DNA of 64,000 nucleotides from Mantamonas sphyraenae STR306. Its lineage: Eukaryota; Protista; CRuMs. Within the stretch, counting starts at the first letter, position 1, and each line of letters starts with the position of its first letter. The stretch is from NCBI GenBank assembly GCA_026936335.1, contig JAPMXV010000051.1:1-64000 (forward strand), given 5' to 3'. The notes beneath the pieces are model-generated. The model ran no database searches, was not told the DNA's origin, and worked only from the letters and a program-made list of their open reading frames with translations. Below, in pieces: positions 1 through 64,000 of the stretch. A program made the translations under genes and the position numbers.

Positions 1-130
1 CCTAACCCTAACCCTAACCCTAACCCTAACCCTAACCCTAACCCTAACCCTAACCCTAACCCTAACCCTAACCCTAACCCTAACCCTAACCCTAACCCTA
101 ACCCTAACCCTAACCCTAACCCTAACCCTA
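1..130. repeat. Telomeric repeat array (CCCTAA)n = TTAGGG type; chromosome end
   Basis: About 21 perfect CCCTAA units from base 1, degenerating at ~130 (CCCTATCCCTCTAGCCC). Confidence 0.98.
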
Positions 131-411
131 TCCCTCTAGCCCAATCTGTTGCATTAGCTCCGGTTGTGGTGAGTCCGGTCTAGGTCATGTGAGTTGTGCT
201 TGTGGATGCGGCGGGGTGGCTGAGTTGGGTGGTGACATGGGGCAGTGGGCAATGGGTGGTAGTGGAAATGTCGCCGGTGAGTGGCCGTCGTCCTGCAACG
301 CCGCGCACTCAGCACTGCCCATCCGCCTTCAACCAAAATATCACCAACACCTACAACACCGTCCACCAGGCCAACACAACCCACATACACTCCAGTACCA
401 CCGCCACCACC

Positions 412-2857
412 ATGGACAAAGACTACTCAAGCACTCCGAAACAACAACACACACCCAACACCTACCCAGCGTGCGTTCTGCCTTCCACTCCGTTTTCTGA
501 CTGCCCGCTTCTCTCGCTTCCTTGCCTCCTCAATGCCTCCGTTGCTTCCCTCCACTCCTCTCCTGCATCTCCACTTCCCCATCACCACCGTGGCTGCCTC
601 CTTCGCTCTTCTCTGATCCCCTGTCCCCTGTCACTGCCCTCACCGTTGCCAGTTTCCGGGTCTGCCAATCACCTCCGTTTCCCTCCCTGCTCGTTCCAGC
701 CTCCCTTCACCCCGCCTCTCCCCTGACGGCGTCCATTCCGCCTTCCGCTCACCTTTCCCACCCCCGCCTTTCCCCTCCCCGTCTCCCCACAGCTACGGGT
801 ACATGGTCCCTCCCATGGCTGCCCAGCCGTTTCCGAACATGCTGCCCGTCTCTGGCGTACAAAACCCGTACCAGCACCCACAACCACCCATCATCTGGGT
901 CCCTGTCAACACCCATCCCCACCAACACCACGGATACGCTCATCAGGGCCATCCATGCTACGTTTACCCTCCTCCGCCGCCTCCTCAGCCGCGACAAACC
1001 GCCCAGATGCACTTTGCTCAGACTCCGTTGCACCCTCCGTCCGCTCAACCCACCACAAACCACAACCGCGTCCCCAAACGCGTCAGCCCTGCCTTTGTCG
1101 GCATCACACGGACCACATCCACAACCACATCGTCGTCCTTGTCCCACCAGACCACACGGCAGACTGGAGACAGCGACGACGACGACGCAGACCAGGACAC
1201 ACACACACATGACACCGGCGACGTGGAGGACTTGATGGTACTGAACTTTGGCCACCGAGAGCCACGCCCAATCTCCAGCAACACGGAGTGGATGACCAAC
1301 TCATGGATGGAGGCGTACGAAGAAGACAGCGAGGCAAACGACGCAACCCAGCAGCACGTGGACGACGAGTTGGAAATTTTGGGCACATTCAGCTTTGCAG
1401 ACACTGGTGACGCCATGGATGAAGAGTACATGCCGCAAGACGATAGCGACGATGACATAGACGAGATGGAGCAGGAGCACACGGACGAATGGCAGCCGAG
1501 ACGCACAAGACGAGGCCACAGACGACGACGCAGAGGCCAAAACAGTCGTCTTACCGCTCCCCAACAGAAGAAAGGCAGCGGACAGCGCAGGCTCAGGGTC
1601 ACGGCTGGCAGTGGCACAGAGACAGGAACGTCGATCACACGGGCAAGAAGGGCCAAGAACGGAGACACCGGCGCACGGAAAAACGCAGGCGTGAGCAAGG
1701 ACTACAAGTTGCCAGGTGGTGTTGTGCGCAAAGGGTGGTCGTACAACTGCAGTGACGAGCGCACCCGCAGCAACAAGAAGGAGCACACGACACTGCTGAA
1801 CCACATGCGCACACTGGCCAACGAGCATCCTATCGACGACATCCCCGACCTGATGACCCTGCAGGCGCGTGTTGTGGTCTGCCATGGCACCCTGTTGGCG
1901 CTGGTCCGACAGGTTCAGCTCGCTCTGGGCAACATTCCCGTCTCCCAGGGCGACATGGCCTTCTGCCTCACCCTTCTCGGCCGTGAAATGGATCAACATG
2001 CGTGCATCCGTGCCATCGATAACGCTGGTCTGGCCATGGGTGTGACAAAGACTGGGTTGAAGGTGTGCTGGCTGGAGGAGCCACACGACCATGGCGACCC
2101 CAACTACGCCCTCCTCCACCTGCTCATGACAGAGATGGACCCTCTCGGCGACAGAGCCCATCCCACCACCTGGAAGGAGCACAAGCAGAACCAGCAGTGG
2201 CTGAAGGAAGCACGACGCCCTACTGACAACGACAGCGACCCACACTGGACACAATGCGACTACGACCACCACCTCACCACCACCACGGTAGACAGGTGGT
2301 ATCCTGAGTCTGTGCGCAGTGGCTGGAGCACCAACCTCTACAACGACGAGCGGAGCAGCTGCACAGCGCGGGAGTTCCAGACGCTGCTGGCACACATGAA
2401 GGCACGCGCAGCCATGCACCCTCGCCATCAGCATACACACGAGCACCATGCACTGCGTGAGCTGATCAACAACGGCAACCTGCACTCCCTGGTGCGACAC
2501 ATCATCCTGGCGCTGGGCAACGTTGGCGTGCCGCCTGTCGACCTGGCCTTCTTTGTCCGCCTCCTCAGGCCACGCCTCACCTACCAGCAGGTCTTCTCTG
2601 CAATCTGCTACACCCTCGCCCGCGGCGTCACCTCCCTCTCCCTCAAGATCACCTGGTTGGACTACCCCAAACCCAGTGACGCCACACTGCACACCCTCCT
2701 CCACACTCTCATAGACCGCATCACACCCCACATCACCACCCGCCCCACCACCGTCGCACTCGTCAACGCCTACCCCATCCCTTCCTTCACCCTGCCCAAG
2801 CGCAAAGACCCTTCCTCCTCCTCCTCCTCCTCATCCAAACGCCAACGCCTCGAATGA
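412..2857 (+). CDS. Subtelomeric hypothetical protein: Pro/His/Gln-rich N-terminus, acidic and basic stretches, two copies of an unrecognised ~140-aa domain, C-terminal NLS-like motif
   Basis: ORF 803-2857 plus predicted exon 412-470 (CCACCATGG start). Intron 471-792 (GTGCGT...CCCTGAC...CACAG) joins them in frame. Internal repeat VRKGWS..DER..LLNHM..LVRQVQLALGN..LKVCWLEEP vs VRSGWS..DER..LLAHM..LVRHIILALGN..LKITWLDYP. Confidence 0.75.
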
Positions 2858-2930
2858 ACCACCCTTTTCCCCCACTCGACCCCTATCCCTTCAAAAGAAC
2901 GTCCATTCCTCCTGCTGATCACCCCACTGT

Positions 2931-4285
2931 TTACTCCTCCTCCACACGTTGCCTCTTTTCCTCCTCCTCTTCTTCCTCCTCATCTCTTTCTCGCTTCCTC
3001 GTCTCCCCTGACCTCCCCACAGCGACCCTTGCCGGTGCAACACCCCTCCCCACCCACCCAATCACCCTCTCCATCACCTCATCCGGCAGTGTCACCCACC
3101 CTTCCCACCCTCCCGCCTCCACATACTCCTCCATCCCCCCACACGCAAACATCGCCTCCCTCTCCTCCCCGTTCATGACCAACACCACCTCCATCGCCTC
3201 GTCCACCTCCCCACCCCATCCAATCCAATGCCACGCCTTCCTCCACCCTACCTTCCTCACCATCTCCACCGTTCTCGCTCTCGGCTTCGCGCCCCACGCC
3301 CGCAACACCTCAACCACTGTTTCACCCCCCTCCCTCAACCCCCTCTCCAGCGCAGTCTCTTTCCCTCCATCCCCTGCAAACGTGTCCACAGGCACACCCC
3401 ACTCCCTCAACTCTCTCATCTTCTCCACGTCCCCACACTCCACAAACTCTACGTGACGCTTCCTGTTCCTCTCCAACAGCGACTGAAAAGCGTCATTGAG
3501 AACGCCGGCGATTTTCCAGCACGACCGATTGCCTTCCATTGCCCTTGTCAGTGATGCTGCTCCTTCTTCCCCGATGCTGTTGCTGCTGAGGTCCAGTGTC
3601 TGCAAGCTGCTATTCCCACACAGTGCCTGCGCCAATACAGATGCTCCTCCTGCTCCGATACTGTTGTAGCTGAGTTTCAGCGTCTGCAAGTTGCTGTTCC
3701 CAGTTAGTGCCTGCGCCAGTGCTGCTGCTCCTTCTGCCCCGACGCTGTTGCTGCTGAGGTCCAGTATCTGCAAACTGCTGTTCTCAGTCAATGCCTGCGC
3801 AAGTGCTGCTGCTCCTTTATCCCCGATGTTGGTGTTCCATAGGTCCAGTGCCTGCAAGCTGCTGTTCGCGCTCAAAGCCTGCGCCAGTGCTACTGCCCCC
3901 TCTGCCTCGATGCTGTTGCTACTGAGGTCCAGCATATGCAAGCTGCTGTTCTCACTCAATGCCTGTGCAAGTGCTGTCGCCCCTTCTGCCCCGAAGCTGT
4001 TGCTGCTGAGGCCCAGTGTCCGCATGCTGGGGTTCTTCCGCAGCGCCTTGGCCAGCGCTACTGCCTCATCGTCTCCGAGATCCTCGCCATTGATACACAA
4101 CCACTGTGCTCCACGTGTCAGTGCACACTCCATTGGTGCCCTCCACCCACTTCTTAGGCGCGGACCACGTCCCTCGCGTTCCAGTTCCAACTCACATCTC
4201 CTTCTGCTTCCAGTGCGCTACACACCCGTGCATGATCCCCGCTCTGCAGCAGTTCCACCCAATCATCAACCTCCAGCGAACTCAT
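2931..4285 (-). CDS. Ribonuclease-inhibitor/NLRC3-type LRR protein with ankyrin-like segment and C-terminal F-box-like motif
   Basis: 28-aa repeats LQxLDLSSNSIGAEGAAALAQALxxNSS. Exon 1 4196-4285 is joined in frame by intron 4104-4195 (GTGAGT...CTGAC...CACAG). Ankyrin-like GVPVDTFAGDGGKETALERGL; terminal WVTLPDEVMERVIGWV. Confidence 0.85.
3545..4080 (-). repeat. 84-bp tandem coding repeats (LRR units)
   Basis: Recurring GCTGTTGCTGCTGAGGTCCAG...TGCAAGCTGCTGTT at ~84-nt spacing. Confidence 0.85.
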
Positions 4286-4496
4286 TGTGTCTGCTTTCTG
4301 CCCGTTGTTGAGGTTGGGAGGATGTGAGCACGCGCGCGACCCCGCCCCCCCCCCAACTCCATCCCGCATGGTCCCCAGCCCACAACTCTACCTAAATTGA
4401 GATTCCTCTCAGAAGTGACAGGGTTGGGTTCCAAGATGCGTTGCATGCTGCTGCGCACGCCAACTCCGGCCTTTCCCTTTCCTGCGTCCGACCGCT

Positions 4497-4590
4497 TCCA
4501 AAGAACGTTCATTTCTCCTGCTACCCCCCCCCAATCTCACTCCTCCTCCACGTGTTGCCTCTTCTTCCTCCACATCGCTTCCTCGTCTCC
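4497..4590 (-). pseudogene. Degenerate duplicate of the 3' end and 3' flank of the LRR gene
   Basis: AAAGAACGTTCATTTCTCCTGCT..ACTCCTCCTCCACGTGTTGCCTCTT..TCGCTTCCTCGTCTCC matches 2892-3006 AAAGAACGTCCATTCCTCCTGCT..ACTCCTCCTCCACACGTTGCCTCTT..TCGCTTCCTCGTCTCC; encodes KRQHVEEE* vs KRQRVEEE*. Confidence 0.7.
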
Positions 4591-4807
4591 GGACGGCGCG
4601 GATCTCCACCCCCATCCCCCCTCTCCAAGACAATGAACGCCTACTCCCTCTCCAACCCCCCCCCCCCTGAATCTCTCTCCCCTCCCCACACTCCACCACC
4701 ACCACCGACATCCGATCAACGCCGCCCGCGTGATCCGCACACGACAATCTGTTCGTCTGGCCACGATCCCCCCGTCTCCCCCACCAAAAACCACACCAGC
4801 ACAACAC

Positions 4808-7800
4808 ATGCACACGGCATCGTTCACAACTCTAACGACCCTGTGTCTGCTTCTGTTGTGCTGTGCCTTCCACTCCCACGCTGAGGACCCTCTCCTGACC
4901 TCCCTCTCTCTTTCGGGCTCGGCGGAACTCTCCCCGTCGCGATGGAGCAAATCCATCAACGACGAATTCTACGGCACCTCCACATCCACAAGTGTAAGCT
5001 ACTCCCTCACAACCTACAATTCGTGGCTCGAGCTCGTGCGCACCTGGCCGTGCGCGTCCACGTCTTCGCCTCTGGTCACCGTCGCCTACACGCACACCAC
5101 ACTCGACCCTCGCAGACTGGGCAGGATATCTTCTATCGAAGTGCGCATTCAGGGCAAAGCGCTGCCGGGCTCGCTGATGACGTCGGGCATCTCCCCGATT
5201 GTCAGCAGCGTGCTGGGGGGCATCCGCCCCACGTCCGCGTCCCGGCAGTACTTTGCCGTCGCTCCGTCGTGGACCGCAGTGGGTATCACCACAAAAACTA
5301 CAGGAGCACAATCATCCTTCTACGCCAAAACAGAACAAAGGGGAAGCACTTGGCGTCAGCAGCCTCACTGGGCCGTTTGAGGTGGTGGTGGGGGTCCGCA
5401 TGACGCAAATCGGCCAACTTTCAGCGTCATCGCTGCCCGCGTTGTGCATTCAGCAGCCCGCCTTTTTCAAGAGTGTCACCTCCATGGACGTCATCTCTGC
5501 AGTGACTGTCAACGTGCGTGGAACCCCGTGTCCCTGCAACAATCACGGCACGTGTTCTCCGCCAGCCTTTTCTCTGTGTTCGGCATGCGACGCAGACTAT
5601 GACCTGGACACACAATGTGTAGAGGGTGTCCTCTCTGTCACAAAGACCTCGCTGATCGCGACCATTGTACCCCTGGACCAGGCGGTGCGCTTTTCGTTGC
5701 AGGTTCGCGATGCGTTCGGCAACCCAAAGCCCACGTTCAACACGCCGACCGCAGCCACGCTGTCCACCTCTCCGGACAATTTGTACACCTCAAAGACCGT
5801 GGTGCGCCTTCCAGGCACATCCACGCTCAACATCACCTTTTCCGTGGTCCCTTTGGGTTCGTACACCCTCACGGTGCCGTTCTCAGGGTCATCCATACCC
5901 TTCACCGCCACCGTGACTGTCGGATGCCCCTTGGGCTACCAGGAAATAGACGACTCATGTCGCATGTGTGACCCTGGCACGTACCGGTCGGCGCTCGCAC
6001 AAACCACATGCCTCCCTGCGCTGGCCAACACATACGCTGCTGGAAAGGGAGCCACGGCAACGACGAGCTGTCCGGCAAAGACGCTTGCGGCTGTGGCAGA
6101 GGGTGCTGCAACAGCACAGCAGTGCATGCCGCCCACGTTTCTTGGATTTTCGCCCTCGGGCAACGTGCTACACCTTGTGACCTCTGTTTCGACATCGGGC
6201 AATATGTTTGCCATGGGCGGCATGACAATGGGCACTGTGTTTCAACCGGCCATTGCCATGGACGGCCTGGTGGCGGTGTGGAATGCGACGTCGTCGTCAC
6301 TGCTCTTTGGCAAGCAGCTTGCCAACGAACCCAACAAGGTCGTCAACGTGACGGGCGTACGGGTGAGTGACACGGGCGACGTACTGGCCTGTGGATACAC
6401 CACCACGACGGTGTTTGGAACGGCACAAGCGCAGGCAACGGACGTGTTTTGCGCGCGATGGGCCCGCAACGGCACAGCTGTGTGGCAATGGCAGCAGTTC
6501 ATCCAAGGCGACCAAGAGCTGTGGGATATGGACGGCCTTGCAATGTCTGGTGGCACGGTCTGGCTGGTGGGATGGACGTCCAAGCCCATGAGCGGCCAAA
6601 CCATCAATGGGCCAACCGACATTCTGATTGGCCTGCTTTCATGGGACACGGGCGACGTGCAGTGGTTGACCAGGGGTGGCTCTGGCACAGACGCGGCGTA
6701 CGGTGTCACATTCGACAACGGACTGCTGTACATTGCGGCCGCGTCCGACGATCCGGCCTCGCTTGACTTTGGGACCACAGGCTCAGGCCAACAGGGGGGC
6801 ATGGAATCACTTGTGATCGCGTACAACCCGTACAGTGACGTGGTGTGGGCAGACGTGCAATCGACGCCTTTTCGTGATGCAGCCATGCGGATTGTCACCA
6901 CAGACACCCTCGTGGTCGTCGCAGGCAGGACATGGGGTGCCTTGTCGTCCAAAGTCGGCCGCAGCCAGGGTGCATCCGATGTGTTTTTCCTCATCTACGA
7001 CAAGCAAGGCAATCTGGTCGACTCGTTTCAGGTGGGAAGCACAGAGGATGACTACCTGACGGACATGACGTTGATGGCAGAGGGGTCGTCTGTGACAGCG
7101 AGCGTGTGCATGCGTGGCAGCTACCCCAATGTGCACGACCCTGCGGACAGATCGTGCACAGGCATTGTCTTCATGCTGGATCTGGTCGAGCGCATGGTGT
7201 CCACCTTGATGGTGAATCCCAGCGTGTCATACAACAGCTTTCTCTCGGTTCCCATGTTTGTGGACCAGCGCTCGTACGCAGTGATTGTCTCCGGTCAGAC
7301 TGACTCGATGGACGGGGCGATCTCTGGAGGCGGAGCAAATGTGGCGTCGTTTCGTCAGTGCCAGCCAGGCTACGAACACGTGGGCACAGGCACACAGTGC
7401 AGCGAATGCGACGCAGGCGAGTACGAGCAGGCCAGTGTGTGCTTGCCATGCCAATCAGGCACAATCAGCACTGCTGCGGGGGCTACTTCCTGTACTATGT
7501 GCCAACCGGGGTACAAAGCAGCAGCTGGCGGCCTGGCGACGTGTGTGCCGTGTGGCGCAGGCACATTCAGCCCCGGGTTGGCGTCCACAAGCTGTGCATC
7601 GTGCAACCCAGGCACATACAGCGCTGCTGGGAGTTCCACCTGCACGCCGTGTCCTGTGGGTACGTACGCAGAGCAGGGAGGTCAGTCATCATGCACACAG
7701 TGCGGAGATGGCATGTACGGCGCGACAACAGGTTTAACGATTTGCAGCAGCTGCACGGAGGGCACATACAGCCTCACTGGCGCCTCTGCTTGCACCATAT

Positions 7801-10800
7801 GCCAAGCAGGCACGTGGAACCAGGTGGAACAGGCCTCAACATGCACAGCATGCACGGCCGGGAAATACTCGCCGGGCGTTGCGACGCCGTGCGCAGAGTG
7901 TGCTGCCGGTACCTACAGCGGTTCGCAGGCGGAACGGTGCACCAATTGCGCCGCAGGGACGTTTACAGATGTGCCTGGTGCTGCTTCATGCCGGACATGC
8001 CCGAGCGGCACCGTCGCGGCAGGGGCAGGATCGACAGCGTGTGACACATGCGGGGTGGGCACATTTGCGGGAAACCCGGCCTCTGAGTGTATGACATGCT
8101 CGCCAGGCACGTACAATGACCTCACCCGCCAGAGTGCGTGCTTCCCATGCACCACAGGGATGTTTGCAGCCGGAACAGGCGCATCTGCATGCCAACCATG
8201 TGCCAAGGGCACGTACAGCGGGTCGAGTGCGAGTACGTGCACCTCATGCTTGCCTGGGTCGTTTGCGGCCACCAATGGCGCATCTGCGTGTGTCCTGTGC
8301 ACATCAGGCAAGTATGCGGCGGGTTTCAACAACACGGCGTGTTTGGATTGCAGCGCGGGCCACTACAGCAATCTGCCTGGTGCGTCCTCGTGTCCAACAT
8401 GTCCTGTAGGTACAATGACGCCCGTCGCGGGCATGCAGGCGTGCTCAGCTTGTCAGGCAGGTTCACGGGCGACGCCTGCAAACGCGGCCACCGCATGTGT
8501 GGCTTGCGAAGCCGGAAGCTACAGCGTAGCAAAGGCTACGTCGTGCCCAACGTGTGTCGCAGGCACATACAGCGCAAAGAGTGGCTCGACGCAGTGTCAG
8601 CCTTGTCCAGCAGGGGAGATCACCGGGCAAGCAGGGCAAACCGCGTGCTCGGTTTGCCCAAGTGGAACGTATGCTCCGCAACAGGGAAGCTCAACCTGTT
8701 TCGCGTGTCCGCCAGGTACCTCAAACCCATCTACGGGTGGCACTGGGTGTGATTCCTGTCAGGCAGGGCTGTTTGCACGTGGTGGCAATTCGACGTGCGG
8801 CGAATGTCCCGCAGGATCGTTCAGTGCAGGGCATGCGTCTTCGTGCACGCTGTGCCCTGTGGGTACGTACGCACTGCAAGATGCATCGCCCAAGTGCACG
8901 AATTGCAGCGCAGGGTTCGTCAGTGCAGAGATTGGCAGTTCGGCATGCCGGCCATGCCCCTGTGGACACTTCAGCGATGTGGGTGCATCCACATGCATGT
9001 CATGCCCTGCAGGTTCGTTCACATTGCAGGGTGGCAGCACACAATGCAGGCAGTGTCCTGCAGGGACGTATGCGCCGGCGGGGTCCTGTGAGTGCATCAC
9101 ATGCCCTGCAGGAGCGTACTCTCCTGCAGGTGCAGCCACATGCACACCCTGCCCAGCAGGCAAGTATGCACCCACTTCTGGCTCTGATCAATGCTTTTCG
9201 TGCCCCTCGGGCAATGTCAGCCGCGTGGTTGGCTCCGCAGCATGCGCGCCGTGTCAAGCTGGCTTTGTGGCGCCCGATCCAGGCATGTCTGCGTGCGTGG
9301 GATGTGACAAGGGCACCTATGCACCCGTGAGTGGCTTGGATGTGTGTCTGCAGTGCTCACCGGGTGCGTTTGCGCCCACGCAAAATCTGACGGCATGCCA
9401 GTTGTGCGTTCCAGGCCTGTTTACGGAGACACCGGGCGCCACGGCGTGTGTCAAGTGCCCCGCGGGTGATTTCAACCAAACTTATGGGGCGAGTACGTGT
9501 TCGTCGTGCGATCCGGGCACGTTCAACGATGGCAGCAACACAGAGGGATGCGTCGCGTGTGAGGGTGGCAAGTTTGCACGGGAATATGGCTCGACGAATT
9601 GCACAACGTGCAAAGCAGGTACGGCTGCACAGGCGCGCTCTGCACGGTGTACACCGTGCTCTCCAGGCACCTATGCTCCACAACCGGGTCAGGATATGTG
9701 CAAACTGTGTGCACCTGGCACAGCGGCGTCTAGCGCAGGTGCCATAGGATGTGACACCTGTGGAGTGGGCTTTATGAGTGTAGCGGGAGCGGCGTCATGC
9801 TCGCCGTGTCCCGCAGGGTCATTTGGCAACACAACCGGTGCGAGTGCGTGTGCCCAGTGTGCAAGTGGCACCTTTGCGGCCTCAGGCAAGTCTGTGTGCA
9901 GCGAATGTGTGGCAGGGTACTACTCACCCTACATGGGGGCATCTGCATGCATGGCATGTGCAGCAGGCTCGTATGCTGGTGCGCCGGGGTCGAGTCGTTG
10001 CACCAGCTGCGCTCCGGGGTCCTTTTCCTCACAGCAGGGCGCGTCGGTGTGTTCCCTTTGCGCTCCAGGGACATTTGCACCAACTGGTAACGCGACTGCA
10101 TGTATCCCCTGTGCAGCAGGGGCGTATTCGGCGTCTGCAGGAGCGTCGCGGTGCAGGGACTGCCTCACGGGAATGTTTTCCAACACCACAGGTGCTTCGC
10201 AGTGCCATGTGTGCGCCCTGGGCACCTTTGCGCCCTCTTCTGGCGCAACAATGTGTCAGGACTGCACAGCAGGGTCCATGGCCAACACCACAGGGTTGGC
10301 GGCTTGCGAGCCCTGCTCCCCAGGTCGGTTTGCGCCCAATGCATCTGCTTCTGCGTGTCAGCCGTGTACAGCGGGGTCGTATGTGGCGGTTTTTGGCTCA
10401 ACCGCGTGTCATGTGTGTCCAGCAGGGCTGCATGCGGTGTCTGCTGGGTCGACAACATGTGACCCGTGTCCACCCACAACATTCGCGGCACAAGCAGGTT
10501 CGAGCACGTGTACAGCGTGTTCTCCGGGGACTTGGAGCAACATATCCGCGGCCACAGGGTGCAATATGTGCGCAGCGGGCACTGCGGCGCCCGGAAGCGG
10601 AGCGAGTGTGTGTGGCGATTGTCAGGCGGGACAGTTCTCGCCAGCGGGCGCCACCGCCTGCCGCACATGCGTCACCGGTTTCTATAGCACTCATCCACGG
10701 TCATCATCCTGTCTCTCGTGTCAACCGGGCAAGTACGCCTCGTCGCCGCTGTCCACAACATGTGACTCGTGCAATCCAGGTTCCGTGGCGCCAAAAACAG

Positions 10801-13800
10801 GCATGTCCACGTGCGCAAAGTGCTCTACAGGCACGTACACCAGTGACCATGGTGGTACAGCGTGTGTCACGTGTGATCTAGGCACGTGGAACGAGGATCC
10901 AGGATCCACAACGTGTCACGGCTGCCCACCCGGCTCCCACCGTGATCAGTTCTCCCAAAAAGGGTGTGTCCCATGTGCGGCGGGCTCCATTGCCGACAGT
11001 TACGGCAATGTGGAGTGTCAAAGATGCAACGACACGACGTACAGCTCGTCGAATGCAACGAGCTGCTACGCGTGCACAGCCACGGACACCGCGTGCAACT
11101 GCCCCGCGGCGTCGACGTGGTCCAACGGCGCTTGTGTCACCTGCTCCTACGTACACTTCCCCCAGACATTCCAGGCTCGTGCGACATTTTGCAACGTGCG
11201 CAACGTGAGCGCATCAGCTTCGCAGCTGCTGGCTCCCGCCGAAGTACTACCAGGCACAAGTGACCACGTGGACGTGCGAGTCTTTGTGAACACATGGTAC
11301 GACGATGCTTCGCCGGTCAACACCAGCTTGACACCCAAAGCAGAAGACGTGCGTGTCCGAGTGGACGGTGCGTTGCCGGGCGAGCCCTGCACACGCCTGA
11401 ACGCCTCCACGTACACGTGCACTCTACCTTCTGTGAGCGTCGGTGACCACATAGTGGCGGCTTCCATCCAGGATGTGATGCTGCCACCGACTCAACTGCG
11501 CTCTGTGCGTGTCCCTCAACCACAATTTGCATTCACAGAAGCTTCGCCGGCGCTTGTGGAGGCTTCACGCACCAGTACGGTCATTACAATCGCTGGATCC
11601 AACCTAAACTGTCTTTCACAGGCACGTGGTGACTCTGTGTGCTTTGGGGTGCCCGTGAATGCGTGTGTGCCGTTTGCAGCGCGCGGGAACAATCTGCTGC
11701 AGGTGAATAACCCAGGTTGGATGTCTGCCAACGCCTCAGCCGTGGTTGACCTGTCTGTGCAGAGCTCTGGCCCATGCGCACTTGCATCCACTGTCAACGT
11801 CACCCTGTACGCGACGCCTGTCGCAGATTCCATCGATGAGGCAACTTTGGATCGCGAACGTGGCCGTTTCGTGATCAAAGGCCACCACTTGTGGTTCCCA
11901 GGCGCGCAGGCGCAGCTCAAGGTGCACTATGCAGCCGACTTCCCCGACGATCTCCTGCCGCAGTGCATGTTTCATGCGTCGTTCATCGCGTGCGAGTACA
12001 CGCGCCTGGCCACGGTGGGTGTGATCACACTTGCGGTGTCCCTAGACGGAGGACGTGTGTGGACGTCGTTCACCGCGTTGGATCTGCGTGTGACCATCCG
12101 TCGCTCGGAGTACTGTTCGGGAACTGTGCAGATGCCTGCGTTTGCAGATCTGCTGGGTGGACCGGACACACCGTCGCTCCCGGATCTGCTCAACAGCACA
12201 CGTGCCTCGGTTTTGTCGCACTCTACGTGGACAATGGCGACACAGGGCAGAGTGGGCGATCTCTTTGATGGCGACATGTGCTGCACGGCCAATGGCACCG
12301 AGTTGGAGTGCGGCGTGACGTTTCCGCCACAGGTTGAATCGCTGCTGGAAGTCAACTTTGGCACGCCTCACGGATCATGGGTCACACATACACTGGCGTC
12401 ATGGGCGAATCCTTGCGATCAGCAGCCCAGCACCTTTCTGTGGGAGTACAAGGGAGGCGCATTGGGTCCCGGGTGGCATCCTCTGTCCACGCGGAGGCTG
12501 TGCAACACGATCAACGGCGACACGCGCCCGTACGGGTTGTGTATGGATGTTTTCTCACCCATTGTGGTGGACGGCATGCGACTTCTCATCAAACCGGATG
12601 CACAGGCGACGATGAAGTACTGGCTGGTGGAGGCACAAGTCAATGGCCTGTCTGTGGATGCACCATACGACCTTCGTGCGACTTATTGCGACGGCCTCAA
12701 GCAAGCAAACATCACTAGCGAAAGAGTCAACACCGTCCCGGCCGTGTGTGCCCAAGTCGTCAATATCCAGGGCCATTCGTTGTCCCTGGCGGGTCTGGAC
12801 GTACAAGCAGCGGTTTACACCTCCAACGGCTTGCTGATGACCCATGTGCAAACAGATGGGAATGGACAGGCGCGTTTCGACTCGATGTCGGCTGGGCAGA
12901 ACCTCCGTGCGGGACCGGTGTACGTGCGCGTGGGATTGCAGGATTCTGTTCAAACCGCACGTGCAGTGAGCCTGGATTTGCAGGTGCTTGCAGGCACTCC
13001 TGTGGCTGTGGCCATGGAAGCCACGGGCAACCTTTCGGTCGTGGCATCGGCGTCGGTGCGCATTCCTGAATTGTCTGCGCAGCTGCTGGACAGTGGCGGC
13101 AACAAAGTCGGTGCACGCGACACAGAAGCAAGACAGCTGTGGGTGGAATTGGGCGTGGATAGAGACCGTGTGGGATCTGCCAAAGTGGTGGATGGGGCCG
13201 CAGTGGTGGACAACGTGATGCTCGCTCGGCCGAGGGCAGGAATGACCTTTTTGCGGGCATCGGTGGATGGTGTCGCCGCACGATCCAACAGCGTGCCGTT
13301 GATGGTGTATGCAGGCGATGCGAGTGCGCTGGAGGTGAGTTGGATTGGAAGCAACACGACTGCGTGTGCCACGTCGACGCGTTTGCCCGTGCTTCGCGTG
13401 CAGTTGACCGACGCCGTTGGCAATGTGGTGGACGTGGAACATGACAACTTGGGCAATGTGACCGCACACGTGCAGGGATGGCCGGCAAACAAGGTGAGCC
13501 ACGCTGTGGAGGCGGATGGAAGTGTTGTGCTGCCGGTCATCTCCAATGTCGTGCTGCCTCATGGGCTGCACAAGATCGTGGTGGCGTACGCCAACAAACA
13601 GCAGACGTTGGTGACTGATGTTGTGCCAGGCCCTGCAACAGGCTACAGTGGCGGCGAGGGAGGCGTTGATGTGCGTGTCGCCGCAACGGTGACCCTTCCA
13701 ACCGTGCAGTTGCAAGCCGTAGATGCGTCACAAAAGCCAACGACCATCTTCCCGGCGAGTGGTGGAGGAGGAGATCGTGCGGGTGAGGCTGTGTTGAAGG

Positions 13801-16400
13801 TGTGCCAAAGTGGCACACGGGCAGTGATGACGCCAAAGACGGTGGCGTTTGCAGGTAGGCCAACCCTCGATGGGATCACCCTGACTGAGCTGAGTGTGGG
13901 TGAGACCACACTGTGTCTCATGGGTGGGTGGATGACACATGGATGGCAACTCCAGGTGCGCGTTGCACCAGGAATGGGTGTGCGAATGGACGTCCGATGC
14001 GATCGCCAGATCATCGGCAGTGCCCAAAATGTGCCATTGCCGTGTGTGCTGGATATTGTAGATGCAAGCGGCCACAGTGCGGGTGTGTGGCCCGATGCAC
14101 GTGGTGGCGAGGCACAATTGCCCGGTTTCCCTCCCTTGCCATTGCATCCGCAGCAGATGGGAGCGCCCGTGGCTGTAAATGGCACATGGTGGCTCTCATG
14201 GCCCAAGTACCAAACTCTGGCTATGTCAGTGGTGGTTGTGTGGGCAGACGAAACCCGGTGGGCGACCCAAACGCCACCCGAGATTCGTGTTTGGGCAGGA
14301 AAACCTGTGGAACTGGTCGTGGTCAACGCCGACAACTTTGTACGACTGCCCTCGCAAAAGTGGCCACGGCTTGTGGTGGTGCAATTTCGCGACGGGGCTG
14401 GGAACGTGCTGCGATGTGACCAACTTCCAAACGGAGGCAGGCTTGTGCCTGTGCACGTGGACGGTGTCAGGCTGCAGGAGGAGGAGGCACGCCTTGGATG
14501 CGATGTTTTGGTGCGCACAGATGCGTTGCCGCTCTTGAAGCTGGAAACGCAGCGGAGTGTGAACGTGAGCTCGATGGGACTCGAAACACGACTGAGTGTG
14601 TCCACGAGCAACTGCAGCGAGGTTTACAACACACCCAGTGCGGTGCCGATGAGGGGAAGAGACGATGGGTGTGGTTGTGTTGCGGGCACGGGCTATGTGC
14701 CTGGAGAGGGAGAACGTGCGCCGACGTGTGTGCCGTGTGGCCAGGGTAGGTACAGTGTGGGCGACGACAAAGCTCGGTGCATATCATGTCCGCTGGGACT
14801 GAGCACAAAGGGAGCCGAGAGCACGAGCCGACTGGACTGTGTGTGTGGAGAGGGGCAGTATCTGCGGAGCGATGGCAAGACATGCGAGACGTGTGAAACG
14901 CGTGTGTTTCAGTGCAACGGGACAGGCGTGCGGCAGGTGCAGGTCGGCTACTATCAGTTCGAAGAGGGCAGTGGGCAGGCATACGCATGCCCGATGCGGC
15001 AGGCTTGTCAGCCAGGTGGGTGTGCAAAGGGGTTCACAGGGACGCTGTGCGGCGAGTGTGCAAAGGGGTACGGACGAGCAGGCGACGGATGCACGGTGTG
15101 CAATGCACACGGAGTGGATGTGGCGTTGGTTGTCGTGAGTGCAGTGCTGGGCGTGGGTGCGCTGGCGTGGTTTGTGCACGCGTACATGACGCCCGGGAGG
15201 ATTGTGTTTGACGAGACGGGAAGAGTCGAGTCGAGCGTGTGGGCAGCGCCACCTGTGCTGGTGGCCAAGATTGCTCTGAACCACATGCAGGCGCTGAGTG
15301 TGCTGACGGCAGTGCAGGTTGTGTGGGGCGAAGGCGCGCGCGCAATGTTTGCTGTGACATCGTTGTCGACCGCAGCACCCGGTGCAGATTTGGCGCCGAT
15401 GAACTGTATATTTGACAACCCGAGGCTGGATGTGTGGTTTCTGGCATACGCCGCGATGCCAGTCATGACGCTTGCGGTGGCGGTTGCAGTGCGGTGGGGA
15501 TGGAAGCGTGCACGCGAGCGGATTGGGGTGGCGCCTGTGGTGAGAATCATTTCTTTTGTGATGCACTTGTCTGTGCTGCGGCTGACAGTGGAGCTACTGA
15601 CGGGATGTCGACGTGTGGGGCCGGTTGCTGTCAACTTTTTCGACACGCGGCTGGACTGCGAGACGGATGCGACCAAGGGGATACAGGCGGCGGTGGCGGT
15701 GGTGGGTTTTGCACAGTGTGTGGCGGTGCCTTTGGGAGTGCTTGTGAGGCTGGTGGGGCATGCGAGGGCAAAACGGCTGCATGCGCGTGAGGTGTGGGAT
15801 GGCTACCACTTCTTTTACGAGTCGTACCGGCCCGCCTGCTACTGGTACGATTGGGTCATCCTCACGCGAAAGAGTGCGCTCATGGCAGTGGCGGTGGTGT
15901 TGGTGGACGCGCCTGTGGCACAGCTGTATGCAGCGGCGACAGTGGTCCTTGTGGCGCTGGTGGTGCAGCAGTGGCTCTCGCCGTATCGCTATCGTGTGTT
16001 GACGATGATCGAGACGTTGAGTTTGATGGTCATGCTGGGTTCGCTGCAGACGGCGATGGTGTCGTTGGGGGAAGGGGCGGATGTGGGATTTGTCGTCCTC
16101 AACGCCTTGTTTTTGGGGCTGGTGGGTGGACTGGCGGTGACGCTGGGTGTGCGAAGAGTAGCAAGAGGGATGAAGCAGGTGAGATGGAGGGGACATGAGG
16201 TAGATGAAGATGGGGAGGAGGTGGCGGTGGGTGGGGAGGTGAGTGGAGGGCTGATCGGCGTGGGTGGAGAGGTGGCCGGAGGCGGCGGTAAGTGGCTAGA
16301 GATGGTTGGGTTGGGTGGCGCGAGGAGGCAGAATGGGGAAAGGGGGGTGGGGTTGTTGGAGGACCAAGATGAGTGGGTGGATGGGGAGGAAGGGAAATGA
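4808..16400 (+). CDS. Giant (~3860 aa) cell-surface protein: signal peptide, EGF-like, SBBP-like beta-propeller, long GCC2/GCC3 (ephrin-receptor-like Cys-rich) array, IPT/Ig-like domains, C-terminal multi-pass TM domain
   Basis: Signal peptide MHTASFTTLTTLCLLLLCCAFHSHA. One frameshift at ~5290-5345 links to ORF 5199-16400. Dozens of CxxCxxG(T/S)(F/Y) repeats at ~7350-11150. TM region with KIALNHMQ and FFYESYRPACYWYDWVILTRK. Confidence 0.88.
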
Positions 16401-16451
16401 AATGGATTTGGCGCCCCCAAACGGCTCGGGCATCCCCGTTGATGCACACCC

Positions 16452-19400
16452 CTACTCCAACGCCTTCAACCCCCTCTTCCCCCTCACACTCCCCTTCTTC
16501 GCCCTCACACTCCCAAACCGATCCTCCACCTGCACCTTCTCCACCTCGGCATCCTGCAACGCAACCTTGCCCTTCTTCCCTCCCGCATCTCCCCCCTTCT
16601 TCCCAATGTCATCCATCTCCACCTTGCCCATCTCAGCGTCCTCCTCCACGGGCTCCTGACACCACCCGCAGCAGCCGCACACGCTGCAACACTCGATGCA
16701 CGTGCAACACTTGCCTCCTCCGTCGCGCTGCCGCGTCTCCACGCGGTCGTAGGCACACCCGCACATCTTCTGAAAGCACTGGCGCTTGACCCCCTGGTAG
16801 ATTCCGTTCAGCACAATGATCCCCAGGCCCATCATGCCCGTCACCCAGAACCGCGTGATGGTCTCGTCCGAAGCGTTGCCCTGGTTTGGATCCGGCTCCA
16901 CCGTCGTCACAAACGCAAGCAACGCCGACGTGCCCAACACCCCAGCCGTGCCCTGCGCAACCTTGATCCACCGCGGCACCGTCGACACCATGTCTTCGTC
17001 TTCGTCCTCCCCACGCACAATCTGCACCGCGCTCACAATCATCATGATCACCGTGCCCAGCACGCTCACCACACTCACCACAGACATGACTAGCTCCTCC
17101 GTCTCGTTCAGGTCCGCCTCGTTCACAAGCAGGCCCGTCGCAAGCACAATCAACGTGGCCAACCCTCCGACCACTTCCACCCTGTTGTTCTGCACGCTCG
17201 TAAACGGCCTCTTCCACAGCGCAAACGCCATCGACGCAAGCGTCACCACCATGATGGCCATAATCGGCAGCGACGGGTTTTCCACCGGACGCAAGTACAC
17301 CACGCGCACAAACACCGTCGTGATCAGCTTGCGCAGCAGCACCGCCAGCTCGTAGTACCATGTGTCCTCCTTGAACCGGTTGTACAGGAAGCCAAACCGG
17401 TTGTACACGCGCTGGTCGTCCAGATCTTTCCGGTAGTACCGCAGCACGCCCAGAAACACCACCGGTACGCCAATCACAAGCGTAAACACGCCAAAGATGC
17501 TGATGCTGGTTGCTTGCGTGTACGTGCGGTACCCCACGTCCGTGTCGCTGTTCAGATTCACGTTGCCCTCGTAGCAGACAAACTGCGGGTATGCGTTCCA
17601 AGTGCTCAGCGCTCCCGACGACGTGCGTGTGCAATCGTACACCTTGAGCACCTGGTTCGCCAGAAAGATGTATCCAAACGACAGCACCTGCACAAAGATG
17701 TTGATCGCTGCGCTCAGCATCTTTTGCTGAGTGTCCACGCTCACCCGCAGGCACTTGCTCAGCAACCGTGCAAGCATCTGCGTCACAAACAGGCTGTTGA
17801 ACAGCATGAACGGCGCACTCACATACACAAAGTAGTCCTGGATTGGGCTCCAGTCGTTGCTCACGCACTCCGGCGCCACCAGCAGCTCCAGATTGAGGTT
17901 GAACACAGACAGGAAGCTGAACATCTGCGTCATCAGGTCGGGCCAATCCACGTCCAGCGACACCATGATGCTCACAATCTGGAAAAAGGTCAACCCGACG
18001 CTGATCAGACCCGAGATCGCCTTGCCGTTCTTGCCAAACTTGGCCCAGAGCAGACTCAACCCGGCAATCGCCACAATCGCCAGGAGCACACGCAACAACG
18101 AGACCTCCAGCGAGCACTGGAAGCACTTGTCGCCCAGTCGGTAGTATCCCTGCGCGCACTGTGCGCACTGGAAGCCCATGTACCCTGTGGAACACACGCC
18201 CATCAGCCGGTTCCCTTCGCACGACCCCTCCAGCGGGCAGTCGAGCTCGACGTTCGTGCCGCTGGGGCCCTGTGGGAAGCAGTATCTGCCTGCTGGGCAG
18301 CACAGCCGATGGCGAATGGCAAACTCGCTCGGCCGGCTGCAGTCCACAAAGTCGCTTTCGATGCGAACGCGGCAGCTGCCAAAATCGTTGACGCTCTCGT
18401 AGTTGGTCAGAGCAAACACCATCGTGCCGGCCTCGTACTCGTTGGTAATCATCCCCACAATCGACCGTTCGAGCGTCGCTCCCTCCTGCACGTTGTTGGC
18501 AAACTCCTCAAAGAACGCCGTGTACTTGCTCTGGCCTGCCACGCGGGTGTGCTTCTCCAGCTTGAAGCGACCTCCAAACGCGGTGCCCGGGTACGCATCG
18601 ATCCCAAATTCGTCGCCCAGGCTGTTGTAGTTGGGCACGAGCTTGATTTGCAGGCCTGTCGAGTCCAGTGGCAGCTCCGTGGTCTGGTGCAGCGGCGACG
18701 CCGTCGTGTTGCTGATGCGCAGCGTGCCCTGGATGTCCAGCTTTGGCGAGAGCACAAATATCATCCGCGACGCCACCGCCTTGTTTGCTCGGGGCAACAG
18801 GCGAAACATGCGCCCGCCTCGGTGCAGCTGAGCGGCAAATGTGCACTGCGAAGTCTGCATCGGATCCACCACAACCACCACCGCGTGGTTGACCGTCTTG
18901 AACTCGCTCACCTGCGGCATGTCCACGCACGTGGTGAACATGTCCCCTGCGTTCAGCGGCCGCCAGCCCGACAGCCGGTAGTGGCCGCCGATCACCGAAG
19001 TGGCCTTGCTGGCGTACGCAGGGTTGTCGCACTTGTTGCGCCCACAGCAAGCATACTCGCCTGCGTTGCGCACGCACTGGCACCGTTCCTCGACTGCGTT
19101 CTCCTCTGTATCCGCCTTGCTCTGCATGCTGTACACGCTGTCCGAGAACCGCATCGGCTGCTGCAGCAGATGCGAGTTGTTCTGCATCGGCTTGACCTGG
19201 TATCCCAGGTTGTGTTGCGCGTACTCTTGCACTTGCTTGAGCTGTTTAGGGTCCAACGAAGCCGTCCGAGAGCCGTACTCGTTGCCACGCCCAAACGCAA
19301 CCGGGTCACGAGACGCTTGCTGGCCAGAGTACACATTGAACAGCGGATCTCCGTTCTGCACCACCGTCTGCGTATTGTCCACATTGGCACCTGTGCCAAT

Positions 19401-20739
19401 GTCCACAAACCACGCCACACCAGACGATGCGTCCTGTGTGTCCAGCGCCAGCGCGCTGTGCCAAGTGCGCGTCGCACCCGGGTTGATGTCCAGGCGCATC
19501 ATGCGCTGCGTGTTGTCGCTTCGCTGCCGCAGACCCAGGATCATCATCTGCCGGTCTTCGTCCACGTGCAGCGAGTAGATATCCCACTCAGCGAGCAGCT
19601 TGTTGTTGCGTGCTGACTGTGCAAGGTTGGCAAGGTCCACTGCGTTGATCGTTGCAAACGTTTGCGACTGCAGCTCGTACACAATGGGACCCGAGCTGTT
19701 GAACTGCGCAAGTGCAAGAAACACAGAGCGCGTGTTGCGATTGTACGCCATGCCCACGAGCACCTGGCGAGGATCAAACACACGCCGTGTCGTCAGCGGC
19801 GTGATGGACAAGGTCGGGTTCGGCAGCGAGACAGGCAACGAGTACACCACATGCACATATGCGTTCTGCATGCCCATGGGCGTGCTCTTTGGCTGTGCAA
19901 TGATGTGCGTGAGGAGCCGCTGGTAGGGCTCGACCCAGATTGGCGCGTGGATTTGGCGCCCGCCAGTAGGCATCCCGCTGAACTGGCTCCGTGCGTTCTG
20001 GTCGGTGACGCGGAACTTGAAGCTGGCCGACTGCAGGATAGGGTCGGAAAAGTTGTTGTGCAGCGTATTCCAGTCCAGGATGGCGATTGTTGCGTTGGCG
20101 TGGTCAATGGTCGCGTGCGTGTACATGTGCTCCGCCAGCTGGCGACGAATCGCCGCGTCGTTGGTGCTCCAGTCCGTCGACCAGGTGTTTTCCGTCAGAT
20201 CAATCGTAGGGTCGGTGATAGGCAGGTCACGCGGCAGCGGAAGCAGCCGTGTGTACGGCTGCCCCGTCTGCTTCGCTTCAGCGTGCAGCACCAGCACGTG
20301 CGTCGACGGCACATTGGTGTCGTACGTCACGTTGGGAATCACGCCCATGCCAAACGCTTCCAGGTGGTCTGTCGATGGCGTCGACTGAAGAAACTGCAGT
20401 GTCGTGACCAGATGGCCCGGCGTGAACGTGTACAGGTTCAGCACCTGATCCAGCACAATCATGAGCTCCGCGTTGCGGTCGCTGCTCTCTGTCAGCATCC
20501 GCGGCACAGTGAGCATCGCCATCGCCCGAGCTTGCGTCCCGTTTGCATACACTGTCGTCGGCGAAAGTGGTCGTGCGCAGCGTCGTGGTCGGGCATGAAT
20601 AGATCGACGACGACTTGATCTCCACGTACGACGTCAAACATGTCTGATGAAACTTGTTGCTGTCGCTCGAATCTTGTGCGCTGCTCAACAACACGGTGAC
20701 CACAAGGAGAACAAGCAACCGCACAGGAATTCGTGTCAT
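16452..20739 (-). CDS. Signal-peptide, Cys-rich, multi-pass TM receptor-like protein (same C-terminal TM family as the preceding gene)
   Basis: Signal peptide MTRIPVRLLVLLVVTVLLSSAQ; frameshift between ~20553 and 20635; CSTGYMGFQCAQCAQGYY; ISVGLTFFQIVS; RFGFLYNRFKEDTWYYELAVLLRKL; Cys-rich cytoplasmic tail. Confidence 0.85.
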
Positions 20740-21380
20740 CGTCCCGACTCTGCTACCCCGCAAACTGTGTCAGTGGGCCGCCCACGCCCCCTCATTCCAA
20801 CTCAGCACACTCTACTCTGTCCCTAATGTGTTTCCATCGTATGCACATGCATGACCGCGCCGGACATGACGAGTGTGCAGACACGAAGAAACGGCCGCCA
20901 ACGCTTTCGACACGCATGTGCCAATGTGACCACTTGGACACACATTGTCCAACCACGGGCCTCCATGCGCGGTCTCTAGCAAACACGACGCACACACAAA
21001 GACTCTTTCGCCTCCCATGCACCACGTCAGCCCGACCAAGCACGAAAACGGCCGCGCGCCCCGCCAAGCCTCCGGGCCTCCTCTCCACGCCACAACACGT
21101 ACACCCACCCAACGCCCACCAAGAGCACCGTCACATACATTCCCAGGGCCGTCCCCCCCCACACACAAAACACCCACCGCATGCACCCCCAATCCGTGTT
21201 CCCGACCTGCGCCCACACTCCCGCAACCTCCCGCCCACCCCCTCCCACCAACCCCCCTCCTCCCTCCCCTCCCCCCACCTACCCCCCCCCCCTCCCCCAA
21301 CCAACCACCAACCAACCAACCCCCTCTCCTCACCTGGTCACCAAAACAATTGGCGCAGTCCTCGCCAACCAAAACCCCAC

Positions 21381-23254
21381 ATGTCCTCTCGACGGACAAG
21401 GTCCAGCTGCTGTTGGAGCAGGAGGAGTCTCGAGAGAATGCAGACGACACGGAAACCACCACCGAGACGACGGCAACGACAGAGATTGACGAGCAGGGGC
21501 GCCTGGTGACCACCATCACCACGGTCACCCGCAGCGTGTCTGCTCCCAACCGCAACCTGTATGCATCCGAAGCCCACCAGGCGCTGGCGTCCAAGATCCA
21601 CGGGATGTGTGCTGCGTTTGCTCCCGTCCCAATGGCCACGGGCCAGCAGGACGACGCCGAAGAAGACGACGAAGTCGGCCTGGAATCCTTGCCAAACACA
21701 GCCATGCAGGTTCTGGCGCTCCACCTGTCCGCAGCCGACGTCGCCGCAGTCGCCTGCACCTCCCGCAAGCTGCACGACCTCGTGGACGACTCTGTGTTTG
21801 CCATCCTGCTCGAGCGTGACTTTCTGCACCCGCAGACTGCCCCGCGCAACGAAGCCGAGGAAGCCGCCGCTGCCGCCGCCGCGGTCCGTTCCGCCCGCAA
21901 GGATGACTCGGAGCCCATGCAGCAGCTGCGCAGGGGCTCTGTCAATTCCGTAGGGCTCCCCACCTTGCCCTACGACGAAGAGGAGCTCTCCGTCGCCTTC
22001 TTTGACGAGCATCCACACCTGTTTCTTCGCGTCCGCGACTTGACTCGCATCAACCGCAACGCCTCCTTGGCCTCCCGCATGCAGAAGCAGCGTGCACGCG
22101 CCACAGAGTCCGTCCAGGAGAAACGACGCCGAGAGCTGCGCGAGAGCCGCATCACCCTGCAGAATGTGTGGGAGCTGTACGCAAACTACGGCCTCCTTCC
22201 CGCACGACAGGCCTACGTCGCCCTCTTCCTCGAGCGCATCCACGTCGCCAATGACGTCGTCGATGCCGCCAAGCTCTACAATGGCTCTTCCCAACAGACT
22301 CTGGACCGCTGGTCCGGCATTTTGTGCAACTACCAGCCCGTCACCACGCTGGCCTTTGCCCTCGCCGTCCTCTCTCCCCTGCCCCTCCTCGTGCTGTACT
22401 TTACCATCACGGGCAAGCTCGACGGCGCTGTCGTTGGCTCCTGGCAAGACGTGTTTGCACCCCTCTACGTGCCCCTCCTTGTGTTTAGCGGCGCCCTCGC
22501 TGTCGGCGTCGCCTGGCACACCATCCGCAGGTTGTACCAGCGCGCAAAAGCCGTCCAAGATGTCTCCTGGTCCACCATGCTTTCCTACGTCCTCTTTGCC
22601 CCCATCAGCACCGCCTTCATCATGGCCGCTGTCCTGACCCTGCTCATCCCTGTCCACTCCCTGCCCCTGACCGCCATGGCCAAGCTCAACGGCCAAATCT
22701 CCTGGTCCTGGAGCTGGGTGTTGATGCAGGCCACCGCAAGCAATGGCCTCATGGTCGTTGTGGCTGCACTCACCTTTTTCTGCACCAAGGGTGCTGTCGA
22801 CGCCTCCTACAAGGCCGCGGCCGTGCTGATGGGCACTGGTTCCGCCACGTTCTGGGCTGAGTGGGGCCTGTGGTTGGACAAGAGCCCTGTGGCTGTGTCC
22901 CCGTCTGTGCTGGGCCTCATCCTTTTCCTCACCTACCTGCTGGCCCCCATCCCGCTCTACCTGGGCATGCGCCGCGACCGCAAAGTGCACAACGCCGAAG
23001 GCGTCCTGCTCAGCGTCTATGTTCTTCTGTTGCCCCTCGGCGTGGGCGCCATTCTCATCGGTGCCAAAGAGGAAGGCATCCTCCAGGCGTCGTACACCGT
23101 CGCCGGCTTACCCATGCTCATTTCCTTTGCCGTCATGGTGTGGCTCGCCTGCACAGGTGTGCTGTGGGGCTACAAGCGCGCCCTGGCCCTCCAAAACAAT
23201 CGCAGGCGAGGCTATGAGTGGCCCTTTGCCGACGCCTGCTGTGGCTTGGTGTAA
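21381..23254 (+). CDS. F-box protein fused to TMEM185-like multi-pass membrane domain (copy 1)
   Basis: F-box LESLPNTAMQVLALHLSAADVAAVACTSRKL; TM-hairpin repeats GKLDGAVVGSWQDVFAPLY and AKLNGQISWSWSW. Start is uncertain: ATG 21381 needs a 1-nt correction, and the open frame extends to 20945 through C-rich sequence. Confidence 0.8.
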
Positions 23255-23281
23255 CCAAATACATTGTCTTGTCATTCACTT

Positions 23282-24857
23282 TCACTCCACAGGGATCCGT
23301 TTGGTCACCCAATGACTCCCATTGACCCATCTGCGCCGGTTGCGATTGTCAGCGTCCAGGAGCAACTTGCCAAACCATGCGACGCCCGCACAGCCTGTGG
23401 CCGAGTACGAGATGACAATGATCTCAATAGGCACCAGCGCACCCATGTACGTGATGTTTTGGTCGCCCGACGCCTTGGCCGCGAGCAGGGCGCCCGTAAT
23501 CAGGCCCGGCAGGCACGCGCACAACATGCTGAATGCTGCCGCAATGGCGTCCTCCCCTTGGAGATCTTCCCACATGGCAACAACCAGACAAAACGCACTG
23601 GCCCCTATTCCCGCCACAATGGGCAGCAGGATGAGCCACGGCGACATGCCCGGCAGCAACCCGTCCAGCCAGCACGCCCACACCACAAAGAACGTCGTGC
23701 ATCCTCCCATGGCCATCACAGGTGCCAGCCCGCCAAACACTCGGCCATTGGACACCTCTTCGGCCAGGAACCCGAGCGCTGCGCACAGATAGATGCCGCT
23801 GTAGCAGTAAGTCGGGATGAAAACGTCAACCCACGGCCAGTCCACCGCGCCGGCCAACCGCAGCATCACAAACACGGGCAACACCGAAAGTTGCGCCACG
23901 GCCAAGGCTCCACCGACAAAAGAAGCGCAGCTGACAAAGATGGCGACGCACCCGGCGGTGTTGTCTTCAAGAACAAGACTGAAGCCGACCAGGACCGAGC
24001 CGACCACGTGGAAGAATTCGATGGCCCCCAACAGGGGCGCAAACACCCAATACCACGACAGGTCGTCCAGCAGGCCATCGCCTTTGGCGGCAGCCAGAAA
24101 GAGGAAGGCTGTAAGGCCCCAGGGCACAAAGGACGAAACGGTGGTGCCGCACGCAAGTGCCGGGTTGTAGCAGCACATGTCTTGCCACACGGTGCGCAAT
24201 GCGTGTTTCCACGGCTTGTCCCACAATGCGTACTGCTCGTGGATGCGCTCCACCACCGAAAAGCGCCTGCGAAAGAGCGAGCGGTAGCCAGTGCGCGCAC
24301 TCAGCCCGTGTTTGTGTACCCTCGTCAGCGTCTCCACCACCGCTTCCTCGTGCAGGCCGTCCGCCCCTTGTGTGACAGGTGCAGGTGGGGCCTTTGGGAT
24401 TCCCCCGTCCCCGTCGTCCTGCAGCTCGTGCCCCTTTGAGTCGCTTGGTTTCCCTTTCCCCCGCTTTCACAGGCACCAGCTTCACATCCCCGCCCTGCCT
24501 GAGGGCATTGCGTGCTGCTCTTTCCAGCTGCGGTTTTTGAATGTCGTCCCAGAAGCCGTCGTAGTCTGGGTGTGTGTAGTGCAGGCGGTACGGCAGCCAG
24601 CGATCTGTGGCTTCCAGCGAGCCCCAATCCCGGTCCAGGAGCAGCGTCCACAGTGCGTCGTCCCTCCACACGCTCTGGTACATGCGTTTGCACGTCCGTG
24701 TCATTGCCGACACGTCGTTCACCTCCAGATACAGCGCGATGTTGTGCAACACCTCCACGGGCAGCCCGCTCAGGCCGCTTTCCACGTCGACATCGTCAAA
24801 GGAAAAGCGCTGGGCCTCGCGCACATCGATCGTGTACACCACTTGCCCGTCTGCCAT
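23282..24857 (-). CDS. F-box protein fused to TMEM185-like multi-pass membrane domain (copy 2)
   Basis: F-box LSGLPVEVLHNIALYLEVNDVSAMTRTCKRMY; frameshift most likely at the G5 run 24458-24462; repeats AKGDGLLDDLSWYWVFAPL, LRLAGAVDWPWVDVFIP, WLDGLLPGMSPWLILLP. Confidence 0.82.
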
Positions 24858-24946
24858 GGTGGATGTGCTAATTGTTGGATGCGATGGCGTGCATTGGCAT
24901 GGCTCTCCCTCCTCTCCCTCTCTCCCTCTCCCTTCTCCCCTCTCCC

Positions 24947-26568
24947 TCACACGGCGTTGGCAGCACGCCCCAGCGGGTGCGTGCGCCAGGCGCGTCGCTT
25001 GCCGTTGAGGCCGTTGATGGCTGCGCCAAAGCCCATGCCAAAGGTAACACTCACAGTGCAGGCATACAAGAGGGTGGGAATGGCAATGGGCACCAGAGCA
25101 CCGGTGTAGGAGATGGCCTGGTCGCCCATCGTCTTGCCAGCCAGCAAGGCGGCCGTGATGAGTGTGGGCAGGAAGCCACACACCACGACACACGCCAGGG
25201 TGGCCTGGTCGCCCTGCGCGTACAACGGGTTGCGCGTCAAGTAGGCGGCCACACAGCACATGGTGGCCACAAAGCCCACAAAGAGTGGGAGCACGACGTA
25301 CCAGGCCGAGGCGTCGCCCAACATGCCGTCCAGGTAGAAGCCCCACAGCAGGAAAAAGGTAAACACCGACGAGACGGCTGTGAACGGAGCAAACGCCAGC
25401 GAATAGTCGCCATCGCCAATCATGCCACAGGCGGCACAGCATGCCAGACACCAGTAGGCTCCGATCCACACATACGCAGGCACAAAGATGAGGTGCCAGG
25501 GCCAGTCGATGACGCCCTCGAGGCGCAGCATCGTAAAGATGGGCAGCAGCAGGAGCTGGCCCACGCCAATGGCCATCACCGAGTAGAGAAAGACAGACAT
25601 GGAGGCCTTGACAGAGGTCGGGTTGGCGCCTGGGGCAGCTGCATGCCGGCTGCGGCTGCGCCCTCCTCCTGCGAATACTCGACAATAGCGTGGGCCATGC
25701 CAAACGAAGCTGCAAAGTGCAGCGATTCGGCCGCAAACAGAAACGGAGCAAAGACGACGTACCAAGACACATCGAGGTAGCCATCGGCCTTGGCTGCAGC
25801 CATGAACAGAAACGCGAGAATGTAGAACGGAGCTGGGACGCTGATGCACGAGAGGCAGGCGAGGTACGGCTGGTAGCAGCACAGGTTGCGATGGATGGTG
25901 CGCTTGGTGATGTTCCACGGGGTGTCGTACTCGATGTGCCGCTCTTCGACCTGGTTGGCCACCTCGTAGCGGCGGTGGTGCAGCTCGCGATAGACCTCGC
26001 GGGGCTCTGCGTTGCCCTCGTGCATGACTCCAAGCAAGGAGGCCACCTCATCGTCAATTTGCATCCCCTGCTTGTCCAGCTCGCTCTGAGGCACGCCGCC
26101 AAAAGCCTTTGCGGCCGACGTGAGCAGCGGTGGGAAGCTGTTCAACGGAGCCTCCTGCAGTTGGTCCTGGTTGTCACCAAACGTGCCGTACGAGGGGTCA
26201 TTGAGAAGTCCCTCGTTTTCATCCCCTCCATCACGTACGCCGGTGGCACGCTGCTCGAGAGTCGGGTCGTCGACAAAATCCCAAAAGTCGAGATTCTCCT
26301 CGCCCGTGTACAGCGTACGCAGGGGCAGCCACAGCTGCTCTGCGTGCAGGGTGCCAAAGTCACGGTCGGCCAGGGTGACGAAAAGAGTTTCGTTGGCCAG
26401 CAGGGACATGTACATGCGCTTGCTGGTGCTGCCGAGCGCCACGACATCGCGTATCGGCAGAAACGACGCCACGCGCACAAGCACTTCTTCTGGCAGCGAC
26501 TGCAGCTGCGGCAGACCCAATTCCACCTCATAGTCGTCGAATTCAGACACAGGAGCGGGTTGTGTCAT
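24947..26568 (-). CDS. F-box protein fused to TMEM185-like multi-pass membrane domain (copy 3)
   Basis: F-box LQSLPEEVLVRVASFLPIRDVVALGSTSKRMY; frameshift at ~25643; repeats AKADGYLDVSWYVVFAPF, LRLEGVIDWPWHLIFVP, YLDGMLGDASAWYVVLP. Confidence 0.82.
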
Positions 26569-26686
26569 CGCTGGTGCTTGCGGGAGGGACGTCGGAAAGG
26601 GGTTTTCTTGTGTTCATTGCGGCGCGACGTTCTCCTTCCTGACTCACCCACTCTTCACCCAACTCCTCCAACCCACCCGCACCCTC

Positions 26687-28261
26687 TCACTCTTCATCAT
26701 CGTTGTCCCCCACAGTCACGACGACGCCTGTAACCTCTGGCTCGTCGTTGCTCGCTGCTCCTTCCTCCACCACGGCGTCGTTCTCCACGCCAGCCATTGT
26801 CAACTTGGTTGTGGACGAGCTTGCGCCCTGTGTTTCCTCCTGCTCCATTTCGTTGTAGTGGGCGACGGCCTCTGGAGTCAGCATGAGCATGAGCGTGCAG
26901 ATCTCTCGCTTGTGCTGCTGCACATAGTCGTGCTCTTCTGCATCGTAGGCAAAGACCATCATGTCGCCGTGTGCATTGGCCACGACAATGTTGCTGTCGT
27001 GGAAGCCGCAGATGGACTCGTCACCCACGCCCGGAATCTGGTGCGAACTCCACACAGAGTCGGACCAGTCGCGCACCACTTCCGGCAGGTACTCGTTGAT
27101 GGCAGTGAGCACACTTCGCTTGTTGCGAGCCACAGTCTCCTCGCCACCCAGCTCCTCTTCCGAGAGGAGGGTAAACACGTGGCAGGTGCCGTGGTCGCTG
27201 GTGCAGGCCAACGCGGTGCTCGAGTCGTTAAAAGCCAACGAATGGATGGTGGCGGACAAGCTTCCGCGTCGAAACTCGCGTCGCAGCTCCAGATGCCGAG
27301 TGTCGAATACGCGAATAAGCGTGCCCTTGCGCGAGGCGGACGCCACGAGCGCGCCGTCTTGCGACACGGCCAGGCAAGCAATGGTGGACTCGTGTGCCTT
27401 GAGGCGCTGTACCTCGCCACTCACAGGTTGCATGAGCAGCAATTCGCCCTCGTGGGCACCCACAGTGACCACCACCGCCGTCTCGTCAGGGTTTCCGTTC
27501 ATGGCCAGCAAGCCCAGCGGGTTGTCGTTTGCCACAGAGCCTGCCGGCTTGAGGTCGTTGAAGCTGTACACATACACGCCGTCTGCCAGCGCCACGGCCA
27601 GGTAGTCCTTGCGCATGGCCACGTTGAGCACACTGGAGCGAAACTCCAGCTCCAGCAAAATGGTGCGTCTGCGGTCGTCCCACAAAAGCACCGTCGACGG
27701 AGGATACCGCGGGTTTGTGCCGCTGCCCACCAACGCCACAAACTGTGACGTGCCCAGCATTTCCACAACATTGAACGCTGCGCCGTCAAAGATCTCTGTG
27801 GGACGAAGGAAAAGGAAAAAGGGGTGGGCGGTGTCGCAAAACGTGTGAGCGAGACACGCCAATCCACGCTGAACCGTACACCGCGTGCGCCATAGTCCCC
27901 TGTATGTATCACAAGGGACGCTTTGTGTGTGTGTGTGTGCGTGTGTGGCTTGCATGGCCAACCTAGTTGGCCGCACTCTGGCCAAAAAGGTCGCCTTTGG
28001 CCATTTCCGCCACGTCATGGCCCCGAATGTGCCCAGCAGACAGCCACAGAGCAAAAGCACACGCAGTGCAATGCATTTTCTGCCCCAAGCAGCCACCCAT
28101 AGCCACGCAAACTCACCTCGGAAATACCGCTGTTTGGTCGTTCCAGACTCAAAGACGCGGTAGCCGTTCAGCGTGCCAGCCACGAGGCACGAGCCGTCCT
28201 GGTTGAACGAGAGGGACAGCGGACGATCGACAACGTGTTCCGCGTCCTGCTTGACTCTCAT
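26687..28261 (-). CDS. ATG18: PROPPIN family WD40 phosphoinositide-binding protein (ATG18/WIPI)
   Basis: SFNQDGSCL, VLLWDD, ASASRKGTLIRVF, EFRRG, SDHGTCHVF motifs; intron 27796-28116 (GTGAGT...CAG). Confidence 0.92.
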   Translation of the reverse strand: MRVKQDAEHVVDRPLSLSFNQDGSCLVAGTLNGYRVFESGTTKQRYFRGEFAWLWVAAWGRKCIALRVLLLCGCLLGTFGAMTWRKWPKATFLARVRPTRLAMQATHAHTHTQSVPCDTYRGLWRTRCTVQRGLACLAHTFCDTAHPFFLFLRPTEIFDGAAFNVVEMLGTSQFVALVGSGTNPRYPPSTVLLWDDRRRTILLELEFRSSVLNVAMRKDYLAVALADGVYVYSFNDLKPAGSVANDNPLGLLAMNGNPDETAVVVTVGAHEGELLLMQPVSGEVQRLKAHESTIACLAVSQDGALVASASRKGTLIRVFDTRHLELRREFRRGSLSATIHSLAFNDSSTALACTSDHGTCHVFTLLSEEELGGEETVARNKRSVLTAINEYLPEVVRDWSDSVWSSHQIPGVGDESICGFHDSNIVVANAHGDMMVFAYDAEEHDYVQQHKREICTLMLMLTPEAVAHYNEMEQEETQGASSSTTKLTMAGVENDAVVEEGAASNDEPEVTGVVVTVGDNDDEE

Positions 28262-28327
28262 GACGGGATTTTGGTTGGAGGGCGCGGCGGTCGCAGGTCG
28301 ACCCACAAGAAAACCCCGCCCCCACCC

Positions 28328-28600
28328 ATGGTCGACAAGGTTGCCTTTGCGCGCCAGATGGTGGTGGGCATGGCCATCTTCAACACGCTGGGCAACTGCA
28401 TCCCAGTGACCATCGAAGTGCAGCAGGATGTAGTCCAGGAAGCACGTGTGCGCGAAGCGCAAGGGGACATTCGCATCCGCTCCGTCCAGGCCCTCTCGGA
28501 CGACCGCACGCGCCTGGATTATGACAAGACCTGGCGCGGGGTGTTTTCCACGTCGTGTTTGGATGAATGGGCACGCGCGGGAGTCGTCGGAAGGCGGTGA
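28328..28600 (+). CDS. Small hypothetical protein (90 aa)
   Basis: ATG in CCCACCCATGG context; fills the gap between the ATG18 start and the MetH stop; segment QALSDDRTRLDYDKT resembles the end of a J-domain. Confidence 0.35.
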   Translation: MVDKVAFARQMVVGMAIFNTLGNCIPVTIEVQQDVVQEARVREAQGDIRIRSVQALSDDRTRLDYDKTWRGVFSTSCLDEWARAGVVGRR

Positions 28601-28662
28601 GAGACGAGGACGTGCGCAGTGCAACGCGAAGCAAAAAACCCCTCCATTTTTCCCCCTCCTCC

Positions 28663-30050
28663 TCACTCATACCCAAGAATCGGTGCCAGCCAGTACTCGG
28701 TTTCCTCGACTGTTGTGCCGGTCCTCTCGGCGTAGTCCTTGACCTGGTCCTGGCACACCTTGCCGACCTGGAAATACTTTGCACACTCGCCGGCAAAGTA
28801 GAGGCCTGACACGCTTGCGCCAGGGGTCATGGCGTACCCTTCCGTGAGCTGCACGCCCACAGTCTCTTCAGCGTTGAGCAGATCAAAGATGACGCGCTTC
28901 TCGCGGTGGTCCGGCTGCGTCGGGTATCCCGGGGCCGGGCGAATGCCCTGGTAGGCCACACGGTGCAGTTCGACCTCGCTGAGTGATTCGTCCTTTGCGT
29001 ATCCCCACGTCTCGGTGCGCACCTCCCTGTGCACCCACTCTGCTGCGGCCTCGGCCAGGCGGTCGGCCAGCGCAGACACCATCAGCGAGCCGTAGCCGTC
29101 GTTGTCTGCCTCAAAGGCCTCGATCATGGCCTCGACGCCTTCGGTGGAAGTGACAAAGCAACCCACGTAGTCGGCCACGCCCGAATCCTCCGGCGCCACA
29201 AAGTCGCTCATGCACAAGTAGCCCGATGCACGCGATGCGCTTTCGGCCTGTTGGCGCAGGCCGTGAAACACGTTGGCCACCTCGCTTCGGCTCTCGTCCG
29301 TCCACACCACAATGTCGTCGCCACGGCTGTTGGCCGGAAACAGACCATACACGGCCTTGACTGTCAGCTTCTTGTCCGCCACAATCTTTTCAAGCATGGC
29401 CTGCGCCTCGCCAAACACCACACGGCACTGCTCGCCCACCTCCTTGTCGTCCAGGATGGCTGGGTAGCTGCGCGTCGGGTACGTGCCTCGCAGCTCGTAC
29501 GTGGAAAAGAAGGGCTTCCAGTCGATCACCTCCACCAGTGTGGGCAGCGGGATGTCCTTGTGCACCGTCACGCCCAGCTTCGCCGGCGTCACCACCGACG
29601 CCTCGCTCCAGTTCATGACCGGCGCACTCGCACGCGCCTCCTCCAGCGTCTTGTACTTGCGCATGGCCAGCGAACCGTAGTGCTTCTCGCGCAGCGCCTC
29701 GTACTCTGCACGCACTTCCTCCACAAAGTCGTGGCTCAGGCTCTTGTCCAGCAGCGAGCTGACCACGCCCACGCTGCGCGACGCGTCCAGCACATGGATC
29801 ACAGGTCCACTGTAGCACGGCGCAATCTTGACGGCCGTGTGCAGCCTGCTCGTGGTTGCGCCTCCAATCAGCAGCGGGATGGTCATGCCCGCACGCTCCA
29901 TCTCGCGCGCCACCGTGCACATTTCCTGCAGCGACGGCGTAATCAGGCCGCTCAGGCCCACAATGTCCACCTGCTCTTCCTGCGCCTTGGCAATGATGTC
30001 CTGCCACGGCGTCATCACGCCAAGGTCGATCACCTTGTAGTCGTTGCAGC

Positions 30051-30096
<46 letters not shown>

Positions 30097-30240
30097 CTTT
30101 ACGGTAGCCATCAGCACTGTCCCTGCATAGTTGTGCTCCATCGCCTCGCCCTCTGCCAGGCCCATCTCTGCGCGCTTCTCCTCCTCCATAAACGGGATCA
30201 GGTGCGCCACGGCCTTGCGCATCACGCGCGCGCTCTTGAT

Positions 30241-30273
<33 letters not shown>

Positions 30274-30283
30274 CAGGTCACCC

Positions 30284-30315
<32 letters not shown>

Positions 30316-32777
30316 AATCACGTCCAGCGTGCGCGCAGAGGCCACGCGTGCCTCTTCCGCGTCCTCTTCCGCGTACTTGTCGATGCCCTTGACCAGCGCG
30401 TGCGTGATGCGCTCCTCCACGCTCCACTCGCGCCACTCCAGACCTGCTCCGCTTGCCTTTTTGTCTTCTCCGTTGGCCTTGACCTCCAGCGAGTACTCCA
30501 GCAGCGCCTCTGTTGCGTTGTCGTTCCTGTTCAGCAGCACGTCCTCGATCAGCGTCAGCATCTTGGGCTCGATCTCGTCGTAGATGGTGATTTGACCCGC
30601 GTTGACAATGGCCATGTCCAGGCCGGCCTTGATGGCGTGGAACAGAAACGCGCTGTGCATCGCCTCGCGGATCCTGTCGTTGCCGCGGAACGAAAACGAC
30701 ACGTTGCTCAGGCCGCCGCTTGTCTTTGCGCCGGGGCACACCTCTTTGATCTCGCGGCAGGCCTCGATAAAGTTGACGGCGTAGGCGTTGTGCTCCTCGA
30801 TGCCTGTGGCCACGGTGAGGATGTTTGGGTCAAAGATGATGTCGCTTGGCGCCATGCCCACCTTGGCCGGATCCACAAGGATCTCGTACGAGCGCTTGCA
30901 GATGTTGACCTTGTTTTCCTTGCTTGTGGCCTGGCCCTCCTCGTCAAAGGCCATGCAGACGACGGCCGCGCCGTAGCGGCGGGCCACACGCGCCTTGTCG
31001 ATAAAGTCCTGCTCGCCTTCCTTGAGGGAGATGGAGTTGACGATGCACTTGCCCTGGGCACACTGCAGGCCCGCTTCAATGACCTCAAAGTTGGAGCTGT
31101 CGATCATGAGAGGCAGCTTGCTGACCTCCGGGTCCGAGGCGAGCAGGAGGACAAACTTGCGCATGCACTCGACGGCGTCCAGCATGCCGTCGTCCATGTT
31201 GATGTCGATGATCTGGGCGCCGTTGTTGGCCTGCTCCACGGCAACGCTGAGGGCCTCGTCGTACTGGCCCTCCTTGATGAGGCGGCAAAACTTGCGTGAG
31301 CCGGCCACGTTGCAGCGCTCGCCGATGTTGACAAAGGGGATGTCTTCGGTGAGGTAGAGGGGCTCGAGGCCTGCGTAGGTGGTGTACTTGGGCAGGGTGG
31401 GTGGGACGCGCGGCTTTGCGCCGCTGCTAGCCAGAGCGTCGGCGATGGCCTTGATGTGTGCGGGCGTGGTGCCGCAGCAGCCGCCTGCCAGGTTGAGGAG
31501 CCCCTCCTTGGCAAAGGCGACGGCGTACTCGCCCATGCTTTCGGGAGTCTCGTCGTAGCCGCCAAAGGTGTTGGGCAGGCCTGCGTTGGGGTAGCAGAGC
31601 ACAGGCAGTTCTGTGTGCTCGGCCACCTCGACGAGGAACGGACGCATCTCGGCGGGGCCCAGGGCGCAGTTGAGGCCGACGGCAAAGGGCCTTGCGTGCG
31701 CAACCGAGGCGAGGAACGCCTGCGAGGTCTGGCCGCTCAGAGTGCGGCCGCTCATGTCGACGACGGTGCCGCTGATCATGATGGGCACGCGTGCGTAGCC
31801 CTCCTCCTCAAACAGGGTCTGGATGGCAAAGAGGGCGGCCTTTGCGTTGAGGGTGTCGATGATGGTCTCGACGAGGAGGAGATCGACGCCGCCGTCGAGC
31901 AGGCCACGCGCCTGTTCGAGGTACGCGTCCTTCATCTCGTTAAAGGTCAGCTCGCGGTACCCGGGGTTCTCCATGGACGGCGACAGGGACAGGGTCTTTG
32001 TGTGGGGCCGAGGGCGCCTGCGACGTAGCGTGGGATGCCGGTACGCTCGGCGACGGCCGTGGCCGCCTCCTTGGCCAGCTTGGCGCTCTCGATGTTGAGT
32101 TCGTACACGTACTCCTCGCAGTGGTAGTCGGCCTGCGAGACGGTGGTGGCCGAAAAGGTGTTGGTTTCAATGATGTCTGCGCCTGCGTCCAGGTACTCCT
32201 CGTGGATCTGGCGGATCAGATCGGGCTTGGTCAGCGACAGGATGTCGTTGTTGCCCTGCAGGTCGTGCCCGTGCTTCAAGAAGCGCTCCTGGGTGCCGCG
32301 GTAGTCCGCCTCCTTGAGCTCAAATTGCTGGATCCGCGTGCCCATGGCGCCATCAATGATCATGATGCGCTCTTCCATGATGCCACGCAGGGTTGCTTCC
32401 ACTGGGAGGGTGCGTGTGAGTGCGAGCGACAGGGTGCATGCGCAGGTGTCAACCGCGGCATGGATTTTTTCCACCGCACGAAAATGTTTGCATGCACGCA
32501 CGGCGCCGTGGACGGGCAGAGGGTGGTGGTGGGGCTCCCTGCGCGGGGCAGGTGCTACTTGGATGCGTGGCGCAGGCTGGGAGGTGTTTTTCCGCGCCCT
32601 GGGAGTGGTGGCTTGGGTGCGAGCGGCGCCGGGGAGGATTGTTTCGGAGCTCGGAAGCTCGCTGACGTGTGGCGGGATCCCGCGCAGGAAGTGGGAACGA
32701 ACGGCGTGGCAGGGACGGTGGCAGGTGGTTGGAATGTGTCACGTCGTGGTGTGGGGTGGGTACTTACGTTCCGCCAT
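28663..32777 (-). CDS. MTR: Cobalamin-dependent methionine synthase
   Basis: [39 protein letters not shown]12-binding [17 protein letters not shown]. 10-nt exon 1 (32768-32777), intron 32402-32767 (GTAAGT...CAG), one 1-nt frameshift at ~32002. Confidence 0.97.
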
Positions 32778-32929
32778 GGTGATGGGTGTGTGGGGATTTG
32801 GATGAACGGGCTGGCGCGAGGAGGAGGAGTTCAGCACGACTCAGATTGGAGAGTGAGGGGAGGATGGGGCTCGGAGATTGGGTTGGGAGTCTGTTGACGT
32901 GTGGGGTGTGGCTGCTCCAACGCAACAAC

Positions 32930-34991
32930 ATGAATCCACGCTCTGCAAGCACATGCTTTCTTGTGCTCCTCGTCGTTGCGGTTGCATTTGGTTCCCCTGC
33001 CCCCATGTTGAAAAAACGGGGGAGCGCGTATTATCGTTCTCTCAGCACGGCATGGATGCAGTTTGTTAACTCCTCTCTCACCGGCGATGCACCTGGTCGG
33101 TGGGTCGAGAACGAGAAGAAAGTCGAATTGCCAGCGGCTGCTCGCGCTAGCAGCCGTACTCCCCACGCACCGGCCGCCCTAGCCTCTCTCCATGAAGTCC
33201 TCTTTCTCAACAAGATGGGTGCTGACATGCAGCTTGTCTTTGAGGGCCTAGCAGACTCGTGTAAGGGTTCCCTCGTCACAGACGCGGTCCCGCACTCACT
33301 AACGCACGCATGCAGTCAACAACACACACGGGAAACATGACGAAACAGTTTCTACACATTCCCTCTTTCTTTCCATGCACAGTGGCATGTGGCGAGACCT
33401 CCTGTCTGCGACGTCGGATGCAGACGATGAAAGTGGAACCCCGATTCGTTTCACGGCGGCACAGTACAGCGTGGGCACCATGCAGGCCATGCGAGAATCT
33501 GTTGCTTGGTGCTATGGGCACCCGCTTCCCACAGGAACGCCGCAACTGATTGCAGGCATGCTTGCTGTGGCCCAGTTGTGGCGGATGCCGTTGTTGACGG
33601 GTGAGATTCTTGCCTGGGCCGACAAGAGTGAGCACGATTGCCAGGTGTGGGTGGAAATGTGCGTCGGTGCACACCAATCCTCAGATGCAGGTTCTAACGT
33701 GCTCCACTGGGCAGTGCGTCGACTGGGCCAATGTGGACTTCCACCGGACGCAACCTCGCTGAACTTCCTTCCCACCGACATGTTTGTGGCCGCCATGGGT
33801 CTTCTTCTCAACACAGAAATGGAGAAACCGGATGTCCTAAAAACTGACGCGTATGGAAGGCCGGTGAACACGGCATCCGATACTGCCCAGGCCCCCTCGC
33901 TTGCGGAGTTCGTTGTTTCCTACATTGAGGCGAACGAGGATGCATGCAGTGCCCAACACATTGCACTATTGACTCTTATCCTCGAGGATGTGCCCCATGA
34001 GCGCGAAATGTTGTTTTTGAGACACATGATGGAGCAGGGATCAGATCCACATGCCATGGACATTGTTTGCCGTCGGCTGGCAGGGAAACTGTATGAGCTC
34101 CTTCTTTCGGGGGTGATTGATCTGAACAAATTGCCACCTGAAGTGGTGTGCACTATCCTGAGACAGGACTCGATCAGTTTGCCAGGAGAGGGTTCCGTGT
34201 TGCAACTCGCAAAATGGTACGCCGGAAACAACACGCAAGTTCACTCGCACTCAGAGTTGAGGAAAGTGTTTCGTACTGTCCGCTTTGGCTGTTTGTCACT
34301 GGAAGAGTTGCGCTGGATGAAGCGGGACGGGAAATGGGACACGTTGTTCGTTGACACTGAGACCCTGGTGAACGCTGCAGAGGACATTCTAGCACATCTG
34401 CATGGACAAAACCGATCTCACTGGCAGCCCAGGGATTTTGTATGGGCACCTACCTTGTGGAAGGATCGATCCACGGGAAGCAGGTGCGTTGAGCTGCTAC
34501 CGAACGGACTTCAGCATCGGTCCACTCCCGACCAGGCCATTCCCCATCAGCCCCATCAGCGATCGAAACGGGTAGTGTGGATCTCCATGCAATGGGTTCT
34601 TGATGGGCAGACGGTTCTTTTCAAAGTGCCGGAGGGACTCTCGAGGTGGACCTGGTCGATTGGTCTGGTTGACGATGTCCCGGGTCAAACTCCAGTTGTT
34701 TCGATTGGGCTCAGTTTCCAACGGGAACGGGGAAGAGCAACCGTGATTGATCCAATCAATCAGCATCATCAACAGCGCAGATACTGGCAGGGTTCATTGG
34801 TCCGCATGGAGATCAAGGACAACATGGTGGTGTTCCATCGCGATCGAAGAATGCACCACGAACAGCCTGTAAGGGTGAAAATGATACCGGGAAAACGTTA
34901 CCATGCTGGTATCATTATGGTTCAGGACGGTTACAGCGACAGCGAGTGTCGAGAAGAGAGGAAGTGGCAGTTCACCACTGAGTCCGGCTAG
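32930..34991 (+). CDS. BTB/POZ-BACK-like protein with apparent N-terminal signal peptide and C-terminal beta-rich domain
   Basis: LFLNKMGADMQLVF...THSLFLSMHSGMWRDLL (BTB) after splicing intron 33261-33315 (GTAAGG...CACTAAC...CAG); BACK-like LNKLPPEVVCTILRQDSISLPGEGSVLQLAKWY...VFRTVRFGCLSLEEL. Confidence 0.8.
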
Positions 34992-35043
34992 AAATGCATA
35001 TGATCATACTCTGACACCACACTGTCCATTCCTGACCTCCCTT

Positions 35044-38000
35044 TCAAAACCCACCTCCCCCCTCGCTGTCATACGGCGGTGGCGAGGCAGACGCGGGCAC
35101 GCTTCCCCACACGCCCCCATTCCACAGCTCCCCTGCACCACCACCTCCTCCAGCCGCACCACCACCTCCATCCCCACCTCCAGCCACACCACCCGTTGCC
35201 CCGTCACCATACACAACCCGATCCATCCCCCACCCATTCCCAACGAGGCCCCAGCTGCCAACGTTCTCGTAACTGGGCGCCACCGAGCTCACCTCCATCT
35301 CTGCGCCTCCGATCCCCTCGGCGTGCTTGTACGCGCCCCAATCCACCTCCTTGCTCACCGCACCCATTTCTACCTGCTCCCCATGGTCATCCTGCCCGTC
35401 TTGAGGGGCGACATGAAACAGCGTGCTGCCGAGCAACTCGTCTCTATCTCTCTCTGCCCTCGCGCGTCGCACACGTACGGCTACACCCACTGCCAGGGCA
35501 AACAGAAACACACCCGCCGACCACAGCGCCGCCTCGGTTGCCGCAGACGCGCCTCCCGTGCCCTGGCTCCCTGCGCCGTCTGTGCCTGCGTCTGTTGCGC
35601 CTGCGACGTTGCTGCTCCCGCCGTCGTCGTCCCCGCCTGCTGGAGCCTCCCAGTGTGTCACTGGCACTGTGAATGTGCCCACTGCCCGCCCAGCCAGCAC
35701 CACTGTCACGTTCAGGGCTGTTCCGTCTCCGCGCTGCGTTGGCAAACGCGCCAGGGCAAAGCCCACCTTTCCGGCCACGCCGCCGGCTCGAAGATGGCCG
35801 TACTGCGCAACGTTCTCCTCGCCGTTCACCAGCAGCGACAAGAGACCGCTCGGGTACTCTGTGTCTGGTACGAGCACGTGCGGAAAGGTCAACACCAGGG
35901 TGACGGGCATGCTTGCCCTTGCGTCCAGGGTGCTGGGACTCACCGCAAACGGATTGTTCAGCACCAGCTCCATGTCGTTCAGGAGCCAATTGTCGATGGC
36001 CGACGTGGAAAACTGTGCCTGTCGCACGCGAAACGCGCACGTTTCGCCCACGTTCACGTTGCGAACGTACGACACGGGCTTCCACGTCCTGTACTCGGCG
36101 GGCGTCAGAATTTGCCGGATGCGCCAGGTGCCCCCTCCCACACTGCCATCCAGCGTGCAACGGTCCTCCAGATACACGTCTTCGTTTGTGTCTGGCCGTT
36201 CACACGGTCCCGAGCCCACATTGGGCGTGCGCATGTCGAAGCGCCACGACAGCGTCCCGGGTCCCAACGCACTTGTCTGCACCACTCGGTTCGACCCAAA
36301 CAGCGACAGCTGCGCACCCAACACGCCCAGATCACAATGTGCCACAGCCGAAGTGCCCACCGTCAGCCATCCGGCGCCCATGTCCTGATCCGACAAAGTG
36401 TCAAAGCTCGCGCGCAGCGTCCTACGGTTGCCCGCATACTCTGTGTACGGCATCACATACACGCGCACTGTTTCGATGCTGTACGTGTGGTTTCCCAGCG
36501 CCAATCGCAGCTCCTTCCACCCGTGCGCCTGCGAGATCGGCCATGCCAGCCCGCACACCCGCGAGTCGGCGCTCCCGCCCGTCCCACACGGTACAGACAC
36601 AGCACCCAGCGAGCCAGCCTCCACCAAATGCACCGCTGTAAACAACGACAGAGATGCAGGCAAGCCCACAAGCGTCACTGCACGGTCGTCAAACACGGCC
36701 GCCGGTCCGTTGGTCGCCACCGCCATTCCTGCCACCGACTGGCCGCTCACAAACAGCACCGATTCTGTGCGCATGTCCACGCTTAATCCTCCAGTGACGC
36801 TTATCTCCACTCGTTGCCACCCGCGCACACCGGCCTCAAACTGCACATTGCATCCGTGGCCGCCGCTGATGGGCACGCATGCGCGCCACGACCACCCCTC
36901 TACACGTGCAAGCACACGCGTTTCGGCTGTGTTCAGACCACCCATGGAGCTGAAATCGACGAGCAGCGGCGTTGCCGCGCCCGTGCTCAGCATCTGCGTC
37001 ACGCTCGCGTTTACCGGCAGCTGCAGACTCGTCGGCCCCACACTCTGCACAGTCAACCCAACATGGAGCAGCTCCTGAGCAGGCTGGCTTGCCACGTACA
37101 CCACCAAGTTGGACACGCGGCTCGCCCCAACCGGCCCCTTGTACACCAGCTGCCACAGATCGGCCAGCATCAGCTCCACGCGGGTTCCGTCTGTGCTTAC
37201 AGACACGTTGCCCGTGTCTGCGCCAGCAATGCCATCCACACGTACACGAAGCGCAGGCGACAGGGTCGAACCACCAAACACATCGCTCGCAAAGACCGCC
37301 GTGGTCGTTGTTTGCGGAAACACGCGTCCGTTGGGCGTCACCTGCGTCGGCGTGCGCCGTCCGGCAAGCACATGCACTCTCAGACGTTCGGTTGCTTCAT
37401 ACCTGCCGTCGCGCAGCACGGTTACCGAGTGCTGGCCCACACCCAGCGCCTCTACGCGTGTGCTGTCCACTGTGCACACCAACTGCGTGCTGTTGGTCAC
37501 CACCAAGCTCGTGCACACGTCCAACGCGTCCGCATCGCTGCGCAAACGGTACTGAGACGCGGTGGAGAAGCTCTGTCCGCGCACAACCATCTGTTGCGAC
37601 GCGCCAACCCCCGTCACCAGCAACGTCGTCGACCGGCTCACGTCCACCTGCGTCACCGTATCCACGCGCACTCCTACCATGGCCATCGCAAGTGACACGA
37701 CGTATGTCTCGCCGCCATTCACAGACACGTCCAGCGCAAACGTGCGTCCAGTGAGGTTTGTCGACCCCACATGCCAGCTCAGGGTCCATTGCGCCGCAGC
37801 CGTGTCCAATGACTCACCACGCACGTTGCTCAGCCAATCTGCACGTCCGTCCACTCTAACCTGCACAGAAGCAGCTGCCTGAGCGGCGGCACTGGCAAAC
37901 ACGGGCGCGTGCATGGCCACGGTCACATTGACGCGCCCTGACGGCACCGTGAACGGAAGGACATCTGGATGCACGCGCACAGATGCGTTGTAGACGTCGC

Positions 38001-41000
38001 GTCCACGCGCAAGGGTGTACACCACGCTGTCCGACCACACCACGTGCATGCCTGCGTCCACCTCGACGCCCACTTGGTACGTCGTGCCGTCTGCAAACGT
38101 ATCCATCGATGCCTCACAGATGCCTGCGCCACTCGGCACCACACACAGACGACTGCCGTGGCCCGACGTGCCCTGGACACGTGTGCGAAGCCACGCCGTG
38201 CCGTTTCCGCTGCTGGCATCCGTCGTCGTGTTGACACGCAAAGTCACCGTGCGACTTGGGTCACGTGCAAAAACACGCGGCAGCACGCTGTGCACGCTTG
38301 CATTCCCTCCGTACGCCGCAATGTCCATGCCGAATTGCTCCATGGTGTATCCGCGCGGGAACGACGCCGTGCCAACCTGTGCCTCCAGGACCGCGGCCCA
38401 CTGCAGCGCCCCTGCAAACTGTACATCGACGTCGACCTCACGCAGTGCCCACGTGCGTGTGTCTACACGCACCAGTGGCAATTGCGCCCCGTGGCGGTCA
38501 CGCACCTCGACCACGTCGCACAAGCGCGTTCGAAGCAGCACAGGGCCACGCACTCCCATCGAGTTGTACAGGAACCAAAGGTTCAGCTTGCGTTGCACAG
38601 CCGTCGCGTTGTGCAGCAACGGCTGCACGGGGAAGCGCAGTGTGTATGGAACCGCCGTGGCCACGCGCATCAAAGGGCCCATGCGCACGGCGTAGTCTGT
38701 CGTCCAGCCGCGTTCGACATGCTGGCCGTTCAGGCTGAGCTGCAGCGTCAGCACACGCGCATCGTACGCCCGTGTGTTGACGCACAGTGTCTCTGCAGAT
38801 CCGTTGCCCACGTGCCACGTGCCTTGTGTGTCCACCTCGGCCACGGCTCCAGCTGCGGCAGAGGAAGCCATGTCTGCGTCGGTCCAATTCCCTGCAAACG
38901 TCCCGTTTGCCCCGAGCAGCCATCCGCTGTCCTGCCACCGCCACACGCCGGCGCCCTCACTGACCAATCCCACACGTAGGCGGCCCTGTGGGGCCTGCGC
39001 AGCTACCGTAGCCACGTGTGCGTTGTCTTCACGGTCCCACACGCTCGCTGGCGTGCCCCATGTGCCCTCACACGAGCCACCCGCGGCCACGCGCACGTAG
39101 CAGGCCTCGTCTAGATTCATGTGTGGAGTCGGACACCCAAAGGCACCGCTGGCTTGTAGCACCGACTGCGCAGGCGCCACAAAGCGCACCTCTGCGCTGC
39201 TTGTCACATCCAGCGTCACGTTGGCCACCCGATCGACGACGGCCTTGCCCTTGCCTCCGCCGCCCACAGACGTACGTCCGTCGACAAATCCTGCGCCTGA
39301 CACGCGCACAACACGCGTGCCGCACTCGGTCCATTCGACCAGGGCTGGGTCGGTCGCGCCGGCCACGTTGCTCACGTTGTACGTCTGCATGACCAGCGAC
39401 TGCGTGGGCGCATACACCTGGCCACCGTTGACGCTGACATTGGCTGTGTGAAGGCCCACCTGCTGGGGAGGCGTGTGCACGGCGCCTGCATACGTAGTGT
39501 ACGTGGCGTCTGCGTTGTGCATCGCCGTCGGCTCCTCGGTCTCACTCCACAGCACGCGCACATCGTACAGAGGCGAGTCCACACCCTGGGCGGACATGGA
39601 AAAGAGCACGTTGCGCTGCTGCGTGCTCACAAACGTGTCTGACGTGCGCGCAAATGCATGCTGCGTGGACACGGTCGGGATGGTCACGCGCACGTCGTCC
39701 ACGCCCCACGCGTCAAACGATGAGCTTGAGTGCCGCGGCTGCGCCCACTCAAACAACACATGGTCGACGTTTGTGTACGTGTGCGTGATCTGCCGCCACG
39801 TCACGGGCTGGCGCGTGAGCAGCTTCTGGTCCAAGAGGCTGCCCTGCGTCATCACTCCTTCGCTGTTCTGCACGTACTCGTACACATGCAGGTACAGGTC
39901 CTCCTGAATGTCTGGCAGCTCGCAGTTCCCAAACCCACCCGGAATGAACCAGAACGACAGCGTGACCGTGCGCTTGGGCAGCGACAGCACACGCGTGCGA
40001 TGCGACCGTGCGCCGCTCCCCGTCATCTTGAGCGAACGGGAGCCCGACACCGCCCCGCAGTCGGATCGACTCACACTGATCACCTGCGACGGCGACGCCC
40101 ACAGTGCCTCGTATGCACTGATGTCGTTGCTGTCGAAGTCTGCAGTCAGAACAATTTCCGAATCACGCTCCAGCAGCGAGTACGCTTGCATGGGCAGATG
40201 AGGCAGCGGTGTCTCTGCAAACACTCCGGCTTGTGTGTGGTTGTACACCAGTACGGGCACCTGCTCGCTGGTGACAACGAGGTGGCGCGATTCTGCGCGC
40301 AGGTCCACGTCCACCTCTGCGTGCGTGCTGTTGTCCACACGCACGTCCAAGAGGATGGGAGGAATGCTCATGCGCAAGTACATCGGCGCATGGAAGTGGA
40401 TGCCACGAAGCGACACGCGTGTGCGATATCCGTTGGCCAGAGCGCGCGGGTACGCTGTGCTCACATTGGCCACCTGTGCCGTCAGCCCCTGCGCGGCACC
40501 TATTGCCTGCACGCGCACTCGCACCACGGTGTGGTTGTGTGCAAGCTGTGCATTGCCCACCATCAGCACTTGATAGTCGCCGGCCGGTTGCGGCCCATCG
40601 AGTCGTATCCTGGTGCTGCCGGAGGCCGCGTGCGACACCTGCGTAGGCACTGCGTGCGTGCCTGTCGCAAGGTACAAGCGCACGTCGTTTTGCGTGGCCC
40701 CTTCCACGCTGATGTCCACGCCGTACACCACTGTGGCTGCAAATGCCACGTGGAAATGCAGCAGTGTTTGTTCGCCCGCACGCAGAGGCATCAACACACC
40801 TTCCGTGTCCTCCAAGCGCAAAACGACAGGATCGATGGCACGCAACCAAACGACAGGCGTCCACGGCGATTCCGAGGTGACGCGCACTCGCAGCGGCTCG
40901 ATCGCGTGCTGGTTGGTCGGCCGGGTCCACATGCACATGGCACATACACGGCTCTCTGGGCCTGTGTGCGCTGTGGCATTGCCCCACACGGTGCCATTGG

Positions 41001-42744
41001 CCATGTACAGGTGTGTGCAGCGGCCTGCAGCGCCCGCCTGTGCCAGCAGGGCTTTCCACACCTCCACCTCGACGTCGCTGGTTGCGTTGGCACGAACTGC
41101 ACCCGCGCCCAGATAGCTACAGTTGGTCACATTTACAGGTGCTGCGTCAAGGCACACCCTGCAGGCGCCTGCCAGCTGTTGGTTGGGCGATGGCGGCAGA
41201 GCAAACGAAACGTCTGAACTGCCCACCGTCGACGCGTTGCCAGTCAGCTCGGTGCCCAGCACCTCGACGCGCGTCTCGTGCGTTGTCCACACGCTTGCGT
41301 TCATCTGCAGCGTCACTGTGGCGCCCTCCTGCCAAAGCACCTCGTTGTGAGAGATGTTGACCACGGCGTAGGCGCGCGGCGTAGCCACAAACTCGACACC
41401 CGGCACAGTCTGGGACCAATGAACGCCCCCGTTTACGCTCACGGCCACCTTGTCCAGTCGGTCACCCTCCACGTTTGCCAGGGCGGCCTCGAGCTGTGTG
41501 GCGTTCAAGCGCACGGCCCATGTCGAGGCCTCCAGGCTGGAATCCAAGGACCCGTCGACGTCAAGTGTACGTCCGGACGTAGTGGACTGCATTCGCACAC
41601 GTAGGTGGATCATGGCCTGTTGGGCGGGAGGCAGGGCTCCGCGCACACGAAAGCGCGTTGGCAGCCTCAACACGGGCTCCTCGTGCATTTCGCCTGCACC
41701 CAGGTACCAGCGTGACGGAGTCAGAGTGGCCTGTCCGTAGACATGGACGCCGTGCACTCGCACTTGGTCAAGCAGCCAGGTGTCGTACGTGGGCCCACTG
41801 TAGTACGGTTGAAGAAACTGCATGCGGAACGCCCCGTGCGTCACCGTGACGGTGTACTTTGCCCAGTCGCGTGCATACACGGTTTGGATGACCAGCGCTG
41901 TGGCCAGGCTGTCGTACGAGGGGCTGTTCACAGCGATGTTCACCGTGAGATCCTCCAACTGGTCAGCCGTCTCACATTCGCCCTGCCCCAATGGTGCACG
42001 AGCCCAGAACGACAGCGTCGACTTTCCTCGCACGGGGTGCACGTGCGACACCACCGCTCGGAACGATCCATAGAAGAGAAGCTTGCCAGCGGAATTTTCC
42101 GCCGTCCCACCGCACCCGCTGCTGTACTGGCTGGACGGGATAGCTGTCGACCACAACGCTGCGTCGCCGTTGACCACATCAAATGTCGACTGGTAGAGAT
42201 ACGCCACGCCTGTGTGTGTGTGTGTGTGTGTGTGTGTGGCGGTTTGGGGGTTAGGCAGCCATAATTTGCCTGATCCGAAAACGCACCAAAAACGGACAAG
42301 ACGTCGTGGCTCACCTTCTACGAGCACCAGCGCCGTCTGCTTCTGCGCCTGCACGCCGCAAGCGGTGACTTGGACGTGCCAGATCGAATCGCTCTGTGCC
42401 TGTGCCTGTTCTGTGTACAAATCGGGAGCGCTTGTCGCGTGAAAAGCAACCATTCGTTCTCCGGCGGCGGTGCCGTTCCACGCTGCGACGAGCGTCCACG
42501 CCGCGTGCTGCAGGCCTGTGCTTTTGTTGTTCATCAGCACCAGCTGGGTGTTTGCTGCGTCGAGCACACACGTCTCGTTGACGCCTGTCAGGGTCACGGT
42601 GAGTTTGCTCGCCGCTCCAGTGGCCTCTGCGTCCATCGCCTGCGGGCTGATTGCGTCCACCTGCATGGTTCCGTGTACATCGTGGATGCACACACATGTG
42701 ATCGCCACCATGACTGTCAGCACAGCCATCGTGGACGTTGGCAT
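35044..42744 (-). CDS. Large type-I membrane protein with three reelin-subrepeat-like domains, IPT/TIG-like domains and a C-type-lectin-like segment
   Basis: Signal peptide MPTSTMAVLTVMVAITCVCIHDVHG; probable intron 42210-42314; repeated VSVNGG (IPT-like); single TM near 35470-35540; three CG..R..LSF(W)..C(E).PD..ED..F..Q....D.W..D blocks. Confidence 0.85.
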   Translation of the reverse strand: MPTSTMAVLTVMVAITCVCIHDVHGTMQVDAISPQAMDAEATGAASKLTVTLTGVNETCVLDAANTQLVLMNNKSTGLQHAAWTLVAAWNGTAAGERMVAFHATSAPDLYTEQAQAQSDSIWHVQVTACGVQAQKQTALVLVEGEPRRLVRFWCVFGSGKLWLPNPQTATHTHTHTHTGVAYLYQSTFDVVNGDAALWSTAIPSSQYSSGCGGTAENSAGKLLFYGSFRAVVSHVHPVRGKSTLSFWARAPLGQGECETADQLEDLTVNIAVNSPSYDSLATALVIQTVYARDWAKYTVTVTHGAFRMQFLQPYYSGPTYDTWLLDQVRVHGVHVYGQATLTPSRWYLGAGEMHEEPVLRLPTRFRVRGALPPAQQAMIHLRVRMQSTTSGRTLDVDGSLDSSLEASTWAVRLNATQLEAALANVEGDRLDKVAVSVNGGVHWSQTVPGVEFVATPRAYAVVNISHNEVLWQEGATVTLQMNASVWTTHETRVEVLGTELTGNASTVGSSDVSFALPPSPNQQLAGACRVCLDAAPVNVTNCSYLGAGAVRANATSDVEVEVWKALLAQAGAAGRCTHLYMANGTVWGNATAHTGPESRVCAMCMWTRPTNQHAIEPLRVRVTSESPWTPVVWLRAIDPVVLRLEDTEGVLMPLRAGEQTLLHFHVAFAATVVYGVDISVEGATQNDVRLYLATGTHAVPTQVSHAASGSTRIRLDGPQPAGDYQVLMVGNAQLAHNHTVVRVRVQAIGAAQGLTAQVANVSTAYPRALANGYRTRVSLRGIHFHAPMYLRMSIPPILLDVRVDNSTHAEVDVDLRAESRHLVVTSEQVPVLVYNHTQAGVFAETPLPHLPMQAYSLLERDSEIVLTADFDSNDISAYEALWASPSQVISVSRSDCGAVSGSRSLKMTGSGARSHRTRVLSLPKRTVTLSFWFIPGGFGNCELPDIQEDLYLHVYEYVQNSEGVMTQGSLLDQKLLTRQPVTWRQITHTYTNVDHVLFEWAQPRHSSSSFDAWGVDDVRVTIPTVSTQHAFARTSDTFVSTQQRNVLFSMSAQGVDSPLYDVRVLWSETEEPTAMHNADATYTTYAGAVHTPPQQVGLHTANVSVNGGQVYAPTQSLVMQTYNVSNVAGATDPALVEWTECGTRVVRVSGAGFVDGRTSVGGGGKGKAVVDRVANVTLDVTSSAEVRFVAPAQSVLQASGAFGCPTPHMNLDEACYVRVAAGGSCEGTWGTPASVWDREDNAHVATVAAQAPQGRLRVGLVSEGAGVWRWQDSGWLLGANGTFAGNWTDADMASSAAAGAVAEVDTQGTWHVGNGSAETLCVNTRAYDARVLTLQLSLNGQHVERGWTTDYAVRMGPLMRVATAVPYTLRFPVQPLLHNATAVQRKLNLWFLYNSMGVRGPVLLRTRLCDVVEVRDRHGAQLPLVRVDTRTWALREVDVDVQFAGALQWAAVLEAQVGTASFPRGYTMEQFGMDIAAYGGNASVHSVLPRVFARDPSRTVTLRVNTTTDASSGNGTAWLRTRVQGTSGHGSRLCVVPSGAGICEASMDTFADGTTYQVGVEVDAGMHVVWSDSVVYTLARGRDVYNASVRVHPDVLPFTVPSGRVNVTVAMHAPVFASAAAQAAASVQVRVDGRADWLSNVRGESLDTAAAQWTLSWHVGSTNLTGRTFALDVSVNGGETYVVSLAMAMVGVRVDTVTQVDVSRSTTLLVTGVGASQQMVVRGQSFSTASQYRLRSDADALDVCTSLVVTNSTQLVCTVDSTRVEALGVGQHSVTVLRDGRYEATERLRVHVLAGRRTPTQVTPNGRVFPQTTTTAVFASDVFGGSTLSPALRVRVDGIAGADTGNVSVSTDGTRVELMLADLWQLVYKGPVGASRVSNLVVYVASQPAQELLHVGLTVQSVGPTSLQLPVNASVTQMLSTGAATPLLVDFSSMGGLNTAETRVLARVEGWSWRACVPISGGHGCNVQFEAGVRGWQRVEISVTGGLSVDMRTESVLFVSGQSVAGMAVATNGPAAVFDDRAVTLVGLPASLSLFTAVHLVEAGSLGAVSVPCGTGGSADSRVCGLAWPISQAHGWKELRLALGNHTYSIETVRVYVMPYTEYAGNRRTLRASFDTLSDQDMGAGWLTVGTSAVAHCDLGVLGAQLSLFGSNRVVQTSALGPGTLSWRFDMRTPNVGSGPCERPDTNEDVYLEDRCTLDGSVGGGTWRIRQILTPAEYRTWKPVSYVRNVNVGETCAFRVRQAQFSTSAIDNWLLNDMELVLNNPFAVSPSTLDARASMPVTLVLTFPHVLVPDTEYPSGLLSLLVNGEENVAQYGHLRAGGVAGKVGFALARLPTQRGDGTALNVTVVLAGRAVGTFTVPVTHWEAPAGGDDDGGSSNVAGATDAGTDGAGSQGTGGASAATEAALWSAGVFLFALAVGVAVRVRRARAERDRDELLGSTLFHVAPQDGQDDHGEQVEMGAVSKEVDWGAYKHAEGIGGAEMEVSSVAPSYENVGSWGLVGNGWGMDRVVYGDGATGGVAGGGDGGGGAAGGGGGAGELWNGGVWGSVPASASPPPYDSEGGGGF
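42211..42238. repeat. (TG)14 microsatellite at an intron 3' end
   Basis: Perfect TG run directly adjacent to the predicted acceptor. Confidence 0.9.
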
Positions 42745-43077
42745 CCTCGTGCCTGGCCAGAAAGTTGGCCTTGTCTGCGTGCGTGGGTGTGAGTTGCGCC
42801 GGGCCGGAGATGAAAGGCGAGGGGTCAGGAAGGATGCAGTGCTCACCATTGCTGCCCGTGGGATAGTGTGTGGGAGCAGAGCTGTGGGTCGTGGAGCGAG
42901 GCTGCGGTGGCGTGTTTTCTTGGGCCAGTTTCAGCGCGGATGGCAGGGGGTGTGGAAGGGAAATTAGCGTCTGCGCAAACATGCGTGGAGAACGGTGCGC
43001 GTGGAAACGTCGTGATGGGGACGAGGGCGATGGCGTGCGCTGGAGCAACACAACGTCTTCCAGTCGTCCGGACAAGC

Positions 43078-43880
43078 ATGAGCAACTCCCGTTCCACGTT
43101 TCAACGCATCGGCGAGAGCGTGTTCAACAAGGTTGACAAGGTGGTACGTGCTCGTCTTGCGTGTGTGTGTGTTTGTGTGTGTTGCACGGGCTGGAGCGAG
43201 TGAAAGCGGATCTACCCTCCTCGCCACATGCCGCCGCCTTGACCGCTCACGTGTCACCTACACCTGCCCACGTACACGGTGCACACACAGAACTCGGAGC
43301 TGTTGGCTCTGACGTACGGTGCTATTATCACGCAGCTGATCCAGGACTACGAGGACGTGGACGAGGTCAACGTGATGCTGGAAAAGATGTAGGCGACCCT
43401 CCCCGCGCGCTAGTGACGCACAGAGACTGACATCGAGGGCGGCATGTGGATGCGGGCGTGGGACAACACGTGTGCAGGGGATACAACATTGGCGTGCGAG
43501 CCATCGACGAGTTTCTGGCCAAGTCGGGGGTGGGCAAGTGCGCCGACTTTCGGGAGACGGCCGAGGTGATCTCCAAGATCGGGTTCAAGATGTACCTGGG
43601 GGTGCCTGCGACGGTGGGCAATTGGAACAGCAACAACACGCAGTGCTCGCTGGTGCTGGAGGAGAACCCATTGGCGGAGTTTGTGGAACTGCCGAGCAAC
43701 TTGAGCAAGCTGCACTACAGCAATCTGCTGTGCGGGGTGCTGCGAGGCGCATTGGAGATGGTGCATTTGAAGGTCGAGGCGGTGTTTGTGAAGGACGCGC
43801 TGCACGGAGACGATCTGACGGAGATCCAGCTGACGTTGATTGAAAAGCTCGAGGAGGACACGCCGCCCGATGATGACTGA
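43078..43880 (+). CDS. TRAPPC3: TRAPP complex subunit BET3
   Basis: Spliced product NSELLALTYGAII...EKMGYNIGVRAIDEFLAKS...NPLAEFVELP...YSNLLCGVLRGALEMV; introns 43144-43290 and 43389-43477. Confidence 0.96.
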
Positions 43881-44163
43881 GGCGGGCTGGGTGAGGCGGG
43901 CCGTGTGCGTGTGCGTGTGTACAGTAGGGGAATACATGAGTTGGTTGGGAGAGTGTGGGCTGTTTGTTTGTGGTGGGCAGGGAGGGGAGTTTGGTGGGAC
44001 GGTGCGACAGGGTGGCCAATTGATGGGTGCTGAAAGGAAGGGTGAGTTGAGGAGAGGGGGGATGGTGGGGAAGGGGGAGAGAGGGGGTTGGGAGGAGGGT
44101 GTGGGGGTGGATTTTGGGTGGTAAAGGGGGAGAAGGGCTGACGTGTTGGGGTGAAGTGGGGAA

Positions 44164-47100
44164 ATGAGCGACACAAAGCTAATGAGAGCAGTGGAGAAGG
44201 GGGATGTGATTGCAATGGAGCGTTTGATTGAGGGGGGTGCAGATGTGAATGAGCAGAATGAGAATGGGGTGACGGCGTTGCACTGGGCAGCTTGGGAGGG
44301 AAACACAAACGCGGCGACGATGCTTCTGGACAGGGGAGCAGAGGTGGACAAGACGGAAGTGTACGGACGGACACCGTTGTACATTGCAGCACAGATGGGA
44401 CACACAGAGACGGCGACGATGCTTCTGGACAGGGGAGCAGACGTGGACAAGGTGGAGGAGAGGGGAGCCACACCTTTGTACATTGCAGCACAGATGGGAC
44501 ACACACAGACGGCGACGATACTGCTGGACAGGGGAGCAGAGGTGAACAAGGCTGAGGAGGACGGTGCCACACCGCTTTACATTGCAGCACAGAATGGGCA
44601 CACAGAGACGGCGACGCTTCTCATCGCTCGTGGTGCAGATGCTACTGTCAGAGCCAAGAATGGCAAGTCTCCACTCGAAATCGCAGCAAGCAGGTACCCG
44701 TCGACACATCTGGCCATGCTGGGTGCCTGGGCTGAGTTGCATGGCCTGGTGTCGTTCACCACCTCGCAGGAGTTGGCTGCTGAGCTATCCTCTGCTCGTT
44801 GCATGCAAGCTCAGGCGCTGTGTTTGGTGGCTGAGAGTGAAGGTGGTGTGACAGAGCTGCCTGAGGAGATTGGCATGTGTGAGGAGCTGCGTGTGCTTGA
44901 TCTGCGCAGATCGGGCATCAGCGTTCTGCCCAGACAGGCCATGGGAAGCTTGAAAGAGCTGCAGTGGCTCCGACTGGAGCATGATGAGGCGTTGGATGAT
45001 GTGCCTGGGTTTGTGGTGAAGAAAGGAGCGCAAGCGGTGGTGGAGTATCTGGCACGGATGGACACGGCGTGGGAATGGGTGAACTGGATGGTGCTGGGAC
45101 ATGGTGGACAGGGCAAAACGACGCTGATTGACACGATGAAGCGGAATAGCTCGGGGAAGGAGAGGAGGCGAGTGTTGTTCAGACGGAGAACGCGCAAGCA
45201 GAAGCTGGACAAGGAGGAGAGGACGACGGATGCGACACACAGCATGGATGTGTATGAGTTTGATCTGAGGGATGGGGATGTGCGTGTGCGTATCAGTGAC
45301 TATGGTGGCCAGGCAGAGTACTGGGTGGGCCACCAGTACCTGTTGATGGGCCAGGGCGGGGTGTTTGTGCTGGTGGCATCGATGGTGGCGTGGGATGCAG
45401 TGGCAGGTGGGCACAGAGTGGACATGGATGCAGCACGTGGGGAGCTGGAGGTGTGGCTGGACATGGTGGCGAGCAAGGTGGCGAGCAAAGTGGCAGGGAA
45501 GAAGAAGCCGCAGATGTGGATTGTTGTGACGCATGCAGATCTGGGAGAGAAGGTGAAGGTGGGGGAGAGGATGGATCGGGAAGAGGCACGTGGGATGGTG
45601 AAAGGGTGGGTGGAAGGGTGGAGGAAGAGCAAAAGGTACGAGCAGCTGCGGATGGATGCGGAGAAGGGAGTGTTTGTGGTGGATGGAGATGTGTGGAAGG
45701 GGAACGTGGATGGGCTGCTGGGCAGTCTGGAGGAAGCGAGTGTGGCACTGGCAGAGAACAGGATGGTGCCACGCGGGACGGTGGAGCTGCAGAAGTATGT
45801 ACAGGAACTGCGACGTAGGAAGAAGCTGGAGCAGCCGTGGATGCGTGTGGAGGAACTGGAGGAGATGGTGAAGGGGAATGAGGCGATGCAGGAGCACTTT
45901 CCGAGCAAGAGCGGGCGGATCTTTCATTCATCGCTGGAGGAACTGCACCACATGCAGGAGGTGGTGTGGCACAGAGGGGCAGGGGTGGTTGTGCTGGACC
46001 CTGTGTGGCTGGCAAAGCTGATGGGAGGGTTTGTGAGCGGTGCAGAGGTTCAGGGGCTGGACAAAGGGAAGCAGATTGCGGAGGGTAAGCATCATGGGCT
46101 GGTGAAGTGGGATGATCGATTGAGGAAGCAGGTGGGGAGGCTGCATGGGGAGCTGTGGGGACAAGGAGGAGGGGGTGATGGAGAGGATGGGGTGGCGGAT
46201 ATGCTGCTGGAGCTGCTGTGTGAGGTGGAGATGTGTGCACGCGTGGGTGAAGACACGCTTGTGTTTCCGTTTCTGCGGACTGTGGAGACAGAGCTGCCTG
46301 GGGAGTGGATGGCAGAGAACACATGTCGGATTGGACGGCGGTTTGTGTGGGTGGTGGATGGGATGCAAACAAACGCAGACGCACAGCTGGATAAGGCATG
46401 GCAGGCAGAGAACTGGCACATGCTGCCACCTGCGCTGTTCAACCTGGGGCAGGTGCGGCTGATTGAGGCATTCTCAGCGGGAATCCGGATCGAAAACGTG
46501 CACTCCAACTGGATCCACGTGTGGCCCAAGGATGCGCCGCACATTGTTCTCGTGCATGAGCCACGCTCGCGGTACATGGACGTGGTGGTAGCACGAAACT
46601 CATGGCGTGGGGTGGCAGAGACGATGATCCAGGTGGAGGTGCTTGTGCGACGGCTGGCGGCCGAGAGCGGGCTGTGTGACGGACTGACTGGGAGCATGCG
46701 GTGCTACCCGCTGTGTCACGTGTGTGTGGGCAGTGAAAAGGTGGAGGATGTGCTGCGCATGGACTGGGGGCAGCATGAATTGAGTGTAGAGGTGTCTGCC
46801 CTGGTGGAAGAGAACAGTGACGACTGTGGGGCATGCATGGTTCACAGTGTGGATCTTCACACCCAAGCGCTGCTGTATGGACGTGTACCGGATGACAAAG
46901 ACGAACTGAAGGAACTGCAGGAATGGCGGAAAGACATGGAGGAGCGTGTCGGGAGCATGGAACGGCGGCTGGGCAAGTCATGGAAAGCGATCAAGACACT
47001 TGCCAAACAATATCCGCAGCTGCTGGGATGGGTGACACAGCTGCAGGTGAAACACAGGGCGGGGGGCATCGCAGACATGGATGCAGTGCGATCGATGGTG

Positions 47101-47262
47101 GCACAGACGCTGGAGGAGATGGACGGGATGGGGTCGTCCTCGTCATCCGCCGAGGCATTGCAGGAGCTGCGTGTGGTGGTTGTGGATCTGCAGCTGCATC
47201 TGGAAGAGCTGCGTGGGGAGAAAACAACCACTTTCACCCTGGAGGAAGGGGAAGAGATTTGA
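44164..47262 (+). CDS. ROCO family protein: ankyrin repeats, LRR, Roc GTPase, COR-like region, coiled-coil tail; no kinase
   Basis: Ankyrin GxTPLYIAAQMGH repeats; LRR LPEEIGMCEELRVLDL; P-loop GHGGQGKTT, DYGGQ, THAD; COR-like VVLDPVWL, LVFPFL. Confidence 0.9.
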   Translation: MSDTKLMRAVEKGDVIAMERLIEGGADVNEQNENGVTALHWAAWEGNTNAATMLLDRGAEVDKTEVYGRTPLYIAAQMGHTETATMLLDRGADVDKVEERGATPLYIAAQMGHTQTATILLDRGAEVNKAEEDGATPLYIAAQNGHTETATLLIARGADATVRAKNGKSPLEIAASRYPSTHLAMLGAWAELHGLVSFTTSQELAAELSSARCMQAQALCLVAESEGGVTELPEEIGMCEELRVLDLRRSGISVLPRQAMGSLKELQWLRLEHDEALDDVPGFVVKKGAQAVVEYLARMDTAWEWVNWMVLGHGGQGKTTLIDTMKRNSSGKERRRVLFRRRTRKQKLDKEERTTDATHSMDVYEFDLRDGDVRVRISDYGGQAEYWVGHQYLLMGQGGVFVLVASMVAWDAVAGGHRVDMDAARGELEVWLDMVASKVASKVAGKKKPQMWIVVTHADLGEKVKVGERMDREEARGMVKGWVEGWRKSKRYEQLRMDAEKGVFVVDGDVWKGNVDGLLGSLEEASVALAENRMVPRGTVELQKYVQELRRRKKLEQPWMRVEELEEMVKGNEAMQEHFPSKSGRIFHSSLEELHHMQEVVWHRGAGVVVLDPVWLAKLMGGFVSGAEVQGLDKGKQIAEGKHHGLVKWDDRLRKQVGRLHGELWGQGGGGDGEDGVADMLLELLCEVEMCARVGEDTLVFPFLRTVETELPGEWMAENTCRIGRRFVWVVDGMQTNADAQLDKAWQAENWHMLPPALFNLGQVRLIEAFSAGIRIENVHSNWIHVWPKDAPHIVLVHEPRSRYMDVVVARNSWRGVAETMIQVEVLVRRLAAESGLCDGLTGSMRCYPLCHVCVGSEKVEDVLRMDWGQHELSVEVSALVEENSDDCGACMVHSVDLHTQALLYGRVPDDKDELKELQEWRKDMEERVGSMERRLGKSWKAIKTLAKQYPQLLGWVTQLQVKHRAGGIADMDAVRSMVAQTLEEMDGMGSSSSSAEALQELRVVVVDLQLHLEELRGEKTTTFTLEEGEEI
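44290..44640 (+). repeat. 99-bp near-identical ankyrin coding repeats
   Basis: TACATTGCAGCACAGATGGGACACACA..GACGGCGACGAT..CTGGACAGGGGAGCAGA recurs at 99-nt spacing. Confidence 0.85.
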
Positions 47263-47339
47263 AAATAGATTGCCCAGAACAAAGCGCCCCCCGTTCCCGT
47301 TCCCAACCCAACCATGGACTTCAACCCAAAGTCCGCCGC

Positions 47340-50280
47340 ATGGTGGCTCTGCACACCAAACCATACATGCGCCCGGGTCTCAAAGCTGACCTGTGGCTGC
47401 ACAGGCTCTTCTTTGCCCATGCGATGCGTGTTTCCCGTCATCCCTGGCGCTGGGCCGTCCTCCCGCTCCTGCTCGTCCTGATCCCTCTGCCAGTGCTCCT
47501 CCCCATGCTCGACGACACCATAAGGCCGCAAATGATCACCACAGGGCGATCTCGACTGCTCAACAACCACGACAACGGCCTGTTCCACCGACTCCAAACG
47601 TTTGGCACCCAGGAGTCCGTCAAGCTGCTGGTCTCGCCTTCATCCAACGCACAGACCAACACGGTGCTGACTGAATCTGCCCTCCACTTGCTCCACGACG
47701 CAGAAAACGTCGTCCTGAACTGGCGAGGCGATGTCGCTGGCGAACGCGATGCCTTCTGGAAACTCTGCCAGCCACGCACGCCCACCCCACGCCGCCTGGG
47801 CCTTGCAACGCAGATGGAACGTGCCTCAAGCCCCTCCCATTGTCGCACCATGTCTGTTCTCGACGTCTGGCCCACCAGGGAGGCCTTTGTCGCAGACACG
47901 GCAAAGCTTGCCACTGTGCGCAACGCCCTCACAAACCGGACAACTCTCCGCCTGGCCTCCAACGCCTCGGTGGACTTTTCCCGCCTCGCTGCAGGCGCCA
48001 CATTCGACGCCACAGGCAACCTAGCCAGCGTGGCCATGTGGAGATCGGTTCTTCCGATGGCAGAGGTTCGTGTCGTCAATTCCCACCATTTTTTGCGCAC
48101 CCCCGTCCCTCCCATCATCACTCACACCGAATCCCACCCAGATCCCCGAGTCCAAGCCCTTTGCACAGCTTCGTGAGGCTGTCGGACGCGATTTCCACCT
48201 CCGCGTGGCTGCCGCCGTCTTTGAGGACTCGAACGTCCAAACACGGTCCGCGGATTTCGTCGTGTCCGTCGTCGCCACCGACATCGCCTTTGGACCCAAG
48301 GAACTGTATCTTCCCTTTGTAGTGTGGACCTCTGTGCTGGTGTTGTACTGCGCAGCGACGGGCATGCGCCGTGATGCGGACAAGAACATCACGGTACTGC
48401 TGATCGGCGCCGCAAACGCTCTCCTGGCCAGCTCCTTCACGCTCGCAGTCTTCATCGCCTTTGGATTCGAGGCTCACATGTTCACCATTGTGGGCATTGC
48501 CGTCGTCGTGGCCATTGGCATGGACGATGTCTTTATCATCGTCAGCAGCGTGCAGCGCTCCCGTGCCGCGCGTCCGGACATCCGTCTCGCCAAGGGGCTT
48601 GCCGAGGCCGCCACGTCCATTGCCATGACCACCATCACCGACGTGGTTCTCTTCTCCACTCCGCTGTACCTTTCTGCGACACCCACCAGCGCCGTCCTCT
48701 CCACTCTTGTTTGCGTCGGCCTCATCGTCGACTTTCTGCTGCAGATGTGCATGGTCACGGCAGCGATCTACCTGGACATGGTCTTTTCTGCTCAGGGCAA
48801 GCAGTTCCTCGGGCTCATCACGCGCGACCCGCCCACGCCTCGCACAGACGACACACGCACCAAAATCCAACCCGACACCCAACACAGCAACGACGTCATC
48901 CAGCTGGGCTCCATGAGTGGACACAACACACCCGAGACTTCCTCCTCGCGTGCAAACTCGCCTGCCATGTCACGCACGAGCATCACACGCGTCAAATCCG
49001 TCGGCAGCCTCCGCGAGGTGCAAGACCACGACGGCGGCATGGCCTTGCGCGATCACAGCATGATGTCCAAGTTCTTTGCCACCCGTTTCATCGACGTTGT
49101 CACACACAAAGCCTTCCATGTCGTGGCGTTTCTCGTCGTCGCTGCCTTTGTCGCTGTCAACGTCTTTGGCGTGTCCACTCGTCCAACCACAGCCATCTAC
49201 TACGCCGACGTCATGCCCAGACAAGACAAACTGGCCATGGGAAGAGCCACAGAGCTGGCTGCGTTTGCACCCCACTTGCAGACGCAGGAGGCCATGGTCA
49301 TCCTGCCTGCCACCCCGTTTTGGGAGCCAGCAACCCAGCAGGCCCTCGACACACTCTGCAGCCGCCTCACATCGCGACAAGCCCAGTGCTGGTGGTCTTC
49401 ATTCCGTTCTTGGCTCAACACCACAGCTGTGGGCACCACCGAGGCCGCCTTTGTCGCCCAGCTCCGCTCCTTTGCCGACGCCCACCCGGACAACCACCGC
49501 CATCTCATGTGGACTGCTGACGGCTCGCGTTTGGCTCTGTCCCGCTTTGTCTGGCGAGCCAAAGACACCGTCTGGGTCCAGGACGCCCTCGACCACCTTG
49601 CCCACATCCGCTCCTCCCTTCTCGACGGCCTCAGCACACGCGAGCGCCAAATTGCTCAGTTTTCCAGCTATCCTGTCCAAGTGGCCATCTCCTCGCGCGT
49701 GGTCGAGGACGAACTCCTCACAACCATCTCCGTTGGCGGCGGTCTCGTCACCCTCGTCAGCGCTGTCCTCCTCATCAACCCTGTCTCCTCCATCTTTGTC
49801 CTCCTTGCCATGGCCACCACCATCGGCGTCACCTACGCCTCTCTGCCCTTCTTTGTCAATCTGCCCATGGAATTGGTCTATCTGGGCCTTTTGTCCATGG
49901 GTCTCGGCGCAGACTTCACTGCCCATCTCCTCCTCCACTTCAACGTCTCACCCGGCAACACGCGCACACGTCTACGCCTCACCTACGCCAGCGTCGGCTC
50001 TTCTGTTGTCAACGGCCTAGGCAGCACCTTTGCAGCCCAATTGTCCGTTTTGCTCATGCCTTTCCGTTTCAACCAGCTCCTCGTCGTCCTCTTTGCCATC
50101 AGCATCGGCGTATCCGGCATCCTCGCCATGCTGGTCGTCCCTGTGGCCCTCCAGTACCTCCACCTCCCTCCGGCTGTCCGCGATGTCGAGATGCATGCCG
50201 AGATCGAGCGCATCGAACGCGACCTCGGCCAGGAGCTCCCCTCCAAGACAGACGATGCAGCGCAAGCAAGCAACAACTAA
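47340..50280 (+). CDS. Patched/NPC1-like sterol-sensing-domain (RND superfamily) membrane protein
   Basis: SSD motif AIGMDDVFII...SIAMTTITD; second module GLGADFTAH...SVGSSV..G..ST; intron 48066-48141 joins the two ORFs in frame. Confidence 0.88.
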
Positions 50281-50298
50281 TCCAATCAAAAGTTTCCA

Positions 50299-50934
50299 TC
50301 ACGCACCCCCCACCTCTGTCTCTGTGTCCTCGTGGCCCATCGCAATCGCTTCCACCGCCAGCGCGCCCGTGCCCCCGTCCATCCCGGCCAACGCCTCGAA
50401 AAAGCGCTTGTTCGGGTACACATACCTTCGTTGTGCACGCACCCATGCCAACGCCGCCACTGCATCCACCTCCTGGCTCTCCATCACATACGCAACCGCA
50501 ACGCTTCCGCTCCGCGACACCCCTGCGCTGCAGTGCACAAGCACCACGTGCGATTCATCCGCATCCAGCACCTCTTGGATCGCCGATACATTCTTGCTCA
50601 GCACCTCCCGTACCTCCTCCACGCTCAGCCGTGTCGAGTCTGCAAACGGCGCCGCCGTGTCCAGCGCCACAATCCCTGCCTCCCGGTACGCCTCCAGCAC
50701 CTCGGTCGACTTTTTCACGTCATCTGCCACATTGCACACATGCGTGATGCCAGCCTCTGCCAAAAACGCCACATCTGCAGCTGCTGCGCTGCTTCCCAGC
50801 CACACTCGCCCCTCCACAATCTCTTGCGCCCACGTCGGCGCGCTGCTGCATCCCGCCATCGACTCGGGCGGTGTCAACACCTCTGCCACCGCATCCCCAA
50901 ACTCTTCTCGCACCTTGTCCAATCGTTCACTCAT
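50299..50934 (-). CDS. Dual-specificity protein phosphatase
   Basis: RVWLGS, GITHVCNVA, catalytic VLVHCSAGVSRSGS, AYVM, YPNKRF. Confidence 0.93.
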   Translation of the reverse strand: MSERLDKVREEFGDAVAEVLTPPESMAGCSSAPTWAQEIVEGRVWLGSSAAAADVAFLAEAGITHVCNVADDVKKSTEVLEAYREAGIVALDTAAPFADSTRLSVEEVREVLSKNVSAIQEVLDADESHVVLVHCSAGVSRSGSVAVAYVMESQEVDAVAALAWVRAQRRYVYPNKRFFEALAGMDGGTGALAVEAIAMGHEDTETEVGGA

Positions 50935-50978
50935 TTCCTCTTTGCGCCCGCCTGCGCACTCTTTCTCCCCTCCCCAAT

Positions 50979-51269
50979 ATGTCCACCTCTGCCTCCACAA
51001 CCACCTTTGTCCGCGTCCGCCACGGACCCAACTCCTGCCACACCTTCCAGGACGATCTGCCCTCCTCCTCCTCCCTCTCCGACGTCCTCGACCTCCTCGC
51101 CGCCCATCCCGACTTTGAGGCCGACCTCGCCGCCCACGACCGCGACGACGCACGCCTCATTGCACAGGGCAAGATTCTCTCTCACGACACCCTCCTCTCC
51201 GACTTGCCCGACCTCGACTGGTCCTCCCTCATCCTCGTCTTGCCCAGCAACGGAAAAACCTCAGAATGA
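50979..51269 (+). CDS. Small stand-alone ubiquitin-like domain protein (96 aa)
   Basis: RLIAQGKILSHDTLLSDL matches the ubiquitin-fold RLI..GK.L.D...L.D motif; fills the gap between the DUSP and MORN genes. Confidence 0.65.
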   Translation: MSTSASTTTFVRVRHGPNSCHTFQDDLPSSSSLSDVLDLLAAHPDFEADLAAHDRDDARLIAQGKILSHDTLLSDLPDLDWSSLILVLPSNGKTSE

Positions 51270-51291
51270 ACCGAACCGAACTCCATTTCCC

Positions 51292-53008
51292 TCACGCCCT
51301 CATCCCACCCGCCGCCGCCGCCGCCGCCGCCGCCGCCAACGCTGCCGCCGCTTCGTCTTCATACACACTCGAATTCTCTCTCTCCCTGCCCACAAACTCT
51401 TCCAGCGGCTGCTGCACTTCCACAAGCAACATCAGCTTTTCCTGCTCCATCAGGTCCTCCAGCGACCCCTCCGTCAGCTGTGTGTTCTGTCCAAAGTCCT
51501 GGTCGTGGTACATCACTTCGTACTGCTCGTTCTTCGGGAACCAGCTCTCCGCGCTCATGGCGTCCAGCAGCGCTTGCACGCTCGACAGCACCAGCTTCAT
51601 CTTGTAGTTCTTCTTCTTGCCCCCACGCACCACGCTCACCATAATCTTGCGCTCCTCCTCTTCCTCTCCCTGTCCCTCCCCACTTCCTGTGCCCTCGCCG
51701 CCGCCGCCACTGCTGCTGCTGCTGGTCCCCCCTCCTCCGTCCCCTCCGTTCCCTTCCGCGTCTCCCTCCTCCCCATCACCACCACCACCACCACCACCAC
51801 CACCACCTCCACCGTCTCCTCCTCCTCCCTCTCCCTCCCCTGTGCCTTCTGTGTCTCCGTCTGCCCCTGCGTCCGCCGACCTGTCTCCGCCCTCTCCTTC
51901 CACGTCGTCCTCCTCCCGTACGCTTGCAGACACCTTGAGCTCTTTCTCGCTCAGCACGTCTGCCTGCCACGTTCCCGTGTATGTCATCCCTGTGTCCTGG
52001 CTCAGGTAGCGCCCGTGGCCGTCGCGCTTGCCCATCCGGGTACCCGCCTACGTACTTGTCCCCTCCGGAGAACTGCGACCTGCCTTCCCCATCCCGGAAC
52101 CCGTCCCGGAACGCCCCTGTGTACGTGTCGCCGTTGAACCACTTGATGACCCCCTCTCCGTCAAACTTGCCCTGCACAAACTCCCCTTGGTATGTAAACT
52201 GGTCGCAGCTCAGGATTCCGTACCCGTGCCTGTCCCCTCCTTCCCAATCCCCCTCGTACACCGCCCCGGTCTTGTTGTATGTCATCTTGCCCTTTCCGTG
52301 TCGCTTGCCCTCCACATAGTCCCCCGTGTACTGGTCTCCCGTCTCTTTCCACACGTACGTCCCTCGGCCCTGCTTGTTTCCGCTTTGCCACAGCCCACGG
52401 TACGTGTCCCCGTTCGGGTACTGCATAGTCCCCTGTCCGTGCCGCAGGTTATCCTGCCACTCTCCTTCGTACACCGCTCCGTCTTCGTACGTGCAGATCC
52501 CGCTTCCGCTTGCCACATTCCCCACCACGCTGCCCTTGTACACCCCGTCCTCAAACGTCAGCGTCCCAAACGTCTCCTCCTGTTGCAAACCTCCGCCTCC
52601 GTTCGGCCCCGACGTTGTCGACCGGCTCCGCATCGGCATCTCCTCCCCAAGTCCGCTCCGCATCGACACCACCGCCGAATAGCTGCGCGGCAGCCCTTCC
52701 GAACCCTCCGACCCGCCCCCCGCCTCCAGACTCGCCCCATACACACCTCCCGATCCACCTCCCATTCCCTGTCCCATGTGCCCTCCCTGTCAGCCTCCTT
52801 CCTGCACAGCCTCTCCATCCCCTCTCGCTCCACCCGCCCGCAAAAAAAAAGGCCTTCCCTTCACACACGAAATGCGCTCCAGCCTCTCCTTCCGCACCGC
52901 CTTCCCTCCCTCACTTACCACCTCGTACGCCCGCCCAGACCCGTTCCCATTCCCTCCACCACCGCCTCCATTCCCGTCTGATCCCATTCCGTTTCCGTTC
53001 GACGTCAT
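51292..53008 (-). CDS. MORN-repeat protein with Gly/acidic linker and C-terminal PB1-like domain
   Basis: Multiple YEGEW..xxRHGxG repeats; frameshift at ~52039; probable exon 1 52865-53008 with intron 52769-52864 (start may instead be 52987 or 52777). Confidence 0.8.
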
Positions 53009-54494
53009 GAGCTCAGGTTTCTCTCTGGTGTTTGCCTTGCCTCCCCAATCGCCTTCTCACCACCTCTTCTGACTCCCATCGTGCCCCACCGGCCACTGCC
53101 CCTCTTCCCCCTTTCCCCTCCTTACCCATCCCTCTCCCATTTCCCCATCCCCCGTCTCCCTTCCCTCCCGCCCCGTCTCCCCCAATCCAACCGCCCCAAC
53201 CATCACCAAACTCCCACTTCCCATCCCACCCCCCAACCCGCCTCCTCTCCCCCTCCCGTCCCCTTTGGCCACAGAGGTCCAACTCGGCCCTGCTTCTGTC
53301 CAGCTCCACGAGGACGGCGCAACCCGTGTCGATCAACCCTCCCGCCAGCCCGCCAGTGCCTTTGCCAACGTCGTCGCAGGCGGTATCGCCGGTGTTGTGG
53401 CGCGCACGGCCACCTCCCCTCTTGCCGTCATCAAAACCCTCCAGCAGCTCCAGCGAGAACCCGTCCGAACAGGCACCCGCGGCGAGTACACAGGCATCCT
53501 CCACGCCATACGCACCATCCACGCCACAGAAGGCCTCCCAGGCTTCTTCAAGGGCAACTGGGTCGCCGTCATGCGCCTCGTCCCCTACAATGGCATCAAA
53601 ATGGCCACCTACGACGCCCTCAAGTACACCTTTCAGGACAACGCCACCGGCGCGCTAACTTATACTCACAAACTCGCCCTCGGTGCCCTCGCTGGCCTCT
53701 CTGGCATTGTACTCACCTATCCCCTCGATGTCGTCAAGACTCGCCTCACCTACCAGCGCTACAGCGTCGGCTCCCCGTTTCCTGCGCCCGACGGCGCCGG
53801 CCTCGCCGTCCAGATCGACCCGCTCCACAGACGGCCCACCCTCATGTACAGAACCGTCGGTCAGGCCCTCTCCCACATCCTCCAGCACGAGGGCCCCAGC
53901 GGCCTCTTTCGTGGCCTCAACACAACTCTCCTCGGTGTCCTCCCGCACGAGGCCATCCAGTTTACCATCTACGAGTCCCTCAAGGATTGGTGGGCTGCCC
54001 ACGCCCAGATGCGTCTCGAGGCCATCCTCTCACGACCCAAACCTTCCCTACACGACTACGACGACCTTTTTGATCTCCACCTCCTCAACATGAACGTCAT
54101 CCATCACTTTCTCTTTGGTGCTCTCGCAGGCGCAGGCGCACAGCTCATCACCTACCCCGTTGACGTCGTGCGCAAGCGACTCCAGGTCCACGGCGCCCTC
54201 TCGGGCGTCCAGCTCCTCAACGGCGACCGCGTCGTCCAACTCACTTGCAAGCACAACTACCGCGACGCACGCGACTGCATCTCCCAGATCTACCGCCTCG
54301 AGGGCATCTCGGGCTTCTACAAGGGCATCCGCGCTGCTCGCCTCCGCAACATGCCCCACGCAGCCCTCACCTTTGCCACCTACGAGTTTGTGCGCACCGC
54401 CATCACAGATCTGGAAGACGATTCCGTGCGCCACAAGGTTCACCACGACCTCTGGACAGACATGGCCACTCGCATTGGCGGCGATTGGGGCTGA
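53007..54494 (+). CDS. Mitochondrial carrier (SLC25; adenine-nucleotide/CoA-carrier-like)
   Basis: Three carrier repeats (SPLAVIK, YPLDVVKTRL, YPVDVVRKRLQ; EGLPGFFKGN). The main ORF has no in-frame ATG before repeat 1; 10-nt exon 53007-53016 plus intron 53017-53274 supplies MSSEVQLG in frame. Confidence 0.88.
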
Positions 54495-54505
54495 ATCAAA
54501 CACCT

Positions 54506-57271
54506 TCATTCCTTGCTGCTCACAGCCGCCTCCACCCTGGCCAGCTCTTCCTCGATCGCCTCCCGGCTGGGCTTGTACCCGTTGAAATCACTCCCGTACT
54601 TCTCGTCCAATTGGTCCAGCAGATCCACGCTCTTGCGTGCGTGTTCCAACGACTGCTGCAGCGTCGACGCCGCCTGCGCCTCCTCGCCCATCTCTGCATA
54701 TGCGTGCGCCAATACACGCCCAAACGCAGCTCGTTTCCAGTAGATTTTCGCCCCCAGCGCAAGGTCGTTGCACGTGCGGATGCACGTGCGGATGGTGTCC
54801 AGCTTGTCCAGCGCGTCCGCCACCATCTTTGCTCGCTCCTCCGCATCCGCAATCAACTCTGCGTGCTGCGCAATTGCAGACGCCCAGCCCATGATCCAGT
54901 ACATGTTGTCTGGGTTCGACGCCACGCTGGCTGCCAGGTGCAGGTTGGCACGCGCAAACAGACGTGCCGCAGTCTTTGGGTCCCGCTCCACCACACTGTC
55001 CGCCTCCAACGTCGCAGCCATTCCCAGCGAGTGGTCCACAATGTTCAAATGCTTTGTGCGCGGCTCAAACCCGAGCACATCGCCTCGTGTCAGAACCGTC
55101 CCAGACACATCGCCATGCAGCTGCTCCATCACCGGACCCGACAATCGGAACCCAGTCATCTCTCCCAGCCGCTGAATCAGCGCCGCTTTGTCCACCGCGT
55201 CGTACAGAGACACCGTGATGTCCATCTCGTGCTGGCCCAGCGCACGGCTGCCAAACTTGGCCAGGATGCTCTTTTTCAGCGACACCCGCCAAAAATGGTC
55301 TGCGGTCTCGTCCAGCAGCGTTGTCAGGTAATGTGTCACTGCGTTTCGCATGTCATCCTCTGCTGGCGACAGCGTGCTTCGCATCAACGCACGCAGCGCC
55401 TGCTTGCACACCCGCGCCACCATTTCCAGCAGCAGCGCAGCACGCACCTCTTCCGTCTCCACATGCGCACGCACAAGGCCCATCAGACGCACGTTGATTC
55501 CGTTGCGATGCATCGCCTCCACCAGCCGCACATTGCCCCATCGCCCGGCGCCGTGCTCTCGATCAAGCAGTGCCCCAAACGCAGGAACCACCTGCGTCAA
55601 CAGCTCCCGCGTCGCCTGCAACACTTCCTGGTCGTTCACACGCCCGTCGTCGTCAAAAGACGACAGCGCGTCCGACGACAGCGCTCGCGAGTGCCGCTTC
55701 ACAAACTCGGGCCGCATCAGTTGGAACAGATGAGCGTTTGCAGGCGACGATTTGCTCATCGCCACGGGCGGGAACAATCGTGCAAAATCCAACAAGTAGA
55801 ACCGTCCGTCCGTGCCTCGGTGGCCTTCAATGTCCGCTGGGCCCACGATTGCCGTTCCGTTGCTCCTGTGCTTCTTCAGGTTCAACTTGGTGCCCGCTTG
55901 CTCCATCAGCGCGTTGAACGCTGCGTCGTCTGCATGCACCACATGGCCATGCACACTCGCTTCGTCTGTCCCGTAGATGAGCGAGTCGGAGGCGATGGGC
56001 AGCACACTCACAGCCACCAGGCGATACCCTTTGTAGTCAACAAGCGCCATCAGCGGCGTGCACAGCTCCGACACCATCGTACCACGCACGTTCGACAGCC
56101 CTTTCAGCTCGTGGCCTGCCACCTTGGACGCGTGCTCGTCGCTCCCATACAAGCCGTGTTCGTCCACTGCAAACTTGAACAGGATGTTGTGCACCAAATA
56201 CTTTTCTCCTCCCGCATGCCCACGCCCTCGAATCGGCTGGATTGTTTTGTTCGCGTGCGCTGTGTTCACTTCGCTGATGATCACCCGTCCATACATGGTC
56301 GCCGCCTGCACAAAGTCGGTCGCCAGGCTCGCCAGCGACCGAAACACGTCTGCAAGCTTGCGCTGATCGCATTCTGCCAGATACAGCTGTTCCGAAAGCT
56401 TCTGAAACTGTCCGTTCCAGTCTGTTTCGTGCTGCGTCACACTCACCGCTTCCTGCAGCGCCTCCTCGTCCCCGGTCTCCTCCTTCCCGTACGACGACGA
56501 CGACGACGACCCCACCGACTCCAACAGCTCATGCACAGACGACACAGACGACGACGACGAAACTCCCGACGCCAAACTGTGCCCGCCCATGTTGTACAAC
56601 GTATTCAACGGCGAATCCACAAGAGGCGCCCGTCCTCGCTTCTTCGGCGTCCCATCACCACCGTCCACCACATCCTCCTCACTCTCCACCTTGCGCAGGC
56701 GATCCAGCGAATCCAACGACACCTCATCCCCCGCTTGAAGCAGCTTGTCCAGGAAACTCGTCTGCGAGGCGCCCAAGTGGCTCGAAGGAGCATATTGTCC
56801 ATACCCTTCCGCTTCCGGCTGCCCATCCTTGCTTTCCTCTGCCGAAGCCAAACCCATCACATCCAACACCCTTGCACTGGCTCCGTACGCTTGTCCCACG
56901 CCATTGTCTCTCTGCACGCCTCCATACGCGTCTCCGCGTCCCGCCGCCGTTTTGGCCGGAAGCGCCACAAACAATTCCAACGCCTTTCGCTGGCTCTCCG
57001 CCAGTTCGTTGTATTCTGCGGCCTCGTTCAGCGAGCACTGGTGGTACGCCATCAGCATCAGCGCACGCGTCGCCTCTGGATCCAGCGGAACCGCCATCGC
57101 CTTGTCCGAATCCGAACCGTGTTCCGCCACGGCCTTGTGCACCGCTGCCGACACACTCGCAATCACCACACGATGCGCAGGAAACGTCTCTTCAATCTCG
57201 TTGTCCTCCGTAGGACACAGCTGCAAGTCTGCAAACTCATCGCTGTCCAAGAACGACGCCAACCGTGGCAT
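54506..57271 (-). CDS. BTB + Clu (clustered-mitochondria-like) domain protein with helical/TPR-like tail
   Basis: N-terminal BTB FADLQL...FPAHRVVIASVS; Clu motifs GHAGGEKY...NILFKFAVD, AGHELKGL, PLMALVDYKGYRLVA, GPADIEGHRGTDGRFYLLDFARLFPP, MHRNGINVRLMG, LLEMVAR. Confidence 0.88.
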   Translation of the reverse strand: MPRLASFLDSDEFADLQLCPTEDNEIEETFPAHRVVIASVSAAVHKAVAEHGSDSDKAMAVPLDPEATRALMLMAYHQCSLNEAAEYNELAESQRKALELFVALPAKTAAGRGDAYGGVQRDNGVGQAYGASARVLDVMGLASAEESKDGQPEAEGYGQYAPSSHLGASQTSFLDKLLQAGDEVSLDSLDRLRKVESEEDVVDGGDGTPKKRGRAPLVDSPLNTLYNMGGHSLASGVSSSSSVSSVHELLESVGSSSSSSYGKEETGDEEALQEAVSVTQHETDWNGQFQKLSEQLYLAECDQRKLADVFRSLASLATDFVQAATMYGRVIISEVNTAHANKTIQPIRGRGHAGGEKYLVHNILFKFAVDEHGLYGSDEHASKVAGHELKGLSNVRGTMVSELCTPLMALVDYKGYRLVAVSVLPIASDSLIYGTDEASVHGHVVHADDAAFNALMEQAGTKLNLKKHRSNGTAIVGPADIEGHRGTDGRFYLLDFARLFPPVAMSKSSPANAHLFQLMRPEFVKRHSRALSSDALSSFDDDGRVNDQEVLQATRELLTQVVPAFGALLDREHGAGRWGNVRLVEAMHRNGINVRLMGLVRAHVETEEVRAALLLEMVARVCKQALRALMRSTLSPAEDDMRNAVTHYLTTLLDETADHFWRVSLKKSILAKFGSRALGQHEMDITVSLYDAVDKAALIQRLGEMTGFRLSGPVMEQLHGDVSGTVLTRGDVLGFEPRTKHLNIVDHSLGMAATLEADSVVERDPKTAARLFARANLHLAASVASNPDNMYWIMGWASAIAQHAELIADAEERAKMVADALDKLDTIRTCIRTCNDLALGAKIYWKRAAFGRVLAHAYAEMGEEAQAASTLQQSLEHARKSVDLLDQLDEKYGSDFNGYKPSREAIEEELARVEAAVSSKE

Positions 57272-57319
57272 GCTTCCTGTGTTTCCTGTGGCAGCGCCCT
57301 CGCGCCCGCCCACCCACCC
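57272..57319. promoter_or_regulatory. 48-nt divergent intergenic interval (candidate bidirectional promoter)
   Basis: Lies between the BTB-Clu ATG (57271, -) and the MIT-PRONE ATG (57320, +); promoter function is inferred. Confidence 0.45.
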
Positions 57320-58897
57320 ATGACCTCCTCCTCCACCTCCACCTCCTCCAGAGACATCTTCACACGTGCCTTTGAGGTTGCCGAGAGGGCCGAGGATGCA
57401 AAGATGGCTCGCGACACTGAGACCGAGTATGCTCTGCGCCTCGAGTCCATCGACCTCTTTCTCCAGTGTGCCCGCCTCGTCCCCGACGACTCGGATGTCT
57501 ACGCCCTCATCATGCGCAACGCCTCCGAATACGTCACCCGCGCCGAACTCATGGAATCCATGATGAAGATGACAGGCGCCTTGCCCCCCTCCCCCTCCAC
57601 CTCCTCCCCCTCCACCTCCTCCCCCTCCACCACCACCACCACCCCCACCATCCCCACCACTTCCTCCCTCGGCCCCTCTGACAACTCTATCGACGTCGAA
57701 GACATTGCAGCCGCCCTGCAAGGCATGGACAGCCCCAAGGACTCGCACGACGGTGCAGAGCTTTCGGTGGGAAGCGACAACACAGCCATGGCCGAACTCC
57801 TCGCCCTCAAATCCAAGCTCGGTCGCCTCATGCTCGGCGACGACCTTAGCGGAGGCACTGTCGGAGAACACAGCGCTCTCACCGTCACCAACGCCATCAC
57901 AAACCTTGCCTCCGCCTGCTTTGGCGAACTCAAACGCCTCCAGCCCATGAGCCAGGAAGCACGAAACAAGTGGAACACAGAACTCGAGTGGCTCATTGCT
58001 CCTTGCGACCACATCGTCGTCCGCCGCAGTGCCATGCAGGTCAACCAACACACAGGCGAAGAAGTCGAGGTCATGGTCAGCCAGCAGCGCGACGACCTCG
58101 CCACAACCCTCCCTGTGCTCAGAGACATCGACGCCGCCCTCCAAGAGACCCTCGACCACTTTCAAGACCCGCCCTTTGACTACATCAAGGCTTCAGACGC
58201 GCAAAAAGGCAACCGCTCCTCCTCCTCCACGTCCCCGTCCCCGTCTTCCTCAAAGTGGTGGATCGACATCCCACAAATCCCACAACAAGGACTAGACGAC
58301 GACTACGTCGCATGGATGCAGGACATGCTTGCGGCCGTTGTCTCCAACAAATCCGACTGCGAACAAATCAACCGCGACGCCCTCTCCGCCATGGCCGTCC
58401 CACAGGACTATCTCCTCACCCTGGCCAACAAGGCCAAGAACGAGCTCGGCGACTCTCTGTATCACCTTCTCGTCGACCAGGACACAGACGCAAACGGCAG
58501 CGGCGGCACCTTTGACGCAGACAACGCCGCCCAACTCCTCATCCAGGAGCAGAACGGCGACAAGCTGGCCGTACTCGACGCCATCAATGCCCTCGAACGT
58601 GCTGCTGCCATCTGGCAACGCAAACTCGACTCCTCAAAGTCTCACGATCCCCACGGCAAGGCACAGGCCCTCGCACGCACCTGGCAGCTTGTTCACGCTA
58701 TCCGTCAGCGCTCTCCCGGCCTCGGCCAGAGTGCTCTCGAGGCTGCAAAGATCAAAGCCAACAAGGATGTCGGCTTTGCCGTCCTCGAATCCTGGAGCCG
58801 CGTCCTCGAGTCTCGTGCCGCCTCCATTGCCCAACGTGTCCAAGATGTCCTCGACGCACACTACAGCCACCAAGAAACCATGTCCAACAACCAATGA
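57320..58897 (+). CDS. MIT-like domain + PRONE (RopGEF-type Rho guanine nucleotide exchange) domain protein, 525 aa
   Basis: PRONE motifs in order: KLGRLMLGDDLSGG, SALTVTNAITNLASACFGELKRLQPM, KWNTELEWL..PCDHIV, EVMVSQQRDDL...LPVLRDID, KWWIDIPQIPQQGL, MAVPQDYL..L...LGDSLY, QRSPGLGQSALE..KIKANKDVGFAVLESWSRVLES. Confidence 0.9.
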   Translation: MTSSSTSTSSRDIFTRAFEVAERAEDAKMARDTETEYALRLESIDLFLQCARLVPDDSDVYALIMRNASEYVTRAELMESMMKMTGALPPSPSTSSPSTSSPSTTTTTPTIPTTSSLGPSDNSIDVEDIAAALQGMDSPKDSHDGAELSVGSDNTAMAELLALKSKLGRLMLGDDLSGGTVGEHSALTVTNAITNLASACFGELKRLQPMSQEARNKWNTELEWLIAPCDHIVVRRSAMQVNQHTGEEVEVMVSQQRDDLATTLPVLRDIDAALQETLDHFQDPPFDYIKASDAQKGNRSSSSTSPSPSSSKWWIDIPQIPQQGLDDDYVAWMQDMLAAVVSNKSDCEQINRDALSAMAVPQDYLLTLANKAKNELGDSLYHLLVDQDTDANGSGGTFDADNAAQLLIQEQNGDKLAVLDAINALERAAAIWQRKLDSSKSHDPHGKAQALARTWQLVHAIRQRSPGLGQSALEAAKIKANKDVGFAVLESWSRVLESRAASIAQRVQDVLDAHYSHQETMSNNQ

Positions 58898-58996
58898 ACA
58901 ACCCTCCTTCTCTCCAAGACGCCAGCTCCCAGCTCCCATCCCCATCCTTCCCCTCCCGGCCCCATCCCAAACTTTGGTTGTGCACAAAAACACCCC

Positions 58997-59024
58997 AAAC
59001 CACAAACCACAAACCACAAACCAC
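58997..59024. repeat. (AAACCAC)4 short tandem repeat in intergenic DNA
   Basis: Four perfect 7-mers between two copies of CACAAAAACACCCC. Confidence 0.8.
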
Positions 59025-59175
59025 AAAAACACCCCGTTTTTTTGAACAGTACGTCCCCTTCTGCGAGATCTGCCACGTGGCTCCTCCGGACGCGTTTGCC
59101 AAATTTTTCGTGCACACCCCCCCTTTTTCCCCCTGCTCACTGACCATTCTGCCTGACCCCACCCCTCCCCAGACC

Positions 59176-62100
59176 ATGGGAAACAATCTGACTTCGAGTC
59201 TGGTTGAAGAGGGCACCGACAAGGCTGCCCTCCTCAGCATGCTGGAGGAATGTGCCGAGGAGGATCAGGAGTGGTTGCGCATGAAAGATTCGCAACTCTT
59301 TGACGACGACTTTGTCAACGAGCGCATCGCTGGTATCGGTCAAGCCTGTACGTACGCCCCTGCACACCTGCTCGCCACCGCCCTTCCCTCCTCCCACTTC
59401 CCTTTTGCCTTTGCTACGCCCGGCCCGGCGCCTCGCCCGCCCTTGCCTTCTCGTTTTGTCTCTTCGCGTTTGTTCGCCCAGAATTCCCTCTTGATCAAAA
59501 CTCCTCCCGCCCCCGTTCCCGGTCTTTGCCCGTCCGCCCTCCACCCAGCCTACCCTCTCACCTGTTCCTCTCACTCACACATCCCTCCCTTGGCCCTTCC
59601 GCTCCCCCGTTGTCCACTTCTCCGCCGTGCAAACACGCAAACACGCACCCGTCACCCTCAGCCCTTTCTTTCGACGAAACCAAAAAGGGCTCCACCATCG
59701 AGGTGGAGAACAAGGGCAAGTCCGCACGCCAGACCTCCGCCGGTATGTACTACTGGCGCTCCGTCCTGGGCAAGACTGCCTTCAAGTCAGGCAAGGTGTC
59801 CTTCTCGGTCAGTTGCGACAAGTGCAACTCGGGGAACATCATGATCGGTGTCGCCGAGGCAAACCACAACCTGCAGGACTACTACATCGGCGGCTCCTCA
59901 AGCTTTGGTGGCTGGAGCTACTACGGCGCATCCTACGCCTACCACAACGGCAGCTCCACCTACTACGGAGAAAGCTATCGCACAGGCGACATCATCACCG
60001 TCGACCTCGACCTCAATGCAGGCACCATCAGCTTCAAGAAGAACGACCGCGACCTCGGCATCGCCTTTTCCGACCTTGCTGGACGTGTCGTCTACCCTGC
60101 TGTCTCCCTCTACGACGCCGAGGATGTCGTCACCCTCATCTCCGGCACCGGAGCGCAGGCCGAGGAGAGCAAGGTGCCCGACCCCTTTGCACGCAGCGAA
60201 GAAACCCTTCGTGGCGTCATGGACGAAGAGTACCTCGCCGTGCAGACCTCCCTCTTGGACTACTCCAACATGATCGGCAAGCTGCCCGCACACGTCATCC
60301 AGCCCACCGACGACGAGAAGCGCATGAAGAAGATCAAGGAGAACACAGAGATTGTCGCCGCAGGCATCGACCTCCGCACCATGAGCATTGCCTCGCGCAC
60401 TTCCATCATCTCGGACTACTCCACCGCCATCTACAAGCGCTTCATGATGCTCCGCCGCGTCCAGCTCGCCCTTCTCCGCGACCAGGTCCGCCGCGAGCAC
60501 GAGAGCGCCACCATGGCCAGCAACAAGAGCAACTACGACGAGGAGAACCCCGTCGACGAGTCTGTCCTTGCCTTTGCTCGCCAGAGCGTCAAGATGCTCC
60601 TCGCCATCTTCAGCCAGGGCAGCTCCCTCGACGAAACCGACTGGCACGGCCTCCTCGACATGGCCCAGCAGCTCGTCAACGACCTGCCCGAGCACGAGCC
60701 CGAGGCTGGCAAGGACCTGCCTCAGGCCATCGACGAGGCCCTCGAGGCCTTCTTTGACGTCCTCAGCACGCAGGCCCCGTCTCTCGTCGCACGCAACAAC
60801 GACCAGCAAGCAGACACCTGTGCACGCATGTTCAACGTCATGTTCAAGATCGCCATGGCCCGCGGCTCCCACGCAAACATGCTCACCCTCGCTGGCATCT
60901 TCCTCGGCTCCGACGCTCCCGCAGGCTGCGACCAGATCCAGGTCTCTGTCCGCAGCGCCCTCGACCGCCTCGCCGCAAAGCACAGCGTCTACGAACTCAA
61001 CGTCGCAAACGCACACTCCGAGCTCAGCTCCTTCACCGCTCCGGACATCTTTGACTTTGCAAACTCCGGCGGCCTCACACGCGAGTCCCACCTCACCGGC
61101 GCCACCTTTGCCTGCGACGGCGCCTACCTCTACCTCCACACAAACACCCACGGTTTGGCAAAGGTCGGTACAGGCAACCAGGGCACAAACACCGTCCCCG
61201 GACGTGTCTACGCAAGCAACCCCGACTTCAACACCGAGAAGAAGGGCTGGCTCGCCTGTGTCGGCGATCGCCTCTACTATCGCCAGGTTGCAGAGGAGAG
61301 CGATCTCCCTTGGATCACCCTCGACACAACCACCCTCCAGCCCGTCGACGACCCCGTAGCCATCGCCGCCCAAAAGTACAACGCCCTCAAACTCGCCGCC
61401 ACCGCTGCCCCAGAAGAAGACGACGCTGCTGACCCCACGGCCGCTGCCGCCGCCGCTTCCTCTGAAGACGGCGCCTCTGCTGCCGCTGCGTCCTCGTCTT
61501 CGTCTTCGTCCTCCTCCGACGCCTCGGCCTCGTCCTCCTCCTCGGGCTCAGACGACGCCGCCGCAAACGACGACGACGACGCGCCCGCCTTTGAGGTCGA
61601 CCCGCGCTTCGAGTACGAGCTCTTCAAGCCCGAATCAAAGTACCACGCCCCGGACTCCGACGACCCCAAGGAGACCGACATGTCGCCCCTCATCGACGAC
61701 AACCGCTACGTGTACTCCCTCACGCGCCGCGTCCAGGTCTCCGAAGACGCCGCCGCCGACGACGAGGACGCCCCACGCAAGTCCACCTTCCACGTCGACA
61801 TCTTTGACCCGCAGGCCGGCATGGCTCACGTCCGTTCCGTCCAGCTCAAGGGCTACAAGAGCGTCAACGTCGCAGACGTCGCCTACGCTGTCAACTGCGG
61901 CGGCGATCGCTTCGTCAGCGAAAACGGCACCGTCTACCTCGCCGACCGCGGCTTTGGACACAGCAACGCCTTTACACGCGCAGAGGACCCCGGCGCAACA
62001 CCAAACGCCCTCCTCTACCGCTCCTGCCGCATGGGCGCAAACGCAAACCTCAACTACTCTGTCGACCTCCCCAACGGCGACTACCGCGTCACCCTCCACA

Positions 62101-64000
62101 TGGCCGAGCTCAAGCACACCACCACAGGCCGCCGTGTCTTTGGCGTACGCTGCAACCGCCGCCAGGTCTTCACCGGCCTCGACCCCTACGCCATCAAGGC
62201 CATGAACGCCTTTGATCTCACCTTTTACGCAACCGTCACCGACGGCACCCTCGACCTCGAGTTTGTCAAGCAGTCCGACATGCCCATGATCAACGGCTTT
62301 GTCATCCACAACTGCAGCACCTCGGGCGAGCACGAGCCCCTCAACCTCCAGCCGGCCACCCTGTCCACAGGCAACTTCTTCACCAACGGTTCCTACCTCT
62401 GCGTCAAGCTCAGCATGTACATGGACACCTTTGACATCTTCAACAAGACCAAGGTCCGCAACGACATGTGCCTCACCTTTGACCTCGAGGACGGCGGCCT
62501 CCGCTGGCTGGAGCTCCTCGGCGACGACGCAACAGGCGCCATGCAGCCCGTCACCTACGACGCAGTCAACAACTGCGGCTGGGTCTACAACGTCGAGACC
62601 ATTGTCAAGCGCGTCAACGAAGGCAACGTCCTGCCCCTCGAGATGTACGGCAACCTGCCCGCAGACCAGGTCGTCACCGCAGAGGACATGGAGGACCTCG
62701 CCACGCGTCTCCTCATGCCCTCGTCTCACGTTGCCAAGCAGCGCGACATCGACGCCCTCTTTGACGCCGACGAAAGCGACTCGGACGACGAGGCAGAGGC
62801 CTTCACCGCTGCCCCGCTCCAGGGCACAGAGTTTGCCATTCGCCTCCTGGCAAACCTCGACCGCCTCTCGCGCGCGCACGCTCACTCCAACCGCGACGCA
62901 CGCGTCGAGCGCGCCCTTTCAAGAGATGGACGGCCAGAGCAAGTCCACAGGCGCCCCCAAGCGCCTCGGCCTCATCTACGAGGTCGACCAGGCCTCGTTT
63001 GCCACCCTCATGTCCATCCTCACCGCCCAGATTGACGCCTTTTACTCCAGCGATCCCGTCGCCGACCAGGACGCCGCCGACCGCAGGTCCCTCGACCTGT
63101 ACGCCGTCCTCGCCGCCCTGCGCCTGCTCAAGATCAACCTGCAGTTCCTCATGCTCAGCAAGACTCCGGCCTACGAGGTCGGCCTTGGCGTCGCTGCAAA
63201 GGGCCAGGGCTCCCTCAAGGGCAAGAAGCGCAAGCTTGCAAACCGCAAGGCCAACGAGCTGCGCCAGGCTGCCCTCGACCTCATGCTGCGCATCGTCAAC
63301 GACGAGCCCGCCATGTACCAGGGAGGCGACCTCGCACAGGCCCTGCACGCTCGTTTTGTGCCTCTCATCCAAACAGAGGCAAGTGTCGTCCTCACTGCAG
63401 GTCTCGACATCTTTTACCCCAACGCCGTCGACCAGGCCACCCTGCTCTCTTCGTACCTCAAGGAGCGCGAGGCCGACCCGGCTGCCTTTGCCAAGGTCAA
63501 GAGCAACTTCCTCGAGGACCTCCTCACCAAGTTCAGCTCCTACAGCACCGTGAGTGGCCTCCTGCAAAACAGCACCGATGGCGCTTCCTCCTCTCTCGCC
63601 CCCGCCGGCGAAAGCACATCCGCTTCCTCCTCGTCCTCCTCGTCCTCCTCGTCCTCCAGCGACGCAGACGACGCAGCCACCTCTGCCGCGTCCACCAGCA
63701 ACGAGGGCATCATGGACACCGTCTCCACCCTCATGGCGGTCGTCCTCCGCGAGACCAACGAGTTTATCCAGGACAACCTGGCCTCGGAGGAACACTACGC
63801 CACCGACTCGTTCTCGCCGCCCGCAACTTCCAAGGCCCTGGCCGTGCTCCTGGCCATCCAGAAGCAGCTCGTGCACAGCGCAGAGATCCCGCCTTCCCTC
63901 GAAGAGCAGGCCGCCAAGGACGAGGACGTGCAGGTCGAGTGCTCAGACTCCCTCGCTCTCCTCATCGCCTACACAAAGAAGGTGTTTGGCCACAGCAAGG
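59176..64000 (+). CDS. 5' part of a giant protein: myristoylation-like MGNNLTS start, SPRY domain, MYCBP2/HECTD4-like segment, malectin domain; probable large E3 ligase; runs off the window
   Basis: Intron 59348-59661; SPRY GDIITVDLDLNAGTISFKKN...YPAVSL; DGAYLYLHTNTHGLAKVGTG...GRVY; malectin AVNCGG...YLADR...LYRS.R...YRVTLHMAEL...RRVFGV; frameshift at ~62916, then open to 64000. Confidence 0.8.

Follow-up and report, generated by a model that had tools for sequence, protein, structure and literature searches.

An MIT domain joined to a complete PRONE Rho-GEF domain in the CRuMs protist Mantamonas sphyraenae

PRONE domains are best known as exchange factors (GEFs) for the ROP GTPases of plants, which raises the question of how one comes to be encoded, behind an MIT domain, in a genome that does not look like that of a plant, and of what it might do there. 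The locus lies in a stretch of 64,000 nucleotides (hereafter the window; positions 1 to 64,000 of the forward strand of contig JAPMXV010000051.1, assembly GCA_026936335.1). A sequence-only reading had judged the host to be unlike a land plant, pointing to a TTAGGG telomere and to reelin-like and Clu genes, all of which are present in the window. The host is Mantamonas sphyraenae, a flagellate of the CRuMs, and the alternative of a streptophyte alga falls. The parts of the gene and its surroundings are as follows.

57320-58897, plus strand: MIT-PRONE gene, a single open frame of 525 amino acids with its ATG at 57320 and a TGA ending at 58897
57347-57574, plus strand: MIT domain, three helices (residues 10-29, 33-53 and 59-85)
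57575-57775, plus strand: disordered linker rich in Ser, Thr and Pro (residues 86-152; pLDDT below 50 in the AlphaFold model)
57788-58864, plus strand: complete PRONE Rho-GEF domain (residues 157-515), from Pfam, structure model and alignment, with the beta-arm at residues 233-256 and the WW motif at residues 313-314 (nucleotides 58256-58261)
58865-58897, plus strand: C-terminus after PRONE, 10 residues only
57272-57319, no strand: intergenic gap of 48 nt between the divergent start codons of the MIT-PRONE and BTB-Clu genes
54506-57271, minus strand: BTB-Clu gene, a BTB-like N-terminus fused to CLU and eIF3_p135
59175-64000, plus strand: SPRY and malectin protein with a likely myristoylation-type start; its first intron, 59347-59662, is spliced in sequencing run X2
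16455-20633, minus strand: TRP-like membrane protein (Pfam)
28666-32166, minus strand: B12-dependent methionine synthase (Pfam)
35047-42930, minus strand: reelin-repeat protein (Pfam)
44155-47259, plus strand: ankyrin/GTPase (ROCO-like) protein (Pfam)
48025-50277, plus strand: sterol-sensing/Patched-like protein (Pfam)

Two other readings of the frame were rejected. An upstream open reading frame of 1550 amino acids (54245-58897) does not hold as one protein, since for its first 1000 codons it runs antisense to the Clu gene, and the RNA-type contigs halt at the gap, ending at 57273 and beginning at 57322. An intron in the linker was dismissed because the frame is open and the RNA-type run has no splice joint there; the linker is where assemblies break or skip, alike in DNA and RNA-type runs. 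We treat the adjacency of the MIT-PRONE and BTB-Clu genes as context. A related BTB-Clu paralog elsewhere is seen in contigs at 55694-56295. As a separate observation, the genes of the window form two classes, one favouring codons that end in C and the other codons that end in G (C3 about 0.6 versus G3 about 0.5), with 53265-54494 (plus), 57320-58897 (plus) and 59175-63035 (plus) on one side and 54506-57271 (minus), 44155-47259 (plus) and 2934-4217 (minus) on the other. The classes track regional GC skew and not gene direction, the plus strand being C-rich at 48-64 kb under both orientations, and may reflect replication-linked skew domains.

The protein belongs to the PRONE family by both profile and fold. 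PF03759 matched residues 160-515 over profile positions 3-357 of 361 with 273 bits against a cut-off of 27 (E 3.5e-81), and the AlphaFold model superposed on the Arabidopsis structures 2nty, 2wbl and 2ntx with a TM score, relative to the target, of 0.85-0.87 (Foldseek E 1e-19 to 2nty and 2wbl), the closest solved relative being PRONE8 (2ntx, E 1e-58). The full domain that had been read at about 57790-58860 is thus borne out. The motifs quoted at the time as a close plant match proved to be the plant consensus itself; the real domain is about 33-39% identical, and over the plant RopGEF and PRONE sequences compared identity runs at about 30-39%, with nothing exceeding 39%. It keeps 59 of the 81 columns that are invariant among 13 streptophyte sequences. 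A few near-universal residues are changed, P369A and Y492W among them, and Arg499 and Glu474 stand where green plants mostly have Leu and Asp. Leu167 and Leu172 align with Phe18 and Leu23 of PRONE8, which we take to be dimer residues; by analogy with plants, the Mantamonas domain is probably dimeric as well.

The N-terminal MIT domain is real and divergent. With the Pfam profile (PF04212) it remained below the cut-off (14.6 bits versus 30, E 0.035), so that of the two Pfam profiles proposed as checks only PF03759 scored above its cut-off. A profile made from the N-termini of four other MIT-PRONE proteins, without the Mantamonas sequence, scored it at 28.5 bits, and residues 1-95 at 33.9 bits, compared with a maximum of 12.8 over 2000 shuffles. 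Folded from its single sequence, the isolated domain formed a three-helix bundle with a pLDDT of 89.5. In a search of 48,161 PDB chains, its best five matches were all MIT domains (Vps4, MITD1, an archaeal Vps4-like ATPase of the CdvC type, VPS4B and calpain-7), at Z 11.9-12.9, values that helical bundles can reach by chance, so that the assignment rests largely on the profile and the homologs. The language-model neighbours of the domain all belong to the MIT clan. Homolog profile, shuffles and fold search therefore agree with the three-helix, MIT-like domain first noticed at about 57350-57570. A genome-wide search with the MIT profile did not pick up this domain; most of what it returned belongs to a family of repeat proteins. 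These long proteins, whose repeats of about 43 amino acids give weak matches to the opening helices of the profile, form a large family in the Mantamonas genome, at the following places.

Contig C51, 126000-141000, and contigs C67, C68, C72, C73, C76, C77 and C2: family with repeats of about 43 amino acids

Is the gene native to its host? A profile search of the 78 genome contigs (25,061,354 bases) returned this gene as the only PRONE match. An independent short-read contig of 3925 nt spans the Clu neighbour, the MIT domain and the PRONE domain, the depth of the DNA runs over the gene equals that of its flanks, and allelic variants are present at the locus. The contig that carries the gene is telomere-capped (CCCTAA, that is, TTAGGG); the published FALCON assembly of M. 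sphyraenae comprises 78 contigs with TTAGGG ends (PMC10492846), and the paper that describes it does not mention PRONE. In run X2, which we take to be RNA because the joint of intron 59347-59662 (GT..AG) of the next gene is spliced, contigs cover 57322-57537 and 57676-58864, and hence both domains, and break between genes; we therefore regard the gene as expressed. All three runs belong to a single study, which probably also produced the assembly. The RSCU of the gene correlates with that of its two same-strand neighbours (r 0.94-0.95) but not with that of the opposite-strand Clu gene (r -0.10), and the codon match claimed earlier holds for the former and not for the latter. The single copy, the short-read joint to a neighbour and the spliced RNA-type run lead us to conclude that the gene is not a contaminant.

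Homologs were drawn from the best 150 of 341 matches of an exhaustive HMMER search. Among the matches listed, MIT-PRONE proteins occur in every red algal group (Galdieria, Bangiopsis, Hildenbrandia, Agarophyton, Porphyridium and two Cyanidiales-like proteins) and, outside red algae, in Ancoracysta twista (EP00164_P003552; Provora) and in the protist protein P0135 from run DRR659772. The fusion is thus not peculiar to the Mantamonas genome. In Galdieria KAK4525271 (MIT 40.9 bits), held in public databases, and in the 491-residue P0135 (MIT 37.5 bits), both domains exceed the Pfam cut-offs; Ancoracysta MIT scores 26.2 bits (E 9e-6), in the transcriptome of a predator in which prey contamination is possible, and the domain is weaker in Bangiopsis, Hildenbrandia, Agarophyton and Porphyridium. 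P0135 sits on a transcript-like contig of 67% GC (locus L002) and is important for the question of inheritance; a search with its N-terminus retrieved P0135 alone. The haptophyte Scyphosphaera (EP00316_P022840) and environmental sequences related to it have PRONE without MIT, as do two further environmental proteins and a marine WW-PRONE group (loci L044-L046, around 7450-11329; P0162 and P0165) that has weak PDZ matches upstream on the same strand and groups loosely with haptophyte PRONE (82/82). No MIT domain was found in Cymbomonas, Chlorokybus, Zygnematophyceae, land plants or the other green sequences checked, in agreement with the earlier statement that plant RopGEFs lack it. No PRONE from a second CRuMs species, an amoebozoan, an opisthokont, a discoban or SAR was present among the named matches within the best 150 of 341. 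A metagenome scan yielded mostly plants, red algae and haptophyte-like loci, and none close to the Mantamonas gene; in two word-based homolog searches land plants crowded out other matches. As the layout is common to Mantamonas, red algae, Ancoracysta and P0135, MIT-PRONE is most simply the old form of the family, which, like its MIT partner, probably long predates plants.

Part of this was known. PRONE has been reported in red algae and in the haptophyte Emiliania (PMC5499878), and Elias 2008, as cited in PMC11194304, placed it in red algae and proposed it as a shared derived character of Archaeplastida; a 2025 review has no PRONE outside Archaeplastida (PMC12445832). The view that PRONE is more widespread than reviews state is therefore upheld, while its plant-only status as the state of knowledge is not. 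The MIT-PRONE fusion itself already stands in public red algal records. A full-text search, with Elias 2008 and Mulvey and Dolan 2023 (Curr Biol 33:5515) outside its scope, found no paper pairing PRONE with an MIT domain and no report of a CRuMs PRONE; nor did we find a paper on the MIT domain of the red algal proteins. Two things are new: that a lineage without plastids, on the Amorphea side, has a native PRONE, and that MIT-PRONE is recognised as a layout which several groups share and which is probably ancestral.

To place the Mantamonas domain, we used an unrooted tree of 26 PRONE domains (LG+C20, 339 columns), which leaves out 15 partial, long-branch or redundant rows of 41; a quick tree of all 41 rows agrees with it. 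Viridiplantae (98/96) and red algae (94/89) each formed a clade without Mantamonas, which stands as a lone, long, deep branch in an unsupported fan that also holds Ancoracysta, P0135, the haptophytes and the environmental groups. AU tests rejected Mantamonas with land plants (p 7.7e-6) and with streptophytes (p 0.0045), whereas a sister position to any one of three other groups was not rejected: p was 0.19 for red algae, 0.40 for haptophytes and 0.09 for P0135. Having no root, the tree excludes a recent plant origin and does not choose between inheritance with losses and an old transfer.

Three accounts of how the gene came to be here can be weighed against these data. The top database matches of the Mantamonas PRONE are land-plant RopGEFs, as would be expected if plant or algal DNA had contaminated the assembly or been misassembled into it; yet those matches are only 30-38% identical, and the telomere-capped contig, the short-read contig linking Clu, MIT and PRONE, the even depth, the allelic variants, the presence in X2 and the rejection of a nesting in plants all speak against this account, which we consider extremely improbable. 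On this point the sequence-only reading was right. An old lateral transfer from a Diaphoretickes protist that carried MIT-PRONE, a red-algal, haptist or provoran relative, is quite possible; it would leave the biochemistry the same and make PRONE a Diaphoretickes invention. It draws on the patchy distribution, in which every other identified homolog among the matches listed comes from Diaphoretickes (Ancoracysta presumably lying in or beside that group, and Mantamonas in CRuMs), on the economy of one event compared with losses in Amorphea, Discoba, SAR and others, on the survival of red algal and haptophyte groupings in the AU tests, and on a gene that needs no intron. Set against it are the lack of supported nesting in any group, an identity of at most 39% to anything, native codon usage, the commonness of intron-poor genes in the 64-kb window, and the lack of an obvious route into Mantamonas, which we take to be without a plastid and to eat bacteria. 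Feeding on prokaryotes is also described for it in PMC10492846. Descent from a very early eukaryote, followed by many losses, seems to us slightly the better account, at about even chances.

What could such a protein act on? PRONE dimers release GDP from Rho GTPases by means of a P-loop lysine and switch II (PMC6767298, PMC11194304). Plant PRONE needs Asn68 and Arg76 of ROP (SYRGA motif) and does not act on human Rac1 as long as the second of these sites holds its proline (PMC8539224). The Rac-like GTPases of Mantamonas are of three kinds: a canonical Rac (two copies, contig C44), a second Rac-like protein (C49) and a third, spliced one (C8), which was read one exon at a time. At the positions of ROP Asn68 and Arg76, every Rho-type protein found in the genome carries Asp and Pro. 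The Rac duplicates at C44:215942-223257 are near-identical and inverted, and C49:188423-193582 holds a duplicated cassette in which a Rac-like gene and one of the Ras family stand head to head. Since Mantamonas has no ROP, its PRONE, if active, would work on an animal-like Rac, and judged by sequence the protein most likely acts as a Rac GEF; against this, the Mantamonas Racs appear to resemble Rac1 at the very sites where plant PRONE fails on it. Other Rho GEFs are encoded at about 15 Dbl-domain loci and 2 DOCK loci, so that three GEF families co-occur.

For the MIT domain, a candidate ligand is suggested by alignment to yeast Vps4, in which Leu64 serves MIM1 binding and Ile18 MIM2 binding, I18D being a blocking mutation (PMC3987140). 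Val72 stands at the Leu64 position and Glu25 at that of Ile18; the MIM1 groove thus keeps a hydrophobic residue, with acids at the Asp38 and Glu68 positions. A hydrophobic Val72 and an acidic Glu25 favour a MIM1-type helix as the candidate ligand. Among MIT-PRONE proteins the Leu64 position varies, being Arg, Cys or Thr in some red algae. About 8 Snf7-family loci are present in the genome, two of which end in a MIM1-like L-x-x-R-L-x-x-L helix, and a link between Rho activation and ESCRT-III is plausible.

Two functional alternatives bear on different halves of the protein. PRONE might bind Rho GTPases or other partners as a scaffold and have no exchange activity, which the cell would then obtain from its Dbl and DOCK GEFs. 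The absence of a ROP-type substrate, the roughly 15 Dbl and 2 DOCK loci and the changes P369A and Y492W would suit such a role, which we nevertheless find unlikely given a full-length domain with 59 of 81 streptophyte-invariant columns and the retention of PRONE without ROP in red algae and haptophytes too. A more serious possibility is that PRONE is a Rac GEF while the MIT domain binds a partner other than ESCRT-III (a microtubule-severing, autophagy or kinase scaffold) or else folds back on the protein and inhibits it in place of the plant tail. Glu25 is acidic as in the blocking I18D, the key MIM1 position is variable in red algal homologs, the Pfam score is low, and non-ESCRT MIT folds score close behind the ESCRT ones, with katanin, Atg1, NRBF2 and USP8 among the matches; yet the closest sequence and fold matches (Vps4, MITD1, CdvC-type, calpain-7) all bind ESCRT-III. 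Fold-back receives no help from the AlphaFold model of the full protein (mean pLDDT 80), in which MIT is not packed on PRONE, although little about such contact can be read from one chain modelled with a disordered linker.

Taken as a whole, the best explanation, which we hold to be somewhat more probable than its negation, is a native Mantamonas gene for a PRONE GEF of ancestral type that is localised by its MIT domain. PRONE, probably as a dimer, would open the nucleotide pocket of a Rac-type GTPase so that GTP loads, and would have to accept a Rac with Asp and Pro where ROPs have Asn68 and Arg76. The plant-type C-terminal autoinhibitory or receptor-kinase tail is absent, and localisation or control therefore probably falls to MIT, which might act by binding a short helix of the MIM1 type; the tail of an ESCRT-III protein would be the simplest candidate. 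Rac could then be switched on at sites of membrane remodelling such as the endosome, the division bridge or a wound. MIT-PRONE would be the old form; in green plants the MIT domain would have disappeared, and PRONE would afterwards have become adapted to ROP. A bolder and rather doubtful extension is that MIT-PRONE was a third Rho-GEF family beside Dbl and DOCK, dating from LECA or near it, which tied the activation of Rac to ESCRT-III sites of membrane remodelling. On this view animals, fungi and amoebae lost it, the plant version shed MIT and was newly connected to receptor kinases and ROP, and Mantamonas keeps all three families. Whichever route brought the gene, a native CRuMs copy together with Ancoracysta and haptophytes removes PRONE as a shared derived character of Archaeplastida. 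If it was inherited, plants made their polarity switch out of a GEF that the earliest eukaryotes already had; MIT-PRONE proteins offer a direct test of the role of PRONE before ROP, and the MIT domain points to its original localisation.

Compared with known systems, the Mantamonas protein shares with plant RopGEFs (Arabidopsis RopGEF8; 2ntx, 2nty, 2wbl) the whole PRONE domain, its fold, the WW motif and the beta-arm; it differs in having MIT, in lacking the C-terminal regulatory tail, in a host without ROP and in a position outside Viridiplantae. About 100 residues follow PRONE in Arabidopsis RopGEF13 (P0121) and 10 in Mantamonas. The RopGEF tail is autoinhibitory and relieved by receptor kinases, with unstructured termini in most, not all, members (PMC11194304). 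By the absence of ROP from its host, its place outside the plant clade and its lack of a tail, the protein is a member of the PRONE family and not a RopGEF in the strict plant sense. Red algal PRONE proteins share the MIT-linker-PRONE order, the short C-terminus and hosts without ROP, and differ in long extra N-terminal regions, an identity of about 25-30% and a clade of their own (94/89). P0135 has nearly the same length and layout; it and Ancoracysta are about 33% identical to the Mantamonas protein, and their grouping with it lacks support. Haptophyte PRONE and marine WW-PRONE likewise lie outside Archaeplastida, and carry WW domains instead of MIT. Haptophytes have a red-derived plastid, a route of transfer that Mantamonas lacks. 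With the MIT domains that bind ESCRT-III (Vps4, MITD1, calpain-7, ULK3, spastin) the three-helix fold is common (rmsd 1.1-2.4 A), at about 20-24% identity, a score below the Pfam cut-off and Glu at the position of Vps4 Ile18; those domains are attached to an ATPase, a protease or a kinase, and the one in Mantamonas is attached to a GEF.
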